In this document: positions 1 through 64,000 of the stretch, in pieces
Layout: the number at the start of each line of letters is the position of its first letter
Position numbering within the stretch: the stretch's first letter is position 1
Source: a virus
Direction: 5' to 3' (one strand)
DNA length: 64,000 nucleotides
Virus record (IMG/VR): IMGVR_UViG_3300021197_001752
Span: 32,001-96,000 of that record
The notes under the pieces: generated by a model
What the model saw: only the letters and a program-made list of their open reading frames with translations
Told to the model about the DNA's origin: nothing
Databases searched by the model: none
Made by a program: the position numbers and the translations under genes

Positions 1-1558
1 CATTGAATTTATAATATATCCCTAGTCCAGCGTTATTTATTGTCGTGTTTGAGCCGCCATTGACGCCCATATACCAGTTACGACCTATCTGTTCTGATGT
101 TCTTGGTTCTTTCCAGAATCTAAATTCATCTAAAGACGCTGATAGTTTACCGTCGCCTGCGGGTATTACCGCACCACCAGTAAAGTCAGTCACATCAACT
201 ACGTTAACAGTTCCTGCGCCATGGGCAACAGCACTGGTGATATTACCCGATACACCACCCTTGCTAATTGTTAGGGTAACTTTGGTGCCTGCGCTGCCTG
301 CTGATGCCGCAAGTCCTTGTACCCCTGTTCCTGAAGACCCATCGCCTGAACCGTTTCCATATGTAATTCTGCTATCTGTTTCGCCGTTGATTGCTTTTAT
401 GACAAGAGCCGCATTTGCAGCATCACTTGAGCCAGCGGTACCGATAGTTATATGGTTAGCGCCTGCGCTTGAGGGACTACCGCCTGATGATATATCAAAT
501 TTTATTGTAATCGCAGTGTTAGACCCGCCAGCGGCGAGTGGTATTGTCATGTTGAATTTAATCGAGGGATCACCAGCACCCTGATACCCTGCCATATCAA
601 TAGCATCTGTGGCAGTTGCCGAGGTGCCATAACCACTTGGCTGAATTGGTCCTGGTGAAGTTCTCAATGCGCCCAAGCGACCAATTAGACTTCCCGTTAC
701 TAAATTGATTGAAGATCCAGTTAGTATATTATTTTGCTTACAAGTTCCGTTTTCGTATAAATCAATGGAGGTAGAAGCACCGCTATTAGAAAACACAAAC
801 GCATAATGATCCCAAGAACCGCTGCCAAGTGTTAGTCCGCCAGCGGTCGGAATTGATGCCTTGAAGACACCACTAGATCCTGATTGATAAGATACATAAA
901 ATCTGTCAGCAGAGCCCGAGTCTGTTTCAATTGTTAGGCGACCATAATCATGAGAGCCACTAGCTACTCCATTCCAGACATCCAATACAACTTCTGTTGG
1001 CGAGGAGGTGGAGCTATCAAATTCTGTCTTATTATAATAAAATTCTACTGTTGATCCACTAACACCACCAAATTCAAGATTGTTTGATAGTCCAGAACCT
1101 GTAACAAAGAAAGTACCACTGTGTGGCCCACCTTTAAACTCAATGTGCTCAGCAGTTGTAGGGGTGGTATATCCCTGCTTAGATGCGCCGTCGGTGCCGT
1201 AAATCGCACCTATAGTGACATACCCAGTGGTCTTAGGGTACTCATTATCAAAGATATGTTGCTCAAATGGCGATAAATTATTATAGAAATCAAGCTTTTC
1301 TTTTGAGCTACCATCGTAAGGGTAATAATCTTTGATATATACAAACGTATCATAATAATAACGATAGGCTGAACCATACTTAACAAAGTTATTTGGGTCT
1401 GAAAAATCAATCTTAGGTACAAATGCCCTGGCTTTTGATAAAGCGGCTTCGATCTGTTCTGGTGATTCTATATTATCACCGAGCTTTTTCAGGGTTGATC
1501 GGGTTGTACCGCCAAGTGTTCCCGCTTTTTTTGCGTCAAATAACTTTTTTATGCTCAT
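1..1558 (-). CDS. Large virion protein with LamG/ConA-like domain (partial, runs off the window start)
   Basis: Absent from the ORF track because it has no stop in the window. Manual translation from ATG at 1558 gives MSIKKLFDAKK...STVEFYY...WDHYAFVF...IDLYENG...IGRLGALRT...KLSASLDEFRFWKEPRTSEQI...GIYYKFN, which matches LamG-type motifs. It follows baseplate genes. Confidence 0.75.
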   Translation of the reverse strand, partial: MSIKKLFDAKKAGTLGGTTRSTLKKLGDNIESPEQIEAALSKARAFVPKIDFSDPNNFVKYGSAYRYYYDTFVYIKDYYPYDGSSKEKLDFYNNLSPFEQHIFDNEYPKTTGYVTIGAIYGTDGASKQGYTTPTTAEHIEFKGGPHSGTFFVTGSGLSNNLEFGGVSGSTVEFYYNKTEFDSSTSSPTEVVLDVWNGVASGSHDYGRLTIETDSGSADRFYVSYQSGSSGVFKASIPTAGGLTLGSGSWDHYAFVFSNSGASTSIDLYENGTCKQNNILTGSSINLVTGSLIGRLGALRTSPGPIQPSGYGTSATATDAIDMAGYQGAGDPSIKFNMTIPLAAGGSNTAITIKFDISSGGSPSSAGANHITIGTAGSSDAANAALVIKAINGETDSRITYGNGSGDGSSGTGVQGLAASAGSAGTKVTLTISKGGVSGNITSAVAHGAGTVNVVDVTDFTGGAVIPAGDGKLSASLDEFRFWKEPRTSEQIGRNWYMGVNGGSNTTINNAGLGIYYKFN

Positions 1559-1560
1559 GT

Positions 1561-3042
1561 TTAGGGCTCTTCAACTCTGAATTTGAATATTTCTGCTTGC
1601 TCTTTGTACTGTCCTTGTAAGTAGTACGCAAGTTGTATTCCGTAAGAATATCCTGCTTCTAAAGGACTCATATCTAAGTCGAAGTAGTTACCACTAACAT
1701 CGTATGAAAGCCTGCTATATTTCATAGTTCCAGTGCCATAAGAAACTACTTCTATATTATCTTCTATACGAAATATTTTATAGTAAGCATCTTCGATCAC
1801 AGTATTTTCTACATCGACTGATGCTACTGTATAAATTGTTGGCTGCCATCTCTTGGGTCTAGCAAAGAGTCTTAACCTTGGTTTTTCCAACTTGTGATAT
1901 GTTGGCTTTAGGTTAGTCAATTTATTAAAATAGGGCTCTGTTCTGTCTTCAAGATTTGGTGCAAATGACTGCGGCTTGAAGGAGCCAGTAAAAAATTGGT
2001 TAGAGCCACTGAACCACACATCAAATAATGTTGCGTCGGAACTGGTGATCGCAAAAGAGGCGGTATAAATGCCAGTTGCACGGACACCATTTCTGATCTC
2101 ACGACCACACTCAATCTTTGTGGTGGCTGACCCAGTAGCGTCCGTTACAATAACTGGTGCCCCAGTAGGAATACCATCTGTTGACGTTGTGTAGAACGAT
2201 ACACTTAATGCATCATTCGTAAGACCGCTTATATTTGTTAGGTTTCCTCTAAATCTATTGTACAGGAATAATGTATTTAAATTATCCGCTGCGGACAAAA
2301 CAGAGCTACTAAGAAAGAAATTTCCTCTCTGATCTTTTGCTGAATCATCCCACTGTGCTTCCAACACAGGTCTTTTCAGAAAAAACTCTGTACTTCTTGC
2401 GTGGAATCTTTTAGTGAATAAACTGCCTAAGTTGCCGCTAATAGCGGAATCAATATTCTTAATCAAAAAGCCATAGTTGTTACGTGTGCCTGCAATCCAT
2501 TCCTCCACAGCGGGTGTTACATCTATTTCCATATCTTCGTCGCCGTTGGGGAATAATACAGAGCCTGAGAAGTTGTTGGTGGCCTGGGCGGTAAAATAAT
2601 CACTACCTGTTCCATTCCAGTTTGCAGTAGAAGTTCTTTTCACCCAACTGCACTGGTCTATATCTTTATACCCATCCATATCCATGCCACGACCCTCGTC
2701 CCAACTAGACGATACAACCCTAACATCCAACGTTAAATTATCAGGTAAGGTATCAGCGTGCTTGGCGTTCTTAACTTTTAATATAAAATTAACACTACCA
2801 GAAGCTGGGAGTACTCCGTTTGTTCTGTCTGTAGAAATACTATCTATATCGAACTGTAACAAAATTCTAGCTTCTTCGGCAGTTTGTGAGTTAATGCTAG
2901 CCGAAGTTTGCCCGTGTATGACAAATGATTCTAATATATCAGCCGCACCCATATTAGACCCTGTTGCTCTAGTCTTTAGGTCGGATTTGAATGCATTAGT
3001 GATTGTTGTATCTCTTGTCGCATCATATAATTTAATAGCCAT
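1561..3042 (-). CDS. Virion structural protein, DNRLRE/CBM96-like N-terminal domain
   Basis: DTTI...ARILLQFD...SWDEG...IDVTPAVEEWI...NYGFLIK...F.ARS...RPVLE pattern; located in the baseplate block. Confidence 0.6.
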   Translation of the reverse strand: MAIKLYDATRDTTITNAFKSDLKTRATGSNMGAADILESFVIHGQTSASINSQTAEEARILLQFDIDSISTDRTNGVLPASGSVNFILKVKNAKHADTLPDNLTLDVRVVSSSWDEGRGMDMDGYKDIDQCSWVKRTSTANWNGTGSDYFTAQATNNFSGSVLFPNGDEDMEIDVTPAVEEWIAGTRNNYGFLIKNIDSAISGNLGSLFTKRFHARSTEFFLKRPVLEAQWDDSAKDQRGNFFLSSSVLSAADNLNTLFLYNRFRGNLTNISGLTNDALSVSFYTTSTDGIPTGAPVIVTDATGSATTKIECGREIRNGVRATGIYTASFAITSSDATLFDVWFSGSNQFFTGSFKPQSFAPNLEDRTEPYFNKLTNLKPTYHKLEKPRLRLFARPKRWQPTIYTVASVDVENTVIEDAYYKIFRIEDNIEVVSYGTGTMKYSRLSYDVSGNYFDLDMSPLEAGYSYGIQLAYYLQGQYKEQAEIFKFRVEEP

Positions 3043-4829
3043 TATCGTGCAACTCCTTGTATGTCTTGGTCTGGATCTTTTATTTCAAAAACTACAGTTG
3101 ATGGTGCGTATAGAATTCTACCATCTGGGCTGGTATTTATTTCTATATCGAAAGGAAACTGGCTATAGCCAGCATCTGTTTTCGTGTTCACACTCACCGA
3201 TATTGTATCCACTACCCCAGGTACACTGTTGAGAGTCTTATACAGATCCGTTATGTAGAAAGGTTCTCCAATATTCTTTTTGATTACCATATCATTTTTT
3301 AGACGATTTATACACTCATTAATTACATCAAACCTGTTTGATTCTAGATCAGTAACAACTTCAAAGTCTATTTCTAAGTTAACTATCTTACCAGGTAAAA
3401 TGTCTATTGTGTCATTGATCATCTTATATTGATTTAACCACAGCTTCAAATTGTGTAAAAGCGATGTTGGCGGATTTATAAAGTTTCCATCTTGGTCTTC
3501 TGAGATGACGTAAAGATTAAGATTTCTCTTGAATGAGTCTCTATCCTGTGCTATAGCTGCTCTTTTAATAGACCCATAACTTCCTGGCATCCTATAACAT
3601 AATGCAATATAATCCTGTTTGGTTACTGCTCTGTTTTGTGATGCATAAGAGTCAAAAGCTCTCATCCTTATTTCTTCTTGGGTGGGTGCCGAAACGTCGC
3701 CGATTATTGGTTCTTCATTCGTACTTTCAATTGAAGATTCAATAAAGTCAGTGACTGTAGAGTCTAAGGCAGATAATGATTTATATACCAAATTGACAGC
3801 CGAAGGTGAGTTTACTGTATTTACGCCAGCATTTGCTGTCTCTGTACTGTTGGACCTATAAATTACTGTTAAGATCGTATCTGTTGGCACTACACCAAAC
3901 TTATCGTTCTTTATAAGGTTACTAGGGTCGAAACTATCATCAGTTACATAATTTCTACCATGTACATCTAATACTACATCGGCAGGGTCTGCGATTAAGT
4001 CACCAGTTAGATTACCCTCTGATCCAAAACCAAATTGTAAAAATACTTCACCATCAATGAACTCACTCATGAACCTTCTGGGTACAGGCCTTATTCTTAG
4101 GTTATAAGGTACCACACTCTTATCAGAAGCATTATTAACAATTTGTTCATATATTACATTTTGTGATAGATATGGCACCTGGTAATATTCATTACCCTCT
4201 GAGTCTCTTATTGAAATAACTTCACTGATGTTTAGACCATCCATTTTGAGGCGAAGAAATTTAGTGAACGTTCCTACGGCAAATGTTTCTTGGTTCAATT
4301 CACCTGATATGACTTTCCCTTTGGACTTTATTGCGTAATAAGTGGGATCACCAGTAGCCTCATTGACACGACCAACCACCACCTCGTTTGAGGGATCAGA
4401 AAAATCTATGTCTTCTTGTAAAGTAAAGATACCAGAGGCTTCGGAATTGAAGGTGGTGCCCTTCTTCATAATCGGAATATAATCTATGTTTGGACCTCTA
4501 GTTGTAGTTGAGGCTGGTACTAACACATACACAGTTATGATACCCTCTGTTGCAACAGTTCCAGTCTGCTTATAACCCATCTGGCGGGCTAATCTAGTGA
4601 TATTATCTGTTTCTATTGCACTATCAAGAAAACTCTCATTTGCCTGATAATCAACATAAAAAGATAAGTTGTCTCCGATATAGGATACTGCATCTAACAT
4701 CAAAGAGCCGAACGATGCTTCGTTAAAGTCCTTAAATGTGTCGGGATAATAACGCTTTGCATGATCTATTAATGATTGCTTGATGCTCTCAAAATCACGG
4801 CTAACATAATTTACTGGTCTTTTAGCCAT
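3042..4829 (-). CDS. Baseplate wedge subunit (T4 gp6 / baseplate J-like)
   Basis: NYVSRDFESIKQSL...DFNEASFG...LSFYVDYQANESFL...LARQMGY and QNRAVTKQDY motifs. Confidence 0.9.
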   Translation of the reverse strand: MAKRPVNYVSRDFESIKQSLIDHAKRYYPDTFKDFNEASFGSLMLDAVSYIGDNLSFYVDYQANESFLDSAIETDNITRLARQMGYKQTGTVATEGIITVYVLVPASTTTRGPNIDYIPIMKKGTTFNSEASGIFTLQEDIDFSDPSNEVVVGRVNEATGDPTYYAIKSKGKVISGELNQETFAVGTFTKFLRLKMDGLNISEVISIRDSEGNEYYQVPYLSQNVIYEQIVNNASDKSVVPYNLRIRPVPRRFMSEFIDGEVFLQFGFGSEGNLTGDLIADPADVVLDVHGRNYVTDDSFDPSNLIKNDKFGVVPTDTILTVIYRSNSTETANAGVNTVNSPSAVNLVYKSLSALDSTVTDFIESSIESTNEEPIIGDVSAPTQEEIRMRAFDSYASQNRAVTKQDYIALCYRMPGSYGSIKRAAIAQDRDSFKRNLNLYVISEDQDGNFINPPTSLLHNLKLWLNQYKMINDTIDILPGKIVNLEIDFEVVTDLESNRFDVINECINRLKNDMVIKKNIGEPFYITDLYKTLNSVPGVVDTISVSVNTKTDAGYSQFPFDIEINTSPDGRILYAPSTVVFEIKDPDQDIQGVAR

Positions 4830-4856
4830 AAATAATAAACTCCTACTAAAATATAT

Positions 4857-5255
4857 TTAGTTTATTGATTCAAATATAGTAAGTGTATCCGACTCATTTA
4901 TAGGCGTAATTTCATATCTTATTCGTATTTGTAGCTGGTTTAGTGCTACTTCCTGACTTTCTGTCGAAGATATAAACTCAATTTCTGTAAGCTCTATGAA
5001 TGGTAGATACGTCGCAACCTGTTTGTTTATTTCGGCTCTTATCTGTTCTAATAGCGAAGGTGTGAAATTGCTAAATAAGAAAGATCTAAGACCGACGCCA
5101 AAGTCAGGTAGCATTACACGTTCGCCCTTGCTAGTCAAAAGGATGTTCTTGAAATTTTGCTGAATAGAATCTCTTATGGTTTTATTGAGACCATATGGTC
5201 CATCCTCTTTTGTATAGGCTAAAGGCAATGCTACTGAAATACCTACTCTTGACAA
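4857..5255 (-). CDS. Baseplate protein gp25/GPW-like
   Basis: IQQNFKNILLTSKGERVMLPDFGVGLRSFLF signature. Confidence 0.92.
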   Translation of the reverse strand: MSRVGISVALPLAYTKEDGPYGLNKTIRDSIQQNFKNILLTSKGERVMLPDFGVGLRSFLFSNFTPSLLEQIRAEINKQVATYLPFIELTEIEFISSTESQEVALNQLQIRIRYEITPINESDTLTIFESIN

Positions 5256-5266
5256 GACTTACTCTC

Positions 5267-8200
5267 CTAGATCAGTGGATCAAAAAACTTTCTAAGTAAC
5301 ATATCTGCGTCTATCGAGGGTTTTACAAATGTAGTGCCCAGTAGACCAGTTGTGTTACAAGAGGTGTCTAAGTAAATAGTTGATACCGCCAGAAGCGGCT
5401 CAACTGGATATAAGTATCTGGAGATATCGTCACGTACCATATTATGATTGCCAGCCTGACCCACTATGGAATCCTTTTGTACCCCAATAGGACCTCGGTC
5501 AGTTACTCGCTCCGTCAGATCAATTGATTCAAATAAAATTTTGTTAGGCTCGTCAGGATCGTCTATAAAAATACCGTCCAAAAATACTGATACAACATCG
5601 GCTATTTCAAAGTCGTCCTCTGCCAATACCTTTTCATATAGGTCCAAAACACCTTGATCCTCTAATGCAAAAGTTATTTTCCTTGTAAGGTAGTTTTCTA
5701 TAACCTCCCTAAAGATACGATCATTGTATTGCCCTTCTCCCTTGGATGCGAATCTAATTCTTTGCCCACTTGGTGAATTAAACAAAGGCCATATTGCACA
5801 CAAGAATGACATCAGTCGTGCGCCTATACCAACAGTGGCAGTTGTTCTTTTTATTTTTTTCTCAAAGTTTGGTCCTGCATTGACTAAAGTAGCTTCTTCC
5901 TGTAAGTCGGCATAAAGCTTCTCGTATGCCTTCCCTGCATTGAATATCCCAGACTCAAAATAATCTTGTCTTGGGTTTTTCTTGAGATTGATATCATCTT
6001 TTCTAAAATAAGCATTGAATATTTCCATGTCATTACCACGATCAATTACCAGATTCTCCATTAAAGGATAGGGGTACTTGCCTGTTTCGTGTGACTCGGG
6101 CGCTCTTAGATATGCTGCTTCACCGTCTTCTTCGCTGCCGACTATATGTGCCTGTTCTATTTGATCAACCGAGATACCAAATCCGTATATATCTTCTTGA
6201 TGCTCGCTCAGATATTCACTCAGCAAAGTCGCCACCTCGGTCCTCTGGAGTGATCTTGGGAGTCGATGATGGTTTGGAATATCATATTTCCTATCGGGTT
6301 GTGTTTGTAAAAATACTAAAACATTCCTGTCTTGTTCCATTTCCTCCTTAAGATTCTCTAAGAACTGACCCTCCTCGTCAAGATAAGTTTCACGGCGGTT
6401 GGCTTGAGGATCAGGTTTTATATCATGAACTATAATTGTTACTATATTATTTGGTATTTCCTGCAATTCATCTCTTTGTTCTACATGGGCATATTTATCA
6501 GCCAATTCACCTGGTAGGGTTGGACCTCGGTCTGTTGGTTCTGTGGGTGCCGACACTACTATTCTAAGATTACCAACACGGTACTCGTCATGCTGTACAT
6601 TATAGCTAACTGCTACACGCTCTGCATTTAAACCACCTGATCCTCTCAAGACTAAATTACGATCGTCTGACACACGGACTAATTGTTCTGATCCATATGT
6701 TTGATCGTCAACGCCTGGAATAAAACCAATATCAAAGCCGCCATATTTGGGAGGTGTGCGACCGAGGATAAATGATTTAGCATCTGATGTGATAAATGCT
6801 TGCGTTCCCGCCGCTATTGCAGAAGAAGCATTAGCCTGAAGAGAGGAAATGGCATCAGGTGCTTTTATGTTGTTGAGAGCATTTATCAAAGCATTGTTGG
6901 CTAGGTTTTCAAAATCACACATTGATTTTATTTTATCTGCTGCTCTCCTTATCTCTTCATCAGCTTGATTTTTAATTTGTTTATCTGTAAGACCTTTATC
7001 TCTCAATAGATCTAAAGCTTTACTTGCTGCCCTAACATAGTCTGCCTTATTGCAGTAGTCAACATAAAATTCCTCTGGCACTATGCCCTTCTTTATTTCA
7101 TCTGATACATTGTCACCGATTTTGTCAAATAGTAAATCTATCTGATCTTCTAATAAGAGTCCAGCAAATTGCTCACGCACCAACTGCATTATCAACGGTC
7201 CTGCATTTCCAGACAATAGAGCTAGCATCTCCATGGAGTTTAGACAGTCCGATACTTTCTCAAAGATTTCTTGAAGTTGCTCTAGAGGGAGTTCTATCCC
7301 AAGCTCATCAACAAGTTTGTTGAGATCTATATCTCCGATTAGATCACCAAGGCGAGATTTACCATACTCTAATAGTTGTGCAGGATTTTTTATATCTCCT
7401 AATTTAGCAATACTATCATCAAGAAGTGGAATATTTTCACAGTCTAAATATTTTTCAAGTGCTTCTTGAACTAAAGCTACCAAAACTTCTCTTAGAGCTT
7501 CTTTGAGTATTTCAGATACTATTTTTAGTATAAATGATAAAAGACCCTCAATAGGTATGAAAGGTATGCTTATTCCAAATAGATTGCGAATTTTGTCTTC
7601 TATTAGCTGATCAAGTGGTAAATTGTTCAAGTCTCGACCAAGGAGTTGGTTCTTCAGTGAATCACCGATTTGGTCTAAGGCACAAGCCAGGTCGTTTTGT
7701 AAAAAGTCCTCAAATTCAGAAGATGGAGCGCAAACAAGTTTTGATGCTCTTGTAGAAAGAGTAGCATCAAGACCCTCCCCCTGGTCACCAGCGCCTGCAA
7801 AGGCCCCTGGTGTATAACCTTCTGCTAGATCTTTCATAGCGAACAACTTTTGTAAGTCCTGTAGGAGCGAATCTCGCAGAGCAGCAAATAATTCATCTAA
7901 TGATATCTGATCTAATACTAAGTCAAATAGGTCAGATAGCTCCTTGATCTGGTCTAAGAGTTGTGGTAGATTACCACAGTTCATGACTGCATCTTCTACT
8001 AGCGGTTCTAGAGACTTTGCTTTTCTTTCTATTTTTTGTTTTTTCTCAATAAAAGATTGTATATTGATAGCTTCGGATTCTTTTTGAGCCGCTGAAACCG
8101 TTCTAATCTGTGCCCCAGGTTTGGTGGCTGATTGGTCTGTATATGCCACCTGAGAGTCTGCTACAATATCATCTGATTCTATTTCTGTTCCTGTACTTGT

Positions 8201-10684
8201 CAGGCTCTGAGATGCTATTTGATCGTCACCATCATCAGTAAGTTTATTTTTGTTATTAACTTTAGTTGGATTGATAGTTGGTGCTGGGTAAGTGTATAGG
8301 CGGACAAAATCTACCCATGGCGTGAGCTTTCGATCGCTAGCATTTGGTGGGTTGTTTTTTACTATTTCCTCTGCAAAAAACACATATCCAAATTCAGTTT
8401 GTTTATAGATCCTAAAATAGTTTTTGTCGCTCTCTAGCTGCGATGGAAACTGTCCCTCTGGTTGATCTTGTATGGAATCTATTTCTAAAGTAGTGGCTAT
8501 TTCGTTATCTATTGTTGCCCTCTTGAAGCCGCTGAAGTACATCCTAGATTTATATATAATGTGCAACATTTGATAATCATTGGTAAGCCCTATTTCTATT
8601 TGATCGTTTGCATCTGGGTATACACCATTGTATGCTAGGGCTGATCTTATCTTACTGGTGAACTTAGATAGAGCCGAAGATTGCCTATATAAATTGACTC
8701 CTATATCAGCCGATCCCAATCCCTGTCCAGCAACAATGCGTGCATATTTTCTAACAATGTGCGAAGCTGTCTCGAATAAAGGGTCCATCTTTTCTAAAGT
8801 AAAAGATATATTTTTTTCTGACCTTTTTTGGCTGGCTAATATAGCTCTCTGGAGGGTTAGTTCATCTAGATCAGTTTTGATATTGCCAGATGCTGCTGAC
8901 TTGTCAAATTCTGTTTTCTTTATTATCAAGGCTATAAGTGGTGCTGAATTTGGTCTTGGGTCAAAGTGAGTCTTCATCTCATGACTCAGAGTGCTAGGCA
9001 TATCAGTTATCGGCTTGTTTAGGTGGTTGCACAAAGCACGATACATCAATTCTTTTAACTCAGGTTCTTCGGCTCGATAGTCTAAGCTGTCCTCAACATC
9101 TGCTGGGGCTTTCATCACTACAAAATAAGAGCCTTCGTCCTTGGCTAGGGCAACTGACTCTGGGTATCTGGGATTATAATAAGAATTGGGGACGCCTCTA
9201 TCAGAGTTAACATTGGTTGTCCAGTCATCATAGTTAAATGCATCTTCTGCTCTATTGTTGGAAGTTATAGCATTGGCATCCGCTTCTTGCTTCTGTTCAG
9301 TAGGTGTTACGTTTTGAACTTTTTCTAGTTTTTGTATATAAACAGTCGGCTCGTCGTCCAAGCGTGGGCCTGGAACTTTCTTTATTTCGTACGCAAATTT
9401 CTCTCTACTAGGATCGGTGGCGGTATCGTAAAAATCTTTTGTGTATTCGTTTACATTTGACCATTTTCTATCGTTTTCATCATCTAATAATCCATCATCG
9501 CCTGCGGCTTGCATAATTCTATTCAGGTGGCTATTAGATATACTACCAACTAAGGATGTTTCTCCCACACTTGGATCTGCGGGTGCGGGTTTCGCATTAG
9601 GCAATTGTGATACCCAAACCGCTCCTTCTGCCAATATTTTTGCATATAATATCTGCCTACCAAGTGGCTTTGTTTGATCCATTTGGAGTGATGCGTTTCT
9701 GGTTGTTGTACCAGACTTAAGCTCCGCTTCCTTTCGCTTTGCTTGAGTTTCTTGCGCTGATAAAGATGCGGTTGTGCTGTCTAGCTCTTTTTGTTCTGCT
9801 TTAGTAGGGATAGTTTGGGCAGTCAAAGGTATAACTGGTTTTCTTGTAGATGCAGTTGCAGTTTGTGTATACATGCCTCTGCCAACCATTATCTCTCTTG
9901 CTAACCTAGTGCCTGGCTCATCTTCTGTAGAAGTCTTTTCCAGGTATAAGAACTTGTATTTTGTTTCTCTAAATAAGAAACCTCTAGTTTCTACTGTGAA
10001 TCCTGCTATCACGTGAGGGTGCAGAGTAGCAAAGTAGATTGCATCCAATAAAGTAAATTCAATCTTGACTGGTGGGAAGGCACGGTTGAACGGTACCCTA
10101 TTAGCTCCTCTTGTTTCCACCGTAAATGGAAATGACATTGGTGCTAGCTTAGTGGCTTGTTGTTTCATAAGTTTATATTTAAACTTAAGTTTTGATGTTT
10201 CCGATATCCGAACTGCATCCTCGGGCGTGGTTGGATTATTTATATCTTCGCTTGGGGGATTATAACGATATCTCAATCCTGCCCTGTATGTATTGAACCA
10301 TGTGCCTTGACTTGTTATGGCAAGATCGATTAATCGTTCTTCTGGATAGCCTCCGTGAAATGCATCCTCGCTTGTAAATATAGTAATATCTGGATTTGGA
10401 TCAATAATAGACCTTTCCTCAACAGATAAGGGGTCTGCGGAGATTTTTCCTTCATATCCAAGATCTTCTTGTGCTGCTTGTGCTGGTACTTCTTCTTGAG
10501 GTATCCTGCCTGTGGCTCTATGAGTTTGTCCATTGGCGTCTACCATGACCACCGTTGCCTGGTTATCACGAACACTTACATTTATTTGACTTATACCATT
10601 TTGCCTAAAATAGGCAAGCTCGGCGTCTGGTGTATCAGGCTGATCTCTGTATAAACTGTATAACTGCTCAAAACTGTGTGACAT
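5267..10684 (-). CDS. 1805-aa hypothetical protein, probably virion-associated
   Basis: Long ORF between the spike-like and gp25 genes; Leu-rich helical middle; no recognisable catalytic motif. Confidence 0.6.
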   Translation of the reverse strand: MSHSFEQLYSLYRDQPDTPDAELAYFRQNGISQINVSVRDNQATVVMVDANGQTHRATGRIPQEEVPAQAAQEDLGYEGKISADPLSVEERSIIDPNPDITIFTSEDAFHGGYPEERLIDLAITSQGTWFNTYRAGLRYRYNPPSEDINNPTTPEDAVRISETSKLKFKYKLMKQQATKLAPMSFPFTVETRGANRVPFNRAFPPVKIEFTLLDAIYFATLHPHVIAGFTVETRGFLFRETKYKFLYLEKTSTEDEPGTRLAREIMVGRGMYTQTATASTRKPVIPLTAQTIPTKAEQKELDSTTASLSAQETQAKRKEAELKSGTTTRNASLQMDQTKPLGRQILYAKILAEGAVWVSQLPNAKPAPADPSVGETSLVGSISNSHLNRIMQAAGDDGLLDDENDRKWSNVNEYTKDFYDTATDPSREKFAYEIKKVPGPRLDDEPTVYIQKLEKVQNVTPTEQKQEADANAITSNNRAEDAFNYDDWTTNVNSDRGVPNSYYNPRYPESVALAKDEGSYFVVMKAPADVEDSLDYRAEEPELKELMYRALCNHLNKPITDMPSTLSHEMKTHFDPRPNSAPLIALIIKKTEFDKSAASGNIKTDLDELTLQRAILASQKRSEKNISFTLEKMDPLFETASHIVRKYARIVAGQGLGSADIGVNLYRQSSALSKFTSKIRSALAYNGVYPDANDQIEIGLTNDYQMLHIIYKSRMYFSGFKRATIDNEIATTLEIDSIQDQPEGQFPSQLESDKNYFRIYKQTEFGYVFFAEEIVKNNPPNASDRKLTPWVDFVRLYTYPAPTINPTKVNNKNKLTDDGDDQIASQSLTSTGTEIESDDIVADSQVAYTDQSATKPGAQIRTVSAAQKESEAINIQSFIEKKQKIERKAKSLEPLVEDAVMNCGNLPQLLDQIKELSDLFDLVLDQISLDELFAALRDSLLQDLQKLFAMKDLAEGYTPGAFAGAGDQGEGLDATLSTRASKLVCAPSSEFEDFLQNDLACALDQIGDSLKNQLLGRDLNNLPLDQLIEDKIRNLFGISIPFIPIEGLLSFILKIVSEILKEALREVLVALVQEALEKYLDCENIPLLDDSIAKLGDIKNPAQLLEYGKSRLGDLIGDIDLNKLVDELGIELPLEQLQEIFEKVSDCLNSMEMLALLSGNAGPLIMQLVREQFAGLLLEDQIDLLFDKIGDNVSDEIKKGIVPEEFYVDYCNKADYVRAASKALDLLRDKGLTDKQIKNQADEEIRRAADKIKSMCDFENLANNALINALNNIKAPDAISSLQANASSAIAAGTQAFITSDAKSFILGRTPPKYGGFDIGFIPGVDDQTYGSEQLVRVSDDRNLVLRGSGGLNAERVAVSYNVQHDEYRVGNLRIVVSAPTEPTDRGPTLPGELADKYAHVEQRDELQEIPNNIVTIIVHDIKPDPQANRRETYLDEEGQFLENLKEEMEQDRNVLVFLQTQPDRKYDIPNHHRLPRSLQRTEVATLLSEYLSEHQEDIYGFGISVDQIEQAHIVGSEEDGEAAYLRAPESHETGKYPYPLMENLVIDRGNDMEIFNAYFRKDDINLKKNPRQDYFESGIFNAGKAYEKLYADLQEEATLVNAGPNFEKKIKRTTATVGIGARLMSFLCAIWPLFNSPSGQRIRFASKGEGQYNDRIFREVIENYLTRKITFALEDQGVLDLYEKVLAEDDFEIADVVSVFLDGIFIDDPDEPNKILFESIDLTERVTDRGPIGVQKDSIVGQAGNHNMVRDDISRYLYPVEPLLAVSTIYLDTSCNTTGLLGTTFVKPSIDADMLLRKFFDPLI

Positions 10685-10693
10685 CTATATTTC

Positions 10694-11608
10694 CTAATTC
10701 GTCATATTATATCTACTATAGATTTTGTTTTTATCGTATTTTAGTTTCAACTCTTTGAAGTTAGCCAAATTTGCCTGGAAGGTTGCAATGAACGACAAAG
10801 ACATAGTGTTAAATACAAGCGCAGTTGCTGCACCTGCTGGTGCTGTACCGATGCTTCCTGGCCATGGTATTGCATTACCAATAGCTAAAGCGTTGATAGC
10901 AATACCTTGTTTTTCCACGATCATACTAAGTTGTTTCACCAATTCTGTCATGTCCTCAAAAGCCTTGACCACACTTTTACCTTTTGCTATTGGTTGCATA
11001 TCTGATGTATCGTTACCTGCTATTAATTCAATACCGATTGGCTTTGTTATTGGCTTACCTAATGAATTTTTCTTATCAACCCCAGTAACTATCTTAACAC
11101 CTTCACGACCAACAAGTCTAATACAATCTGCTTTCATTATGGCAGCGGATCGACCCTTAGGAGCGCCATATCGACCGCCTGTACTTATATGAAAATTTCT
11201 ATCTATGTCTGTTTTCTGAGATAAGTATATTGTAGCAGCGTCTAAGATAGGGTCAGGGTTCAAAAATTGGGATTCTGTCTTGAGTGGGTTTTCAGAAATG
11301 ATTTTTTCTTCTTTTACATTTCTCCCGTGTAAGCCTGCAATGAATCTAATAGTTGAAGCATGAGTATGACCTTTGCCGCCATAACCGCTGTTTTCGTCAG
11401 TTGGGCGATCACGACCAAGAATTATAAAGTTATTATTCTCTCCTTGATATACTGTTTCAGAATCTACTTGATTATAATTTCCGTGTGGCTCTACTAATCT
11501 AGAGTTTGAACCACCAAGAGATTTATTACCTGGTCCCTGTTTTACTTTTTTTCTATTTGCAGATACACCCGACTGGTCTACTGCTTTTATTCTTGTGCCA
11601 CCTGACAT
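10694..11608 (-). CDS. Putative baseplate spike/hub protein (gp5 C-terminal-like)
   Basis: NNFIILGRDRP...AATIYLSQKTDID...AIMKADCIRLVGREGVKIVTG beta-repeat-like segments; position upstream of gp25. Confidence 0.5.
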   Translation of the reverse strand: MSGGTRIKAVDQSGVSANRKKVKQGPGNKSLGGSNSRLVEPHGNYNQVDSETVYQGENNNFIILGRDRPTDENSGYGGKGHTHASTIRFIAGLHGRNVKEEKIISENPLKTESQFLNPDPILDAATIYLSQKTDIDRNFHISTGGRYGAPKGRSAAIMKADCIRLVGREGVKIVTGVDKKNSLGKPITKPIGIELIAGNDTSDMQPIAKGKSVVKAFEDMTELVKQLSMIVEKQGIAINALAIGNAIPWPGSIGTAPAGAATALVFNTMSLSFIATFQANLANFKELKLKYDKNKIYSRYNMTN

Positions 11609-11617
11609 TATTAACTC

Positions 11618-14023
11618 CTAAGTGTTCCTTTGTTCCCAAAATTCATACTCTTGGCGGCGCTGGGCTTGGGTCGCTCTTCTCTGACGTGCTCTTTCTTTTG
11701 CGGGTACTACTCCTGCTAGCCCATCCCAACTACCATGGTTTTTCTTCACTTTAGAAAATCTTTTACTAGTTGCGCTACTACCAACATATACAAAGTGCCA
11801 TCGTTCTGAGGAAACAGTTCTTATGAAGCCATATCTGTGGGCGTTCTCAGCCATCCACTTCCATGGTTGCACCGCATCATTTTTTGTGCCTTGCCAGTTA
11901 TGGGCTGGTTTTCCCTTGTATCGCCTGGCTTTTGATCTGTGATCATAAAATCTGTCTTCTTCATATGTTGCTTTTTTCCTCTTGAAAGCCAGACCGCCGC
12001 CTGCGGCAGTTTGGAAATCTACTGCTATACCAGAGTTATGATTGGAATAACCAGGCTTAGCCACAGGTATTCTAAAATATTTTCTTTGCGGTGCTCGGCT
12101 GGCTAACCATTTTTCAGCGGCAGCATTGCCTTCACCACCACGGCGGTTATATTCTTCTCTCCATTTAGGCTTCAGGAGGTCTCTTCTGGCTTTAAGCTGC
12201 ACGTCATATGATCTGTATGTAGAATTTATTTGTAATGGTGGTCCATTAGGAACATCTTTTTTATATGCTGCTATCATATTTTTGATCGGCTCTTCTAAGC
12301 TTTTCGCTATTAGGCCTTTCTTTCCCTTAGCAGATCTAACGGGACCATCCTTAATAATTTCAATAGCTGGGATTGCACCTTTAAATTTACCCCTAACCCA
12401 AGAATCAAGTGTAAGCCCATCCTCTGATGGGGGAGAGGCAGCAGGCCTAGGATTGTTGGCTGGTATATTATCACGGCACAGAATGTCTGTTCCTTCGAGC
12501 TTATCATAAGCGAACTTCAAAAGATCGCCGTATTTTTGAGCCTGACCACGACCATTATAATAAGTTGCTAATTTGATGAAATCATAATTTCCTGTTTTTG
12601 CTCCTGCTTTTGCAACCCGACGCCAGTGATAACTGCCCTCGATCCATGTTATGAGTAGTCTATCCGAGACAGCCTCAGGATCACTATCATAGGCTTGCAT
12701 AGCTGCTTCGGGATCATTCTTAAACTCCTTAAGTAAAGATCGACCCATCACCTGAAACTGCCCAAACGAAGTTGATTGAATAGCAGCTATTGGGTCCAAA
12801 GCGTATGCCTTGTTGAAAGCGGCTCTATTAGTTTCTTTACTTACTCTGGAAATATACCAAGCTCTGTCTGGGCTCGCTGGTGGTTTAGGATTACGAGGTG
12901 TCCAAGGTACTTTATTTCTTAGGTCTGGCCTAGCCTTATCAATGTTTCGTGATTTTATTCCGCCTACAAATATATGTGGTTCAAACCTTACAGCACGGGC
13001 GTTGCCTTTGCTTTCTACTTCCATAAATGCTAACAGCAATCTTGGTGGTATCCCCACCCTCTTTGCCAATTCTTCTACTCTACAGAATTTATTTGATGAG
13101 TCTCCCTTTCTACTTTGTCCTTGATTAGGGGATACACCGTTTCCTTCATCGGTAGTCTCACTAAGCTGGTATGATTTATTACACACTATATCAAACGATT
13201 GTTGCTTAGGTGGAGTCTCTATCTTGTTTGGTACTTCTGCTGGTGTCTCAGGATTCTTTTTTGTTTCGGCTTTTACTGGTGCCGTGGAACCTGACGGTGC
13301 AACATCGGTAGTTGTCCACCTGCTATTTGGGGCAGCGACGCCAGTTAAAGATTCTACCTCTTTTGGGTCAGTTGCAGTATTTTCTACTTTTATTTCAGCT
13401 TGTTGGGCAATGTTTTTTGCTGGTAAGGATTCACCCATTGCATGAGTTGTCTTCATCTTAGTTGGCACTACTTCACCACAAGAATCAGCCGCTGTAAAGA
13501 TAGAGAAGTCGTCCTCTTGTTTTTGACCACCTAGAGCATAACCAAGAATGATGCCACCATTCCTGATATTTTTATTATTCCACATCACCATTAAAATCGA
13601 TCCAACTGGAGGTATCGAGTTTATAGTGTTTAGGTCACATGTAAATCTAGGGTATTGCCTAATAATTGGATCGTCTATCGATGTAGGATGACGCAGAACC
13701 ATACCTGGCACTAAACATCTAACAGAAATAGATTTGTCACCTGTAGCTGTATATATAAGCTTGTGACCACCAATCAGTTCTCTATCGCCAATCGATGGTG
13801 ATCTTACTTTACTTTCCAGATTGTGTACCACCATAGCTGGTACCCATGTGCGCCCAGCAAAGCTATCTGTTGAGTTTCGTTCCTGTTGTATCTCTTTGAA
13901 AGTCTCGCCAGAATCTTTGGGATTTGTAAGACTGAATGATTCAGTATTGTGACTTTTCTCTTCGTGCATCTTTTGAAACAATTCAAGCACGGTAGCTTTC
14001 TGGCTTTTATTTTCTACGGACAT
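11618..14023 (-). CDS. Virion-associated peptidoglycan hydrolase: N-acetylmuramidase (DUF3380-like) plus M15B D,D-carboxypeptidase/endopeptidase
   Basis: VESKG...FEPHIF...STSFGQFQVMG...YYNG (muramidase); STYRSYDVQ...AKPGYSNHNSGIAVD...NAHRYGF...ERWHF (M15/VanY); N-terminal PPVGSILMV resembles a gp5 OB-fold. Confidence 0.85.
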   Translation of the reverse strand: MSVENKSQKATVLELFQKMHEEKSHNTESFSLTNPKDSGETFKEIQQERNSTDSFAGRTWVPAMVVHNLESKVRSPSIGDRELIGGHKLIYTATGDKSISVRCLVPGMVLRHPTSIDDPIIRQYPRFTCDLNTINSIPPVGSILMVMWNNKNIRNGGIILGYALGGQKQEDDFSIFTAADSCGEVVPTKMKTTHAMGESLPAKNIAQQAEIKVENTATDPKEVESLTGVAAPNSRWTTTDVAPSGSTAPVKAETKKNPETPAEVPNKIETPPKQQSFDIVCNKSYQLSETTDEGNGVSPNQGQSRKGDSSNKFCRVEELAKRVGIPPRLLLAFMEVESKGNARAVRFEPHIFVGGIKSRNIDKARPDLRNKVPWTPRNPKPPASPDRAWYISRVSKETNRAAFNKAYALDPIAAIQSTSFGQFQVMGRSLLKEFKNDPEAAMQAYDSDPEAVSDRLLITWIEGSYHWRRVAKAGAKTGNYDFIKLATYYNGRGQAQKYGDLLKFAYDKLEGTDILCRDNIPANNPRPAASPPSEDGLTLDSWVRGKFKGAIPAIEIIKDGPVRSAKGKKGLIAKSLEEPIKNMIAAYKKDVPNGPPLQINSTYRSYDVQLKARRDLLKPKWREEYNRRGGEGNAAAEKWLASRAPQRKYFRIPVAKPGYSNHNSGIAVDFQTAAGGGLAFKRKKATYEEDRFYDHRSKARRYKGKPAHNWQGTKNDAVQPWKWMAENAHRYGFIRTVSSERWHFVYVGSSATSKRFSKVKKNHGSWDGLAGVVPAKERARQRRATQAQRRQEYEFWEQRNT

Positions 14024-14317
14024 TTATCCCTGTCCTTGGATCATATCAAATAGATCATCCTTATCTTCTTCTGATAGCGACTGGCTTTTGGTTGTTGCCT
14101 CTTTCTTATGTACAATTGCAGCAAGCTTGACTAACTGTTCGTTAGAACGCTGTAAAGTCTCTACTAACTTTGCCGCCACTGTTCCTGATTCAGCATATCT
14201 GTCTTTAGCTCCTGAAAGATAATCTTTTAGTTCTTTCAGTAGCTCTTCTGTTGTACTTCTGTCCTGCTCTATGTTAAGAAGAGCTTTGGTTATCAATACA
14301 TCTAAATTTTGTCCCAT
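14024..14317 (-). CDS. Hypothetical helical protein
   Basis: 97-aa ORF tightly packed with its neighbours. Confidence 0.7.
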   Translation of the reverse strand: MGQNLDVLITKALLNIEQDRSTTEELLKELKDYLSGAKDRYAESGTVAAKLVETLQRSNEQLVKLAAIVHKKEATTKSQSLSEEDKDDLFDMIQGQG

Positions 14318-14321
14318 TCAT

Positions 14322-15035
14322 TTATACCTCGCCTTCAAGCCATCTTTTTCTAAAGTCAGCATATTTTTGTCGTAGTCTCTTTAGGCTGCTTACTATCTGC
14401 TTTGTATTCAGCCCAGTGATCTCACGCATGTATAAGTAAATAGCTTTTTTATTAAAAATCTCGATCTGTTCGATGTTATTCATTAGGGTTTGTATAGCAT
14501 CTAATACTTTTCTTTCGTTTTCTCGAAGATCTTCGTCGCCCCATTTACTCACCTCTGTTAGCAAAAAAGCCCAAAACTGATGATCTTCTAAGCTGTCTTC
14601 TATGGTGCCCTTAGCATTATTGTTGACTATATCAATTTCTTTTATTACTGAACCGAATTCAATCTCTCGCTTATTTCTCTTAGTTTGCTTTTTAGCTTTA
14701 TGGGTGAACCAATTTTTTGTGACAACTGAAAAATAAGAAAAAGCCTTAGTCCCACGGTCTGGATTGTATTTATCCAAAATTGTCGTGAGCCATATTTTGC
14801 AATCTTCTTTATGATTGTCCACATTTTGTAAAGAAGTAAACTTATATGTGTAAACTATCTTGTCTACCAACTCATTAAAGGCTGGTTGTATATGCTCAAT
14901 ATATAAACTGGTTCTCAGTTTGAGGTCGTCGGTTCTAGCATATTCCACAATTGCCATTTCAGTATCTTTTGTAAAGTAATGGTTTTTTTTGCTTTTATTT
15001 CTCTTACCTCTGGTCTTAGTATTAGTCTTCTGCAT
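14322..15035 (-). CDS. Phage RNA polymerase sigma factor-like protein
   Basis: HYFTKDTEMAIVEY...LDKYNPDRGTKAFSYFSVVTKN resembles sigma region 2; C-terminal HTH-like segment REITGLNTKQIVSSLKRLR. Confidence 0.7.
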   Translation of the reverse strand: MQKTNTKTRGKRNKSKKNHYFTKDTEMAIVEYARTDDLKLRTSLYIEHIQPAFNELVDKIVYTYKFTSLQNVDNHKEDCKIWLTTILDKYNPDRGTKAFSYFSVVTKNWFTHKAKKQTKRNKREIEFGSVIKEIDIVNNNAKGTIEDSLEDHQFWAFLLTEVSKWGDEDLRENERKVLDAIQTLMNNIEQIEIFNKKAIYLYMREITGLNTKQIVSSLKRLRQKYADFRKRWLEGEV

Positions 15036-15321
15036 CTTGTAGGTTCCCTTCTTCCTCGTCTAGAGAAAATAGGACTCTATATTCTTCTAGGTATTGTTTT
15101 GTATCAGTAGAGTGTCGAAGTAGGTTGAGGATAACCTCATCACCAAAATATGCTTCCATTTCACTAACGTCTTTTACATGCTTAGAATATTCATCTAATA
15201 CCGAGTTTATATCTTCAAACCCTTGGGATAAAGCGTTAAATCTAATCAACATCTCTCGTATGTACCACACAATTGCTATGTCGAATAACAAATGGATTGC
15301 TAATAATAACCAACCTATCAT
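15022..15321 (-). CDS. Hypothetical membrane-anchored protein
   Basis: N-terminal hydrophobic helix; overlaps its neighbours. Confidence 0.65.
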   Translation of the reverse strand: MIGWLLLAIHLLFDIAIVWYIREMLIRFNALSQGFEDINSVLDEYSKHVKDVSEMEAYFGDEVILNLLRHSTDTKQYLEEYRVLFSLDEEEGNLQDAED

Positions 15322-15572
15322 TTATATTCTTTTTCTTTTGTGGAGTGCTTCTTGTACTTTTTCATCTCTTCTATAGTTTCTGATATTGTGTCTTTGACTT
15401 TTTTACCTGCTTTATCATTTGCAGCAGTTTTTTTATGTATAAAGACTTTACTGATGATTCTTTTTATGTCAGTACTCTTACAAAGTGTGCACTCCTGCAA
15501 TTTTTCTTTATGATGGTGCATTGCATCAAAGCCCTCCTCGCAGGAGGCACACTCGTAAGAATATCTCGGCAT
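15318..15572 (-). CDS. FmdB-family zinc-ribbon protein
   Basis: MPRYSYECASCEEGF...CTLCKS...KRIIS. Confidence 0.85.
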   Translation of the reverse strand: MPRYSYECASCEEGFDAMHHHKEKLQECTLCKSTDIKRIISKVFIHKKTAANDKAGKKVKDTISETIEEMKKYKKHSTKEKEYK

Positions 15573-15790
15573 TACTCAGTTTCAAATACTGGTTTAGTCT
15601 GTGTCACTTGTGCCTTGACTGTTGGTGGGTTCTGTACCATAAGTTCGCCCCCTTTAGTGCCCCAACGCTTCGTGTCAGGTGTCTTGGCAAACTCAAATGA
15701 TTCCAGAATAGGTACAATATCAGTTTGGTCCATCAGACTGTTTTGAAGTGCCATCATAATGGCACCCATTGCTTGATTACTAAGCTTCAT
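15572..15790 (-). CDS. Hypothetical protein
   Basis: 72 aa with a GGAGGAG RBS upstream. Confidence 0.7.
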   Translation of the reverse strand: MKLSNQAMGAIMMALQNSLMDQTDIVPILESFEFAKTPDTKRWGTKGGELMVQNPPTVKAQVTQTKPVFETE

Positions 15791-15823
15791 TTTTTTCTCC
15801 TCCCATAATAGGGTTTTGTTTTT

Positions 15824-15852
15824 ACTATAAGATAATATACTACTTTTGTCAA
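15824..15852 (-). promoter_or_regulatory. Sigma70-like promoter
   Basis: TTGACA-17 nt-TATAGT on the minus strand, upstream of the 15790 start. Confidence 0.65.
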
Positions 15853-15856
15853 GTTG

Positions 15857-16846
15857 TTAAGTATTGTTTATTATATCGCAAATATATTGAGACGCTTTAC
15901 CATCGCCATAAGGACATACCTCTTTGGATAGGTCTACTTTAGTAGCCCAAGTGTCTACTAGATTTTCTAAACATTTTGGTTCTTTGCAGAGAACCGAAAA
16001 AGTATCGAGGCCTTCCACTCTTTCTGTAAAGTCACGGCAAACAATACATGGTTTCTTGAGGAAAGCAGCTTCTTCCTGTACACCTCCACTATCAGTTATT
16101 ATAAATGCACAAGTTGAAAGTTGCTCTATGAATTCTGCATGTCCTAGCGGATCTATAACATTTACGTCAGTTAGGATACTAGAATGCTTTTTAACTTCTG
16201 GGTTGGGGTGGATTGGTAAAATAAACTCAAGGTCTTTATATTTTTGAGCTAAATTGTTTACTACCTTAAACCATTCCTGTATCTCATCTAACTTTTCACG
16301 ACGGTGTAATGTAACGACAACTTTATTAGATTTATGAATAGTCACGTCGGACAGGTTATCTAGAACAGTATTACCCACTATATGAATATTAGTACGACCT
16401 TCTTTTTTAAGATTACTGGCTGATATATCTGTTGGGCACAAATGGATTTCTGCTAGTGCAGAAATAGCACATCTATTAAACTCTTCTGGGTATGGACTGT
16501 ACTTGTCAAATGTTCTTAGTCCTGCTTCTAGGTGTGCTACTGGTATCTTTCTATGGAAAGCTGCCAATGCTGTTGCAAATGCAGAGGTAGTATCACCTTG
16601 CACCATTACACATGTTATATCGACAAATATTTCTTCTTTGTTTAATATTGATTGTATAATCGAATCTAATCGGTTACCGTTATCTAAAATTTCTAATACA
16701 TGATCTGGTTTATTTGCCTTCTTTAATAGGTCAGTGTGTTGTCCTGTGAAGAAGGATTTGAACGGCATGTTCCGCTTTTTCATTTCGTTTATCACAGGAA
16801 GTACTTTTATGTACTCGGGTCTTGTTCCGTAAGTTATAAGAAGCAT
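15857..16846 (-). CDS. wecB: UDP-N-acetylglucosamine 2-epimerase
   Basis: GTRPEYIK, TGQH, QGDTTS, HLEAGLRT, PEEFNR, TDSGGVQEEA, YGDG. Confidence 0.95.
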   Translation of the reverse strand: MLLITYGTRPEYIKVLPVINEMKKRNMPFKSFFTGQHTDLLKKANKPDHVLEILDNGNRLDSIIQSILNKEEIFVDITCVMVQGDTTSAFATALAAFHRKIPVAHLEAGLRTFDKYSPYPEEFNRCAISALAEIHLCPTDISASNLKKEGRTNIHIVGNTVLDNLSDVTIHKSNKVVVTLHRREKLDEIQEWFKVVNNLAQKYKDLEFILPIHPNPEVKKHSSILTDVNVIDPLGHAEFIEQLSTCAFIITDSGGVQEEAAFLKKPCIVCRDFTERVEGLDTFSVLCKEPKCLENLVDTWATKVDLSKEVCPYGDGKASQYICDIINNT

Positions 16847-16848
16847 GT

Positions 16849-17250
16849 TTACTCGGTAAGGTATTTTACAACAAGGTCATGAATTTTCTCGTCAACATTT
16901 AGTTTCCAAGAATCGTCGCCTTCAGTAATTTTAGTTCTAATATCAGTCGCAGAAATAAATCCGATGTCTTTAGGTGGTACATGTTCTATAATGCCATACC
17001 CGACGCCACGTCCATAATTCACAGAATCTATGTCTGGTATAACCATCACCACTACATCATGATCTTCATATGCCTTTTCTAACATCTCTACTGTCTGTTC
17101 TGTAGTAAAGGGGTTTTTGTCGTCAGGTGGAATATCTCTGACACATATCAAAACAGGTAAGCCCTCATCAAGCTTTTGTGACATAAGCCATTTATGACCA
17201 TTATGAAACGGTTGCCACCTACCAATAAACATTGCTCTTCTGGTACTCAT
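16849..17250 (-). CDS. Small HxGH cytidylyltransferase-like nucleotidyltransferase
   Basis: FIGRWQPFHNGH and ISATDIR motifs. Confidence 0.85.
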   Translation of the reverse strand: MSTRRAMFIGRWQPFHNGHKWLMSQKLDEGLPVLICVRDIPPDDKNPFTTEQTVEMLEKAYEDHDVVVMVIPDIDSVNYGRGVGYGIIEHVPPKDIGFISATDIRTKITEGDDSWKLNVDEKIHDLVVKYLTE

Positions 17251-18194
17251 CGGTCTTCTCCTTCTAATAGATCTCTAACTGTGTCTGTCCAGTTTCTAAA
17301 TTTATATGCTCGATCATCAATATACGTGTCGGCTGGAATCTTGAAATTGGATACCTCATCAAAGTATTTTTTTAGACCTCTTTCCTCTAACCAGGCTTCG
17401 ATTACAGATGATGGTCGGGACGATAAGATTACTAACCTCTTACCAGCGTCTTTGAGAACCTCAAATGCAGCCTCTGCGCCGTCCATTGGGTCATCGTATG
17501 CGTTCATCAAACCCTTGAAACCTTGACTATATTTGTGTATCACACCATCAAAATCAATTGCAATAGTTCTTTTTTTGTCTAGCACATTAACCTCGCTTAT
17601 AGTGGAGAAATAACCACTCTCTTCTAGGTGCTCAACGATGTGATTGGCGCACTCTTCTACACTAAACTCTGCCGTATTCACAATGATTTCTGGACTTCTG
17701 GGCTTTTCATAAGGAGCACTAATACCAGTAAAATTAGGTATTTCTCCGCTTCTTGCTTTTTTATATAACCCCTTAGGATCTCTAGCCTCACACGTTTCTA
17801 GAGGAGCTTTTACGTGTATCTCTATAAAGTCTTTTCCAATTATTTCTCTTGCAAATTTTCTGCTCTTACGGTATGGTGAAATAAATGCTGTACACACTAT
17901 TGTGCCAGATTGTCTCAATAAATTAGCTACCTCTGAAATCCTTCGGATGTTCTCTTTTCTATCATCTGGTGAGAATCCAAGGTCGTTGTTGAGGCCAAGC
18001 CTAATATTATCCCCGTCAAGTGTGTGGGTCTGATACCCTTTTCGGAATAATAATAGTTCTACTGCATTGGCTAATGTAGATTTACCTGATCCTGATAAAC
18101 CAGTAAACCATAATACTGCTGGCTTATGTTTATTCTTCTGTATCTTCTCTTCAGTCGATACTGTTGTATTATGAAAGTGTAAGTTGTTTGTCAT
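17247..18194 (-). CDS. cysC: Adenylyl-sulfate (APS) kinase fused to a C-terminal HAD-like domain
   Basis: WFTGLSGSGKST, LDGDNIR.GL, RDPKGLYKKAR.GEI.NFTGISAPYE; C-terminal IAIDFDGVIH...YIDDRA. Confidence 0.95.
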   Translation of the reverse strand: MTNNLHFHNTTVSTEEKIQKNKHKPAVLWFTGLSGSGKSTLANAVELLLFRKGYQTHTLDGDNIRLGLNNDLGFSPDDRKENIRRISEVANLLRQSGTIVCTAFISPYRKSRKFAREIIGKDFIEIHVKAPLETCEARDPKGLYKKARSGEIPNFTGISAPYEKPRSPEIIVNTAEFSVEECANHIVEHLEESGYFSTISEVNVLDKKRTIAIDFDGVIHKYSQGFKGLMNAYDDPMDGAEAAFEVLKDAGKRLVILSSRPSSVIEAWLEERGLKKYFDEVSNFKIPADTYIDDRAYKFRNWTDTVRDLLEGEDR

Positions 18195-18397
18195 TTTTTT
18201 ACCCCAAACTTAGAGAAATTATACCACACTCTTTCATGGGCATAATATAGAAATATTTTTGTTATTAACTCAACAGCACCGATCTTCACGCCAATCATTG
18301 GGTCGCCAGATATTAGCCAACCCAACAACATTGTGTCTATTGTCCCAACAGCACGCCAGCTTATCGCTTTTGCCAAGTGTCTTTTCTTTGCTACCAT
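18191..18397 (-). CDS. DUF2061 small membrane protein
   Basis: RHLAKAISWRAVGTIDT...KIFLYYAHERVW. Confidence 0.9.
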   Translation of the reverse strand: MVAKKRHLAKAISWRAVGTIDTMLLGWLISGDPMIGVKIGAVELITKIFLYYAHERVWYNFSKFGVKK

Positions 18398-19350
18398 ACG
18401 AATGTTTTCTTACAATGCTTTACAATATGTATTATTTCTTCATCGAAATCAAACTTTGGCTCCCAGCCCAGTTTCCTCAACTTGCTATCGTCTACAGAAT
18501 ATCGAATATCTTGACCCTCCCTCTCATAAGAAAAGTCTAGATATTTATCATAATCAATGTTTTCTTCCTCTAGGTAGCAGTCTATCACCTTCTTGACCGT
18601 ATCAACGTTTTTTTGTTCAAACCCGCCAGATATATTGAAAATTTCATTTTTTGCGCCAGACTCCATAATAGTAATAATAGCGTTTGCAGTGTCTGCTGCA
18701 TGGAGCCAATTTCTAGTCGGTTCACCCTTGTTATGAAGTCTTATTTTTTTCCCTCTTTGTAATAGTTTTACAGACAAGGGAATTAACTTTTCTGGGTACT
18801 GAAATATACCATAGTTATTGGTAGGTCGGACAATCACATATTCTGTGCCATAAGTCCTATTCCATGATTTGATCAAATGATCTGCGGCTGCTTTGGTTGC
18901 TGAATATGGATTACTAGGGTTCAGAGAACTATCTTCTGTGAATGACCCGCTTTCAAGATCGCCGTATACCTCATCAGTGCTAAAGTGTAGTAAGATTGGT
19001 CTTTCGCAAACATTACTTGGTTTGTTCTGGATAATCTTTAGTAGATTTTGAACACCACTAATGTTTGTGTTGATAAAGTCTGTGTTATCAATTATACTGT
19101 TCCCAACATGCGATTCGGCAGCTAGATTTATTATGTAATCACAATCAGGGATAGTCTCAAGATCACAAATATCTTTTTGTAAAAAAGTAAAACCTGGTAA
19201 GTCCTTGAATGTTTGCACGGCTTCCATATTAGCCGCATATGTTAGTTTGTCTATACCCAGAACCAAATAGCCTCGTTGGAGTAATTCACTTGTAACATGT
19301 GAGCCAATTAACCCCATGCACCCTGTAACTGCCACTATCTTCATTTGCAA
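18391..19350 (-). CDS. rfbB: dTDP-glucose 4,6-dehydratase
   Basis: TGCMGLIGS, DKLTYAAN, AAESHV, STDEVYG, PYSATKAA, NNYG..QYPEKLIP. Confidence 0.9.
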   Translation of the reverse strand: MQMKIVAVTGCMGLIGSHVTSELLQRGYLVLGIDKLTYAANMEAVQTFKDLPGFTFLQKDICDLETIPDCDYIINLAAESHVGNSIIDNTDFINTNISGVQNLLKIIQNKPSNVCERPILLHFSTDEVYGDLESGSFTEDSSLNPSNPYSATKAAADHLIKSWNRTYGTEYVIVRPTNNYGIFQYPEKLIPLSVKLLQRGKKIRLHNKGEPTRNWLHAADTANAIITIMESGAKNEIFNISGGFEQKNVDTVKKVIDCYLEEENIDYDKYLDFSYEREGQDIRYSVDDSKLRKLGWEPKFDFDEEIIHIVKHCKKTFVW

Positions 19351-19775
19351 TACCCCACGTAGTCACTGCACACACCATAAGCGTTTGTTGATAATACCAT
19401 GTCAGTCTCCTTTTTTGTATGACATACTATAACAGATCTTGGGGTAAGTTGTTTACCTGGATATGTCCAAATGAAACGATTACTTGTTATAGTGTAGTGA
19501 TCAGACTCGTGCCAAAAGCAATGGGCACCTATGTTTAATAGATGTTCTAGTGCCTCGATGTTTTTAGCATGGCACCATAATTTTGGGCGTAATAAGAAAT
19601 CTGTGGTTATAAGATGTGTTGGCTTATCATGACCTAGGTATATTTTATTATCAATAGACCACACGTCTATTTCCACGTCAAATCCTTGATTGATTACTTC
19701 AGCAATTTTTGCAGGGCTGTTCTCGGTTTCTTCTTCTGGTCCAAAAAGATTGCCCCTGTGAGATACTAATAACAT
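19341..19775 (-). CDS. Small glycerophosphodiester phosphodiesterase (PLC-like) domain protein
   Basis: SHRGN...ENSP...DVEIDVW...LGHD...WCHAKN...GVCSD; start moved to MLLVSHRG. Confidence 0.75.
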   Translation of the reverse strand: MLLVSHRGNLFGPEEETENSPAKIAEVINQGFDVEIDVWSIDNKIYLGHDKPTHLITTDFLLRPKLWCHAKNIEALEHLLNIGAHCFWHESDHYTITSNRFIWTYPGKQLTPRSVIVCHTKKETDMVLSTNAYGVCSDYVGYCK

Positions 19776-19776
19776 A

Positions 19777-20652
19777 TTATTTGTAAAACTCCGCTCTAGT
19801 GTATGCCCAGTTGCACATACCACCATGGCTTACCACATGTCCCATACTATTGAAGTTATGCCAGCCATTGCTTCGACCCCAGTATATCTCTTCAAAATCA
19901 TACTTGAGGTCTAATATTTGTTGTTTATAGTTTTTCCAGTTTGGCTGCATCTGGTTATAATTCCACCTAAGATCACAAAATCCTATCTCGCCAATATCTC
20001 TAAATGAACAATACTCTTTTAGTAAATCTGGCCAGTTCTTATCTTCGTAGAGTAAAGCTTGTGGGTTGTAAGGCATAGGTGGGATTTTACCAGAAAAGTA
20101 TTTTACAAATGATATACCTGTGTGTCTTAAACCGTCAGCATGAAATGGTTCATTGTTTTTATCCCATATAGAGCCCAATAGATCAATCTCTCCATACATA
20201 AAGCAATCGCCAAATTTATACAGTTCTTTACCAGTCTGCTGTGTCAAGAGAATCATTTTATCTTCTGATTTTATTATGTCGTGGCAATACGATATAATAT
20301 CTTGCTTTGCTATTACAGAATCACCCCTGGTTTTTAGACAATAATCAAAACCTTTTTCTTTTGCGTGTTCTATTCCTAGTGATACAGATTTGTATTGGGC
20401 TGGCATATTGATTACAGTACCGCCGCTATCAACTGGGTGTAAGTCTTCCCAGATAACTTTATCGCAAATATCCTTTGTAGAGTTATAGGGCTCGTGTCCA
20501 TGTCCAACTAAAATTATGTACGCATCAGGATTATTGTTTCTTAAGCTTTGAATATTTGTATCTACTATTTCCTGTTTAGCTAAAAACCCAAGGCTACCTT
20601 GGGGGTCATAATCTGGAATGTGTATCTGCGATACAATACAATTATTTTTCAT
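19777..20652 (-). CDS. Glycan-biosynthesis protein (GT-A/WavE-like)
   Basis: QYKSVSLGI...LKTRGD...GDCFMYG resembles the WavE-like neighbour; lies within the glycan island. Confidence 0.5.
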   Translation of the reverse strand: MKNNCIVSQIHIPDYDPQGSLGFLAKQEIVDTNIQSLRNNNPDAYIILVGHGHEPYNSTKDICDKVIWEDLHPVDSGGTVINMPAQYKSVSLGIEHAKEKGFDYCLKTRGDSVIAKQDIISYCHDIIKSEDKMILLTQQTGKELYKFGDCFMYGEIDLLGSIWDKNNEPFHADGLRHTGISFVKYFSGKIPPMPYNPQALLYEDKNWPDLLKEYCSFRDIGEIGFCDLRWNYNQMQPNWKNYKQQILDLKYDFEEIYWGRSNGWHNFNSMGHVVSHGGMCNWAYTRAEFYK

Positions 20653-21271
20653 ACTGATACCCAAACAACTCTATGTCTTTTGCGTATAGTTTAGCAACTT
20701 CAGCGGCACTTTCTTCATCATAATGTTCTGTGTAATGCCCATGGTTAGTAGGTCTATGCTGTGTAGAAAATAAGTGTTGATAAAACTTAAACCCCAATTT
20801 GTTCATAAGGACTTTCATATCCGCTTGGATATTTTCTACCCTTAGGATCATATCGACGGCCCTATCCTCTGTATGAGTATAAACATGCTGAGGGAGAAAA
20901 TGAACATCATTTATCCACTTGCCTTCACCGATCCTCATAACAAAATCTTTAAAATCCTTATACTCAGACAATAACGGTTCATCATATCGTATCAAGCCAG
21001 AGTACTCATGTTTTCTATTTTGTGTAAAGTCCATATAGCCTGATAACAACCTAGACCAAGGATTCCTAACAGCAGCAAATGAATAATACCTGTGGTAGTC
21101 AGGCTTTATATTTAGGATCTGTTGGTAACTCATATGGTGTATATGTGGCTCTGGGTCGGACCTATCGTTACCCTTAAGTTCATATAAATCCTTGAGTAGC
21201 ACATGAATTGAAGACCCTGCTGCTTTTGGGTTGTGTACGAATATTATTTTCTTTTCATCATCTATAAACAT
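20642..21271 (-). CDS. Sulfotransferase family 2 protein
   Basis: FVHNPKAAGSSI (5'-PSB loop), VRNPWSRLLSGY (3'-PB), HFLPQ, Y.KDIELFGY. Confidence 0.9.
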   Translation of the reverse strand: MFIDDEKKIIFVHNPKAAGSSIHVLLKDLYELKGNDRSDPEPHIHHMSYQQILNIKPDYHRYYSFAAVRNPWSRLLSGYMDFTQNRKHEYSGLIRYDEPLLSEYKDFKDFVMRIGEGKWINDVHFLPQHVYTHTEDRAVDMILRVENIQADMKVLMNKLGFKFYQHLFSTQHRPTNHGHYTEHYDEESAAEVAKLYAKDIELFGYQYEK

Positions 21272-21274
21272 ATT

Positions 21275-22054
21275 TTATCTATCATAATAACTTTGGACAT
21301 ATGGGTTCATAAAAGAAAATGTAGCTCCACACTGCGCCCAGCGAGCAATGTATTCTCCCAGTCTATTAATATCAAAAACTTTGAAATATTTATCAAATGT
21401 AGAATGTATATTTTCTTCTACGCCGTGCCAGGTATCCCTAGGTATTCCTGAGCCTATTAGGAAGATGTGCGCCAAAGAAACTTCAGCACTATTAAGCGTT
21501 TGGTCTATATCCTCCTCTTTCTCTAAACCTGGTAACACTATATGATCCCTGTAATATGCTAATGCTATCTTTAGACCATTGTGAATACTTTCTCTTTTGC
21601 AAGCATATATGTGGTCTCCTATGTGATAAGGTGAGCCCATATGAGCCCTCTTATAAAAAATATTACCACAAATAAATTTATGGCTTGATTTTCTAAGTTC
21701 TTTTTTGATAATCGAGAAATCTTCGTAATATTCATCCGAGCGCATTTTTATGATATAATCTGCCGATGATTTCTCTAGACCATTATATGTTGACAAACAA
21801 GCCCAGTAATATGTGGAACAACCAACGATTCCCTTGTACGGTTCACCAGTTGGATCAGCAGGTCGCTGAGGTAGCTCTTCTGATGTTATCACCACATTGT
21901 TATAATCTGATAGCTTCTCTATCCAAGTGCCTGAATCTTCATGGTCCCATGTAGAAATTATAACTTTGTTAAATTGTTTACACAACACATCCATCTTCGA
22001 TAAGAAGACATTGCTACCATCAATGGGTCCTTGAATGATTAGATCAATATTCAT
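21275..22054 (-). CDS. WavE-like polysaccharide synthesis protein
   Basis: IIQGP...VIISTW...STYNGL...IKMRSD...HIGDHIYA. Confidence 0.75.
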   Translation of the reverse strand: MNIDLIIQGPIDGSNVFLSKMDVLCKQFNKVIISTWDHEDSGTWIEKLSDYNNVVITSEELPQRPADPTGEPYKGIVGCSTYYWACLSTYNGLEKSSADYIIKMRSDEYYEDFSIIKKELRKSSHKFICGNIFYKRAHMGSPYHIGDHIYACKRESIHNGLKIALAYYRDHIVLPGLEKEEDIDQTLNSAEVSLAHIFLIGSGIPRDTWHGVEENIHSTFDKYFKVFDINRLGEYIARWAQCGATFSFMNPYVQSYYDR

Positions 22055-22055
22055 T

Positions 22056-22538
22056 TTACCTTGACAAATTCACATAAGTTGGTTTTCCATTATACATGAT
22101 ACCTTTAAATAAACGTTTCATATCTTCAGGGTCTTCAGGCCAGTGCTTTTCAATATTCTTGAATCCGCTAAGGTGTTCCTTGTCATCAGTCGCCCAATGT
22201 GACCAGCCTAACCAAAGATAATCTTTATCCCTACCCGCACCAATTAATTTGACTGGGATCTTCTCATAATCAACGTAGTTTCTAATAAATTCAAATGGTC
22301 GATACAATGTGAATGGCGTCATTGAATAACATACTACAAGCTTACCCTCTTGGGCTAAGCCAATACTCATCCCCATCATTAATTGTTCTGCTGCGCCTGG
22401 GTTGATAACTCTGTCTGGGAACTCTTCACGAATCTCATCAAAATGTCCATAACCTAAATCACCAACGACAAAAACAATATTTTCGTTTTCTTTCATTTCT
22501 TCATGTAATAAACTGACAAATGTTTTTCTAACGCTCAT
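22056..22538 (-). CDS. Transketolase-like pyrimidine-binding subunit (short)
   Basis: GDLGYG...PDRVINPGAAEQLMMGMSIGLAQEG...RPFEFIRN...G.SHWA. Confidence 0.88.
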   Translation of the reverse strand: MSVRKTFVSLLHEEMKENENIVFVVGDLGYGHFDEIREEFPDRVINPGAAEQLMMGMSIGLAQEGKLVVCYSMTPFTLYRPFEFIRNYVDYEKIPVKLIGAGRDKDYLWLGWSHWATDDKEHLSGFKNIEKHWPEDPEDMKRLFKGIMYNGKPTYVNLSR

Positions 22539-23172
22539 TATTCAACATCTCCGTACCTAGTTTGTAATCTTCCGCTGAAAGCTTGCAATAGTGTGCATCA
22601 AGATCTTTCAAAAATGGGAAATATGAGTTGACATCGGTTTTGTGAAAGTGTATCCTTGGCAAGAAAGCTTTACAGCGACGCTCAAGATACTCTACATCCA
22701 CTGGGTCATAACAAGCCCATCCATTAGCATTGACATAAATTTCCATATTGTCAACATTATATTCTTCTATGTATCTTAGTGCTTCCCAGACTGAACCTTC
22801 TGCACATTCTCCGTCGCTAACCATAACATGAACCTTGCGGTTCTTATTAGCCAGTGCCCGACCCACAGCGATCACTATACCAGAACCCAGGCTACCAGTT
22901 GATACATAAATGTGATTGTCCTCATCCCAATTAGGGTGTCCGCCGTGTTTTTCTACTAGAGCATCTGCGTCAATATGATCATAATATTTTTCTAATACCA
23001 CGTATAAAGCATAAGCAGCATGACCGTTTGATAACACAAATATATCATCTTCATTTTTGTTTTTGAAGATCTCGTCAATTATATCCACACATGTAAAGCA
23101 ACTCCCAACGTGTTCCTCGTTGTGATCATATAGAAGTTTTAACAATCTTTGGTGTAAGACTTTATCGCTCAT
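22528..23172 (-). CDS. Transketolase-like TPP-binding subunit
   Basis: HVGSC...LSNGHA...GHP...STGSLGSG...SDGECAEGSVWEA...N. Confidence 0.9.
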   Translation of the reverse strand: MSDKVLHQRLLKLLYDHNEEHVGSCFTCVDIIDEIFKNKNEDDIFVLSNGHAAYALYVVLEKYYDHIDADALVEKHGGHPNWDEDNHIYVSTGSLGSGIVIAVGRALANKNRKVHVMVSDGECAEGSVWEALRYIEEYNVDNMEIYVNANGWACYDPVDVEYLERRCKAFLPRIHFHKTDVNSYFPFLKDLDAHYCKLSAEDYKLGTEMLNNER

Positions 23173-24335
23173 TTCATCCCCAATGTCTTGCTCATTCTGG
23201 TCATGTGACGTCCACCATCAAACGATGAGTTCTTCCATAATTTCACCATACTATCAAACGTAGACTCGCTAACATACTTACTAGGCACTGAGAACCAGTT
23301 GGCACAGTTGTGGGTCATCGCATGTTCCGCTGTATATTCATCAAATACTAAAGCTGCAATAGTGCCATTCATATTACTCGCTAATATATTTACACCCTGA
23401 CCTGTACGGCAAAAGCCGATGCCAAAGTCACAAATGTTGTTTTGGATTGCCCTAATCGCTTGAGATACATAATCATTGTAATCACAACTTTGATTTACAT
23501 AAGTACCAAAATCAACATAAGGTATATTATTAGCCTCTAATACTCTCCTGGCCATTTCTTTAGCCTCGAACCCTGAATGGTCGCAGGCGATAGCTATAGG
23601 CTTCTGTCCAAATCGTGGTGCTACATGATTGACAAAGAACTCCAACTCTTGTGGTGTTCCCAGGACATGCATTTTCTCTACCTGATGAATGCCAACTTTA
23701 GCACCGTCTCGGATCATATGATTATACATTGGACAGATATAGAACTCATTCTTTACACGAATATTCTTTTCGATCATCTCTTCCGCATACTGAATGAACA
23801 TCTTACCAGTCTTGTAATAATATACACCTACAGCAGCATTTTGGCTGATTACTTCCTTCTCAGCCGTTCTGGTTGCATAACCTTCCTCGTTCATTTCTAC
23901 ATAACTATGGGCTGGACTGTTCGCTTTGAACGTTAGCAAATATCCATCCATCTCTTCTGGCACAGAGGCTGGGTCAAACTGGTTTTCGTAATATACATCA
24001 GGCGTATAAATAAACAGAGGCAAATCATTGTCAATATATTCTCTAGCCAATAAACAGGTGGACACTGATCCATCGGTGATATGATCGACAACGACAATTT
24101 TTACGTCTTCACCAAATTTATCCCTCAATATTTGATCGATTGAGAAGTTGTGAATATGATCTAGGCGCACTGCAAAAATAAGATTGCAATCATCTACCTT
24201 GAATGCATCCATAGCCCAATCAATAACATGTCTGGTATTTGCCATGATTAGCGGCTTGGGCATAGTGTAGCCCTTATCTAAAAACCTCTGTGCTCTACCT
24301 GCTACAGGTAGCAATACGTTATATTTCTTTGTCAT
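23169..24335 (-). CDS. Sugar-phosphate nucleotidyltransferase fused to an RpiB/LacAB sugar-phosphate isomerase
   Basis: PVAGRAQRF..GY.MPKPLI (NTP_transferase); IACDHSG...DFGT...CRTGQGV...FDGGRH..R (RpiB). Confidence 0.9.
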   Translation of the reverse strand: MTKKYNVLLPVAGRAQRFLDKGYTMPKPLIMANTRHVIDWAMDAFKVDDCNLIFAVRLDHIHNFSIDQILRDKFGEDVKIVVVDHITDGSVSTCLLAREYIDNDLPLFIYTPDVYYENQFDPASVPEEMDGYLLTFKANSPAHSYVEMNEEGYATRTAEKEVISQNAAVGVYYYKTGKMFIQYAEEMIEKNIRVKNEFYICPMYNHMIRDGAKVGIHQVEKMHVLGTPQELEFFVNHVAPRFGQKPIAIACDHSGFEAKEMARRVLEANNIPYVDFGTYVNQSCDYNDYVSQAIRAIQNNICDFGIGFCRTGQGVNILASNMNGTIAALVFDEYTAEHAMTHNCANWFSVPSKYVSESTFDSMVKLWKNSSFDGGRHMTRMSKTLGMK

Positions 24336-24337
24336 CT

Positions 24338-24673
24338 TTACCCCTTATAGGCTCTAATATTTTTTATTACACCATCTTGACTATATGTGATGATGTCTGC
24401 TACTATTATTTCTTGCTTGTCTAGAGTTATCACAATTTCCGCTGTGGCGGTCAAGAGAAGCTTATCAACAGTGCACCGTGTTATATCAACCTTGATATCA
24501 TCTACACTATCAAATAAACCCCTATTTGCTTCTAGGACTTTTTCCCTACCATGGCATTCAACATCCCAATCCATAAGTGACACAGTGCTACTATAAAGCT
24601 CTTTTAGTGCGTCCAAATCCTTACGTTCAAATGCAGAAAAGTATTTCCAAGTTAGTTGATAGAGATCCATCAT
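24338..24673 (-). CDS. SnoaL/NTF2-like protein
   Basis: YFSAFERKDLDAL..LY...L.DW...GRE.V...I..IRAY. Confidence 0.8.
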   Translation of the reverse strand: MMDLYQLTWKYFSAFERKDLDALKELYSSTVSLMDWDVECHGREKVLEANRGLFDSVDDIKVDITRCTVDKLLLTATAEIVITLDKQEIIVADIITYSQDGVIKNIRAYKG

Positions 24674-25548
24674 TTTACCCCTTGAATAAAGTCTGTAGCA
24701 TATGCATGTGCATACTCAACATTTTTCTTTATATTATTTGGATCTTTCTGTGTGCTATGCATAAAACCTGCTGCGAATGCATCGCCAGCGCCTAGCACAT
24801 CTAACTTTACATCATTTATGTATTCACTACTGACCATGAAATCATTACCCTGTGCGCTAACGAAGCTGCCTCTAGGGCTATGTACGATTGCTGCTGATCC
24901 AACGGATTCGCCGAGCGACATCGCTGCATATATTTCATATTGTTCGCCCGTAACACTTGTGGCACTATCATCCGATGTAATCACAAAATTCATATTTCTT
25001 ACTAGATTCATTATTCTCTTCCTCTCTGCGCTGCTGTGTGCAGCCAAGCAGAAGTCTGCGGATATTATACTAGTTTCTGGGATTTGTGTAAACATTTTTT
25101 TATCTACTCCTAATAAAGTATCTAAATACATGAAATGGTACCACTTTGATTTGGGTAAAATAAAGTCAGAGCTTATCTTACAGGCTCCCCAGTTGACTAT
25201 ACTGCTTCTTCTTTGTTCTTCTGTTTCACATATTATAAAGGCGTTTGTTGTAGGTATCTCTGCACGAGCTACATGATAGTCAAAATTTGGATTCTTGTTT
25301 TTATATTCTTGTAACCTCTCTATTACATCACTGCCCTGTTTATCATTCCCTACTACTGTAGAAACAAATACTTTATACTTTTTATCTATTTCACATAAAC
25401 CTCGGGCGGTATTCATAACGCCGCCAAGGTCAGTCTTTGTTGACAGCCCTAAATTAGATACACCTACTTGAAATGAGTTGGTTGCTTGTACTGTGTCTAG
25501 GAATATATTTCCGACTATGCAGAAATCAAAACTTTTCATTTTTGTCAA
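24670..25548 (-). CDS. PfkB-family carbohydrate kinase
   Basis: GGVMNTA...VGNDKQG and DVLGAGDAFAAGF signature. Confidence 0.9.
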   Translation of the reverse strand: MTKMKSFDFCIVGNIFLDTVQATNSFQVGVSNLGLSTKTDLGGVMNTARGLCEIDKKYKVFVSTVVGNDKQGSDVIERLQEYKNKNPNFDYHVARAEIPTTNAFIICETEEQRRSSIVNWGACKISSDFILPKSKWYHFMYLDTLLGVDKKMFTQIPETSIISADFCLAAHSSAERKRIMNLVRNMNFVITSDDSATSVTGEQYEIYAAMSLGESVGSAAIVHSPRGSFVSAQGNDFMVSSEYINDVKLDVLGAGDAFAAGFMHSTQKDPNNIKKNVEYAHAYATDFIQGVK

Positions 25549-26062
25549 GTGCTTCTATATCTTCCATGGTACAATCATTTATTAGTCCACGCTCAAGCAT
25601 CACTCCAACCATTTCCATTATTACGTTACAACCAGCATTGCTTTGGAGAACATTATGATAGCCAAACGCAGAGGTACAAAGCTTTTTCACTTCCCAATTG
25701 GCATCTGCGGGACAAAAAGGATATCTGACGGCCTGTAAGATACTACTATCGAATAAGTCATCGCCAATATAAGCCATGTGTTCAGGAGTTGTATTGTATT
25801 TTTCCTGCAACTCTGGGATGAAGTCTACCTTGTCTTTTCCACGAGCATAAAAGAAATCAATGTTTCGATTTTTAGCCATAGCTTGATTGACAGTATCATC
25901 GCCTGATAGGAAGCAGACATCTATGCCAGCGCCACGAAGCCGCTTGATTGCAGTGAAGTCCTTGTCACAATACGTTTTAGCAAATGGCATACCATCTAAT
26001 CCATAATATTTTCTGCCATCCGTCAGTACACCATCAATGTCCAATATCACTAATTTAATCAT
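25526..26062 (-). CDS. kdsC: KdsC-family HAD phosphatase
   Basis: ILDIDGVLTDG...AYIGDDLFD...CPADA. Confidence 0.8.
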   Translation of the reverse strand: MIKLVILDIDGVLTDGRKYYGLDGMPFAKTYCDKDFTAIKRLRGAGIDVCFLSGDDTVNQAMAKNRNIDFFYARGKDKVDFIPELQEKYNTTPEHMAYIGDDLFDSSILQAVRYPFCPADANWEVKKLCTSAFGYHNVLQSNAGCNVIMEMVGVMLERGLINDCTMEDIEALDKNEKF

Positions 26063-26802
26063 ACGAATCCTCTGTCTTCCTTTGTAATATTATACTGCTT
26101 AAGCAAAGGGGTAATTTCTTGTTCATATTCTCCAACATTCCATTTCCCTTTCACAATGGCAGTCGCAATATACGGATATGTACTTGAGTCCCAGTGGTAC
26201 ATGCCACGTCTCTTCTCACCATTATATGTGTAAAGACCTTGAATGTTAAGTTGTTTACATATTTGTGAAGCCATTATCTCAAACTCGTGGATTTTATCAA
26301 TATCCGTTTCGGAATATATTTCAAGTAAATCTTCTGTTCTCCACAATGAGGGCTGCACAGCAAACAGAAAGTCAGGGTTGTGTTCTAACAAATGGAACCC
26401 ACTGTGGTTTTTGAATTGCACATCCCGATGGTTTTCCCGATATAATCCACCCTTTATGAATTTTATGTAACTAATGTCTTCTTCATCTAAGATTTCTTTG
26501 CTTTTTTTTATGCCCTGATAATCAGGAGCATCATACAAAATCATATCTTCATGATGAAAGATACAGTATTCTTCATCGATGTGTCTAAGGCAATGCTCTA
26601 CTCTTTTATCATACTGGTCATTCTCGCTATAATAAATTGCATCCCAGTGATCAGGCAAGAGGTTCTCTGTATCTTTGTCGATAAAAGCATATTTTTTTAT
26701 GCCTGTTAGGTGTTTATCAATTTGACCAGTAAACATTTCCCACACATCACTGTAATCGCTATGTGAGTACATAATGATAGCTATATCCTGCATGTTATTC
26801 AC
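26059..26802 (-). CDS. Putative glycosyltransferase (GT-A-like)
   Basis: SDYSDVW...HHEDMIL (DxD-like)...QPSLWR...VKGKW; glycan-island context. Confidence 0.55.
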   Translation of the reverse strand: MNNMQDIAIIMYSHSDYSDVWEMFTGQIDKHLTGIKKYAFIDKDTENLLPDHWDAIYYSENDQYDKRVEHCLRHIDEEYCIFHHEDMILYDAPDYQGIKKSKEILDEEDISYIKFIKGGLYRENHRDVQFKNHSGFHLLEHNPDFLFAVQPSLWRTEDLLEIYSETDIDKIHEFEIMASQICKQLNIQGLYTYNGEKRRGMYHWDSSTYPYIATAIVKGKWNVGEYEQEITPLLKQYNITKEDRGFV

Positions 26803-27625
26803 CTGTTATATCAATGTAGCTTGTTTTTTCATATAGCCCTATATCTTTAAAAAACCACTTATAGAACTTATGATTATCAATGCACTGCCATTTATCAAAC
26901 TTAACCAACTTGTCTGTTCGATAATCTTTTGGCTTCTCTTGTTCATTACTAAACTCGTCTTCGGAATTACTATCAAACCAGCCCTCGGTGATTGATTTAT
27001 AATAATCGCTACCAGGTGTATAATACTCCTGTATTTTGTCATATGCACTGCCAACCAAATCCATATTCTCGCTGTTAGAATAAAACCAATGGTCAGCATA
27101 TCCCCAGTTCATCTGATCCCAGTAGGCAGCGTACATCTTATTCATATCTAAGGTTGGGTCAAAATTTATATTGGTTACATAATATGTCTGCGGGTGCTCT
27201 TTACCTCTAGTGCCAATATCGGTTCTAGCTAATATTACTGCATCATACTTAAAGTTGTTCTCTTTCTCGTGTTCTGCTTTTATTTCAAGGACTCTTTTGC
27301 GAGAGTACAGAAAACTGAATGTTTGAAAGATAGAATTGCTTTTATACATTGTTCCGCTACGATCAAAGCCATCATCAAACCATCCCTGGTCCATAGAATC
27401 TAGTTCACTCTTGAAATCTCTTTGTTGTTCGTATTGGACTTTAATGGGATCATACATATGGTGTATCATGTTTTTAACACCTTCGCCTTGTTCCCAACAG
27501 TGAAAAAACACATCCACATCATTGTTGCTCATTACTTTTCTTTTTAAATATTCCCAAGATGCAAAGGCGGCGTTTTCTCCGCCGCTATTCAAAAAGTATC
27601 CGTGGAAACATAGAGCTATCTTCAT
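26795..27625 (-). CDS. Putative glycosyltransferase-like protein
   Basis: MKIALCFHG...DVFFHCW...YD.VILARTD...ADHWFY; glycan-island context. Confidence 0.55.
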   Translation of the reverse strand: MKIALCFHGYFLNSGGENAAFASWEYLKRKVMSNNDVDVFFHCWEQGEGVKNMIHHMYDPIKVQYEQQRDFKSELDSMDQGWFDDGFDRSGTMYKSNSIFQTFSFLYSRKRVLEIKAEHEKENNFKYDAVILARTDIGTRGKEHPQTYYVTNINFDPTLDMNKMYAAYWDQMNWGYADHWFYSNSENMDLVGSAYDKIQEYYTPGSDYYKSITEGWFDSNSEDEFSNEQEKPKDYRTDKLVKFDKWQCIDNHKFYKWFFKDIGLYEKTSYIDITGE

Positions 27626-28242
27626 TTTATTCTACAATCTTTGAAAAGTGTAAATTCTGTCAAATCTCTATAAGGAGGGGACTCTGGAATATCAGGGTTG
27701 ATCCTGGGGAAGTTTTGCATCAAGGATAAACCATGAGCAGCCTGTTGCGGAGTCATATACATATTCCAGCCCAGTGTTTTTATATCATCGTCCTGATATC
27801 TGATTCCTTCACTGCGCCCCTCATAGCGAGCCTCTCTGGCCCAGTCAGATAATTCTTTACTATCAGTTAAAATCATACCACCCTTACTAATCTTGAGGTG
27901 CTTTTTGATATGAAAGGATAAGCACATATGTGTGCCTGGTCTATACATATCAGTTGTAAACCTCTTAGCTGCGTCAAAGATTGGAAACGGCTTCAACTGA
28001 TAGATCCCTTGCCAACATAGGTCTTCAAATACCACCTCTCCACCAGCGTGCATGATAGATTGTGGTACTGATAGATAAGTTTGCCTAGGTATCGTTACCT
28101 CTTTATTTTTGACGCCCTCAAACATACAGCACAAAAACAATGCATTAGTACAGGAATCTAGTGATACCGCATAAGGTGCACCTGTATAATCAGCCACCGA
28201 TTGCTCGAACATCTTTACTACTTCATATGGATTCTGTTTCAT
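27622..28242 (-). CDS. DegT/DnrJ-family PLP-dependent sugar aminotransferase (short)
   Basis: FEQ.VADY.G..YAV.LDSCTNAL...DAA...SFH.KK....GGMILTD...G.N.YMT; start moved to MKQNPYE. Confidence 0.85.
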   Translation of the reverse strand: MKQNPYEVVKMFEQSVADYTGAPYAVSLDSCTNALFLCCMFEGVKNKEVTIPRQTYLSVPQSIMHAGGEVVFEDLCWQGIYQLKPFPIFDAAKRFTTDMYRPGTHMCLSFHIKKHLKISKGGMILTDSKELSDWAREARYEGRSEGIRYQDDDIKTLGWNMYMTPQQAAHGLSLMQNFPRINPDIPESPPYRDLTEFTLFKDCRIK

Positions 28243-28636
28243 CTTCTTTTTCCAAAATATAATATTTCTTTTTAAAGCCGCATGACTCGAATAGTTTAAG
28301 ACTAGCATCATTTGCAATCTTAACCTTAGCATGTGAGTATGGCTTTTGCTCCATTACATGATTGATAAGTATTTTACCGTAACCATTCCCACATTCCTCA
28401 GGCAGTACAGCTATTCTTATGTCGCCCTCAAGGCTACCAACAAATCCAACAGGTACATCATCCTTTAGCAAGATCCAATAATTTCGAGAATGCTGCTTCA
28501 TATATTTTCTATGTGTCGCTGGGAAGATCTCTTCTTGTTGTATAAACCCTTGTTTAACATCAGGGTGATTCCGTAGGTTACGAACAAATTCCCAATGTTC
28601 TATTTGACAACTAACAACTCTTATTTTACCACTCAT
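28223..28636 (-). CDS. GNAT N-acetyltransferase (PseH-like)
   Basis: RN.PDV...PVGFVG...GNGYGK...NDASLKLFESCGF; adjacent to the aminotransferase. Confidence 0.85.
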   Translation of the reverse strand: MSGKIRVVSCQIEHWEFVRNLRNHPDVKQGFIQQEEIFPATHRKYMKQHSRNYWILLKDDVPVGFVGSLEGDIRIAVLPEECGNGYGKILINHVMEQKPYSHAKVKIANDASLKLFESCGFKKKYYILEKEDETESI

Positions 28637-29414
28637 CAATTTGATTCCCATATTGACTATCACTTTTCATCCAATATGAAGTCAGATACCCTCTAGTAAA
28701 ACGCCATCCTTCTAAATTCTGATAAGGATTCAAGGCGCTCCCAGTGTCTAGGAACGTATTGCTTTGATTCTCTTTGAAGCACTGATGTATTACAAAATTA
28801 CTCAGGCTAGCCGCAGAGCAAAGAACAATGTGATCTTTGATATTATTCTTTTCGATGTATTCTTTGACTTGATCGACAGTATCGTAATTGTCAACCATGC
28901 AGTTGCTTCCTATGCGAAATTCCTTCTTTACTTTGAAGGGTAAGCCAGAGAGATCTGCCATCTCGTTGACAATATAAATAATATCCCTATCATTGAACAA
29001 TGGGACTACTTCTTCAACATATCTTGAATAGTTGGAATTGATAAACACATTAGCAAAGGTAAGGTTATCTTCAAACCCTTCTCCGTGGAGATCCATCTGC
29101 CACTTGAAATTCTCTTCTCCGACATCTGTTTTAGTACAAATGCCTTTATAATAGTTGTCAGCCTTATATTGGAAGCTTTCAATAAGCTTTTCACGATGAA
29201 ACTGGTGTTTATTTGGTAAGAATTCTTTTTGTTCTTCTTTGGTATATATGTTATGACCAATACGGTCACCTGTAACAAAATACCCAGGAGCTAATACAAC
29301 TGTTTGGTTCTGCATTATAAACATTTCGCCGTCAGAGAACCGAGCGAAGGCAAAGTTATCTCCTGATTCTAACTTTGTTTTAAACCTATCAAATTCTTGC
29401 TTAAAATCTTTCAT
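28626..29414 (-). CDS. GT-D-fold (DUF1792-like) glycosyltransferase
   Basis: FAFARFSDGE...LDTGS motifs. Confidence 0.65.
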   Translation of the reverse strand: MKDFKQEFDRFKTKLESGDNFAFARFSDGEMFIMQNQTVVLAPGYFVTGDRIGHNIYTKEEQKEFLPNKHQFHREKLIESFQYKADNYYKGICTKTDVGEENFKWQMDLHGEGFEDNLTFANVFINSNYSRYVEEVVPLFNDRDIIYIVNEMADLSGLPFKVKKEFRIGSNCMVDNYDTVDQVKEYIEKNNIKDHIVLCSAASLSNFVIHQCFKENQSNTFLDTGSALNPYQNLEGWRFTRGYLTSYWMKSDSQYGNQIDEW

Positions 29415-31054
29415 TTTAGACTCCTAACTGTTTCCCAGCCGCCGCCGACTGCATTGCTGACACAGCGATCTCTTTCGCTGAAGAACTGTTGATGGGAGAC
29501 AGCACTATCAGTTGAAGTTGCCTTGTCATCAATTCCCAACTCATTACCTAAAATTGATCCATGTAGTTGTGGTTTACCTGGAGGATGCGGAGGAACATAA
29601 GTTTGAATACCGCCATACTTTTGGGCTAGATACGAAAATTGTATATCCTCTCCGTTATCCCAGGTATAAGGTTTTTCACGCCATAAATACTGCAACCAAT
29701 CACGTTGGAAAAACCATGCATGACCTACAAGATCTACTCTCTCCAGGTCCTCATTCTGACTTGGCCACCCAACCCTGGAATGGTCAACATAAGAATTGGC
29801 GTTGTTTAGAATCACTCCCGCACTGCCCATAATAGCCTGTCTGTGCCTGCTTGATGCAAGACAGTTTGTAAACCATTCTGAGCCTGGTATTGTATCATCG
29901 TCAAAGATAGCAATATATTTAGTGTCTGCTAATAAGGCAGCGGCAAACCGACCGTAGAACTTCCAGTTATGATTATTATGGAATATCTTATCAACATTCA
30001 ATTTAGTATGATCAAAATTTCTATTATCTTCATGATCGTTAATCCATAACCATATTTCTTTTGGTGGGATACTTTGATTCCTGATAGCTTCTATTTGCTT
30101 CTCTAGGTTATAAGGTCTACGATAAGAATTGAGAATCACAGTAATATCCGAACCGATTTCAGTATTTGTTTTTTTCATGATCTCATCGGTTGCAAACGTT
30201 TTTTCTATTATATTTAACGTGTTGTCTAGTGATCCTTTGATTTTCTTTATTATACTATCTCTTGTACCGTTAACAAACCAATCTTCACTTGCAACTCCCA
30301 ATAACTTTGGATTTGTTATTATTTCACACCCAGCTAGTTTAGCTTCTACTACTGTTCGACAAAAGGTTTCTAATACAGCAGGAAAGAATACAAATTTTTC
30401 ATATTGTGATAGAACCTTAAGAAGTTCCACGGGATTAGGAGCGTCAACCAAATCATACTCAATATTATTTTTTCTACAATATGATTCTGCTACAGCTTGA
30501 TTTTTAGTTGGGTTACTAGATCTCAATATCGCCGCTGGTTTTGTCTTTATAATCTCTAGGTTTTCTGCCGCCTTAATAAAGTCTTCACTCCAGATAGAGC
30601 ACTCAAGATTATGTGGCGTAGAGTCTTTTATATTTCTTGCTAGTACATCACGGTGAATTTTGCTTTGGCATAAAACGGTTGCACAGAGATATAAACCTTC
30701 ACCATTTAAGTATGAATCGTCTGGGACTGTAAAATTTTCATACTTAGACGGATCTCTTCCTGAAATATACTTGTGATCGTGCTCATAAATGATATACTTA
30801 TAATCAGGGTTAGCAGTGGTCAAATCACGTAACATTAATTTACAAGAGGTAGACATGAGCAAATGATTACCAATTATAACACGTTGGTCATCCAATACAG
30901 CATGTTGAAAGTCTTCATCTGTTAGGTTTTCAGATTTCATCTTCCTAACAAAATGTCCTCTATCCTTCAATCCCTGACATACTAGATCATTAACTAGTTC
31001 ACCGCCACCAGGGACCTCATCAGCAAAGACATCTGCTATAAAAATAAACTTCAT
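29411..31054 (-). CDS. Two-domain glycosyltransferase (GT-B-like plus GT2-like)
   Basis: GGGEL...ETFCRTVVEAKLAGC, then ITVILNSYRR...IFDDD...GEDIQFS; start overlaps the upstream stop (TAATG). Confidence 0.85.
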   Translation of the reverse strand: MKFIFIADVFADEVPGGGELVNDLVCQGLKDRGHFVRKMKSENLTDEDFQHAVLDDQRVIIGNHLLMSTSCKLMLRDLTTANPDYKYIIYEHDHKYISGRDPSKYENFTVPDDSYLNGEGLYLCATVLCQSKIHRDVLARNIKDSTPHNLECSIWSEDFIKAAENLEIIKTKPAAILRSSNPTKNQAVAESYCRKNNIEYDLVDAPNPVELLKVLSQYEKFVFFPAVLETFCRTVVEAKLAGCEIITNPKLLGVASEDWFVNGTRDSIIKKIKGSLDNTLNIIEKTFATDEIMKKTNTEIGSDITVILNSYRRPYNLEKQIEAIRNQSIPPKEIWLWINDHEDNRNFDHTKLNVDKIFHNNHNWKFYGRFAAALLADTKYIAIFDDDTIPGSEWFTNCLASSRHRQAIMGSAGVILNNANSYVDHSRVGWPSQNEDLERVDLVGHAWFFQRDWLQYLWREKPYTWDNGEDIQFSYLAQKYGGIQTYVPPHPPGKPQLHGSILGNELGIDDKATSTDSAVSHQQFFSERDRCVSNAVGGGWETVRSLK

Positions 31055-32307
31055 TATAGCGTGCCAACTTGATTTATATCTGACTGCCATTCTTTACTAG
31101 TGTCAGGGCTGACCTTTAGAACTGCATCAACTACCTGCTTTTGGATAATATCTTCTGAGTGTGTCTCAAATAAGCTATCCTTTAGAGCCATTGCTGTGTT
31201 CTTCTTGGCTTTATGATTTTCATAAAGCTTTCTCATAGTAGACTTTGATTTGTGTTCTTTTGGATAACACCACTGACTATCCTTTTCAAGGACGTTTTCC
31301 CAAACAGCTTCTTCTTGGATAGGTGCTATATCATAGCCAATCTTTTCAAACATGGTTTGTCGGCTAACTTTACCATTACTCTTATTTTTATTGATACACA
31401 AAAAGTCCATATGACCTGACCAACCTGGCGCAGCGATTGGCATACCACTATATGCCGCCTCAAATAACGGAAGACCATACCCTTCACCATGTGTTGTAGT
31501 AACATATGCTTTGATCTTAGGGTGTAAGTAGATCCCGTGTATCTCTTCCTCGGTCATGTTACCATGCAATAAATGCACGCCGCATTTCTTATCTGGGAAT
31601 GGTTGCAAGATCTGCTTAATCATATCTGTACACACCATCCTGTCAGATAAACAGTTTTTGGCTTTATTTGTTTTTACCACTAAACCAATTTCTTCATCAT
31701 GGAATTCTTCAACAAACCATTTGATCAAGGCAGACAAATTCTTCCTCGGACCCCATTGAGAAATAGTGAGAAAGTTGAAGTCATGAGGCAGGTCGATTTT
31801 ATCTGATAAATCTTCTGGTTCTGTATACTTCACAGGGTAATTAATAATCTTTGTATCAGTGTTATATTTGAGGGGTACAACTTGACCGTTAGGTAAATTT
31901 ACCTGTACGTCGTTTCTCATAAAGCCATCGAGAGCATGTTTCGATGTTACTATCATTAAGTCCATCTCGTTTGCAAATTGAATCCAGCCAGGTGAAACTC
32001 GATCGGATTCAATACCTGCTGTGACACCAATATTCTTGGTTGCATACTTTTTAAACTCAGGTGGTATTGTAACTTGAATAGACAAATCGAATGGACCGTT
32101 GAACTGCTGCTTTTTCTTGGCTAAGAAGTCATAATATTTTCTTCTATGGTCGAAGTCAGTAATCCATGGAGTATTACCCCAGTTGATAGGCTCAAGATAT
32201 AAATCAAATAGTTCTGGCCTAGTAGACAATGCATCCACTATCATTCTAGCATGTTCGCCATAACCACTTCTCGTCAGTACTGGTGCTCTAACAAATACTT
32301 TTTTCAC
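31054..32307 (-). CDS. Glycosyltransferase family 4
   Basis: SGYGEHAR...RKNL...HGEGYGLPLFEAAYSGMPI. Confidence 0.9.
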   Translation of the reverse strand: MKKVFVRAPVLTRSGYGEHARMIVDALSTRPELFDLYLEPINWGNTPWITDFDHRRKYYDFLAKKKQQFNGPFDLSIQVTIPPEFKKYATKNIGVTAGIESDRVSPGWIQFANEMDLMIVTSKHALDGFMRNDVQVNLPNGQVVPLKYNTDTKIINYPVKYTEPEDLSDKIDLPHDFNFLTISQWGPRKNLSALIKWFVEEFHDEEIGLVVKTNKAKNCLSDRMVCTDMIKQILQPFPDKKCGVHLLHGNMTEEEIHGIYLHPKIKAYVTTTHGEGYGLPLFEAAYSGMPIAAPGWSGHMDFLCINKNKSNGKVSRQTMFEKIGYDIAPIQEEAVWENVLEKDSQWCYPKEHKSKSTMRKLYENHKAKKNTAMALKDSLFETHSEDIIQKQVVDAVLKVSPDTSKEWQSDINQVGTL

Positions 32308-33560
32308 AGGTCTATAACCTCCCAGGCTTTATATCCTTTTCTTGTGTCCCACGAACCATGCCTTTCATGTACATCCAACAAAAGGTCAACCCATCGTTTT
32401 TGGAACTTATCAAATCCATAATTATTTTTCACATGTGCTGCACCCTTTTTACCCATCTCATGGCGCTCTTCAGGGGTCATATTATACATTTTCTCAAGTG
32501 CATCTACAAAATCATCTTTACTTACTCTATCCTCATAGATCCAAGGAACTTGAGGTGATCCAATAACAGCTTTGGACGCTGGTTCAATACCGACGCCGAA
32601 CCACTCCTTACCATCTGTAACTTGCTCTTGTAAGCCGCCTGTCATGTTGACTATGATAGGTGTCTCACAGGACAAAGCCTCTAGTGTCCCCAAGCCGAAA
32701 CCCTCAGCATCAGATATATTGACTACAACATCTGACATATTATAAATGGTTGACAAATGCTCGGATGCAACCTTTTGTGTCGAAAACATAACCTGACCTT
32801 GATCAAGACCAAGGTGACCTGCTAGTACATCTAGTGGCTGACCATGTTGATCTCTTAGGTCTGTGTGCATTACTAGCACTGCTTTATCGTGCCCGATACG
32901 ATCACAGAAGTCTTTCCACCAAAACAATAGCGTCCCGCTCTGCTTTCTTCTAGCATTTCTATTAACCCAGCCCACTATAAACTTATCTTTAGCCTTTGGG
33001 TTGTTGCCTTTCACTGTCTGAATTTGTTCTTCTGTCAGTCTCTTAAAAATATTCTCATCTACAGCATGTGGGATATAATGCTCCTCAACATCTGGTGCTA
33101 CATTTTGGACGATATCACTGGTTACTTTTGAGATAGAAGCTATTACATCTGTAGATTCATACCACCTCTTATTGAAGGTTGGATATGGTTTATTATCCCA
33201 AACATGGTAATATACCATAGGTACCAATGGGCGGACCTCATCTTCCATTTCCCATAACCAGCCATAAAAGCGTGGATCTGTCATGAAATAAATCATATCG
33301 ATTTTTTCGTTATGTAGAATACTTCTAATATAATCAGGAGTACCATAACCATCTACTGGGATGATAACCCAATCATCGCCATATTTATCTGTTTTAGTAG
33401 GTTCATAATTATTATGCTTTACGGCACCGCCGAGGGATAATACTTGAAACTTGCCAGAGTCCAGTAATCCCTCAATGACATATTTCGTCTGTGTACCTAC
33501 TCCTGATGGTAAAAGCGGATGATCGCTTAAAGTCAGTATTTTAATTTTCTTATCTGCCAA
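32304..33560 (-). CDS. Glycosyltransferase family 4
   Basis: SGVGTQ...NRNARRK...AEGFGLGTLEALSCETPII. Confidence 0.9.
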   Translation of the reverse strand: MADKKIKILTLSDHPLLPSGVGTQTKYVIEGLLDSGKFQVLSLGGAVKHNNYEPTKTDKYGDDWVIIPVDGYGTPDYIRSILHNEKIDMIYFMTDPRFYGWLWEMEDEVRPLVPMVYYHVWDNKPYPTFNKRWYESTDVIASISKVTSDIVQNVAPDVEEHYIPHAVDENIFKRLTEEQIQTVKGNNPKAKDKFIVGWVNRNARRKQSGTLLFWWKDFCDRIGHDKAVLVMHTDLRDQHGQPLDVLAGHLGLDQGQVMFSTQKVASEHLSTIYNMSDVVVNISDAEGFGLGTLEALSCETPIIVNMTGGLQEQVTDGKEWFGVGIEPASKAVIGSPQVPWIYEDRVSKDDFVDALEKMYNMTPEERHEMGKKGAAHVKNNYGFDKFQKRWVDLLLDVHERHGSWDTRKGYKAWEVIDL

Positions 33561-33573
33561 GTTTTATTCCCTC

Positions 33574-34404
33574 CTATGGACAATACTCTGTATTGTGAAA
33601 CGTGCAGCTTCCAAACCTTTTTTGACAGTTTGTGCAATTCAGTTTATTTTTGATATAGTTCCCTTTGTCTATATTATAGATTGCTTTTTTCAAAGTGTTA
33701 AGGGCATTTTCTATTCTTTTAGGCCCAGTGGTAACTCTAACAAATTCCACCTTTTTGCCAGCCTTAGCAGTTCTCTTGAGCAATACAAAGTATGTTTCCA
33801 CATCTTTCATATCTACCTCATATTTCTGTGAATAAAAATACTTGTAAAATGCTAGCTGGTATGCAAGTGTGGAGTCTGATTTCTTCTTACTGTTCCAACC
33901 CCATGAAGTTGTCTTCCAGTCAATCAGATATATTTTTTCATCGTGCTTGTTATATACTACCAGATCAATAAAGCCTTTAAACTTCTTCTTGGTATCAAAA
34001 TAGTTTACATCTTCGTATAGTTTCTCTTCGGCTGCCAGGACTTCCCAACCTACACCATAGTCTCCAAACCTTTCAGTCAGGGCAGAGTATACTTCTTTTA
34101 CAATCTCTGTGCCCTGTTCTAACCAGGCTTTGATATCAAAATCCGTTAGGATGCGTCTCTTTTCTACTTCTGGTAAACTTTTTATCTCTTTCTTGAGGAT
34201 TGATTGAAAGTTTGCAATCATCTCATCGATGTTACCTACCTTCTTCTTTGTAATATCCACTTCGATTGTTTCATGAAGTGCTTTACCAAAGGCTGTATAT
34301 ATGTTGCCCTCAAAGCCCTTAAGCTTATCAATGTGTACTAACTTATGATAGTAAGGACAGATGGACCAGTCCTTCCACTCCGAATAAGAAATATGTTTTT
34401 TCAA
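33574..34404 (-). CDS. PD-(D/E)XK Cas4/RecB-like exonuclease
   Basis: ISYS...CP...G.ALH...GFIDLV...IDWKT...QL.FY and C-terminal Cys cluster (CTNC...C...CP). Confidence 0.85.
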   Translation of the reverse strand: MKKHISYSEWKDWSICPYYHKLVHIDKLKGFEGNIYTAFGKALHETIEVDITKKKVGNIDEMIANFQSILKKEIKSLPEVEKRRILTDFDIKAWLEQGTEIVKEVYSALTERFGDYGVGWEVLAAEEKLYEDVNYFDTKKKFKGFIDLVVYNKHDEKIYLIDWKTTSWGWNSKKKSDSTLAYQLAFYKYFYSQKYEVDMKDVETYFVLLKRTAKAGKKVEFVRVTTGPKRIENALNTLKKAIYNIDKGNYIKNKLNCTNCQKRFGSCTFHNTEYCP

Positions 34405-35097
34405 TTATCTGCTTTCTTTTCTTGCTTCTAGATCAAGTTCTTCTAGTCTCTTATATAACACAGGACAGTCACGATGTAAAGTTTTATGATTGCCAAGATA
34501 ATATTGTTCAAAGCCAACTGCGAAGTATTCACGTAGTGACATTGCTTGATATGGTCTGATAAACATACCAGCAGTCATCATTTTAATCTTTTCTTTACCA
34601 ATCCTTTTATATAGAAATGTGTCAAACTCTGGATCATAAGCCACATCCTTGAAATCAAATTGTGTGTAATCATACCCATCGGCGGCGACTTCAAAACGTA
34701 GCTCCATTCGCTTCAGGTGAAATTCATCTCTGATTGCGTTATCGCCATATATAAAATCGTCATACAGAAATTCAGCATGGTGACCTATCTCGTGGATCAA
34801 ATCATCTAGCATGTCGGCATTGCTATCTTGTCGCTGTGCACTAACATATAAGATGTGATCATCTGACGAATACTTTGCGCTAATGTTTCTTTCCTCGAAC
34901 TCTTCTAGATCCAATACCTTGATACCATTAAGCTTCTTAAAATATGCACTTGGCACGGAGCCTTTGAGGGTGATTAGTACTTTAGATAGATTTATATCCT
35001 CTGGCATGTCTGAGGTGATTTCAATACCTACTTGGTTAATAGACATGTTTTCTCTGATAACGTTAGACGTTTTACGAATGTAACTTTCTGCGCTCAT
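34405..35097 (-). CDS. Zincin-like metallopeptidase
   Basis: HEIGH motif with downstream REYFAVGF. Confidence 0.65.
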   Translation of the reverse strand: MSAESYIRKTSNVIRENMSINQVGIEITSDMPEDINLSKVLITLKGSVPSAYFKKLNGIKVLDLEEFEERNISAKYSSDDHILYVSAQRQDSNADMLDDLIHEIGHHAEFLYDDFIYGDNAIRDEFHLKRMELRFEVAADGYDYTQFDFKDVAYDPEFDTFLYKRIGKEKIKMMTAGMFIRPYQAMSLREYFAVGFEQYYLGNHKTLHRDCPVLYKRLEELDLEARKESR

Positions 35098-36398
35098 TAT
35101 AGTATTTCCGCTGCTATACCTGCTAGCCTGCTTCTTTCTCCTTTTTTCAAAGTAACGTGTCCTGCAATATTATAGTCCTTAAACTTCTCTACTGCGTGTG
35201 TCAGACCGTTGGATACTGAATCAACATAGGAATTATCTATTTGCTCTACATCTCCCGTCAACACCAATTTAGTACCATCTCCAACTCTTGTTATTATAGT
35301 CTTTAATTCATGAGATGTTAAATTTTGTGCTTCATCTACTATTATAAAGGCGTTGGCAATAGATCGACCACGGATGTATGTCATTGCTTCAATTTCTACT
35401 GTTCCTTGTTCCATCTGTTCTTCTAGAGCCATGCGATTACCAAATAAGTATTCTAGATTATCTTTCAGTGGGGCAATCCATGGCATCATCTTTTCTTCCA
35501 ACGTTCCTGGGAGAAAACCAATATCTCTTCCCATAGGCTGTACAGGCCTAGTAACGATCAATCGGTCATAACCACCATTAGCTGCTGTGCTGTTGAGAAC
35601 TTGTTCTAGCCCACACGCTGCTGCTATAAGAGTTTTACCTGTACCCGCTTTTCCCGTCAATGATATTATATCAATGTTTCTGTCAAAAAGCAAGTCCATT
35701 GCAAACTTTTGTTCAGTATTTCTTGGTGACATTCCCCAAATCCTTTTATAGGTATTGATTTTTTGTAAGGGGGTGTGCTCATCCATATATCTTGTTATCG
35801 CAGATTTACTTTCGTCGTCATGCGCTTTGAGAGTAACAAACTGATTGGGATATAATTTATATCCTTCTGGTGCCTCTACTTCACCCTGTTGATAAAACTT
35901 ATCAATAGTTTCTGGTGGTACTTCTATTGTCACCTTGCCGTTATATAATCTATCAACTGATTCCACCACTTGAGCAGGCTGGTAATCATATGCCGCTACT
36001 CCGAATGCATCACACTTAACACGCATGTTGACATCACGAGATACTACCGCTACCTCACGACCTTCCATCTTGAGCCTAAGAGCAGTACAAATTATTTTAT
36101 TATCTGAGTCATCAGGGTTCATACCAACTGGCATATACCTTGGGTCATATTGCGCAGCGAACACTTTACCTAAGTTCTCAGATATTTCCACTCCTACAAA
36201 TAAGCTGCCCTTAGCTCTGAGTGAATCTAAGATTCTGTTCATAGTTCTAGCATTTAGACCTGCATTATCTTGCCTATGCTTATGCTTATCTATTTCATCT
36301 AAGACTATGGTTGGGATTGCAATGTTGTGTTTGCCAAATGAATATAGGGCTTTCACATCGGTGAGATACACGTTGGTATCGATAACTATAGTTTTCAT
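35097..36398 (-). CDS. phoH: PIN-domain plus PhoH ATPase (PhoH2/YlaK type)
   Basis: VIDTNV...EIDK.K...DNKII...SRDVNMRVK (PIN); GKAGTGKT, IGFLPG...KM.PW, RGRS, DEAQN, GD..QID. Confidence 0.93.
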   Translation of the reverse strand: MKTIVIDTNVYLTDVKALYSFGKHNIAIPTIVLDEIDKHKHRQDNAGLNARTMNRILDSLRAKGSLFVGVEISENLGKVFAAQYDPRYMPVGMNPDDSDNKIICTALRLKMEGREVAVVSRDVNMRVKCDAFGVAAYDYQPAQVVESVDRLYNGKVTIEVPPETIDKFYQQGEVEAPEGYKLYPNQFVTLKAHDDESKSAITRYMDEHTPLQKINTYKRIWGMSPRNTEQKFAMDLLFDRNIDIISLTGKAGTGKTLIAAACGLEQVLNSTAANGGYDRLIVTRPVQPMGRDIGFLPGTLEEKMMPWIAPLKDNLEYLFGNRMALEEQMEQGTVEIEAMTYIRGRSIANAFIIVDEAQNLTSHELKTIITRVGDGTKLVLTGDVEQIDNSYVDSVSNGLTHAVEKFKDYNIAGHVTLKKGERSRLAGIAAEIL

Positions 36399-36413
36399 AT
36401 AAACCTCTTCTCG

Positions 36414-36424
36414 TTATAAGTAGT
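36414..36424 (-). promoter_or_regulatory. Putative phage late-promoter motif ACTACTTATAA
   Basis: Same or similar motif recurs upstream of several genes (41303, 43432, 47091, 50763, 52511). Confidence 0.45.
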
Positions 36425-36435
36425 AATACAAAGAC

Positions 36436-36456
36436 AAAAGCCGCCCGAAGGCGGCT
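36436..36456 (-). terminator. Rho-independent terminator directly after tmRNA
   Basis: AGCCGCC-UUCG-GGCGGCU-UUU hairpin on the minus strand. Confidence 0.85.
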
Positions 36457-36780
36457 GGTGGAGGTAGGGGGAATCGAACCCCCGTCTTGTCTAGTTCCAC
36501 AGAAAGGTCATTCACAAGGTTAGGTCTGTTTTTATCGTCAGACAGCCCACTTGACTAGATCATTTTATTATGGCTAAGATGATCAAAAGCACTTATAGGA
36601 CAAAAATACGGCTTTCTGTTTCTTGGCTGCCGTCGCCTCAAGTTAAGTCAGGTTATTAAGCTGCTAATGCTAGTTGAAAATCGTCGTTTGCGATTAAAAG
36701 TTTAAGCGTTTTTAGTGAGCCACGCTTCCCTCACCCTTGCACCTTTTCTACTTCCCCATCAGTCGATACCGTTTACCCCC
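36456..36780 (-). ncRNA. ssrA: tmRNA (one-piece), encoded tag ANDDFQLALAA
   Basis: 5' GGGGGUA pairs with UACCUCC-A-CCA and includes G3.U; canonical T-arm GGGGG-UUCGAUU-CCCCC; tag ORF GCA AAC GAC GAT TTT CAA CTA GCA TTA GCA GCT TAA TAA at 36691-36653. Confidence 0.96.
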
Positions 36781-36897
36781 ATCACATTAATAGTATATAC
36801 TTAAATTTAAGTTTTGTAAAGGCAATAAGCTTTTTTTATAAGTTTAAAGGCTAAGTAGGCTCATTATACCTGAGGCTGAAGAAGTGTTAAATTTATT

Positions 36898-37701
36898 TTA
36901 CGCTGGAGGTGGTTCTTCCTCTGGCTCTTCATCTTCTATCTCTTCGCCTTCGGAGTCATCGGCTGGGCTTGTTTCAGAATCTGCATCAGCTTTTTCTTTT
37001 TCGTATTCATCAGTTGTCTCTTCACCTGGGTCAACTGCTAGTGAATCTTCAAACTTGTCAAAATACAACATGAGGTTAGTCAGCAAGTACTCTCTGAAAA
37101 CTGATTTATCTTCAGCATCAGCTAGCATTTCATAGTGATCAACAATCTGCGTTTCAATTCTTTCAAAAGTTTTCTGTGCAAAGTTTCTTCCCGTAGCATC
37201 TTCGCCTGAGATTCCGAAATCATCCAGCACGTCTTCTTCAGCAGGCTCGATATCAATAAAGTCACCAGTAATCTGCTCACTTTCTTCATCGCTATCATCA
37301 CCATCAATTGACACTTGAACTTTTTCAAGAAGCTGTGTGAGGTCATATTCTATATTTTCATTTGCTGCTTCTTTGCTAGCATCAACAGGTACTAGGCTAT
37401 TTTTAGCGGCCGCTATAATATGGTTCCGAAAAGAGTTTCTTTGCTCAGTACTTGTTGTGAGCATCATATAAGAATCCTCTAAAATAGGAACAATCCTCTT
37501 CAGCAAATCAGCCAGTACATTGATACCAGTAGATCTAGTAGAGGTTTCATCTGTTTCTATTTCAGATAACAATTTCTGAACTATAGAACGGAATTTGTTC
37601 TCTTGCTCAGTTAGTCTATTTCTTTTTTCAATGAGTTTCTTACGAATATGCTTGCGTAATACTTGCTCACCAATTAATTTATTTCTGTCAACATAAGTCA
37701 T
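36898..37701 (-). CDS. Acidic hypothetical protein
   Basis: Likely start MTYVDRN, just after the upstream stop; Glu/Asp-rich tail. Confidence 0.65.
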   Translation of the reverse strand: MTYVDRNKLIGEQVLRKHIRKKLIEKRNRLTEQENKFRSIVQKLLSEIETDETSTRSTGINVLADLLKRIVPILEDSYMMLTTSTEQRNSFRNHIIAAAKNSLVPVDASKEAANENIEYDLTQLLEKVQVSIDGDDSDEESEQITGDFIDIEPAEEDVLDDFGISGEDATGRNFAQKTFERIETQIVDHYEMLADAEDKSVFREYLLTNLMLYFDKFEDSLAVDPGEETTDEYEKEKADADSETSPADDSEGEEIEDEEPEEEPPPA

Positions 37702-37708
37702 ACTATAA

Positions 37709-39724
37709 CTATCTCCGTTTTGATTTAGTTGTCTTTTTCTTCTTTTTTCTTTTAGAATCTTTACTGCTAGTATATATGCCCAAAGGAGCCCCATATCCAC
37801 CAACAGCATGTGCGCCTGCCATTTCATCGATAACATCATCGATCATTTGCAACTCGTTTACACCAGTAGCTATGGTCCAAGCTTGATCTGCCAGATCATC
37901 ATTCTTACGGATAAAATCTGGTAAGTGTTTTTTGAATTCTTTTTCATTATTAGCTAATACTAACTCCCGCATCTGAGTGCCTGATACGCCGCTTGCATAC
38001 ATCTTTGTCTTAACATATTCGACATTAACACCAGGATTTTTCCGCTCTGCAAATGAAGCTAATCTTTCAGCAGCCGACCCACTTTCTTTTTCACCTTGAC
38101 CAAGCACCAAGGAATCGCCAGGCTTGAATTGTTTTTTATCTTCAATCATATCGTATACATATCTGACTGGGGATGCGGGTGGAACAATTAGACTTATCTT
38201 TTTTACACTTTTATCAGGGTCATTCTTTATATATAATTCCCAGATTCTCTTAGATTGATTTACGGTGATTCCATCACGAGTACCAGGTGAAATAAGAACC
38301 CTAACCTCATCGATGTCTTCCATCTCGGCAAATGATCTAGCACCAAGGTAGTGACCAGCATGGGGAGGTTTGAAGGCTCCTGGGACGAATGCTACTCTTT
38401 TACCGTTAGGATCTGCCTCATTAACAGTTTCGATAGCTTCAGTTATAATACTATCAAATCTTCTAAGGATATTTTCTTTTGCAACATTTGTTTTGATCCT
38501 ACCGTACTTCAGTATCCCTAATACTTGGTTGATAGGAGCAAAGTTACCAGTAAACTTATAGAGCATACCATCCACTACAAATACCATGCCCTCAGCACTA
38601 GTAGTCACACGATCTAAACCACCAATTTTCCGAAGCTGGATTCTAACAGCGTCCATCTCTTCTGCCGAAATGGAACCATCGGTAGCCATAGCTTCAAGAT
38701 CAGTCACAGTTTTAGATAAGGTTGATCGTAATCTATCAACTTCTTTTCGGGGATCTAAGACAAAAACACTCTGAACAGTTTTTAATACTTCCACAGCAAA
38801 TTCATGGATAGCTAGTTCAATAGGCTGGATAGCGTTAGCCATCATTTGTTTGACAATGACTGGTTCGGACATTTGACTAACAGTCTCTTTTTGTTCTGGT
38901 GTCAACCCCTTCTTAATTTTAGTTAGATTAGGGAAGCCTTCCAGACGCAGAATACGAGCAACCATCCCAGCCCTTTTTTCTTCTGGCAATTCTTTAACCT
39001 GATCATCTAAGGTAAGGGTTAACCTTTTTTTAAGGTAGTCCTCAACTGTAGCATTACTTTGTAGGCCTATCGATGCAACAGCATTATTAATAGCGGTCTT
39101 GGTATCTGTGGCGGACTTATCGTCCGATAACGCTTTTAGCTTCAGAGTTGCCTTTCTAGCTATTTCAAATTCTTTGCCCTTTGCAGCATCTTGCATTTTC
39201 TTTAGGTTGTTATCTAATACCTGAAGAGAGCCATCACTATTAGCATCATAATTTTGTGGTGCTTTATTATCATCTAAGATCTTGTGACCATCTGAGTGGA
39301 TCTTTAAAATCTTTTTATCATAAAGGATTACATTGGGATTCTCTGGGGACATAACTTCTATGTTGTACCATTTGGTGGCGTCTTGCCCAAAGATTTTAAC
39401 TCTGTCCTCTGGGCTGATTGCTTTGACCGCAGCATCAAAGGTATTGAAGGCTTCATTGTACGTTTTTTCGATAGCACCACGACCTGCGAACTTGGCAGCT
39501 AAGCCAGCAGCATCCATTCCGCCCTGTTTGAGGTTTCCTTTATTTCTGGCAGCCAAAGAGGCTTGTCGTTCTTCAGACCAGGAAATAAATAAATTTTGAC
39601 CATCTACTTTTTCTTCTGCTTGGAGCTTACCACGGCTTGCAGAATCGATGATATCCATCATCTTATCAAAGGTCATGCTTCTGTCATCATAAAGATGATT
39701 TAAGTGTCCGCCTACACCACCCAT
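37709..39724 (-). CDS. Fusion of an RNA/DNA-ligase-like nucleotidyltransferase (KxDG; DUF6267-like) and an HxGH cytidylyltransferase-like domain
   Basis: EEKVDGQNL, AEGMVF and YKFTG correspond to ligase motifs I, IV and V; PGAFKPPHAGH...SGTQMR is the HxGH domain. Confidence 0.7.
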   Translation of the reverse strand: MGGVGGHLNHLYDDRSMTFDKMMDIIDSASRGKLQAEEKVDGQNLFISWSEERQASLAARNKGNLKQGGMDAAGLAAKFAGRGAIEKTYNEAFNTFDAAVKAISPEDRVKIFGQDATKWYNIEVMSPENPNVILYDKKILKIHSDGHKILDDNKAPQNYDANSDGSLQVLDNNLKKMQDAAKGKEFEIARKATLKLKALSDDKSATDTKTAINNAVASIGLQSNATVEDYLKKRLTLTLDDQVKELPEEKRAGMVARILRLEGFPNLTKIKKGLTPEQKETVSQMSEPVIVKQMMANAIQPIELAIHEFAVEVLKTVQSVFVLDPRKEVDRLRSTLSKTVTDLEAMATDGSISAEEMDAVRIQLRKIGGLDRVTTSAEGMVFVVDGMLYKFTGNFAPINQVLGILKYGRIKTNVAKENILRRFDSIITEAIETVNEADPNGKRVAFVPGAFKPPHAGHYLGARSFAEMEDIDEVRVLISPGTRDGITVNQSKRIWELYIKNDPDKSVKKISLIVPPASPVRYVYDMIEDKKQFKPGDSLVLGQGEKESGSAAERLASFAERKNPGVNVEYVKTKMYASGVSGTQMRELVLANNEKEFKKHLPDFIRKNDDLADQAWTIATGVNELQMIDDVIDEMAGAHAVGGYGAPLGIYTSSKDSKRKKKKKTTKSKRR

Positions 39725-39981
39725 TACTTATCTCCCGAATCCTCGTTTAAAACCTGAAGCTGCTCTTCTAAGTGGGTAATTTTCTCTTCAAGCTTACGGA
39801 GGTGTGACTTCATCTTCCTAGTCTGCTCCAATGCTAAAGAGATACGATTCTTATCTTTTTTAGAGGAAACCTTGACAGATCTCAAATTATCCTCAATAGC
39901 TTGCAGCGAATAAGAGTAGCCACTAGCACTAAATTCTTCATTTAGCAAGAAACTTTTAGTTATTTTGTTTAATAGGCTCAT
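39724..39981 (-). CDS. Hypothetical coiled-coil protein
   Basis: Likely start MSLLNK; TAATG overlap with the downstream gene. Confidence 0.6.
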   Translation of the reverse strand: MSLLNKITKSFLLNEEFSASGYSYSLQAIEDNLRSVKVSSKKDKNRISLALEQTRKMKSHLRKLEEKITHLEEQLQVLNEDSGDK

Positions 39982-40216
39982 TTTTCTTCCTGCTCCTAGG
40001 TTTGGTATTAGACGTTTTTTTTGGAGTTTTGTTCGTTCTTTTTGGTTTTCTGTTTTCAAGTTCAATCTTAGCGTTTGCAACGGTTTCCTCGTACAAAGCG
40101 CCAGGATTGCCTTCTTCATTCTTAGGAAAAATCTTCTTGCAATAATCAATTACTTCTTGATTGTTATTGATTATTGCCTCTACTAATCTATCCTGCCATT
40201 TTACAAAGCTACCCAT
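39956..40216 (-). CDS. Hypothetical protein with basic C-terminus
   Basis: AGGAG RBS; 86 aa. Confidence 0.6.
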   Translation of the reverse strand: MGSFVKWQDRLVEAIINNNQEVIDYCKKIFPKNEEGNPGALYEETVANAKIELENRKPKRTNKTPKKTSNTKPRSRKKNEPIKQNN

Positions 40217-40226
40217 ATCATTCTCC

Positions 40227-41297
40227 TTATTTTAGCTTACTAACTCTGTCGATATAGAACGACCACAGTGAGTCATCCTCGATAGTGGAAATCATTTTTA
40301 CAATACCTACTTCATTTGGTCCGAGCTTTAGGTCCTCTACCCCTACTATTTTAGGAGCTTGTTTATTTGTTACCACATTGCCATAGCCATAGTATACCAC
40401 CATATCAGCAAAAGGTCTATAGACTTTTCTACTTTTATTAGTAACATAAAGAGTATATTCTTGACCTTCTCTTAAATTAGTTATTTGTAAGTTGATGCCA
40501 GCGTAGGGGTTTTTACTATTTGGCTTGATGTCAACATGAGCGTTGCTATAACCACCCTGAGTGCTCCATAAGATATTAGAAAATTGCTGCTTGTTTCTCA
40601 CAAGCTCAGATGATACTAGCCTGATGAAACCTCTGCCTGAATATGAAATAGTGATTGTCTTACCAGTTGAACTGAGTTCTATATTCTCGCCGCCAGATAT
40701 CTTCTTATATAAAGCAGTGCGTCCATTGACAGCAGAAAATATCCCTTCGCCTATAGATCCTAGATTAGCAGCAGAATCAATTTGGTTCGCTAAAGAGATC
40801 TGTATATTATCTGGGCCTTCCGACACATTGATACCATCTTTTGCTGTAATGGTTTTTAGCTTCCTGCCGTCATCAGTAGATAAGCTAGTTCCCTTACCAT
40901 TAGATTCTAATATCGTAATACAGTCAGATAGAACCACGACAGCATCATCTAATCTTTTATAGTGTAGGTTTCCGCCCATGTCAAATAGGTAACCATTTTT
41001 AAATGTTCTGCCTGCTGGTATTTCACTAACAGGGGATAGAGAGATACAGCCGTCTACGTGCAGTTTTGAATGCCCATCAGCAAAACCCGTATCGTCACAT
41101 ATCGATATAGATTTTGTAGTCATCCTACTGGTTGCAATTACTGTTTCGCCACAAACCGAATCGGCTGCTAAAGAGGTTGCTTTTACATTCTTTAGTTCAG
41201 CGTCGTTGGCTTCTAAATTACCATTGATCTCCGCATCGCCGTCGTGCGGAAAAGGTGGTGGATAGTTAAATACAATTTGATGTTTCTTTTTAGCCAT
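40227..41297 (-). CDS. Putative fibre/virion protein
   Basis: N-terminus similar to 46190-47053 (FP..GDA.I.GNLE); repeated K.I..G.NI.LS modules. Confidence 0.5.
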   Translation of the reverse strand: MAKKKHQIVFNYPPPFPHDGDAEINGNLEANDAELKNVKATSLAADSVCGETVIATSRMTTKSISICDDTGFADGHSKLHVDGCISLSPVSEIPAGRTFKNGYLFDMGGNLHYKRLDDAVVVLSDCITILESNGKGTSLSTDDGRKLKTITAKDGINVSEGPDNIQISLANQIDSAANLGSIGEGIFSAVNGRTALYKKISGGENIELSSTGKTITISYSGRGFIRLVSSELVRNKQQFSNILWSTQGGYSNAHVDIKPNSKNPYAGINLQITNLREGQEYTLYVTNKSRKVYRPFADMVVYYGYGNVVTNKQAPKIVGVEDLKLGPNEVGIVKMISTIEDDSLWSFYIDRVSKLK

Positions 41298-41338
41298 AGT
41301 CGTTATTAAATAGTCTCCATAAAATATGTTGTATGTTT

Positions 41339-42286
41339 TTATACTTCAGCGGTGGATAATAAAGCGTATTTACAAAATAGATATTTCAGTACGCTCCCAA
41401 TCTGCGTTCCATCATGACAGTTGTTGTAAATAATAATTTCAGCAACTTGCGGGCTTGTTATAAATTGTCCATCTGTAACTGGTATTATAGCGAAATCGTC
41501 ACCTTGATCAGTTTCACTAGAAACTAAGTTAGAAGTAAAAGATCCGATATCATTTGATGTTGCCCTATAGAAAGATACATTGTCGTCAATTTTAATAGCA
41601 TAAGCACAAAACTTATCCTTTATGATATTGTTATATGTTGAGCTAGCTGATACAGCCATACTATGAGAATCTACATCACCAAAGTCATTAACATCAGGTG
41701 AGTCTTCCATATCATCAACAGAATATTTCATAACAATATAAAGTGATTTATGCTTTAGGGATTTCAAAGCATCAGGCGGCGAGTTGCATTCAAAATATGC
41801 TCGCTCATCATCAAATTCTATTGTTGAAAATCCGTTCAGTAAATGCTTATTATAATTTGGACTTGCATCTACATCTGGCGCTTTGATATTTTCACATTGA
41901 CCGCTGCTATCAGCCCACGAAACCGTAATCGGAGATTCGTCTGTTACGTCAAAACTAAGATCCTCAGCAATCAAGTGTAATAGTTTCTCGTTTGGCATTG
42001 GTGCAGGACCACCAGTAAATCTTCTTACCTTATTCTCTCTGACTTCTTCAACACCAGAGGGCACAATACCCCCTTCTTGTACTACATAAGCTGTACTTCT
42101 AGGAGGCTGTTTTAAACTTCCTGCCCCGAAGGCTGTGACACGAGTTGGTATAGGCCCACATACACCTTCATCAAATTCTTCTCTAATATCTTGTATTCTG
42201 GTTATTACTCCGCTGCCATTCATCATCCCGATAGCTCTGGGCAGGCTACCACTAGCTATCAGACTATTGATTAAATCAGTTGACAT
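41339..42286 (-). CDS. Putative virion protein with LamG-like domain
   Basis: VSWADSSG...P.Y...LNG...IEFD...VAEIIIYN...YL..KY. Confidence 0.55.
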   Translation of the reverse strand: MSTDLINSLIASGSLPRAIGMMNGSGVITRIQDIREEFDEGVCGPIPTRVTAFGAGSLKQPPRSTAYVVQEGGIVPSGVEEVRENKVRRFTGGPAPMPNEKLLHLIAEDLSFDVTDESPITVSWADSSGQCENIKAPDVDASPNYNKHLLNGFSTIEFDDERAYFECNSPPDALKSLKHKSLYIVMKYSVDDMEDSPDVNDFGDVDSHSMAVSASSTYNNIIKDKFCAYAIKIDDNVSFYRATSNDIGSFTSNLVSSETDQGDDFAIIPVTDGQFITSPQVAEIIIYNNCHDGTQIGSVLKYLFCKYALLSTAEV

Positions 42287-42296
42287 TGCGATCCCC

Positions 42297-43415
42297 CTAT
42301 TTTACCTGGTACCAGGCTTTATGAGAACCTTCGCTAATCCAAACAAAGGTTAAAGCTGATATACCACCTGCATCAGTTAGCTGACTATAGGACCCGCTGA
42401 TTAGTCCTGCTGGTAAAATCATAGTGTTATTTGTTGAACCATTTTGGGCTATGATAGTAAGACGCTGACCAGAATTAGTGGCAACTGGAAAGTTTAAAGC
42501 GTGCACTTCCTGACCACCCATTTCACTGCCGTTGATGGAGTCTGCGTCTAATAATATAATACCTGAAGTTGTAGAAAGAGTACTGCTAGTTCCACTACCA
42601 AGATCTTGTGTTGTTACATCGGTTGCAAAAAAATCTGATTTAGTTGTGCCTATTACTTCCAAGTCTGTAGATGGAGTGCTTGTATGAATGCCGACATAGC
42701 CGTTAGTTCCCTCAATAGTAATCCGAGCTTTGTGTCCGTTGTTTGATGAATCATTGGCAAGCTGAATGGGTCTAAGGTTTGAATTGGCGTGGTTTGGGCA
42801 AAATGCGTCAAGAAAATATGCACCAGCCAAAGAGTCAGTATATGTGGTTCCTGCGGTACCCTCCAGAGCCATGGAGGCAAGGCGATTGCCTCGCCCAGTG
42901 GCATCCGTCAGACTATCTGAATAGTAGTCAATAAAGGGATTATCTGCTTCGCCAGTGGTGTTAGCAGTATCAGCGATTAGTTTAATCCCCACATCTCTCT
43001 TGCTTCTTAATCTAATAATAGCATCAGCCTCATGACCCGTAATAGCATCAAACGGATCTGTGATGTCTAAGACTGTTTGAGGCGAATTATTTCCAATACC
43101 AATTCGGTTAGTGCCGCCATCAATATAGAACATATGAGTATTATGATTACTTTCTACTCGGAAATCTTTGTCTGCTGAACCTTCGTTAAATACAGCAGCG
43201 CCTTCTACCTTTAAAGTTCCAGTCACCTGATGCACATCACTTGAGTTATCACCTATGGTAATACCACCAGGCTCAATGGAAAGATTAGTTGCATCGTTGA
43301 CCACAAAATTAATTTGATCTACTTCAAAATCTATTTTTGTATGATCGTCGATATCACCAGAAAATGTAATATCTCCCATTTCGCTCTTGCCGCTATGACG
43401 TCCACTGTATCCCAT
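42297..43415 (-). CDS. Tail-fibre-like protein
   Basis: FNEGSADKDFRVES, RIGIGNNSPQTVLDI and VGIHTSTPSTDLEV fibre repeats; start moved to MGYSGRH, downstream of the terminator. Confidence 0.75.
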   Translation of the reverse strand: MGYSGRHSGKSEMGDITFSGDIDDHTKIDFEVDQINFVVNDATNLSIEPGGITIGDNSSDVHQVTGTLKVEGAAVFNEGSADKDFRVESNHNTHMFYIDGGTNRIGIGNNSPQTVLDITDPFDAITGHEADAIIRLRSKRDVGIKLIADTANTTGEADNPFIDYYSDSLTDATGRGNRLASMALEGTAGTTYTDSLAGAYFLDAFCPNHANSNLRPIQLANDSSNNGHKARITIEGTNGYVGIHTSTPSTDLEVIGTTKSDFFATDVTTQDLGSGTSSTLSTTSGIILLDADSINGSEMGGQEVHALNFPVATNSGQRLTIIAQNGSTNNTMILPAGLISGSYSQLTDAGGISALTFVWISEGSHKAWYQVK

Positions 43416-43431
43416 ATTATAACCCTCTGCC

Positions 43432-43442
43432 TTATAAGTAGT
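43432..43442 (-). promoter_or_regulatory. Putative late-promoter motif ACTACTTATAA
   Basis: Identical to the 36414-36424 motif; lies between the terminator and the gene start. Confidence 0.45.
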
Positions 43443-43447
43443 TTTAT

Positions 43448-43481
43448 ATAAAACAAAGGGGACACCGAAGTGTCCCCTTTG
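43448..43481 (-). terminator. Rho-independent terminator
   Basis: Perfect 12-bp stem CAAAGGGGACAC-UUCG-GUGUCCCCUUUG followed by a U-tract. Confidence 0.88.
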
Positions 43482-43516
43482 AGGTAGCAAACTTTATATA
43501 ACCTATCTACAAAATA

Positions 43517-46045
43517 CTAGTAGATGTCGTATCCCGTACCGTTCCACATCAAGTTGACAGCAGCCATTGGTGAGGACATGGTAAGCGCAGCAAGACCGTC
43601 AAAGGTCATGTTGCTAGCACCAGAGCCTGTTAGGACGACAGCGCCGTCCGATAGACTTTGGTACTTGATAGTAAGCATCTTGCCAGCTTCACTTGCAGCG
43701 TGTACAGGCAAGAAGAGTTTAATATCTTCCGAACCTGATGGTGCGACTGCAAGGTAAGATGGGAAGTTAGCTGCACTAACACTACCCGACACAATGTGTA
43801 TTCTTGAACTGGAAACCAGACCGCCGATCAGATCGACGTTTGCTGGGTACTGAAGTGAGCCGCCCGCCAAGAATGACGATGAATGACCCAAGATCAATGA
43901 ACCAGATGTTCGCACGGTGCCACCAAGAACTTGGTGACCTGCTGACATGTTGGATGATACAGAATCACCCGCTGATGTAATACCACCAGCAGCCTGTACA
44001 ACACCTGCTGCACTAACAGTTAAGGCAGCAGTACCGCCCGAACCACCGACTGCAAGAGTGTCCATACCCACGTCACCGAAAGCACCTGAAGCAAACATTG
44101 ACATGCCAGTTCCTTGGACGTTGCGGAAACCAGAAATATCACTATCACTGTTTACAACAACAGCCTTAGATGCTGCAACTGAGCCAGCAGTAATATCATC
44201 AAGCTGCTCAAGGTCAGCTTCGTTGATCACAGCACTACCGATAGTAAAACCAGCAGCAGTGACAACACCTGAAGCACCAAGCGATGTTACACCAGTAACA
44301 GCACCACCAGCATTAACACCAACAGCGACAACTGCACCAGCAGCAGTAACTGTGAAGGCATCGTCAACATTAAGTCCGCCGTCAAAGGTACCAAGACCAC
44401 TAGCAGCAACTGTGGTTGCACCAGCAATGGCACCAGCAGCACTAATGCCACCACCTTGAAGTGCCAAGCTTGTACCACCTAGTGCATCAAATGTACCAGC
44501 AGCACCAGACAATGCACCTTCGACTGTACCATCACCCTGAACAGTAAGATCACCACCAGAGTCAATCTTCATTGCTTCACTACCAGAGAAAGCAAAGATC
44601 AATTCATCTTCAGCAGCATCATTGAAAGCAATTTCTGCAATTGATTTACCAGCGCCTGGACTTCCGAAGAAGATACCGCCGCCGTCTAGCTGCGAAGCAC
44701 CTGCTGAACCACTACCAATGATGATGCGAACATCTTCAACAGCCAATTCTGTTGCATTGGTGGTGACACGGTTGAAGGCACCTTGGATATCCACGTCACC
44801 CTTAATGGTGAGCTTGCCATCAGCCAATGTCAACAAATCAGCATCATCTGCATGACCGATTTGTACAGCGGTGATGTTACGGAAACCACCCGCATCCTTG
44901 TTAGCATCTACAACGACAGCCTTGTTAGCTGCAACTGTACCATTAGTGATACCGTCAAGCTTCTCAAGGTCAGCTTCGTTGAGATCAGCACTACCAATGA
45001 TAATGCTTGTACCAGCAGTAACGCTACCATCAAAAGCAGCATTGCCTAAGAACGTAGCATTGCCAGAACCTGAGACGGTTCTGCCGCTAATATCACGGGC
45101 ACCTGCGATATCGAGCGAGGCATCTAGGACCATTGCTTTACCAGCAGCGGCTGTACCATCAGTGATACCATCCAACTTCTCAAGGTCAGCTTCGCTCATG
45201 ACAGCACTACCAACGGTAAGACCGCCAGCAGTGAGAACACCTGCAACATTTGCAGTAGACTCAATGTCTAGAGTAAGACCAGAGACGGCCGCCGAAGCAG
45301 ATAGACCTGTTGCAACAACGTGAGTTGCACCAATCGTACCAGTGACGTTAACATTAGCATTGTGAGTAGCAACACCATGAGCGGTATTAGCAGCATGACT
45401 AATCAAGTTGCCTTTAACCTCTAGATCATCACCAACAAAAAGATCGGTGATTGAACCTGATGGTGAGCTAACGCTGACCGAACCAGTAACAGCAACAGCA
45501 GTTAAGCTGTTGAAGCTAGTAGCATCTTTAGTAGCATTTACAACGACCGCCTTAGAGGCTGCAACTGTACCAGCAGTAATACCATCAAGCTGCTCAAGGT
45601 CAGCTTCGCTCATGACAGCACTACCGATAGTAAAGCTGGTAGCAGCCGCAATTGTACCATTAACCGTTAGAGCACCATCTGCTAATTCTAACAAGTCGTT
45701 ATCGGCATTGACACCAATCTTGACCGCTTGGATCATTGATGCACCGAATGCACCAGTAACAGCAGTAACACCTGACATGTAAGTGCCAAGCTGTGCTAGA
45801 GATAGAACTTTATTGCTATCACTATCACTGTCATCCATAAGGATGAGTTCATCAGTGTGCGCTAGAGCACCGTCAGCACCGCCGCCTAGATTGTAGTTTG
45901 TACCAGCAGCTAGGTTTAGATCTGCAACATCGATTGACTTGTCGGCGAATTCAATACCACCTGAAAGTTGTAACTTATCATTAGCACCATCAAGAGCGAT
46001 AGTACCGTTGAGTCTCGCAAGACCCGATTGAAATTTATAAGCCAT
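43517..46045 (-). CDS. Gly/Ala/Ser-rich repetitive fibre-like virion protein
   Basis: 842 aa; strong AGGAGG RBS; four internal repeats; C-terminal domain shared with neighbouring genes. Confidence 0.75.
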   Translation of the reverse strand: MAYKFQSGLARLNGTIALDGANDKLQLSGGIEFADKSIDVADLNLAAGTNYNLGGGADGALAHTDELILMDDSDSDSNKVLSLAQLGTYMSGVTAVTGAFGASMIQAVKIGVNADNDLLELADGALTVNGTIAAATSFTIGSAVMSEADLEQLDGITAGTVAASKAVVVNATKDATSFNSLTAVAVTGSVSVSSPSGSITDLFVGDDLEVKGNLISHAANTAHGVATHNANVNVTGTIGATHVVATGLSASAAVSGLTLDIESTANVAGVLTAGGLTVGSAVMSEADLEKLDGITDGTAAAGKAMVLDASLDIAGARDISGRTVSGSGNATFLGNAAFDGSVTAGTSIIIGSADLNEADLEKLDGITNGTVAANKAVVVDANKDAGGFRNITAVQIGHADDADLLTLADGKLTIKGDVDIQGAFNRVTTNATELAVEDVRIIIGSGSAGASQLDGGGIFFGSPGAGKSIAEIAFNDAAEDELIFAFSGSEAMKIDSGGDLTVQGDGTVEGALSGAAGTFDALGGTSLALQGGGISAAGAIAGATTVAASGLGTFDGGLNVDDAFTVTAAGAVVAVGVNAGGAVTGVTSLGASGVVTAAGFTIGSAVINEADLEQLDDITAGSVAASKAVVVNSDSDISGFRNVQGTGMSMFASGAFGDVGMDTLAVGGSGGTAALTVSAAGVVQAAGGITSAGDSVSSNMSAGHQVLGGTVRTSGSLILGHSSSFLAGGSLQYPANVDLIGGLVSSSRIHIVSGSVSAANFPSYLAVAPSGSEDIKLFLPVHAASEAGKMLTIKYQSLSDGAVVLTGSGASNMTFDGLAALTMSSPMAAVNLMWNGTGYDIY
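44140..45640 (-). repeat. Four dispersed ~40-aa intragenic repeats (IGSAxxxEADLExLDxITxGxxAAxKAxVx)
   Basis: Copies near 44140-44250, 44895-45010, 45110-45230 and 45520-45640; the DNA core ctcaaggtcagcttcg is identical in all four. Confidence 0.9.
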
Positions 46046-46189
46046 ATTTATTTTCCTCCTAAATATGAGAAAAACTTATTATCTAAATAACATTTTATAA
46101 ACTAATTTATTAGCGTTGTTTGGGTACGCCAATCAGTTCATGGAACCATGATAACCTATAATGTGTTGTATTTTCGGAACCTATTTTGG

Positions 46190-47053
46190 TTAGTAAACGA
46201 AATAACCATTGCTACCATTTGTATATAGGCTGATCGCAGCAAAAGGGGAGCGTAAAAGAATAAAACCTGCACCATCAATTGTTTGTACGCCTGAGGCGGA
46301 AATAGCGATATTATGCGTGTGTGAGTTCCCAAGCTCATCCTTTAACACGAGAGTTTGACCCTCAGTTAAGCTGGATGCGTCTGGGAGTCTAATATCTAAA
46401 TCATCAGTAGCTCTGATAGCAAGATAATAATCTGTTTGAGAAGCAGTAACAGTAGAAGTAACTGCCCTTCTATTCAAAACCAATCCAGCGTTGACAACTA
46501 GCTTGTTACCATCAAAAGTTAGATTAGCTTCACCATTGATTGATCCATCACCACCAGCAGTGGTGAGTCTGTTATTGGAATCATTACTTATCGTTACAGA
46601 ACCGCCACCTGTTGTTAGAACCATTTTATTATTTGCATCTAATGCTAAGAAGCTTCCAGGTCCAGCGACTGACCCTGTTGTTACATCGTCGGATACTAAA
46701 ATGTTACCTGATACATTTAGAGCGCCTGTAAGTTCTAAATCAGTACCATCAAAGGTTAGGTTTGCTTCGCCATTGAAAGAATCTGAATCAACTGAAGTGA
46801 TAAGCCTATTGTCAGAAGCATTGGCAACATTTGGCCCTGAGCTTGACATGTTTACTAGAGTACTATCTGAGAACTTTGCAAACATCTGATTGCCAGACAT
46901 AAACATCTTTACAGTACCCGCAGCAGGTGCACCAGGCACACTAGTAACCTCAGAGAGATTCAGTACTCCGCTTACTTCTAAGTTACCTGTTACGGCAGCA
47001 TCACCGTTGAAGGGAAATAAGTCTACATTTCCGATAACTAATTTAGCAGTCAT
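46190..47053 (-). CDS. Fibre-like virion protein
   Basis: Two NxSxNRLxT...NGEANLTFDG repeats; C-terminal IRLPDA...GQTLVLKDE.G...TIDG domain. Confidence 0.75.
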   Translation of the reverse strand: MTAKLVIGNVDLFPFNGDAAVTGNLEVSGVLNLSEVTSVPGAPAAGTVKMFMSGNQMFAKFSDSTLVNMSSSGPNVANASDNRLITSVDSDSFNGEANLTFDGTDLELTGALNVSGNILVSDDVTTGSVAGPGSFLALDANNKMVLTTGGGSVTISNDSNNRLTTAGGDGSINGEANLTFDGNKLVVNAGLVLNRRAVTSTVTASQTDYYLAIRATDDLDIRLPDASSLTEGQTLVLKDELGNSHTHNIAISASGVQTIDGAGFILLRSPFAAISLYTNGSNGYFVY

Positions 47054-47112
47054 ATAAAGAGATCCTGTATTATTATATTAGGCATACAAAATAAATAGAT
47101 TGTATATAAAAC

Positions 47113-47136
47113 AAAAAAGCCCCCTTTCGGGAGCTT
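47113..47136 (-). terminator. Terminator after the tRNA cluster
   Basis: AAGCUCCC-GAAA-GGGGGCUU-UUUU. Confidence 0.8.
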
Positions 47137-47144
47137 ATTGTGTT

Positions 47145-47220
47145 TGGTGCCCAAAGTAGGACTTGAACCTACAACCTTCGGTTTACAAAACCGCTGCTCT
47201 ACCAGTTGAGCCATTCGGGC
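47145..47220 (-). tRNA. tRNA-Thr(UGU)
   Basis: GCCCGAA...anticodon loop UUUGUAA...GGUUCAAGUCC...UUUGGGC-A-CCA. Confidence 0.95.
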
Positions 47221-47221
47221 A

Positions 47222-47298
47222 TGGTAGTCCACCGAGGAATCGAACCTCGAACCTACTGATTATGAGTCAGTTGCTCTAACCAATTGAGCTAGTGGACC
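47222..47298 (-). tRNA. tRNA with CAU anticodon, probably tRNA-Ile2 (lysidine substrate)
   Basis: Canonical cloverleaf; loop CUCAUAA; C4-G69 and C5-G68 pairs; no initiator features; 9 nt downstream of tilS. Confidence 0.85.
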
Positions 47299-47307
47299 AC
47301 AGTTCTG

Positions 47308-47910
47308 TTAGTTGTTATTATACCTGCTTTCTACAATTTTTTTAAATGTTTTTTGGATACCTGGGTTAATTTCTTTTGCAACGGGCATCATGTCATGTCT
47401 AATAATACTTCTCATAAACTTTCTATTATTATTGCCAGGGTCAGTTAGGAAAGGAACATTCTTCCGTGTGCACCAGTCAACTAAGTTTTGTTTTGAGGTA
47501 GATAAGAAAGGACGGATAACATTTTTATTTTGATAAGGGATAAACTTTCCTTTACCATGTACAGATGAAAATAGAAACCACTCAATAACGTCGTCTAAAT
47601 TATGTCCAGTTACAATGGGTAGTTTATAGTCATGAAATCGCTTGTAGCGTTCATCCCGCCAGTGCTCCTCAAGTGACTTGCCGCTTGGACGAGATTCTGA
47701 TAAAACGCTGGTTACAAATGGGATTTTCTTACCTGCGCAATAGCTTCTAAGAAAGTGATAAGCTTCGTCGCCAAAGGTTGTACCATGATCAAAATAGTAT
47801 GCTGTAACATTATGATTATTATTAAGGAAATCTAAGATAGCCATAGAATCAGGACCACCACTAACGGCGACTACTAACTCCCTGGGTAACTTCCCTAAAA
47901 CTTTCAGCAT
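47308..47910 (-). CDS. tilS: tRNA(Ile)-lysidine synthetase, catalytic domain only
   Basis: AVSGGPDS (PP-loop), R..RY, GHNLDD..E, IRPFL, D..N...R..IRH. Confidence 0.92.
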   Translation of the reverse strand: MLKVLGKLPRELVVAVSGGPDSMAILDFLNNNHNVTAYYFDHGTTFGDEAYHFLRSYCAGKKIPFVTSVLSESRPSGKSLEEHWRDERYKRFHDYKLPIVTGHNLDDVIEWFLFSSVHGKGKFIPYQNKNVIRPFLSTSKQNLVDWCTRKNVPFLTDPGNNNRKFMRSIIRHDMMPVAKEINPGIQKTFKKIVESRYNNN

Positions 47911-47922
47911 CTCGAAACTCCT

Positions 47923-47999
47923 TGGTGATCCAGGCAGGATTTGAACCTGCGACCCACGGTTTAGAAGACCGTTGCTCTATCCAACTGAGCTACTGGACC
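47923..47999 (-). tRNA. tRNA-Arg(UCU)
   Basis: Canonical cloverleaf; ACGGU-CUUCUAA-ACCGU anticodon arm; A20; encoded CCA. Confidence 0.95.
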
Positions 48000-48004
48000 A
48001 TATG

Positions 48005-48079
48005 TGGAGCGGATGGTAGGACTCTCACCTACGTCTTTTGAATGGTATCCAAACGCTTTGATCCCTAAGCTACATCCGC
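48005..48079 (-). tRNA. Non-canonical tRNA-Gly(ACC)
   Basis: GCGGAUG/CAUCCGC-U-CCA acceptor; D-stem GCUU/AAGC; anticodon arm UUUGG-AUACCAU-UCAAA; T-arm GUAGG-UGAGAGU-CCUAC, lacking UUC. Confidence 0.8.
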
Positions 48080-48084
48080 AAAAG

Positions 48085-48170
48085 TGAAGAGTTTTCGCCC
48101 AAGTACGCTTAGGGCTCCTGTCCATATTTGTATCTAACCCTACAAACCGTTTTCCACACGCAACTCTTCA
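48085..48170 (-). ncRNA. Candidate structured RNA (four-way junction) upstream of tRNA-Gly
   Basis: 9-bp closing stem UGAAGAGUU/AACUCUUCA encloses hairpins CGU/ACG, UUUGUA/UACAAA and GCCC(U)AAG/CUUGGGC. Confidence 0.4.
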
Positions 48171-48279
48171 AAGGTATGTGGTTACTGAAGGTAGGGACGC
48201 TGGCTCTTTATGCTTCCTGCCAGATCGGTTCGGGTTTAGCCCTGACACTTATCTTCGTCTTGTGTATTTATTTTTCATT

Positions 48280-48498
48280 TTATTCTTCCTCGTCTGGGAC
48301 CCAATTACCAAAGCCAACACCGCCATGCCAGAAATCAATAGCACTTTCTGGTGCTGCTGTCCCTGTGTCTGGGATGACATCAACCCAATCAGTAACAAAC
48401 TTATCTACAGAAGCGTTGAAATCGTCAAGGGATGCCCCTTCTCTGCTGATGATCTCGATTGTAAAATTACACTTCCACTGTTTTTTATTTTCAGGCAT
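48280..48498 (-). CDS. Hypothetical protein
   Basis: AGGAG RBS; 72 aa. Confidence 0.65.
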   Translation of the reverse strand: MPENKKQWKCNFTIEIISREGASLDDFNASVDKFVTDWVDVIPDTGTAAPESAIDFWHGGVGFGNWVPDEEE

Positions 48499-48508
48499 TA
48501 CGATCTCC

Positions 48509-48778
48509 TTAAAAGGTTAGCCAGTAAATAGGTTGTTCTAAATTCAAAAGTGCTCCACCAATCATACCAACACTGATTCCTGCCAGAAACATTAGTGGCT
48601 GCATCCATCGTGATCTGTAAGCCCGACCAGCGTCAATAGAAGCATCAATGATGAACTTAGGTGATACACCCCAATCAGGAGTCATCATTTCTTCTGGTGT
48701 CAATCTACCACTCTCAAGACACTTGAGAAGAAACTCATACATATCATCTGTATTATCAAACTCTTTTAAGTGACTCAT
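48509..48778 (-). CDS. Hypothetical protein with C-terminal TM helix
   Basis: AGGAG RBS; hydrophobic C-terminus. Confidence 0.65.
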   Translation of the reverse strand: MSHLKEFDNTDDMYEFLLKCLESGRLTPEEMMTPDWGVSPKFIIDASIDAGRAYRSRWMQPLMFLAGISVGMIGGALLNLEQPIYWLTF

Positions 48779-48786
48779 ACTGTCTC

Positions 48787-49101
48787 CTAGATTCCGTAGA
48801 CGCCGATGACGTCTTTTGCTTTGTCTTCAAGAATGTTTCCACGAGAGAAGTTCCGAGCAGGAGACTTCCAAGAAGCAGGCTTCCAAATCAAGCCATCCTC
48901 TTTACTGACGAAGAACCAAACGTGCTGGTTGTATTCGCCCTGTGACTTGATGACTTTGTAATACTTGCCGCCCTCTTTGACTTTGACTTTGGGAACCTCC
49001 AAGTTTGGCAACTTAGAACTGTAGTGTTCACTGACAATCTCAACACACTGACCAATGAAGTCTTGCAGATGAAACTCAACTTCGGGATTTGCAATAGCCA
49101 T
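48787..49101 (-). CDS. Phage hypothetical protein
   Basis: GKYYKV...FV...G.IWKPASWKSPA...RGNI motif; TAATG-coupled to the upstream gene. Confidence 0.75.
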   Translation of the reverse strand: MAIANPEVEFHLQDFIGQCVEIVSEHYSSKLPNLEVPKVKVKEGGKYYKVIKSQGEYNQHVWFFVSKEDGLIWKPASWKSPARNFSRGNILEDKAKDVIGVYGI

Positions 49102-49292
49102 TATGCTTCCTTTCGTAATGCTTCTGCGTGGTGATGTTGGATGGGGTACATACTTTTTTTATTTACACCCCAATCCACAACGACCATCTGGTGACCATCA
49201 AACTGGTGACCCTCAAGGCTAATAACTTTACCAATACTATTATGGTAAAGCGGGTGAAAACGGTGACTAACTTTGGAACCTACTTGAATCAT
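49101..49292 (-). CDS. Small SH3/KOW-like protein
   Basis: IQVGSKV...IGKV...VVDW; directly behind a promoter and RBS. Confidence 0.65.
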   Translation of the reverse strand: MIQVGSKVSHRFHPLYHNSIGKVISLEGHQFDGHQMVVVDWGVNKKSMYPIQHHHAEALRKEA

Positions 49293-49300
49293 TTCTCTCT

Positions 49301-49340
49301 CCCTTACAATTTATAATACCACACTATATCAAAGTGTCAA
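49301..49340 (-). promoter_or_regulatory. Early promoter, copy 1
   Basis: TTGACA-16 nt (ending TGG)-TATTAT-AAATTGTAAGGG. Confidence 0.85.
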
Positions 49341-49348
49341 GCAAATAT

Positions 49349-49624
49349 TTAAACTTTTTCTAGATTACATGCGTAGTCAACAAACAATCCGATATTAGAC
49401 TCTTTAACACCTACTGGTTGCAGCCGAAACATCAGATGATCCTCAGCACCTTCGTAGGCCCGATCAAAAGCATCGTCGTTAGCTGATGACAAACTTTCCA
49501 CCAAGCACATAACAGGAACTGCTTTGTTACCTGCATCGTCAAAGTTGCCACCTGCCATCACAAGATCCCCAAGCTTGATGGGGCATCGTGCTTTGATTTC
49601 TTCTAAGATTTCTTTGCTTCTCAT
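49349..49624 (-). CDS. Small SH3/KOW-like protein
   Basis: IKLGDLVM...LV...NLEKV. Confidence 0.6.
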   Translation of the reverse strand: MRSKEILEEIKARCPIKLGDLVMAGGNFDDAGNKAVPVMCLVESLSSANDDAFDRAYEGAEDHLMFRLQPVGVKESNIGLFVDYACNLEKV

Positions 49625-50080
49625 TTATGCCGCCAACTCTAAATCACGCTCGGAGTAGAAAGGATTGTAACTGTCTTCACTACCTGGGTACTGAACCTTG
49701 TAGTTACCGCCAGACTCAGCTTGGATCACCAAGGCAACCTTGCCTGCCAGCTTCCAACGCTGATTACGCTTACTGTTCTTGAACTGAACAAGTGAACCGA
49801 CTTCGTACTTCGGAGGCAGCGGAGCCAGCGAATCAAGTGCTTGCTTGAGATTATCAAGATGATAACCAGCGAAGTAATCAACCATAGCATCACTATGGTC
49901 ATTATAGCGACGCACATGGGGGTTACTGATGTGACCATCACTATTGACCCAAAATGAAATCTCACTCAAAGCACCCTCAAAGCGAACGTAAACTTTGCGA
50001 TCACTCTGGTCGATTTCAACCTCACGACCAACGATGCTGGCACGCTTCTGGATTCTCTTGATAGCATTCTCTAACTTCAT
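49625..50080 (-). CDS. Hypothetical protein with C-terminal SH3/KOW-like domain
   Basis: YEVGSLVQF...GKVALV...YKVQY...YSERDLEL. Confidence 0.7.
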   Translation of the reverse strand: MKLENAIKRIQKRASIVGREVEIDQSDRKVYVRFEGALSEISFWVNSDGHISNPHVRRYNDHSDAMVDYFAGYHLDNLKQALDSLAPLPPKYEVGSLVQFKNSKRNQRWKLAGKVALVIQAESGGNYKVQYPGSEDSYNPFYSERDLELAA

Positions 50081-50090
50081 AACTCTATCT

Positions 50091-50130
50091 CCCTTACAAT
50101 TTATAATACCATAGCACGGCTATATGTCAA
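50091..50130 (-). promoter_or_regulatory. Early promoter, copy 2
   Basis: TTGACA-16 nt (ending TGG)-TATTAT-AAATTGTAAGGG. Confidence 0.85.
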
Positions 50131-50152
50131 GGAAATCAAAATAAAAAAAGAT

Positions 50153-50181
50153 AAAAAAAAGACACCCCCGAAGGAGTGCCT
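50153..50181 (-). terminator. Rho-independent terminator
   Basis: GGCACUCC-UUCG-GGGGUGUC followed by 8 U. Confidence 0.85.
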
Positions 50182-50210
50182 TTCTCTTAGCCAAAGCTGT
50201 AGATTACCTA

Positions 50211-50693
50211 TTAGGCACCGACAACAGTAGGCTCGAATCCAAACCATTGGGTTGCATCGGCTGCGATACAAACCAACATTGCATTTGCAGCAACAGTAAT
50301 TGCAGCATTATCAGACCCAGGTGAAACCTTATCACCCGTTGAAGGAAATACCTCTAAGGTGCTACCTGAGGAGTTCTGGATGAAATAAATATTCCCAGCC
50401 CCAACATCAGCTAAAGCGGGCAATTTAACACCTTTGGTGTTATCTCCACCAGTAACTACAACCATTGCACCACCTGTGGCACTAATAGCTGTCACATCGC
50501 CCTGGTTAGACCCTGCTGCTGTAACAGCCTGCGCTCCGACTGATAAACCTCCACCAAAAAGTGGTGTTGATTGTACCGAAACTGCACCCGTCATCCCGAC
50601 TTGACCCGTCACAGAGAGTGAATTTTGAATTGTAACCCCAGATCCAGCACTTTGTACCAAACCCTTTCCATCACTAAATACCGATTGTACCAT
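50211..50693 (-). CDS. Small virion decoration/fibre-like protein
   Basis: Gly/Ala/Ser-rich; VKLPA...G..Y.I.N...W C-terminal module; own AGGAGG RBS and terminator. Confidence 0.6.
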   Translation of the reverse strand: MVQSVFSDGKGLVQSAGSGVTIQNSLSVTGQVGMTGAVSVQSTPLFGGGLSVGAQAVTAAGSNQGDVTAISATGGAMVVVTGGDNTKGVKLPALADVGAGNIYFIQNSSGSTLEVFPSTGDKVSPGSDNAAITVAANAMLVCIAADATQWFGFEPTVVGA

Positions 50694-50800
50694 AATATCC
50701 TCCTATCTTACATGCTTCCGACACGAGGCGTAAGTTCCCTCAATTATGGTCGTGTGTCGGGCTTATAATAAATAGCACGTTACTTGTGCAAATGTTAAAT

Positions 50801-51271
50801 TTATTTACCCCAGTTAGGGAATCTTTTTTTATAATATATTCTTAGTCGGTTGACCTTGTTGGCGTAAGCTAATATTTTATCTTTGTTCTTTGAAACTTTC
50901 CACCCTGGTCCGCCATTATAGCAGGCAGGAAGATTTAGTCCTTGGCATGTTTTATACCTTCTCATTTCTTTCAGGACAACCATCGCTGCAACCGTTGCAT
51001 GGTAAGGATTAGACATGTCTTTATAAAATGTTTTTCTGTCTTTATATTCCCACTCTCTGCCCCAGAAAGACCAGTTGATTTGAAATAGACCATAGTCATT
51101 AGTTTTAGATATACTGAATGGATTTAGTCTAGATTCTACCCACGCTATTGAAACCAGTAGGTATGGGTCTTCTCCAACGGGTCTAGCCTTTTCAATTATT
51201 GTATGAGCCATAGACGTCTGTTGTACCGTGAAGTACGACGGGAAACTTAAAGATAATAATAACCACAACAT
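50801..51271 (-). CDS. Lytic transglycosylase (SLT-like) with hydrophobic N-terminus
   Basis: IAWVESRLNP, DYGLFQIN, YNGGPG. Confidence 0.85.
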   Translation of the reverse strand: MLWLLLSLSFPSYFTVQQTSMAHTIIEKARPVGEDPYLLVSIAWVESRLNPFSISKTNDYGLFQINWSFWGREWEYKDRKTFYKDMSNPYHATVAAMVVLKEMRRYKTCQGLNLPACYNGGPGWKVSKNKDKILAYANKVNRLRIYYKKRFPNWGK

Positions 51272-51281
51272 AATGATCTAA

Positions 51282-51464
51282 CTAGAAGCCACAGCATTCA
51301 TCGGGAAACATATTATTTGAAACTCCCGACTGATTAAAACTAGCAGCATCCTTTGGCACCTCATAAAACTCCATGTCGATCATGAAGGTTTCTAGGGCAT
51401 CCTGAATGGTGGGTGCCCAGATTGTAAAGGTCATACCACGGACTTCGATTTGAAAGCAGTTCAT
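51282..51464 (-). CDS. Hypothetical protein
   Basis: ATGA overlap with the upstream gene. Confidence 0.55.
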   Translation of the reverse strand: MNCFQIEVRGMTFTIWAPTIQDALETFMIDMEFYEVPKDAASFNQSGVSNNMFPDECCGF

Positions 51465-51679
51465 TTGTTATCCTTTCGAGAACGCTTATTACGCATATAC
51501 CGATATTGTTCCCTCTGCAATCTTTGCAGAGTTAATATTCTTTCTTCTTTTATCCTCTTCAACAATTCTCTCTGCTTCTCTGCGTGCTTTGATTTCAGCC
51601 AGGCGATGAACATTATAGTTCCACCAGGCAAAAGCAGGGCTAACAGAATACCAGCCAGTAGAGTAATCGATGGAAACAC
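51461..51679 (-). CDS. Small membrane protein with basic tail
   Basis: N-terminal TM segment followed by an Arg/Lys-rich coil. Confidence 0.55.
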   Translation of the reverse strand: MFPSITLLAGILLALLLPGGTIMFIAWLKSKHAEKQRELLKRIKEERILTLQRLQREQYRYMRNKRSRKDNK

Positions 51680-51690
51680 TCATAACATCC

Positions 51691-52011
51691 TTATACGTCT
51701 TCAAACAAAAATGGCTCACCATCTTCGTCAAACTGGACAATCAAAGAGAAGTCGTTTTCAATAGTTGTTTTAAACATTTTACTTTTCTTTCCGCTTGATT
51801 TTCCATTGTTGAGCCAGTAAACCATGTAACTACATGTTTTTTCACCAGCAAGATTCTCGTTTGTTACGTCATGGGCCTCTGTCACCACACCCCAAAGAGA
51901 AGGATCTTTATAATGTTTTACCCAAGTACCATACGGCAGAGCGTGCTCTGGACGGTCCTCTTTGAGTTTATCGATAATATCACCTAGAATCTCTTTGAAG
52001 TGATCAGACAT
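51691..52011 (-). CDS. SH3/KOW-like hypothetical protein
   Basis: LPYGTWVKH...WGVV...YMVYWL. Confidence 0.6.
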   Translation of the reverse strand: MSDHFKEILGDIIDKLKEDRPEHALPYGTWVKHYKDPSLWGVVTEAHDVTNENLAGEKTCSYMVYWLNNGKSSGKKSKMFKTTIENDFSLIVQFDEDGEPFLFEDV

Positions 52012-52485
52012 CTACGCCTTCTTTCTGCTTCTTTTGGTAGACCGCTTTTTAGTTGTTGCCTTAGTAGCGGTCTTACTAGCAGTTCTTGTTTTAGTTACAG
52101 TCTTTGCTTTAGGTTCAGTAGTCGTCTTTTTGACAACTGGGGTGGTTGTAACTTCTGTCGTCACCTTAGTAGTCTTAGCAGTCACTGGCGTGGTCGTAGT
52201 GGTCGTCGCAGCAGTCGTTTCAACTTCCACTGGAGTTGCTTTGGCTTTAACTTCTACAGGGGTAGACGTGGTTGTGGCGCTACCACCAAAAAGTGTTTCC
52301 TGAAATACCTTATGGTGTTCTTCCTTATCATAACGTGCTTCTGCATCAGCTTTACGAAGAGCCTTCTTTACCTCAACTTCCGTTAGTACTTTAGCACGCT
52401 CTAGTGGCAGGGTGGGATCATCCTGCATCATTTCCCTCATACGATTTATGAATGCCAATCGTCTTCTTTTTCTTCTCTTAGCCAT
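52012..52485 (-). CDS. Basic, Thr/Lys-rich low-complexity (histone H1-like) protein
   Basis: MAKRRKRRR N-terminus, poly-Thr tracts, KATTKKRSTKRSRKKA C-terminus; AGGAGG RBS. Confidence 0.65.
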   Translation of the reverse strand: MAKRRKRRRLAFINRMREMMQDDPTLPLERAKVLTEVEVKKALRKADAEARYDKEEHHKVFQETLFGGSATTTSTPVEVKAKATPVEVETTAATTTTTTPVTAKTTKVTTEVTTTPVVKKTTTEPKAKTVTKTRTASKTATKATTKKRSTKRSRKKA

Positions 52486-52521
52486 TTTATGTAACCTCCT
52501 TATTGGTTTTATTAAATAGTT

Positions 52522-52713
52522 CTAATCAATAATCACGCCACCAGTCATGTCTTCGTTCATATCAATAATACAAATGCCACGATCAGAACCTGTAGGTGCT
52601 GTGGTAGACTCTTCATATATTTCATTATGCTGTGGTACTGGTAACTCTAATTCCTGTTCTTTGTAACGTTCCTTACGGCGTCGTTTGTCGGGCAAGTATG
52701 GATAAATTTTCAT
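52522..52713 (-). CDS. Hypothetical protein
   Basis: 63 aa; GAGGA upstream. Confidence 0.55.
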   Translation of the reverse strand: MKIYPYLPDKRRRKERYKEQELELPVPQHNEIYEESTTAPTGSDRGICIIDMNEDMTGGVIID

Positions 52714-52763
52714 GATGGAATATCCTCATGTTAAAGTTTATGACCCCTTATAATAGTTATACC

Positions 52764-53183
52764 TTAAAAATCATTATTGTCAAGAGAATAAAAACTTTGA
52801 TATGTCACAGATGACTCATGTTTAGTATTTCTTTTATACCAGCCAGTGCTCTGAACATAATAATCACCACGACCTAAAGCCTGACCATACTGACCACAGC
52901 AGAACTTGATAGTGACTTCATAGTTATGTTTTTCAGACATCCTCTCATTGATCAGGTCAAGTTGCAAATTGGTTCCCGCTAAATTTTTTAGATAGTCATA
53001 TTCAAATCGCATAGCCGCAAAATGATTCATACCGCTTTGTGCAGCCATCGCCGCTTGGTTATGCCTACGTTTATTACCAGCGATCATCATTTCTAAATTG
53101 GTGGATTGGAAAAGCATGATTGCTAATCCAGTAAGCAGCATACCCATAGTAACAGCTACAATTAGTGCGAACCCTTTCCTCAA
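52764..53183 (-). CDS. PilX-like (type IV pilin-type N-terminus) protein
   Basis: MRKG|FALIVAV prepilin-like site, hydrophobic helix, E..IAGN.R...QA..AA.SG, and YYVQSTG near the C-terminus. Confidence 0.7.
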   Translation of the reverse strand: MRKGFALIVAVTMGMLLTGLAIMLFQSTNLEMMIAGNKRRHNQAAMAAQSGMNHFAAMRFEYDYLKNLAGTNLQLDLINERMSEKHNYEVTIKFCCGQYGQALGRGDYYVQSTGWYKRNTKHESSVTYQSFYSLDNNDF

Positions 53184-53542
53184 TATACTACCCTAATATT
53201 CCTAGGCATCGATCGGTTCGGCGGAGGGGCTACTCCACCTGCCTCAACCCAGTTGCGGGGCAGCGCCAGATTTTGTGCAACCCAAGCAGCAGTTGCTTCC
53301 TTACACCGCTCCCTAGCCTGCCGAGTGAAAGCCCTCTCTAGACAGTTGCGCTCTTCTGTCATCACTCTATTACAAAAGCAAGCTACACGTTGCAGTAGCT
53401 CATCCTCTTGTGAAAGGTTGACGCCCGCAGGTAACGGGGTCTCACTACCAGGCAGAACTCGTGGGCAATCGATTTGCGGGCTAGCAAGTAAAATATTAAT
53501 TATCAATAAAGTCATCATAATACTCCGAGTAGTCATCGACAA
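53180..53542 (-). CDS. Cys-rich secreted hypothetical protein
   Basis: Signal-like N-terminus; 5 Cys. Confidence 0.55.
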   Translation of the reverse strand: MSMTTRSIMMTLLIINILLASPQIDCPRVLPGSETPLPAGVNLSQEDELLQRVACFCNRVMTEERNCLERAFTRQARERCKEATAAWVAQNLALPRNWVEAGGVAPPPNRSMPRNIRVVY

Positions 53543-53753
53543 TCACTTTGATCGAGCCCTCAAGATTTCCAGTGCCGAGGTACCACTCAAGGTTGTACTC
53601 AGTCAGCACGTCCAATACAATATCTCGCATGGCGCTACTATGACCAGTGACGACCTCAAGAATACTCGCTCGCCGCAGATTTTTTTCGATAAAGCTCGCC
53701 GTTAAATTTTTTGCCTCATCATGAGGTGCGCCATGTAAGTCTAGCTTGTTCAC
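53496..53753 (-). CDS. Stand-alone Smr-domain protein
   Basis: KLDLHG...EVVTGHS...N.GSIKV. Confidence 0.8.
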   Translation of the reverse strand: MNKLDLHGAPHDEAKNLTASFIEKNLRRASILEVVTGHSSAMRDIVLDVLTEYNLEWYLGTGNLEGSIKVIVDDYSEYYDDFIDN

Positions 53754-53875
53754 TAGTTCTTCTCCTTTTTGTTTGGCAGTCCAAAGAAAGCCGATGCAAT
53801 AACAAATGTAATTACCGTACTAAAACCAACCCAGGCTATAAATGCAAATAGTCCCATTACAATCGATTCAGTCAT
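53753..53875 (-). CDS. 40-aa single-TM protein (below the ORF-track cutoff)
   Basis: MTESIVMGLFAFIAWVGFSTVITFVIASAFFGLPNKKEKN with an AGGAG RBS. Confidence 0.55.
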   Translation of the reverse strand: MTESIVMGLFAFIAWVGFSTVITFVIASAFFGLPNKKEKN

Positions 53876-53886
53876 ATAGTTCTCTC

Positions 53887-54135
53887 CTAACTTGATGATA
53901 CCACAATTAGTTCATTATGATAATGATATTTTTTAAAATCATCAAGATCGCTAGCGGGCGCTAAAACATAACAAAATGTATAATGCTCTGCCCTATGGTC
54001 ATTTAGTTCGTACGGGCTCATAGGCTCCAAACCTACCACAATATAAAGGTCTTCTTGTTCATCAAAGTCGGCGTAGTGCTTAATGCGAACCAGAGAGCCG
54101 AGTGGTATTTTCTTTATTCTTGGAGACAATCTCAT
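53887..54135 (-). CDS. SH3/KOW-like hypothetical protein
   Basis: IPLGSLVRI...YIVV...HNELIVVS; start uncertain. Confidence 0.55.
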   Translation of the reverse strand: MRLSPRIKKIPLGSLVRIKHYADFDEQEDLYIVVGLEPMSPYELNDHRAEHYTFCYVLAPASDLDDFKKYHYHNELIVVSSS

Positions 54136-54529
54136 ATTCCTCAGGGAAGATCCACCACTTAGGTCCTTTGGGCAGCCAGTGCACATGTACATTAAATGAT
54201 GACATGTCCACTACGATCCCCAGGGTACCCCTTTCGATACTAACGCTTGACCCGCCGTAAATTTCATCCAGCATGTCGGCGTAAATTTTTGGTGAACTCG
54301 TGCCGATGCCTTGCTTCCCAGCACTACTGCACCCTGGCCCAGAACCATAAGAAGCTTCATAACCGTCCATCGTAAACGCAGGTCCATAAATAACAAACTT
54401 TGATTCCACCAAATCGCCAATAGAAGTTTCCGTAATTTTTTTTATAAGCCGCTGTCTTAAAGGCGGCGCAAGTTTTTCGTAGGCTAGCTGCGCCCTAAGG
54501 GCGTCTGATCCGCTGTGGTTTCCTTCCAT
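54080..54529 (-). CDS. SH3/KOW-like hypothetical protein with insertion
   Basis: IGDLVE...GTLGIVVD...VHVHW...EEYEIVS. Confidence 0.6.
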   Translation of the reverse strand: MEGNHSGSDALRAQLAYEKLAPPLRQRLIKKITETSIGDLVESKFVIYGPAFTMDGYEASYGSGPGCSSAGKQGIGTSSPKIYADMLDEIYGGSSVSIERGTLGIVVDMSSFNVHVHWLPKGPKWWIFPEEYEIVSKNKENTTRLSGSH

Positions 54530-54692
54530 ATAGTAGGTAGGCTACCGCAGACTCCTTGGTCACTTCTTTTTTTCTTATAGTTTCCGCTTAAATGGCTAGC
54601 TTTGGTAAACAACATGCTTTACAGACACATAGGTAGGGCTACCGTAGGCTAAAGGTTTTTTTATTGCAGAAACGCAAAAAGTGTTTTCAAGT

Positions 54693-54908
54693 TTAAGGCG
54701 CAGTCGAGAACAATATAAAGTCGTCCTCGTGATAAAGCATTGCCTCCGTATTGCCGTAGTGCGATGGGTGTGCATTATGTACGTACACAAAGCCCCCTTT
54801 GTGCTGCCTTACGACAATGTAGAGATTACCCCCAACACCACCCAGTAGATGATTAGGCGGAAACTTTACAAGGTCACCTATTTTGAACTTGTCGCCTTGA
54901 GCGGGCAC
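54693..54908 (-). CDS. SH3/KOW-like hypothetical protein
   Basis: FKIGDLVKF...YIVV...YHEDDFILFS. Confidence 0.6.
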   Translation of the reverse strand: MPAQGDKFKIGDLVKFPPNHLLGGVGGNLYIVVRQHKGGFVYVHNAHPSHYGNTEAMLYHEDDFILFSTAP

Positions 54909-55257
54909 TGGCTAGTCTCCTTAGATCTTCCCACATGGCTTCTTCAGTGGGATCACTTGCATCGTAGTCCTTAAGGACAACATTTTTTTTCCTAAGGACC
55001 CCAAGCGTAAACTGGATTTTTGGTAGGGACTCTACTGGAATAGGGGAATCCTCCTCGTGCGCAAGGCGGCAGGTCCCGCCACCCATGGCTTCATACGACG
55101 CCTTGAACTGCTCAACGCTGTCACACGCTTGCCAAAGCTGGATGAAACTCTCATGGGTCAGCTTAGCTAAGTAAAAGTAATGCTCTTCCCCGATTTTTGC
55201 TACATGCTTGTAGTCCCAACCAGGGTTCTCTAAAGTTACAATATTCTCTTGGCTCAT
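54874..55257 (-). CDS. Hypothetical protein
   Basis: 127 aa; ATGA overlap; AGGAGG RBS. Confidence 0.65.
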   Translation of the reverse strand: MSQENIVTLENPGWDYKHVAKIGEEHYFYLAKLTHESFIQLWQACDSVEQFKASYEAMGGGTCRLAHEEDSPIPVESLPKIQFTLGVLRKKNVVLKDYDASDPTEEAMWEDLRRLASARSRRQVQNR

Positions 55258-55454
55258 TTAGCCTCCTTTAAATCATGTTGATAATACCAAAGCTTCTTAC
55301 CTCGGTCTGGTCCTTTGAACCAGTCCACTTTGTACTGCGGTAGTGCGCCTGGTTCTTTAAGTTCATTTACAATCAAACCTAAAGTCGATGAGACGACTTG
55401 GCCGCTATGGAGCCCACCACGGATTGCTTGTTGTACTAAGGAACCGATGCCCAT
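55254..55454 (-). CDS. SH3/KOW-like hypothetical protein
   Basis: MGIGSLV...LGLIV...YKVDWF...YYQHDLKE. Confidence 0.6.
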   Translation of the reverse strand: MGIGSLVQQAIRGGLHSGQVVSSTLGLIVNELKEPGALPQYKVDWFKGPDRGKKLWYYQHDLKEAK

Positions 55455-55456
55455 TC

Positions 55457-55654
55457 TTAGCTCACCAATTTTAAGTCTGTTAGCATACAATATTCTCTAC
55501 CCCCGCCATTTAGCAGCACCGTGCAAATGTACTTGCCGATGTTGCCTTCCCAAGCCATCGGTTGAATCACTTCTACAATGCCCACTAGATCTGGTACATC
55601 GCCTGCCTCCTGGGGTACGCATATTTGCACCATGCTGCCCAACTGGATATTCAT
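55457..55654 (-). CDS. SH3/KOW-like hypothetical protein
   Basis: IQLGSMVQI...VGIV...CTVLL...TDLKLVS. Confidence 0.6.
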   Translation of the reverse strand: MNIQLGSMVQICVPQEAGDVPDLVGIVEVIQPMAWEGNIGKYICTVLLNGGGREYCMLTDLKLVS

Positions 55655-55818
55655 TCCTCAATGGTGCCTTCCTTGAGCATTAGATAAGCTCGTCGCCCAT
55701 AGTGCCCTTGAAGTTCCCACACGATGCCTGTCTCATAAAGCTCTTGGTACAACTCAACCACTTGGCTGTCGTCAAGAGCGTTTTTCTCATAGGCGCTAAT
55801 CTTCTCTGCTAAGTCCAT
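55651..55818 (-). CDS. 55-aa phage hypothetical protein (below the ORF-track cutoff)
   Basis: MDLAEKISAYE...LYQELYETGIVWELQGHYGRRA; AGGAGG RBS. Confidence 0.65.
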   Translation of the reverse strand: MDLAEKISAYEKNALDDSQVVELYQELYETGIVWELQGHYGRRAYLMLKEGTIEE

Positions 55819-55828
55819 GGTAGCCTCC

Positions 55829-56011
55829 TTATTGTAAGGTATCCGATTTTATAATACTTTTCTCTATTAGTTCAGCCTTTTCTTCTAACAAAACCACTCT
55901 TTCTTTAATATCGGTTGTCAGAGAGTACAGGGCTGTTACTGCACGTTCTAATGTTAGGAACGCTCTTACGAATTGTTCTAGTTCTAAGTTAGTCAATTTA
56001 TTCTTTTCCAA
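55829..56011 (-). CDS. Small coiled-coil hypothetical protein
   Basis: 60 aa with a heptad pattern. Confidence 0.5.
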   Translation of the reverse strand: MEKNKLTNLELEQFVRAFLTLERAVTALYSLTTDIKERVVLLEEKAELIEKSIIKSDTLQ

Positions 56012-56104
56012 AAAAGTCTCATTTTTTTAATTTACAATTTTTCAAGTTTTCTAAATTCTACAGAAATTTCATACACATCGTTAATGTCCTTAGGCGGCTT
56101 ATAT

Positions 56105-56181
56105 ACCCTCCCTGCCCCCTAGGGACATACTTCCCGTAGGGAGAGGGCCCATGGGTACCCCAGGGGGGTGGGGGCCCCTAG
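56105..56181. other. GC-rich palindrome and G-run cluster in non-coding DNA
   Basis: CCCTAGGG, GGGCCC, CCCATGGG, GGGTACCC, GGGGCCCC and five G-tracts of 3 or more. Confidence 0.6.
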
Positions 56182-56208
56182 TGTATCACAGTTGGCTACA
56201 GCAGGCTG

Positions 56209-56451
56209 TCAGGCGTTGCCTAGCCTATGCCAGGTGGGCAGTCTGCTGAACTCATTGTGTGTAGGGTATTCCCAGTAGGCATCGTTAGCCATTAGGTAAC
56301 CGTAGGCTTTGTCAATGTCCTCTGGTATACTACTCCACCAGTGTTCGGTCACTAGGATACTATCCTCTAGGTTAATAATGTTTACTCTCTGCCGCCCGAA
56401 GGGTGAATGCATAGCGTCAAACTCCTGTCGCTTTTTTTCAAGGGGTGTCAA
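56209..56451 (-). CDS. Hypothetical protein
   Basis: 80 aa; abuts the vWA gene stop. Confidence 0.5.
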   Translation of the reverse strand: MTPLEKKRQEFDAMHSPFGRQRVNIINLEDSILVTEHWWSSIPEDIDKAYGYLMANDAYWEYPTHNEFSRLPTWHRLGNA

Positions 56452-57690
56452 TTAGTCTACAGCGATCACTCGCTCATTGGTTTGGAAGTAGGGACGGCTA
56501 GCACCACGGCTGTCCGTTAGCCACAGGCGTTGCGCCTTGCAGGCTTTAGGCTTGGGTGCCTCCATGTCCGTAAGGATAATGATACCATCCACGCTGTTGT
56601 TGTTAGCCCAGTCGGTAGGAGCATCGAAGCAGGTACCGCCACACATAACACGCTCAGCCTTTTGGCTCTTGCCCTTCTTCCAGACGTAGACCTTATCAGC
56701 ATCGACCTGGGTATCGAAGGGTACCACGGTAAACTCAGCGAGCTTAGCCAGGTTATTCAACTCAGCGAAGAAGGCTTCTAGCATCTCATCACTGACACTA
56801 CCAGACTGGTCAATGGCAATAGCAATCTTAGCTTGCCGCCGTACCTTCTTGCCTGGGTGGATGTAGGGGTAACGCTTATCAATACGCTTTACCGTGCTGC
56901 TCTTGCTGGCACGCTGGCTGGTCTTGATGAAGTACCTGAGTACCTTGCGCCAGTCTACCTTGGTCTCAAGGCGCTTCATGATCTCTTTGCGTACCCCACC
57001 TGACACTGAGCCCCAGCCACTGGAAGACTGAGCAGCCTCTTGCGCAGCTTCCTTGATGGCGTTCTTGAGTCGCTCCTTAGCCATCTGGGCTACCTCACTA
57101 CTGGCAGCTTCTTCCCAGCCAGAGTGATCATCAAAGTTACCAGGGCTTCCAGAGCCATTACTATTATTTTCTTCTTGCCCGCCAGAGTCGTCACCGCCAG
57201 ATGACTCACCCTCACCGTCGCCCTCTCCATCACCGTCTTGGCTCTCGCCCTCACCCTCGGACTCTTGGTCTTCAGGCATGTTGGCTAAGTACCACTCAGC
57301 AGACTCACCCTTGGGCATGTCTTCAAAGGGAGCGACACCAGGCATACAGCAGTTGTCAGGTAGCTCACCAACCAAGTGGCTATTGATAGCCAGGTCAGCA
57401 GCGATGTTCCACTTCTGATGAGGGACACCTTCAGGCTTACGGCTGGTAACATGATCAAAGATCAAGTGGTAGAACTCATGTTTGAGTACCCCAGCTTTCT
57501 CTACATCACTCAGGCTTTCAAAGAAGTCTGGGTTGTAAGCCATCTCAAAGTGACCATTCTCTGGATTGACTCTGACACCCGCAGTAGGGATACCATAGTT
57601 TTCCTTCTTTTCAATCTTACGACTTAGTGCAGCAAAGAAAGGCTCTTTGAGCAGCAAGCGATAAGCATGTAGTCTTAGATCAAAACTCAT
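56452..57690 (-). CDS. Metallopeptidase-like (DUF2201_N) plus vWA domain protein
   Basis: LKHEFYH...WNIAADLAIN; acidic linker; AIDQSGSV (MIDAS), FDT, GGTCF, ILTD. Confidence 0.9.
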   Translation of the reverse strand: MSFDLRLHAYRLLLKEPFFAALSRKIEKKENYGIPTAGVRVNPENGHFEMAYNPDFFESLSDVEKAGVLKHEFYHLIFDHVTSRKPEGVPHQKWNIAADLAINSHLVGELPDNCCMPGVAPFEDMPKGESAEWYLANMPEDQESEGEGESQDGDGEGDGEGESSGGDDSGGQEENNSNGSGSPGNFDDHSGWEEAASSEVAQMAKERLKNAIKEAAQEAAQSSSGWGSVSGGVRKEIMKRLETKVDWRKVLRYFIKTSQRASKSSTVKRIDKRYPYIHPGKKVRRQAKIAIAIDQSGSVSDEMLEAFFAELNNLAKLAEFTVVPFDTQVDADKVYVWKKGKSQKAERVMCGGTCFDAPTDWANNNSVDGIIILTDMEAPKPKACKAQRLWLTDSRGASRPYFQTNERVIAVD

Positions 57691-57700
57691 TTCATCTCTT

Positions 57701-57739
57701 CCTTACAATTTATAGTACCACACTATGGCTACCTGTCAA
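57701..57739 (-). promoter_or_regulatory. Early promoter, copy 3
   Basis: TTGACA-16 nt (ending TGG)-TACTAT-AAATTGTAAGG. Confidence 0.85.
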
Positions 57740-57772
57740 GTAAACTACTATATTTATTTGCCCTTTAAAAGC

Positions 57773-57798
57773 AAAAGCCCACCATTACTTCGGTGGGC
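57773..57798 (-). terminator. Terminator between the AAA+ and vWA genes
   Basis: GCCCACC-8 nt-GGUGGGC-UUUU. Confidence 0.75.
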
Positions 57799-57841
57799 CC
57801 TGCCGATCTCAAGGGAACCTTAGTTTGTGTAAGGTAGAGAA

Positions 57842-58894
57842 TCAGGCTCCCAAGATCTTTGCCAGGTACCCAGCGACGGAATCACCGCCAGCAAGCTCAG
57901 CAGCATGAAACAGCTTCACTTTGGGTTGTGGCATCCGAGCGACAACTTGCCACAGCTTCATGGCAGCTTCGCTAGGAAGGGTAACGAAGTACTTAGCCAG
58001 GTTCACAACCTGTTCTTCACTAAGGTCTTCTTCATTGAGTTTTCCAGAAGCGTCAAGCTTCTCAATCAAAGCACAGTTATCATTCAAGGAGAACCCAGCA
58101 AGGGCTTCCGAACGCTCACCGTTGAGCAACTGATCAACCGTAACCTGCCGCTCGTAGTTGGCAGCGAAGTCGTTGAAGGAAACAGCAGCTTCAAAGCCCA
58201 CGAAGGACTGAGCAAGGGCGAACATCTGGGGACCTGGGGACTCCAGAAGCTCAGCTTTAGCCAGCACTTGGTTCAACCGATCCCAGCTACGACGGCTAGG
58301 GTACCGCTTGTTAGGCTCGATGTCACCATTATGCTCAAGGTGATCACGATTCTGGTTGATGAAGTCCCAAACCAGGGAGTCAACATTGTCTTTTGCCCAA
58401 GACAACCAGTCCTCTACCGTGGGCTCAATGTCCCAAACCGACCAACGGTCAAGTTCAGCAGGGTCCATCTCATTGACTTGGTACTGCTCACCGTGCTCAC
58501 CGCCATTGATGGCAGCAAATACGATCGTATCAGCATGAAGGTAGTGCCCGTTGAGCTTTCGGCTGTCCGTCAACTCAAAGATACCCTGGCGAACTTCCAA
58601 GGTGGCACGGTCAACTTCGTCCAAGAAGAGAACAACGGGCTCTTCACAAGCCTGCTTGAACCAATCTGGGGGATTGAAGCTGGTACGGTTGCCTTCAATG
58701 CTAGGCAAGCCAACCAAGTCACCCTCGGTCATCTGGCTGGCACGACGCTCCACTACTGGAAGCTCCATGCCCTTAGCAATCTGGTAAACAACTTGGCTCT
58801 TACCCACACCGTGGCGACCACGAAGCAGGACAGGCAGGCGAGCGGCAGATACCGCAGGCGCTAAGTTCACAAAGGTTTTGAAGTCTACACTCAT
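57842..58894 (-). CDS. MoxR-like AAA+ ATPase
   Basis: GRHGVGKS (Walker A), LFLDEVDRA (Walker B), AAIN, MDPAELDRW, PSRRSW. Confidence 0.92.
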   Translation of the reverse strand: MSVDFKTFVNLAPAVSAARLPVLLRGRHGVGKSQVVYQIAKGMELPVVERRASQMTEGDLVGLPSIEGNRTSFNPPDWFKQACEEPVVLFLDEVDRATLEVRQGIFELTDSRKLNGHYLHADTIVFAAINGGEHGEQYQVNEMDPAELDRWSVWDIEPTVEDWLSWAKDNVDSLVWDFINQNRDHLEHNGDIEPNKRYPSRRSWDRLNQVLAKAELLESPGPQMFALAQSFVGFEAAVSFNDFAANYERQVTVDQLLNGERSEALAGFSLNDNCALIEKLDASGKLNEEDLSEEQVVNLAKYFVTLPSEAAMKLWQVVARMPQPKVKLFHAAELAGGDSVAGYLAKILGA

Positions 58895-58907
58895 ATCAAT
58901 CTCTCTC

Positions 58908-58946
58908 CCTTACATCTTATAGTACCATGTATACGCTGGGAGTCAA
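58908..58946 (-). promoter_or_regulatory. Early promoter, copy 4
   Basis: TTGACT-16 nt (ending TGG)-TACTAT-AAGATGTAAGGG. Confidence 0.8.
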
Positions 58947-59292
58947 GGAAACTGCTAAACTTTTTTCACTTTATTTCTCCCTGCGAAAACTGTTTAACAA
59001 CCATTAGTATATGGTGTATAATGAGAGTTTATTCCCCTTAGCCTGCTAAATAATCCGCTTGACGCCTTTACATCATCTATGTATTAGGTCCCTCCGCACT
59101 TCAAGGCAGACCAGACATTGGTGTCATACCACTGCCTATTTTATAATCAAAACCTTATTTTTGCACAATTAATAAGCAAACCTCCTGCATAAAAAGTAGG
59201 CACCCCTATGACTTTGCTGTCAACTTGAAAAAAAGCGCCCATTTATTGTCACTCCTAAACACAACTATGCACAAATATTAGGCAAAGCTTCT

Positions 59293-59700
59293 TTAAACAC
59301 GAGAGGCCTCAACGGCGGCGACCCTGGCGGCTCTTCTTCTCTTGTTCCGTCGTATCCTCAATTGGCTAATCGACACATCGGTCACTCCGTACTCACCCTT
59401 GGCAGCAAGTCCTTCTCTGCCATGCCACATTCGGCTGAAAGCACTACCACTGTACTCATTACCTACTTCATCATAAAAGCCTAACTTATATAACTCTCTT
59501 GTAACATGACTATAGAAGTTTCTGTGTGTAGTAATCAACTTAACCCAACCTTCGATATCCTCCATAGAAGCAAACCAGTTACCTGGGGTTCTCCATTCTG
59601 TCTCTCCATTAGGATCATCTATGTTCTTCTGGATGTACTCATCTGCAATCCTATAGATGTGTTCAATCATTTCTTCACTAGGGTCTTCTAATTCAAACAT
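59293..59700 (-). CDS. Hypothetical protein
   Basis: 135 aa; Arg-rich C-terminus. Confidence 0.6.
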   Translation of the reverse strand: MFELEDPSEEMIEHIYRIADEYIQKNIDDPNGETEWRTPGNWFASMEDIEGWVKLITTHRNFYSHVTRELYKLGFYDEVGNEYSGSAFSRMWHGREGLAAKGEYGVTDVSISQLRIRRNKRRRAARVAAVEASRV

Positions 59701-59725
59701 TATTATTTGTCGCCCGCTGCTTATA

Positions 59726-59914
59726 TTATAGGATCAAACTTAGCAGCACCAAAAGGCTTAGGATACCTAGCTTCATTTGGGTGCGCTTGTGGTTCTGCTC
59801 TAACAACTCGACCTTGGATTCTGCATTGATTACTCTTGTATACAATCCCTCTACGTCGTTAGCGAAAATAGAGATTGTCTTGTTGAGCTTCTGCTCTATG
59901 TGATAGTTTGCCAT
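59726..59914 (-). CDS. Small coiled-coil protein with C-terminal TM
   Basis: 62 aa; hydrophobic tail. Confidence 0.55.
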   Translation of the reverse strand: MANYHIEQKLNKTISIFANDVEGLYTRVINAESKVELLEQNHKRTQMKLGILSLLVLLSLIL

Positions 59915-59932
59915 TGTTCTTATGTTCCTTTG

Positions 59933-60121
59933 CTAGTAGATCTTTGGCTCGAAATAGGAAGCGGGCGCTCTGTTGTACCACTCCTCTTCTGTTTGTTCTT
60001 GTGTGGCTCGTTTGTATAATCTCATATACTCTTTGGTCCAAGACTTGCCTCTGTTGCTCCATCTCTTATGTTCTGCTAGGGCGTCGGTCCATGCTGGGTA
60101 TCTATCATATCGCTTATGCAT
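59933..60121 (-). CDS. Hypothetical protein
   Basis: 62 aa; competes with the overlapping ORF 59859-60062. Confidence 0.4.
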   Translation of the reverse strand: MHKRYDRYPAWTDALAEHKRWSNRGKSWTKEYMRLYKRATQEQTEEEWYNRAPASYFEPKIY

Positions 60122-60259
60122 TAGTGTCTGTCCCTGTCATCATCAAAGCTTTCCATTAGATCTAAGAACCAATCAAAGAACTTATAGAGGTATCTGTTTA
60201 TTACGATGCCTGCTGCAAATGCTACAATCATTGTCGCTACTACTTTTAACGTATACAAC

Positions 60260-60424
60260 TTATAAGTCCTCTAGTATTGATTCTTTTATTTTTGTTACGT
60301 CGCCCAATGTTGCTCCGCCTTGGCTGATAAGCAGGTCGAGTAGAACAAGGGCAGCTTCTGCGCCTGGATGCTCGTCGCTATTCAACTGGTAGCGGATCAA
60401 CCTGATTACCTCTGCTCTCTTCAT
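60260..60424 (-). CDS. 54-aa hypothetical protein (below the ORF-track cutoff)
   Basis: MKRAEVIRLIRYQLNSDEHPGAEAALVLLDLL...; ATGA overlap with the nuclease stop. Confidence 0.5.
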   Translation of the reverse strand: MKRAEVIRLIRYQLNSDEHPGAEAALVLLDLLISQGGATLGDVTKIKESILEDL

Positions 60425-61122
60425 CGCTTCAATTGGGCAATGCCACTGGGGGAGTCTAAGCTAATCGGTGACTTACCCTTGAACTTTAGTCGTGCCTGGG
60501 CCCGCAACAAACCGCTGACTCGCCGAACGCCTGCGGCGTTTAGTGTAGAGCCACTGCGCCCCGCTCGTAACTCAATGTCAATCTCGCCTTCGAGCTTGGG
60601 TACGGGTAGGTTCGCTGGGTTCTCACCCAAATAGAATAAGCCTGCTCCACCAATCTGCATATAGTGGATGCCCTTCTTCTTGTAGTGGTCAATAATAAAA
60701 GAAGCGTCCTCTTTGATTTTAGCGTTGATAGGTTTTAATAATCCTTTTTGCTTTGCTGCCGTCCAAGTGTACTTGTCGCAAGTGGTAGGGAACTTCTCTC
60801 CACCAATGGCTGAGAGTAGTCGCTCAATAGCATCTACCTTTTGACCTAGTGCTGTGATGATTAGCTCTGCTGTGTTGCCATCTACGGCTTCACTTACCAT
60901 CTCAAAGCCACCATTATCGTAGCGTACAGAGGTGCCTCCCATTTGTGCGTGGGAGTCCTGCTTCACTTCTAATAAATATTTTTTACCGCCGACAAAAAAA
61001 TCTGCGTCGGCAAGTGTTGCCGATGCGCCTGCCCCCTCCTGAATATCGCCTGCGACCCCTGCCGCTTTCAAAGCTTCAATGACCGTTGTCTCGTAAGCAA
61101 ACCCTTGTTCGTTATTACTCAT
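60421..61122 (-). CDS. PD-(D/E)XK restriction-endonuclease-like protein
   Basis: GFAYE...ADADF...LLEVK catalytic pattern. Confidence 0.7.
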   Translation of the reverse strand: MSNNEQGFAYETTVIEALKAAGVAGDIQEGAGASATLADADFFVGGKKYLLEVKQDSHAQMGGTSVRYDNGGFEMVSEAVDGNTAELIITALGQKVDAIERLLSAIGGEKFPTTCDKYTWTAAKQKGLLKPINAKIKEDASFIIDHYKKKGIHYMQIGGAGLFYLGENPANLPVPKLEGEIDIELRAGRSGSTLNAAGVRRVSGLLRAQARLKFKGKSPISLDSPSGIAQLKR

Positions 61123-63095
61123 TGTGCTTCCATTTCTTCCTTTGAGTTATTCATCTCAACTAACTTCAATCGCTCTTCCTTGAGCTTGCGCTCTCTTGGA
61201 TTCCTACACTCGTTACAGTCCGATTTAACACCATCTAAATGTGACTTAGTGTTGTCTAAGGCATACTCACTCCATGGTATCATTTCGCCTGGCTTGCACT
61301 TGCTACATTCCTTACCCGCAAAACTAAGCTCTCGATCGGTTAAGAAAAACAAGCGGTTTTCGTACAAATGCTCAAGAAGCAATGCCTTGCCTTCTTTGGG
61401 GTATACTTTCTCCCAATACTCAAACCAATCAGTTGTTTGTCGTGAATTATTATCTTTAGCTAATACAAGCCAGAAGTTACTCTGATCATCACGACCGCCT
61501 CTAGCAAGGGGGATGTAGTGATCGACCTCACAGCGACCTTCCTCTACATCCTCAAGCTCTACGTTTGGAGCGCAAACGCCAGCATCAAATAACTCCATAT
61601 GATCCTGCATACTGCTAGCGGCAGTTCGCCTGCACTTGATAGCTTGACTAGCTAACCACTGTGTTTCCCTCTTAGCGTCGTCAGCTTGTAAATAATCAAG
61701 CATATATTCAAGGCGCTTATTCATGCCCTTGATACGCCAGGCTGATTTCTTACTGTGTGCCCAAGAATAGATTTTTGGATTCTTTAGTTTTTTAGCCTTT
61801 TTCTCAGCAGCGTCTGCTGCTTTATCCCACTGCCTCACCCTGGTCTCTGAGAATGTGTATTTCTTATCCATCCGATCCTGCATTTTCTCATACATGGACC
61901 AGAAAGCCGAGGCGTCGTTTAGTTCAAAGCCCTGCTTATCAAATGCAACAAGTAAGCTCAAGATATCTGAACGATCGCTTTGATCCATATCACCAATAGG
62001 TTCACCATCAGTTTTGACGTTTGCATTCCAGATCTTAACAAATTGAGCCCACACAGTGTTAGAAAACCTAGGGTAGTAGTGAACCACATCAGCAGACCTA
62101 ATGTACATGTCTTTAAGCCTGTGCTTATTGTTAATAGTGCTAGGTGTCTGCACCTTACCACCAGTAATCTCTCCAGAAACTCTTGCTTCGTGGTATTTCT
62201 CATACTGCTGATAATCAGCGTACATACTGAATGCACAAGCAATCAACTCATCGTTGGAGTAACGATAGCAATTTGGATAAATGTCTTTATCCTTACTGCT
62301 GACCTTGAAGTACCTCACTGGTGCTGGGGCGTTATGTTCCGCCTTGTATGCCTTCCAAGTATTATATTCTTCTGCTGCATCGTCACGGGCCAGTATGCAA
62401 ATCTGTGTATTTGACGCATTGCGATCTTCGGCATCATTTGTGGTCCCTGTAGAGTGCCAGCGACCGAAAGTCATGTAAATCTCTGGATTGGTGTAGCCAG
62501 CGAAAACATCGACCGAAAAGGTGAAGTTATTAAGGTAATTCCTATGGTCAATCGTAAGTTCTGAGTAAAGAGCACCGTCAGGATACAGCTTTTTATGCTC
62601 GGGGTCGGTTGGATACCACTTAAATTCATCAGCGACGTATGCTGCGCCTGTCTCTACTCTGTTGTTACAGTCAAAAGACATCAACTCAAAAAGATCTTTA
62701 ATTTTTTGATCAAGCTCCCCTCTGTCTTCGCCCTGGATCAAGTAGGCCCCATTAGCGTCTTTTGCCTGAAACTGTAACACCAGACTAACCAAAGTAAACG
62801 GCTGCAAGGGGATGCCACGCATTACCGAATCCATGTAAAAGCTCCGAGTTGCCTTATCCCAAAATCCTCGTCGCTGAAATCCCAAGTTCAGCCAGATCTT
62901 TTTATAGATCGGCTCGACAGCAGGAACTATTACGCCTGATGGCAACGTCTCGGCAGGGGAACCGATAAACACCTGCCTAAAGGTCGGTCGATAAGTGGTT
63001 TGATGCCTGACCTGCCCACTCGATAGTGTAGCGATCTGGGCGTGATGCGTTGGTTTGATACCTTCATCCCATGTTGGTCTTACTGTGTTTGACAA
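61119..63095 (-). CDS. DUF262 (ParB/Srx-like) plus HNH nuclease plus Zn-finger, GmrSD-like architecture
   Basis: FQRRGFW...YMDSVMRGIPLQPF...DCNNR (DGxQR-like); EVDHYIPLARGGRDDQSNFWLVLAKDN (HNH); CSKC...DG..SDCNEC. Confidence 0.7.
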   Translation of the reverse strand: MSNTVRPTWDEGIKPTHHAQIATLSSGQVRHQTTYRPTFRQVFIGSPAETLPSGVIVPAVEPIYKKIWLNLGFQRRGFWDKATRSFYMDSVMRGIPLQPFTLVSLVLQFQAKDANGAYLIQGEDRGELDQKIKDLFELMSFDCNNRVETGAAYVADEFKWYPTDPEHKKLYPDGALYSELTIDHRNYLNNFTFSVDVFAGYTNPEIYMTFGRWHSTGTTNDAEDRNASNTQICILARDDAAEEYNTWKAYKAEHNAPAPVRYFKVSSKDKDIYPNCYRYSNDELIACAFSMYADYQQYEKYHEARVSGEITGGKVQTPSTINNKHRLKDMYIRSADVVHYYPRFSNTVWAQFVKIWNANVKTDGEPIGDMDQSDRSDILSLLVAFDKQGFELNDASAFWSMYEKMQDRMDKKYTFSETRVRQWDKAADAAEKKAKKLKNPKIYSWAHSKKSAWRIKGMNKRLEYMLDYLQADDAKRETQWLASQAIKCRRTAASSMQDHMELFDAGVCAPNVELEDVEEGRCEVDHYIPLARGGRDDQSNFWLVLAKDNNSRQTTDWFEYWEKVYPKEGKALLLEHLYENRLFFLTDRELSFAGKECSKCKPGEMIPWSEYALDNTKSHLDGVKSDCNECRNPRERKLKEERLKLVEMNNSKEEMEAQ

Positions 63096-63167
63096 GCGTA
63101 ATACCTCCTCTGTATTTCTATTGTAAGATTATATTATATTATTTTTTGATATGCGTTAAGGTTTTAT

Positions 63168-63614
63168 TTAAAACTCTTCGCAATGAATTTCTGCTGGGTC
63201 GCAGTCTAACTTTAGCCGCCAGCCTTTCTCGACTGGGTTATCGACAACATAGCTGCGAACTTTATAATAATGCTGCTCGTCTGAAACTGAGATCAAGTCT
63301 TGGTCCGTCTCTACATTGAAAACAAATTTGCAAACTCGAACAGCTTCTTGCGCACCTTTACGCACGCCAGAGCCAACCGCCTTGATGTTCTCACTGTTGG
63401 CTAAGAATACCGCAACCTTGCAGTATCGACCAAACTTGTCCATCTCTTTAGTATGCAGGTTGACTCTTTCGCAACACTTGCGAATATCTGCTGGTGATTT
63501 CTTATAGAATTTCATAGAGCAGCCGCTCATAGCTCCGAAGACTAACAGCAAGCTAGCTAGGATTCCTAAGTAAGTAACCACGTCAATGGTACTAAGATTC
63601 TTTAACTTCTTCAT
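63168..63614 (-). CDS. Cys-rich putative lipoprotein
   Basis: Hydrophobic segment ending AMSGC (lipobox-like); several Cys. Confidence 0.55.
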   Translation of the reverse strand: MKKLKNLSTIDVVTYLGILASLLLVFGAMSGCSMKFYKKSPADIRKCCERVNLHTKEMDKFGRYCKVAVFLANSENIKAVGSGVRKGAQEAVRVCKFVFNVETDQDLISVSDEQHYYKVRSYVVDNPVEKGWRLKLDCDPAEIHCEEF

Positions 63615-63792
63615 CCTGTTTTTCGCTTTCTAATTCTAGTTTGTGTCCGCAAAGGGGACAATTCCAATTACCAACTTCTCTAAATGCATATCGGAAGCCG
63701 CAAGCCTCAAGTAGCTTGTTGTTGCGACCAGGCCCCGAAGGGCAAGCATAAAGATAAGTCTTTTTATTTATCTTTGTTCGCACCGAATTCAT
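63592..63792 (-). CDS. Small zinc-finger protein
   Basis: CP...CG...CPLCG. Confidence 0.45.
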   Translation of the reverse strand: MNSVRTKINKKTYLYACPSGPGRNNKLLEACGFRYAFREVGNWNCPLCGHKLELESEKQDEEVKES

Positions 63793-64000
63793 ATCCTATC
63801 CAAAAGGTAACAACCATACATGCCAATACAAGTCCAACTTGTGCCATGTCATGAACGCTCATAATCTTTTATTAACTTTGTTTTTATACAGCCTGTTACC
63901 AATTGATTGGTGCAGCTTATCAAGCAATAACACGGTCATTACACTGGTGCCGACGGCGAGTGTGGCAAATCCAAGTCCAGTCCAGCTAGTCACGCTTTCT
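63765..64000 (-). CDS. Membrane protein, partial (5' end outside the window)
   Basis: Open frame ...GLGFATLAVGTSVMTVLLL...VGLVLACMVVTFWIGYEFGANKDK* with two TM-like segments. Confidence 0.5.

Follow-up and report, generated by a model that had tools for sequence, protein, structure and literature searches.

In a marine phage, the genes for synthesis of PAPS, the sulfate donor, form a tightly coupled set, in which the first step would be taken by a candidate very small enzyme. This protein is a nucleotidyltransferase with the HIGH signature (NT; P0001), and from its gene context and from patterns of gene loss we infer that it is probably a miniature ATP sulfurylase (ATP + sulfate -> APS + PPi), whose family would descend from HIGH nucleotidyltransferases of the NadM/PPAT kind and not from Sat. 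The NT family is large and previously unnamed, no paper that names it having been found in the literature, and there is a good probability that it represents a third, miniature type of ATP sulfurylase. It is fairly likely that this class is evolutionarily independent of the other two and the smallest known (a single domain of ~130 aa with a NadM/PPAT-like ancestor), that it alone activates sulfate in whole lineages (Dadabacteria, small marine Flavobacteriales and a group of Nitrospiraceae), and that marine phages have spread it widely in a portable cassette for PAPS that also includes DUF2061 and a mini-HAD phosphatase.

The PAPS gene set of the phage

All genes from 24335 to 15857 of the window (the whole 64,000-nucleotide stretch analysed) run in one direction, and neighbours either overlap or lie no more than 3 nt apart (Table 1). 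An ATGA stop-start overlap is present at both the DUF2061/APS kinase and the APS kinase/NT junctions, confirming the translational coupling of these three genes that a preliminary description of this DNA had reported. The UDP-GlcNAc 2-epimerase gene, the final gene of the glycan island, starts 2 nt past the NT stop. The same description placed the sulfotransferase upstream in the same operon-like run; the gene is indeed co-oriented, 2.2 kb upstream of the DUF2061-APS kinase-NT set, but a terminator-like hairpin and T-run (20603-20587; a consensus match only) lie directly past its stop.

Table 1. Features of the PAPS gene set and its neighbours
Feature	Coordinates	Strand	Basis or position
UDP-GlcNAc 2-epimerase	15857-16846	-	PF02350, 252 bits
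Candidate miniature ATP sulfurylase, a HIGH-signature nucleotidyltransferase (NT, P0001), 133 aa	16849-17250	-	PF01467, motifs
APS kinase with C-terminal HAD domain (P0002), 315 aa	17247-18194	-	TIGR00455 and HAD match
Capless HAD phosphatase domain of P0002, residues 200-315	17250-17597	-	Motifs, predicted fold
APS kinase domain of P0002, residues 1-199	17598-18194	-	PF01583, 222 bits
DUF2061 protein (P0003), 68 aa	18191-18397	-	PF09834, E 2.3e-21
NAD-dependent epimerase/dehydratase	18391-19350	-	Between sulfotransferase and PAPS module
161-aa protein without family match	19341-19826	-	Between sulfotransferase and PAPS module
295-aa protein, weak WavE-like match	19777-20664	-	Between sulfotransferase and PAPS module
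Sulfotransfer_2 sulfotransferase (P0303), 209 aa	20642-21271	-	PF03567, E 1.6e-19

The kinase of P0002 scores 260 bits on TIGR00455 (cut-off, 138.7) and 270 bits on NF003013, and has the APS kinase motifs GLSGSGKST (P-loop), DGD and FISPY, with catalytic columns that are invariant in the alignment. Its HAD domain has the motifs DFDGV, a conserved K and DD, with D15, D17, K86, D94 and D95 (domain numbering) invariant; the predicted model (pLDDT, 92.3) resembles BT_0820 (2obb; Z 11.9, 101 residues aligned, 2.7 Å). In other phages the counterpart of this domain is a stand-alone 122-aa gene placed between APS kinase and NT. We can only guess at PPi or PAP as its substrate. The DUF2061 protein, a predicted two-helix hairpin, accompanies the module repeatedly, in 19 of 44 viral loci, and is fused to the N terminus of APS kinase in loci L003-L006. 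Sulfotransferases of the Sulfotransfer_2 family are defined by a 5'-PSB motif, PKxxGS/T, and a 3'-PB motif, RxPxxRxxS. Both PAPS-binding motifs are intact in P0303 (PKAAGSS, residues 15-21; RNPWSRLLS, residues 69-77), which scores 71.5 bits on PF03567 against a cut-off of 22 and is the presumed PAPS consumer.

The absence of Sat and CysD from the window, noted previously, extends to the whole 146.7-kb virus record, in which PF01507 (CysD/CysH) has no match and the sole match to Sat (PF01747) is NT itself, at a sub-threshold 14.9 bits; as the record is ~81% complete, this absence is provisional. The earlier term "self-contained" for the sulfation pathway is too strong, since no sulfate uptake gene was identified and removal of PAP by the HAD domain is a guess.

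Sequence and fold of NT

NT is a member of the HIGH-signature nucleotidyltransferase superfamily, as judged from its match to PF01467 (CTP_transf_like; 31.7 bits against a cut-off of 21, E 2.1e-7), its HxGH and ISxTxxR motifs and its Rossmann-like fold. The motifs read G10-R-W-Q-P-F-H-N-G-H19, with H16-N-G-H19 at its end, and I99-S-A-T-D-I-R105, and an alignment of 53 sequences extends these to a family signature of GRWQPxHxGH, R38-D, N46-P47, P72-D73, G80-R81-G-V-G84-Y85 and I99-S-A-T-x-I-R105. The superfamily catalytic residues G10, R11, H16, G18, H19, S100 and R105 are invariant or nearly so over hundreds of diverged NT sequences. The preliminary description had taken HNGH and ISATDIR as evidence for Sat, but HxGH and ISxTxxR are common to NadM, PPAT and NaMNAT, and GRWQPFHNGH is the NadM form.

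The best family and PDB sequence matches of NT are to NadM (1ej2, E 2e-7), whereas the similarity to PPAT is insignificant by sequence (E ~0.7). The NadM matches are partial. NT scores 44.2 bits on TIGR01527 against 181.2 and 54.1 on NF002243 against 127, over residues 5-77 only, and the HMMER alignment with 1ej2 pairs NT 1-67 with NadM 1-69 and NT 99-125 with NadM 130-155. The stretch between strand 3 and SxTxxR, which binds NMN in NadM, has 31 residues in NT versus about 60, and the near-invariant, family-specific R38, G80-R81 and G84-Y85 stand where NadM has GSAQ and the NMN-binding segment.

The proposal that NT is a stripped-down Sat was rejected. On PF01747, NT scores 18.4 bits against a gathering cut-off of 24.3 (E 1.5e-3; residues 13-71 aligned with positions 29-89 of the 212 in the profile), and hhalign gives a probability of 19%, placing the NYGR of NT near the RNYGC of Sat with low confidence only. 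The Sat hallmarks QxRNPxHxxH and VGRDHAG, which read FQTRNP[IM]HRAH and FIVGRDHAG in the true Sat sequences fetched, are missing, and NT is a single domain of 133 aa in all, without the N-terminal PUA-like domain or the ~380-400 aa length of Sat. The superfamily fold is shared with Sat: an AF2 model (pLDDT, 95.8) matches many superfamily members at Z above 10, and is nearer to NadM (1f9a; Z 14.3, 127 residues aligned, 2.5 Å, 26% identity) and PPAT (4nah; Z 13.7) than to Thermus Sat (1v47; Z 10.5, 126 residues aligned, 2.7 Å) or other Sat structures (Z 7.3-8.8). What survives of the earlier claim is the function, as a candidate: comparative genomics gives strong support to NT as the source of APS for the neighbouring APS kinase.

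Linkage to APS kinase and distribution in bacteria

An NT homologue (42-92% identity) is present in 44 viral loci. In 41 of these an APS-kinase match lies ≤2.7 kb from NT, mostly directly adjacent, in the order APSK-NT in 29 and NT-APSK in 12. This linkage is far beyond chance. The two proteins are also fused, as NT-APSK in P0127, P0136 and P0210 and as APSK-NT in P0129, P0131, P0145 and a Saprospiraceae locus (L064), and one relative carries a fused DHH/DHHA1 domain, from the family that includes pAp phosphatases. Two observations count against the sulfurylase reading: some fused relatives (P0133, P0264) lie on phage contigs without an APS kinase nearby, and the fusion of Xylella phage Bacata adjoins NADAR, a hint of chemistry on NAD/ADP-ribose.

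A Nitrospiraceae lineage has, at four loci, an operon of sulfite reductase, thioredoxin-dependent APS reductase (TIGR02055, 273 bits) and NT. The only Sat homologue of this lineage is a Sat-CysC-like protein whose Sat motifs are decayed in three genomes (QTRNP to QTRHP or QTQSL; VGRDHAG to VGWDYAS, VEPNYAA or VGQDYAS), with the kinase P-loop intact. In a sample of 114 Dadabacteria genomes NT is present in 76, Sat in 18 and both in none (Fisher 8e-11), and in a sample of 201 Flavobacteriales genomes NT is present in 8, CysD in 142 and both in none (Fisher 3.9e-5); neither test is corrected for phylogeny, and a small number of evolutionary events may underlie each result. The remaining Dadabacteria genomes are mostly of ~1 Mb and have ~300-aa CysD-like ORFs. 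Five complete Dadabacteria chromosomes, in which Sat and CysD are absent, have a CysP-type sulfate permease adjoining APS reductase, and APS kinase as well. In about 60 Dadabacteria loci, on the other hand, the neighbours of NT are housekeeping genes and not sulfur genes, which counts against the proposed function. The marine Flavobacteriales cluster consists of APSK, NT, an unknown gene, a CysQ-like gene, Wzx and two sulfotransferases; no Sat was found in 10 NT-bearing Flavobacteriales genomes checked and no PAPS_reduct (CysH/CysD) match in 5. Canonical NadD and CoaD, which Dadabacteria and the small marine Flavobacteriales retain, are present in five NT-bearing cellular genomes, so that these cells already have enzymes for what the closest structural relatives of NT do.

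NT and the known sulfurylases do sometimes co-occur. Three large Saprospiraceae/Chitinophagales (Bacteroidota) genomes with APSK-NT also have CysD above the cut-off, beside CysH, and one other NT-bearing genome has a true Sat. These cases fit a second, sulfation-dedicated system but weaken the complementarity argument.

Proposed pathway, alternatives and known enzymes

In the pathway that we propose, H16 and H19 of HxGH with S100, T102 and R105 of ISATxIR would bind ATP and stabilise the pyrophosphate as it leaves, a role that these motifs have throughout the superfamily. A family-specific loop, IPDIxSVNYGRGVGY, appears to replace the NMN-binding segment of NadM and, with Arg38, would provide two extra near-invariant arginines suited to a small anion such as sulfate. 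The sulfurylase reaction is very unfavourable, which would account for NT being translationally coupled or fused to APS kinase; the kinase would pull APS on to PAPS, and the phage Sulfotransfer_2 enzyme would then sulfate a glycan that the 17-kb island around these genes produces. Two further roles are guesses: removal of PPi, or of PAP as a by-product, by the HAD domain of P0002, and anchoring of the module at the membrane by DUF2061.

It is possible, though unlikely, that NT nucleotidylates a different substrate linked to APS/PAPS metabolism, a metabolite or a small anion such as selenate or another oxyanion, that it consumes APS in a reverse or exchange reaction, in the manner of an ADP sulfurylase, or that it makes a 5'-adenylylated compound which the "APS kinase" then 3'-phosphorylates, as in the pairing of PPAT with dephospho-CoA kinase. 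The linkage and fusions would suit any route that adenylylates and then 3'-phosphorylates, PPAT is a near-top structural match, and the extra arginines show an anionic substrate and no more. Nevertheless, the partner kinases are orthodox APS kinases, well above equivalog cut-offs, the Nitrospiraceae neighbours are APS reductase and sulfite reductase, the step without an enzyme in Dadabacteria and Flavobacteriales is APS formation itself, and NT carriers have a canonical CoaD.

A truncated NadM-type NMN adenylyltransferase, serving phage NAD salvage or counter-defence and with an incidental or regulatory adjacency to APS kinase, is improbable. Such an enzyme would explain the NadM sequence and fold matches, the identical GRxQPFHxGH and the NADAR neighbour in Bacata, and many phages carry NadM-Nudix genes. 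Yet the scores are far under the NadM cut-offs, the alignment skips the shortened middle segment, no NAD genes are near NT, either in the window or in those related loci that were examined, linkage and fusion to APS kinase occur in both orders, NadD is already present in NT-bearing bacteria, and incidental adjacency cannot explain the sulfite reductase-APS reductase-NT operon. Still more doubtful is the idea that NT assists APS kinase without catalysis of its own or as a regulator, e.g., as a nucleotide-sensing subunit, with APS supplied by host Sat or CysDN. Degenerate sulfurylase-like domains do exist on APS kinases (the Nitrospiraceae proteins; PDB 3cr8, "Hexameric APS kinase from Thiobacillus denitrificans"), and some NT-bearing genomes have CysD or Sat, but the near-invariance of the catalytic residues argues against it, as do genomes with APS reductase or APS kinase and without Sat/CysD, which need a catalytic source of APS.

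As a candidate miniature ATP sulfurylase, NT can be set against four known systems. NadM (TIGR01527, NF002243; 1f9a, 1ej2, 2qjo) is its top match in sequence and fold and shares GRxQPFHxGH and the C-terminal SxTxxR helix, whereas NT is ~30 residues shorter, has VRD for GSAQ and NYGRGVGY for the NMN-side segment, and lies in a sulfur and not an NAD gene context, in carriers that have NadD. PPAT with dephospho-CoA kinase adenylylates and then 3'-phosphorylates adenosine, in parallel with APS to PAPS, but the partner of NT is an orthodox APS kinase and its carriers keep canonical CoaD. Sat, Sat-CysC and PAPS synthase (PF01747; 1v47, 2gks, 1x6v, 1j70) have the superfamily fold, HxxH and [IL]S[GA]TxxR, pair or fuse with APS kinase in either order, as NT does, and in some genomes adjoin APS reductase (Sat-CysH in a sister clade, compared with Sir-CysH-NT). 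NT is one third the size of Sat, lacks the PUA-like N-terminal domain, QxRNP and VGRDHAG, and is nearer to NadM and PPAT, which argues for independent recruitment and not truncation. CysDN (TIGR02039 CysD with the CysN GTPase) occupies the same cluster slot as NT: the typical bacterial cluster is cysDN-cysC-cysQ-sulfotransferase, that of marine Flavobacteriales APSK-NT-CysQ-sulfotransferases, and the two distributions do not overlap in the 201-genome sample. CysDN has, however, an unrelated fold (PAPS-reductase/ATP-PPase type) and is GTP-driven, while NT has no GTPase partner and must depend on being coupled to APS kinase, perhaps with a phosphatase as well.

The putative sulfation module and its surroundings

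The window covers bases 32001-96000 of a 146.7-kb IMG/VR record (completeness estimate, about 81%). It derives from a tailed phage, not in culture, that encodes a baseplate wedge, PhoH and four tRNAs. The sulfation genes named in the preliminary description, including the 133-aa HxGH nucleotidyltransferase (NT; P0001), are present, as judged from profile matches and from ATGA overlaps at both the DUF2061/kinase and the kinase/NT junctions (see the table). The absence of Sat and CysD, noted previously for the window, extends to the whole record: there was no match to PAPS_reduct/CysD and the only match to Sat, below threshold, was to the NT itself. The sulfotransferase (P0303) retains PKAAGSS and RNPWSRLLS, which match the motifs for PAPS binding. 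Every gene of the region has minus-strand orientation; between 24335 and 15857, neighbors overlap or are separated by no more than 3 nt. A strong terminator-like hairpin (CCCAAGG-TAG-CCTTGGG, then TTTTT) occurs 39 nt past the sulfotransferase stop, and a single transcript is hence likely but not certain. This hairpin sits within the 5' end of the next open reading frame, as called from TTG 20664 or ATG 20652. It may divide the putative operon or dampen its transcription; alternatively, the true start of the next gene may lie further downstream.

The module is part of a 17.7-kb glycan island that adjoins genes for the tail and baseplate. The genes scanned in this island, whose glycan is presumably the sulfate acceptor, included neither a flippase nor a polymerase. 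The baseplate wedge has 33% identity to its counterpart in Flavobacterium phage immuto and the APS kinase 59 to 65% identity to marine Flavobacteriales APS kinases, from which a host can be assigned only tentatively. The four tRNA genes are clustered; the tRNA-Arg is 87 to 95% identical to tRNA-Arg genes of unrelated Klebsiella, Citrobacter and Synechococcus phages.

Coordinates of features in the window and in loci (L-numbers) with NT relatives or companion genes
Feature	Sequence	Coordinates	Strand	Details
Glycan island	window	15857-33560	-	UDP-GlcNAc 2-epimerase, epimerase/dehydratase, PfkB kinase, HAD, GT-D-like, GT2, GT4
Split transketolase	window	within 15857-33560	-	pyrimidine-binding half only 160 aa
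RpiB fusion	window	within 15857-33560	-	388 aa, RpiB domain C-terminal
Short DegT-like protein	window	within 15857-33560	-	236 aa
Sulfotransfer_2	window	20642-21271	-	E 1.6e-19
Terminator-like hairpin	window	20603-20587	-	
Epimerase/dehydratase, 161-aa unknown, 295-aa protein	window	between sulfotransferase and module	-	295-aa protein with weak WavE-like match
DUF2061 (P0003)	window	18191-18397	-	E 2.3e-21
APS kinase (P0002)	window	17247-18194	-	315 aa; TIGR00455, 260 bits (cut-off, 138.7)
HAD domain of APS kinase	window	17250-17597	-	residues ~200-315, ~116 aa
NT (P0001)	window	16849-17250	-	133 aa
tRNA cluster	window	47145-48079	-	Thr-TGT, Met-CAT, Arg-TCT, Gly with unusual anticodon ACC
Stand-alone HAD	L016	5636-6004		122 aa
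Stand-alone HAD	L018	5636-6004		122 aa
Stand-alone HAD	L035	363-734		122 aa
Xylella phage Bacata fusion	L008	3596-4336		~245 aa
Stenotrophomonas phage DLP_6 fusion	L009	3593-4324		~245 aa
Sat-CysC-like, Nitrospiraceae	L142	634-2373	-	
Sat-CysC-like, Nitrospiraceae	L152	950-2665	+	
Sat-CysC-like, Nitrospiraceae	L153	783-2522	-	
Bacterial NT homologue	L124	5944-6405		N-terminal extension
Bacterial NT homologue	L084	5914-6420		N-terminal extension
Bacterial NT homologue	L055	5947-6405		N-terminal extension
Unassigned 233-aa protein	L124	6483-7184		counterparts in L121, L127

Affinities of the nucleotidyltransferase

The NT passed only one model, the generic PF01467 (31.7 bits), and fell below threshold for PF01747, the Sat family (18.4 bits). 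The best curated families were NadM NMN adenylyltransferases, far under their cut-offs (54 versus 127 and 44 versus 181). Sequence matches in the PDB were also to NadM, but aligned only residues 1 to 67 and 99 to 125; approximately 60 NadM residues are thus replaced by 31 in the NT. An alignment of 53 sequences defines a family signature of GRWQPxHxGH, R38-D, N-P47, P72-D, G80-R81-G-V-G84-Y85 and IS100ATxIR105. A confident AF2 model (pLDDT, 95.8), ranked with Foldseek and VIA-align, was closest to NadM (1f9a; Z, 14.3; 127 residues aligned at 2.5 A) and then to PPAT (Z, 13.7), ahead of NaMNATs (Z, about 11), Sat of Thermus (1v47; Z, 10.5) and the remaining Sat structures (Z, 7.3 to 8.8). The proposal that the NT is a stripped-down Sat was based on HxGH and ISxTxxR, motifs that are common to the whole superfamily, and the structural comparison of Sat with NadM places the NT nearer to NadM. 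A profile-profile comparison with true Sat sequences was likewise weak (probability, 19%), so that an equivalence between NYGR of the NT and RNYG...GRD of Sat cannot be claimed. Together, the PF01747 shortfall, this low probability and the fold ranking indicate that the NT is neither a member of the Sat family nor a cut-down Sat. Bacterial homologues (L124, L084 and L055) carry a conserved N-terminal extension of about 20 residues (W-[EN]-x-x-N-H-G...P) that is missing from the phage proteins.

Linkage to APS kinase and distribution in cellular genomes

The NT family is large, with 2774 near-length relatives at 90% clustering and 1192 clusters at 50% identity. Among 44 IMG/VR loci with NT homologues (42 to 92% identity), 41 have an APS-kinase match within 2.7 kb, mostly abutting, in the order kinase-NT (n = 29) or NT-kinase (n = 12), although these 44 loci include many near-duplicates and the independent cases are fewer. 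Both orders also occur as single chains, with the NT first in P0127, P0136 and P0210 and the kinase first in P0129, P0131, P0145 and the Saprospiraceae locus L064. The other companions in these loci are DUF2061 (19), the mini-HAD (14) and a related sulfotransferase (only 6). DUF2061, kinase and NT form a triad without nearby glycan genes in one locus (L001), and DUF2061 is fused to the kinase in four (L003 to L006). The HAD domain of the window kinase is of a generic capless type, with all catalytic motifs present (model pLDDT, 92.3); its best match of the same size is BT_0820 (2obb; Z, 11.9), a protein without a known substrate. In other phages it is a stand-alone gene between kinase and NT, directly upstream of the NT and overlapping it. 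The mini-HAD recurs as a fourth component of this module, whereas more distant mini-HAD relatives show no linkage to APS kinase.

Some fusions depart from this pattern and count as evidence against a sulfurylase function. P0264 (432 aa) joins the NT to a DHH/DHHA1 (NrnA-like) domain on a phage contig without an APS kinase nearby. P0133 and P0168 (approximately 375 aa) have a Cys-rich N terminus of about 240 aa with a faint HNH match; no sulfur genes were found on their contigs and no APS kinase near fusions of this type in phage contigs. The cultured siphophages Bacata and DLP_6 encode a truncated APS-kinase-like P-loop fused to the NT (phrog_10255, annotated as "kinase"), in Bacata directly downstream of a NADAR-domain gene. 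All of these atypical fusions keep the family signature.

A scan of species-representative genomes with a 14-sequence alignment as query detected 188 relatives. In a sample of the Dadabacteria phylum (114 genomes), 76 genomes have the NT, 18 have Sat and none has both (Fisher, 8e-11, phylogeny ignored); the other 20 are mostly genomes of about 1 Mb with CysD-like open reading frames of about 300 aa. A CysH-sized PAPS_reduct gene is present in 108 of the 114. In five complete chromosomes of this group, a CysP-type sulfate permease adjoins an APS-reductase-type CysH, with an APS kinase elsewhere, and neither Sat nor CysD was found. Sat adjoins CysH in the Sat-bearing sister group; the neighbors of the NT in Dadabacteria proper are housekeeping genes. 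In a sample of 201 genomes of the order Flavobacteriales, the NT occurs in 8, CysD in 142 and both in none (Fisher, 3.9e-5, phylogeny ignored). None of ten NT-bearing Flavobacteriales genomes checked for Sat had it, and all five of these that were checked for PAPS_reduct lacked both CysH and CysD. A marine Flavobacteriales cluster consists of APS kinase, NT, a conserved 233-aa protein that matches no Pfam family, a CysQ-like Inositol_P protein, Wzx and two Sulfotransfer_1 proteins.

In Nitrospiraceae, four loci have an operon of sulfite reductase, thioredoxin-dependent APS reductase (TIGR02055, 273 bits) and NT. The same genomes encode a Sat-CysC-like protein of about 580 aa, a potential counter-example that was set aside once its sulfurylase motifs were read. 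In all three genomes read, QTRNPxHRAH has decayed to QTRHPLHRVH, QTQSLVHRVH or QTRHPLYRVH and VGRDHAG to VGWDYAS, VEPNYAA or VGQDYAS; the GRD arginine is gone in each, HxxH or QTRNP is changed and the kinase P-loop is intact. These residues have the appearance of decay after functional replacement. PDB 3cr8, a kinase with a sulfurylase-like domain that is presumably inactive, is a solved precedent for such a protein.

Canonical NadD and CoaD both occur in five genomes that carry the NT, drawn from three lineages. The roles of its nearest structural relatives are therefore already taken there, whereas for APS formation there is no candidate other than the NT. Complementarity between the NT and the known sulfurylases is not universal: four genomes carry the NT with CysD or Sat. 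Three are large Saprospiraceae/Chitinophagales genomes with a kinase-NT fusion plus a CysD, above cut-off, that adjoins CysH; the fourth, labeled as a deltaproteobacterium, has a true Sat. A second activation system dedicated to sulfation is a known pattern, as for NodPQ beside CysDN, and by analogy these genomes would be compatible with a sulfurylase function.

A candidate ATP sulfurylase family

We consider that the NT is probably an ATP sulfurylase. In the chemistry that we propose, the superfamily residues would hold ATP and the leaving PPi, and sulfate would bind in a small anion pocket made up of R38 and the shortened middle segment, which contributes R81 and Y85. The APS-forming equilibrium is unfavorable, which would explain the strict coupling or fusion of the NT to APS kinase. 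The HAD domain may hydrolyze PPi or PAP, two roles that the fold search does not separate, and the DUF2061 protein, a predicted two-helix hairpin, is at a guess a membrane anchor.

Searches of the literature on DUF2061, phage ATP sulfurylase or APS kinase, phage cysC-sulfotransferase, Dadabacteria and alternative ATP sulfurylases yielded no paper in which this family or a phage PAPS module is named or described; the papers found for DUF2061 concerned iron or copper regulons, with nothing on sulfate. Databases label the family "cytidyltransferase-like" or, at JGI, "adenylylsulfate kinase," and its ESM Atlas clusters, mostly viral, are labeled only "cytidyltransferase family protein."

All sulfate assimilation, like all PAPS-dependent sulfation, starts with ATP sulfurylase. 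Should the NT family be a third type, genomes now scored as lacking sulfate activation, including those of abundant streamlined marine lineages, would need reannotation and models of ocean sulfate users would change. Many marine phages would then carry their own PAPS route, probably for sulfation of surface glycans during infection, and a sulfurylase of about 130 residues could serve in engineered PAPS regeneration. To our knowledge, only two types of ATP sulfurylase, Sat and CysDN, are taught. The NT family would add a new enzyme family to a reaction and a module that are already known, and its fusions to the kinase in both orders mirror the known fusions of Sat with APS kinase and of PAPS synthase.

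Follow-up and report, generated by a model that had tools for sequence, protein, structure and literature searches.

A34 is stated never to have been seen in the tRNA-Gly of any kingdom, phages lacking the same anticodons as bacteria (PMC7293025, PMC8007984), and tRNA-Gly(ACC) is presented as the only A34 tRNA of a four-codon box that is universally absent (bioRxiv 10.64898/2026.05.15.725136); by these three accounts, it is the one such tRNA missing from all life, phages too. Once engineered, however, a tRNA-Gly(ACC) accepts its amino acid and functions in translation, as relayed by two sources that both cite Boren 1993 (PMC4928997; bioRxiv 10.64898/2026.05.15.725136), and overexpression of Gly-tRNA(ACC) slows the growth of E. 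coli (bioRxiv 10.64898/2026.05.15.725136). In staphylococci, the non-proteinogenic tRNA-Gly species NP1-3 serve FmhB, FemA and FemB and bind EF-Tu poorly; they harbour UGC or UGU in the T-loop, lack G18-G19, and carry the T-stem pairs A49-U65, U50-A64 and A51-U63 (PMC7826273). Gly-tRNA-Gly is also the co-substrate of the Mom protein of bacteriophage Mu, a GNAT that moves glycine to the N6 of adenine in DNA and accepts every host tRNA-Gly isoacceptor (PMC13219725). With regard to the T-loop, motifs outside tRNA follow the consensus UGNRA and, as a rule, receive an intercalated adenosine between their fourth and fifth bases (bioRxiv 10.1101/2022.12.26.521914; PMC2615604).

The window, namely the whole stretch of 64,000 nucleotides that was analysed, covers positions 32001-96000 of an IMG/VR virus record that measures 146.7 kb and has a completeness of about 81%. 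Nearly all genes are carried by the minus strand, and baseplate, PhoH and glycosyltransferase proteins are encoded. For one protein, the closest cultured relatives are non-T4 Synechococcus myophages (47-49% identity), and the sequencing runs that contain the stretch are marine. A full-length tmRNA (36456-36780, minus strand; Rfam 93.5 bits, model positions 1-374), unreported by ARAGORN, is followed on the coding strand, just downstream, by a gene for a PIN-domain/PhoH fusion of 433 residues (35097-36398, minus strand).

The gene under study (48005..48079, minus strand) is 75 nt long, with an encoded CCA, and ARAGORN calls it tRNA-Gly with the anticodon acc, which confirms the assignment for which an earlier note, made from the sequence alone, had suggested such a scan. 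With Rfam RF00005, whose gathering threshold is 29, it scores 56.5 bits (E 1.6e-9 when the window is searched), which is the lowest score of four tRNAs, the three neighbouring ones reaching 70-73 bits. The acceptor stem has seven pairs, including G1-C72, C2-G71 and G3-C70, and is followed by U73 and the encoded CCA. The D stem (GCUU/AAGC) carries the D-loop AGGGAUCA, the anticodon stem (UUUGG/UCAAA) includes a G31.U39 pair, the variable loop counts 4 nt, and the T stem (GUAGG/CCUAC) closes a UGAGAGU loop. All 21 stem pairs are intact. The three acceptor pairs mentioned above, together with C35, C36 and U73, are the identity elements of bacterial glycyl-tRNA synthetase (GlyRS), and the set is complete here. 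Position 34 is not read by GlyRS (PMC4928997). The stems, identity elements, CCA and loops listed in the earlier note are thus all present in the sequence, and its view that intact stems speak against plain decay is supported, with the identity elements adding to it. The same note had listed the A at position 32 among the deviations. It is not a defect: in the anticodon loop AUACCAU (A32, U33, A34, C35, C36, A37, U38), A32 and U38 can pair, and the ability to form a 32-38 pair is a tendency of bacterial tRNAs with strong anticodons (PMC7293025). The tRNA-Gly(ACC) gene is real. Descent from a neighbouring phage tRNA was considered and rejected, as identity with these tRNAs is only about 55-60%.

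The gene resides in an 80-nt insertion (48004..48083, minus strand) in which a UUUU leader is followed by the tRNA and a single base, flanked by a 3-nt CAC repeat and with a boundary ambiguous by 3 nt. It was delimited by alignment with two viral contigs, L005 and L006, by the sequences of L007-L009 and by a contig of sequencing run X5. Six related viral contigs have the TilS gene in common with the phage (70-92% identity), and none of the six has a tRNA at the insertion site; in the near-complete relatives G001 and G005, tRNA-Gly was not found anywhere in either genome. The flanks are about 97% identical to those of L005 and L006, the closest relatives, and a single clean block of 80 nt differs. 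In the more distant L007-L009, the spacing from leader to tRNA-Arg is also 7 nt. Given relatives devoid of the insertion and this conserved spacing, parsimony favours a recent gain of tRNA-Gly(ACC) by the phage lineage. The earlier note had reserved the case in which relatives carry a canonical tRNA-Gly(GCC/UCC) at the locus, a point that does not apply as posed, the relatives having no tRNA there at all.

Contigs from two different marine studies (2024 and 2021), either of which could include the source sample of the record, span positions 47965-48156 and 47973-48156 with zero differences; because of this identity, the gene is not an assembly artefact. In run X5, which belongs to one of these studies, a contig joins position 48003 to 48084, that is, the allele without insertion, so that both alleles occur in the same sample, the insertion-free one at the higher contig depth. 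Searches for a donor or homologue came back empty: blastn against 50,697 phage records gave no match at E <= 1, viral contigs scanned with exact and degenerate patterns contained none, metagenome contigs yielded eight chance matches, none of them a tRNA, and species genomes returned nothing beyond tRNAs for Pro, Ile, Met, Leu and Trp, which are unrelated but have the T-arm and acceptor in common. No assembled contig of the metatranscriptome run X15 or the DNA run X6 spans the tRNA-Gly, which is uninformative either way.

On the minus strand, the order of elements is micro-ORF, leader, tRNA-Gly(ACC), tRNA-Arg(UCU), the gene for a TilS N-terminal domain, tRNA(CAU), tRNA-Thr(UGU) and a hairpin, the tRNA-Gly being inserted between the conserved leader and tRNA-Arg. 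The conserved, non-coding leader of about 165 nt, together with a 9-codon micro-ORF (48249-48278, MKNKYTRRR*), occupies 48084..48278 (minus strand). The leader has been preserved almost letter by letter in the six relatives, to a far greater degree than the genes on either side. The micro-ORF ends in T-R-R-R-stop, with Arg codons that vary synonymously (AGA, CGT, CGA, CGG), and the leader contains one hairpin with compensatory changes and matches no Rfam family. In marine runs, contigs over 48120-48272 reach 10-50 times the depth seen for neighbouring genes, and positions 48130-48257 are also spanned by a contig from a metatranscriptome. The canonical tRNA-Arg(UCU) (47923..47999, minus strand; ARAGORN and Rfam), present in all relatives, lies 5 nt downstream of tRNA-Gly.

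The next gene codes for a 200-residue protein with the TilS N-terminal (PP-loop) domain (47308..47910, minus strand; Pfam PF01171, 3.6e-30; TIGR02432, 112.5 bits for a cut-off of 93.6). Jumbo phages of Pseudomonas, e.g. PA5oct, encode homologues of this TilS with 40% identity. The adjoining tRNA with a CAU anticodon (47222..47298, minus strand) was called Met by ARAGORN and is recognised by Rfam. Since it adjoins the TilS gene and ATA makes up 34% of the Ile codons, it is probably a lysidine-dependent tRNA-Ile2, and the phage would probably bring both an ATA-reading tRNA-Ile2 and its maturation enzyme, lysidine synthase. The final gene of the block, tRNA-Thr(UGU) (47145..47220, minus strand; ARAGORN and Rfam), is directly followed by a terminator-like hairpin with a T-run (47117..47136, minus strand), which likely marks the end of the tRNA transcription unit.

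How exceptional is the anticodon among viruses? IMG/VR was scanned with a restrictive pattern (ACC anticodon, canonical T-loop, CGCUCCA end), which returned 107 viral contigs with tRNA-Gly(ACC), 101 of them confirmed by ARAGORN. The confirmed genes represent 44 distinct sequences in 26 clusters; 98% of the cells of their alignment pair compared with 66% in shuffles, compensatory changes affect 20 of the 21 pairs, and ACC is retained inside clusters that have diverged to 79% identity. Judged by this alignment, tRNA-Gly(ACC) is a recurrent, structurally constrained viral class. The window gene, like the class, combines the ACC anticodon with a Gly-type body, and the proposal that A34 marks a decoy is not sustained, as such tRNAs recur under structural constraint in viral contigs. 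The one cultured phage checked, Synechococcus phage S-H9-1, has tRNA-Gly(UCC). In other respects, the related contig L008 carries another A34 anticodon, in a tRNA-Ser(AGA) (L008:4770-4857, plus strand), where two other relatives have tRNA-Ser(GGA); the two differ at many positions, hence the former is no simple point mutant. As for a phage deaminase of the TadA type acting on A34, the sole CDA-fold protein (G000:135415-135825, 136 residues) was rejected because it is dCMP-deaminase-like, its nearest counterparts being T4 and cyanophage dCMP deaminases, and is conserved in relatives without an A34 tRNA.

The second unusual feature is the elbow. Eight of twelve near-universal bases are kept (U8, A14, A21, U33, G53, U54, A58 and C61), as is the G15-C48 pair. 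The four that deviate, at positions 18, 19, 55 and 56, are those that make the contact between D-loop and T-loop, and by our count the chance that deviations hit exactly these four of the twelve is 1 in 495. The canonical elbow (G18, G19, pseudouridine from U55, C56) is consequently absent. In the T-loop, U54, R57, A58 and G53-C61 are kept, and positions 55-56 are changed from UC to GA. The resulting U54 G55 A56 G57 A58, closed by G53-C61, displays U at position 1, G (U/G in the motif) at position 2, a purine at position 4, A at position 5 and a G-C closure, and thus fits the T-loop motif as far as the bases go. The T-loop of the TPP riboswitch is UGAGA too. The earlier statement that this tRNA has no T-psi-C loop was therefore too strong, UGAGA being a standard T-loop motif sequence.

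The D-loop AGGGAUCA has 8 bases, as in yeast tRNA-Phe, and alignment in that register gives A18 and U19. A18 could then intercalate, and U19 could pair with A56, the two replacing G18-G19. This register is one of three possible, and MAFFT prefers another that gives G18 and A19. We infer an elbow that is rewired yet coherent, and not lost. A scan for ACC with a UGARA T-loop produced one additional case on viral contig L265, a Gly-type ACC RNA with the T-loop UGAAAGU and a 4-nt, GG-less D-loop, AAUC. This RNA (L265:2696-2767, minus strand) has perfect acceptor, anticodon and T stems and a reduced D-arm, and was missed by both ARAGORN and Rfam. It hints weakly at the elbow change (ACC with UGARA and a D-loop A-U) as a recurrent solution, the scan having covered the UGARA form of positions 55-56.

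Taken together, we tentatively favour, with slightly less than an even chance of being right, a phage tRNA that can be charged, decodes GGU and adds to the supply of Gly-tRNA. It would be co-transcribed with the leader RNA, tRNA-Arg, tilS, tRNA(CAU) and tRNA-Thr, excised by RNase P and 3' trimming, and charged by the host glycyl-tRNA synthetase through its complete identity set. A34-C35-C36 would pair with GGU in Watson-Crick geometry, and an unmodified A34 may read other GGN codons as well. In the T-loop, the UUCRA sequence typical of tRNA would have given way to the general type (UGNRA), with a D-loop A intercalating and a D-loop U pairing with A56 in place of G18 and G19. Such a rewiring would leave no pseudouridine 55, this tRNA should go unrecognised by enzymes dependent on U54-U55, and its binding to EF-Tu is possibly weaker than usual for tRNA-Gly.

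Codon usage is consistent with a decoding role. GGT is the commonest Gly codon of the phage (39%), and each of the four phage tRNAs fits the top codon of its family (AGA 39%, ATA 34%, ACA 37%, GGT 39%). A repeat-rich, Gly-rich (14.5%) protein of 842 residues (43517..46045, minus strand) uses GGT at 94 of its 122 Gly codons (77%) and GGG at none; its gene, located 2 kb downstream of tRNA-Gly, is the biggest single-gene user of GGU relative to length, and the homologue in the nearest relative is less extreme (81 of 118 Gly codons). The protein is rich in Ala, Gly, Ser, Thr and Val, with the repeated motif GSAVMSEADLE.LDGIT.GT.AA.KAVV, and has no match in Pfam. The GC content of its gene is about 48% compared with 39%, and this high GC, together with the extreme codon bias, suggests a highly expressed structural or fibre protein. 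The tRNA probably supplies glycine to such GGU-rich phage genes, and the extra Gly-tRNA may also feed the Mom-family transferase of the phage described below. The mention in the earlier note of GGU decoding in Gly-rich genes is supported both by GGU being the commonest Gly codon and by the presence of the GGU-rich gene nearby.

Several observations weigh against a working tRNA. The gene is confined to a single lineage, so that neither conservation nor covariation is demonstrable for the window sequence itself, and six relatives with the same codon habits manage without it. The T-stem pairs U50-A64 and A51-U63 are those of the EF-Tu-avoiding staphylococcal tRNAs (PMC7826273), and G55 in the absence of G18-G19 is a signature of these tRNAs too. 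The D-loop register that allows U19-A56 is, as mentioned, not the one favoured by MAFFT, and the slower growth of E. coli overexpressing Gly-tRNA(ACC) is also unfavourable. Across 2,540 conserved Gly sites, G000, the phage genome, has more GGT than G001 (423 versus 355 changes, p = 0.016); however, Ser TCT and Leu CTT shift in the same direction, with Val GTT moving in the opposite one. As Ser and Leu shift towards T likewise, the GGT excess is unspecific and was not counted as adaptation to the tRNA, and codon co-adaptation was rejected.

The main competing explanation starts from the possibility, raised in the earlier note, that the tRNA donates glycine to a tRNA-dependent transferase. Its Fem-type form found no support: in the 146.7-kb record (about 81% complete), PF02388 and PF13480 gave no match at E <= 1, and no Fem-like GNAT was found. 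A GNAT of the Mom family is present, however, encoded outside the window, 31 kb from tRNA-Gly (G000:C1:111013-112032, minus strand; locus L266:1153-2172). This 339-residue protein matches Pfam PF25680 with 48 bits for a cut-off of 27.1. It has N- and C-terminal extensions, and marine metagenomes contain at least 542 homologues, some of which lie on contigs 186-191 kb in length; no tRNA occurs in the 21-kb stretch L268 of one 191-kb record with a Mom homologue (P0029). Based on an alignment with 8BV8 and a four-protein alignment, an R and an S of the phage protein, with the same 13-residue spacing, would be the equivalents of R111 and S124 of Mu Mom. The tRNA could thus be a dedicated glycine carrier, mainly for the Mom-family enzyme: it would be charged by GlyRS, its elbow and weak T-stem would keep it away from EF-Tu and the ribosome, and its glycine would go to adenines of the phage DNA as a protection against host restriction, a counterpart of the staphylococcal tRNA-Gly/Fem couple. 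We regard this as somewhat unlikely.

In favour of such a carrier, the catalytic residues of an enzyme family whose Mu member uses Gly-tRNA-Gly (PMC13219725) appear to be kept, and U54-G55, the missing G18-G19, U50-A64 and A51-U63 are as in the staphylococcal tRNAs (PMC7826273). Furthermore, Mom occurs in 9 of 100 viral records with tRNA-Gly(ACC), eight of them above the cut-off, and in none of 99 control records with a non-A34 tRNA-Gly, even though the latter set exceeds the former in length and completeness; the one-sided Fisher p of about 0.002, by our own calculation, is uncorrected for relatedness or habitat. In the Mom-positive records, which fall into six tRNA clusters, Mom lies 0.06-8 kb from the tRNA. 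One such case is an unrelated 5-kb viral contig (L071:3991-4954, plus strand), with a strong Mom homologue (160 bits) and, 60 nt past its stop, a tRNA-Gly(ACC) whose D-loop counts 3 nt and whose anticodon loop, AUACCAU, is that of the window tRNA.

Other findings run counter to the carrier. The two genes of this phage are 31 kb apart, the tRNA being placed within a tRNA block, and they are not inherited together: this Mom gene is also present in the nearest relative, G001, which lacks a phage tRNA-Gly, and G005 has neither. Four large near-complete genomes with an ACC tRNA (G018, G121, G105 and G123) are devoid of Mom. A private tRNA is not needed by Mom if any host isoacceptor serves, as for Mu Mom (PMC13219725). 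The Mom-linked ACC tRNAs of other contigs have canonical T-loops, so that linkage to Mom does not go with an unusual elbow, and a donor role leaves the A at position 34 unexplained. The fullest version of the idea, in which a private off-ribosome glycine carrier with a riboswitch-type T-loop feeds a DNA-glycylating Mom enzyme, as a viral re-invention of the staphylococcal split, and tRNA-Gly(ACC) is a regular phage tool partly tied to DNA hypermodification, we consider unlikely.

A neutral or decaying passenger, i.e. a tRNA gene acquired by illegitimate recombination, with drifting elbow and anticodon, without role and bound to be lost, seems improbable. Its restriction to one lineage, the higher contig depth of the insertion-free allele in the same sample, the empty donor and homologue searches in phage records, viral contigs, metagenomes and species genomes, and an Rfam score below those of the other three phage tRNAs would all agree with a passenger, as would the stunted D-arm of L265, the only other UGARA example, which escaped ARAGORN and Rfam. 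Against it stand the 21 intact stem pairs with all glycine identity elements, the identity of the gene in the 2021 and 2024 data sets, and the confinement of the deviations to four mutually contacting elbow positions, where they produce a known T-loop sequence. Finally, to our knowledge no nuclease is aimed at tRNA-Gly, and a tRNA or decoy hardened against nucleases, in which U55G and C56A would resist UUC-needing enzymes and the odd anticodon loop would escape anticodon nucleases, is very improbable: prokaryotic Schlafen (Cash) nucleases do cut tRNA chiefly at the UUC of the T-loop, and mutating U54 or U55 alone abolishes cleavage (PMC13462974), and escape from host anticodon nucleases has been proposed for phage tRNAs with altered anticodon loops (PMC10264068), but the other three phage tRNAs keep UUC T-loops, so a broad T-loop nuclease would still stop translation.

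The viral tRNA-Gly(ACC), recurrent and structurally constrained, offers natural material on why cells avoid this tRNA. The elbow of the window copy would be a natural variant in which both D-loop/T-loop contacts are replaced together, with a T-loop otherwise found in riboswitches and rRNA, and as such a test of the degree to which a usable tRNA depends on the 'universal' GG/T-psi-C signature. Since the insertion-bearing and insertion-free alleles coexist in nature, they represent a ready-made comparison. The co-occurrence with a Mom-family enzyme points to a possible link to DNA modification; if tRNA and Mom were functionally tied, the activated glycine needed for DNA hypermodification would come from a source that phages maintain themselves.

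When compared with known systems, the window tRNA shares with the elongator tRNA-Gly of phages (T4-type UCC, GCC) the cloverleaf, the glycine identity set, the encoded CCA, the location in a multi-tRNA transcription unit and an anticodon for a favoured codon. It differs from them by the ACC anticodon, by UGAGAGU instead of UUCRANY, by the absence of G18-G19 in the usual register, and by having no detectable sequence relative in the 50,697 phage records. Closer in anticodon is the viral tRNA-Gly(ACC) class, which likewise has ACC and a Gly-type acceptor ending in U73-CCA; four distinct members have the same AUACCAU loop, and in the L048/L122 family the anticodon arm and variable loop match the window copy at 20 of 23 positions (by eye). 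Overall identity of the window copy to any member is low, and whereas the 101 confirmed members all have UUCRA T-loops, as demanded by the pattern, and nearly all have the D-loop GG, the window copy is rewired.

The likeness to the staphylococcal non-proteinogenic tRNA-Gly put forward in the earlier note is partial. U54-G55, the absence of G18-G19 in the usual register and, among the three T-stem pairs on which EF-Tu affinity depends, U50-A64 and A51-U63 are common to both (PMC7826273), as is a genome with a Gly-tRNA-dependent transferase. The window tRNA, in contrast, has G49-C65 in place of A-U, A56 in place of C or U, and ACC in place of UCC, and it stands outside the staphylococcal lineage; the enzyme is of the Mom family and not Fem, the setting is a phage of a marine bacterium, and the two systems are not homologous. 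Bacteriophage Mu Mom (PDB 8BV8) shares with the phage protein the Pfam Mom family and, putatively, the catalytic residues. The phage protein is divergent (48 bits), with extra N- and C-terminal parts and a gene distant from the tRNA, and whereas Mu encodes no tRNA and draws on whichever host isoacceptor is present, the window phage encodes a tRNA-Gly. Lastly, U-G-A-G-A matches the UGNRA T-loop motif of riboswitches (TPP, FMN, cobalamin) and rRNA, with an adenine available to intercalate; unlike those T-loops, it sits in the T-arm of a tRNA, where UUCRA is almost invariant.
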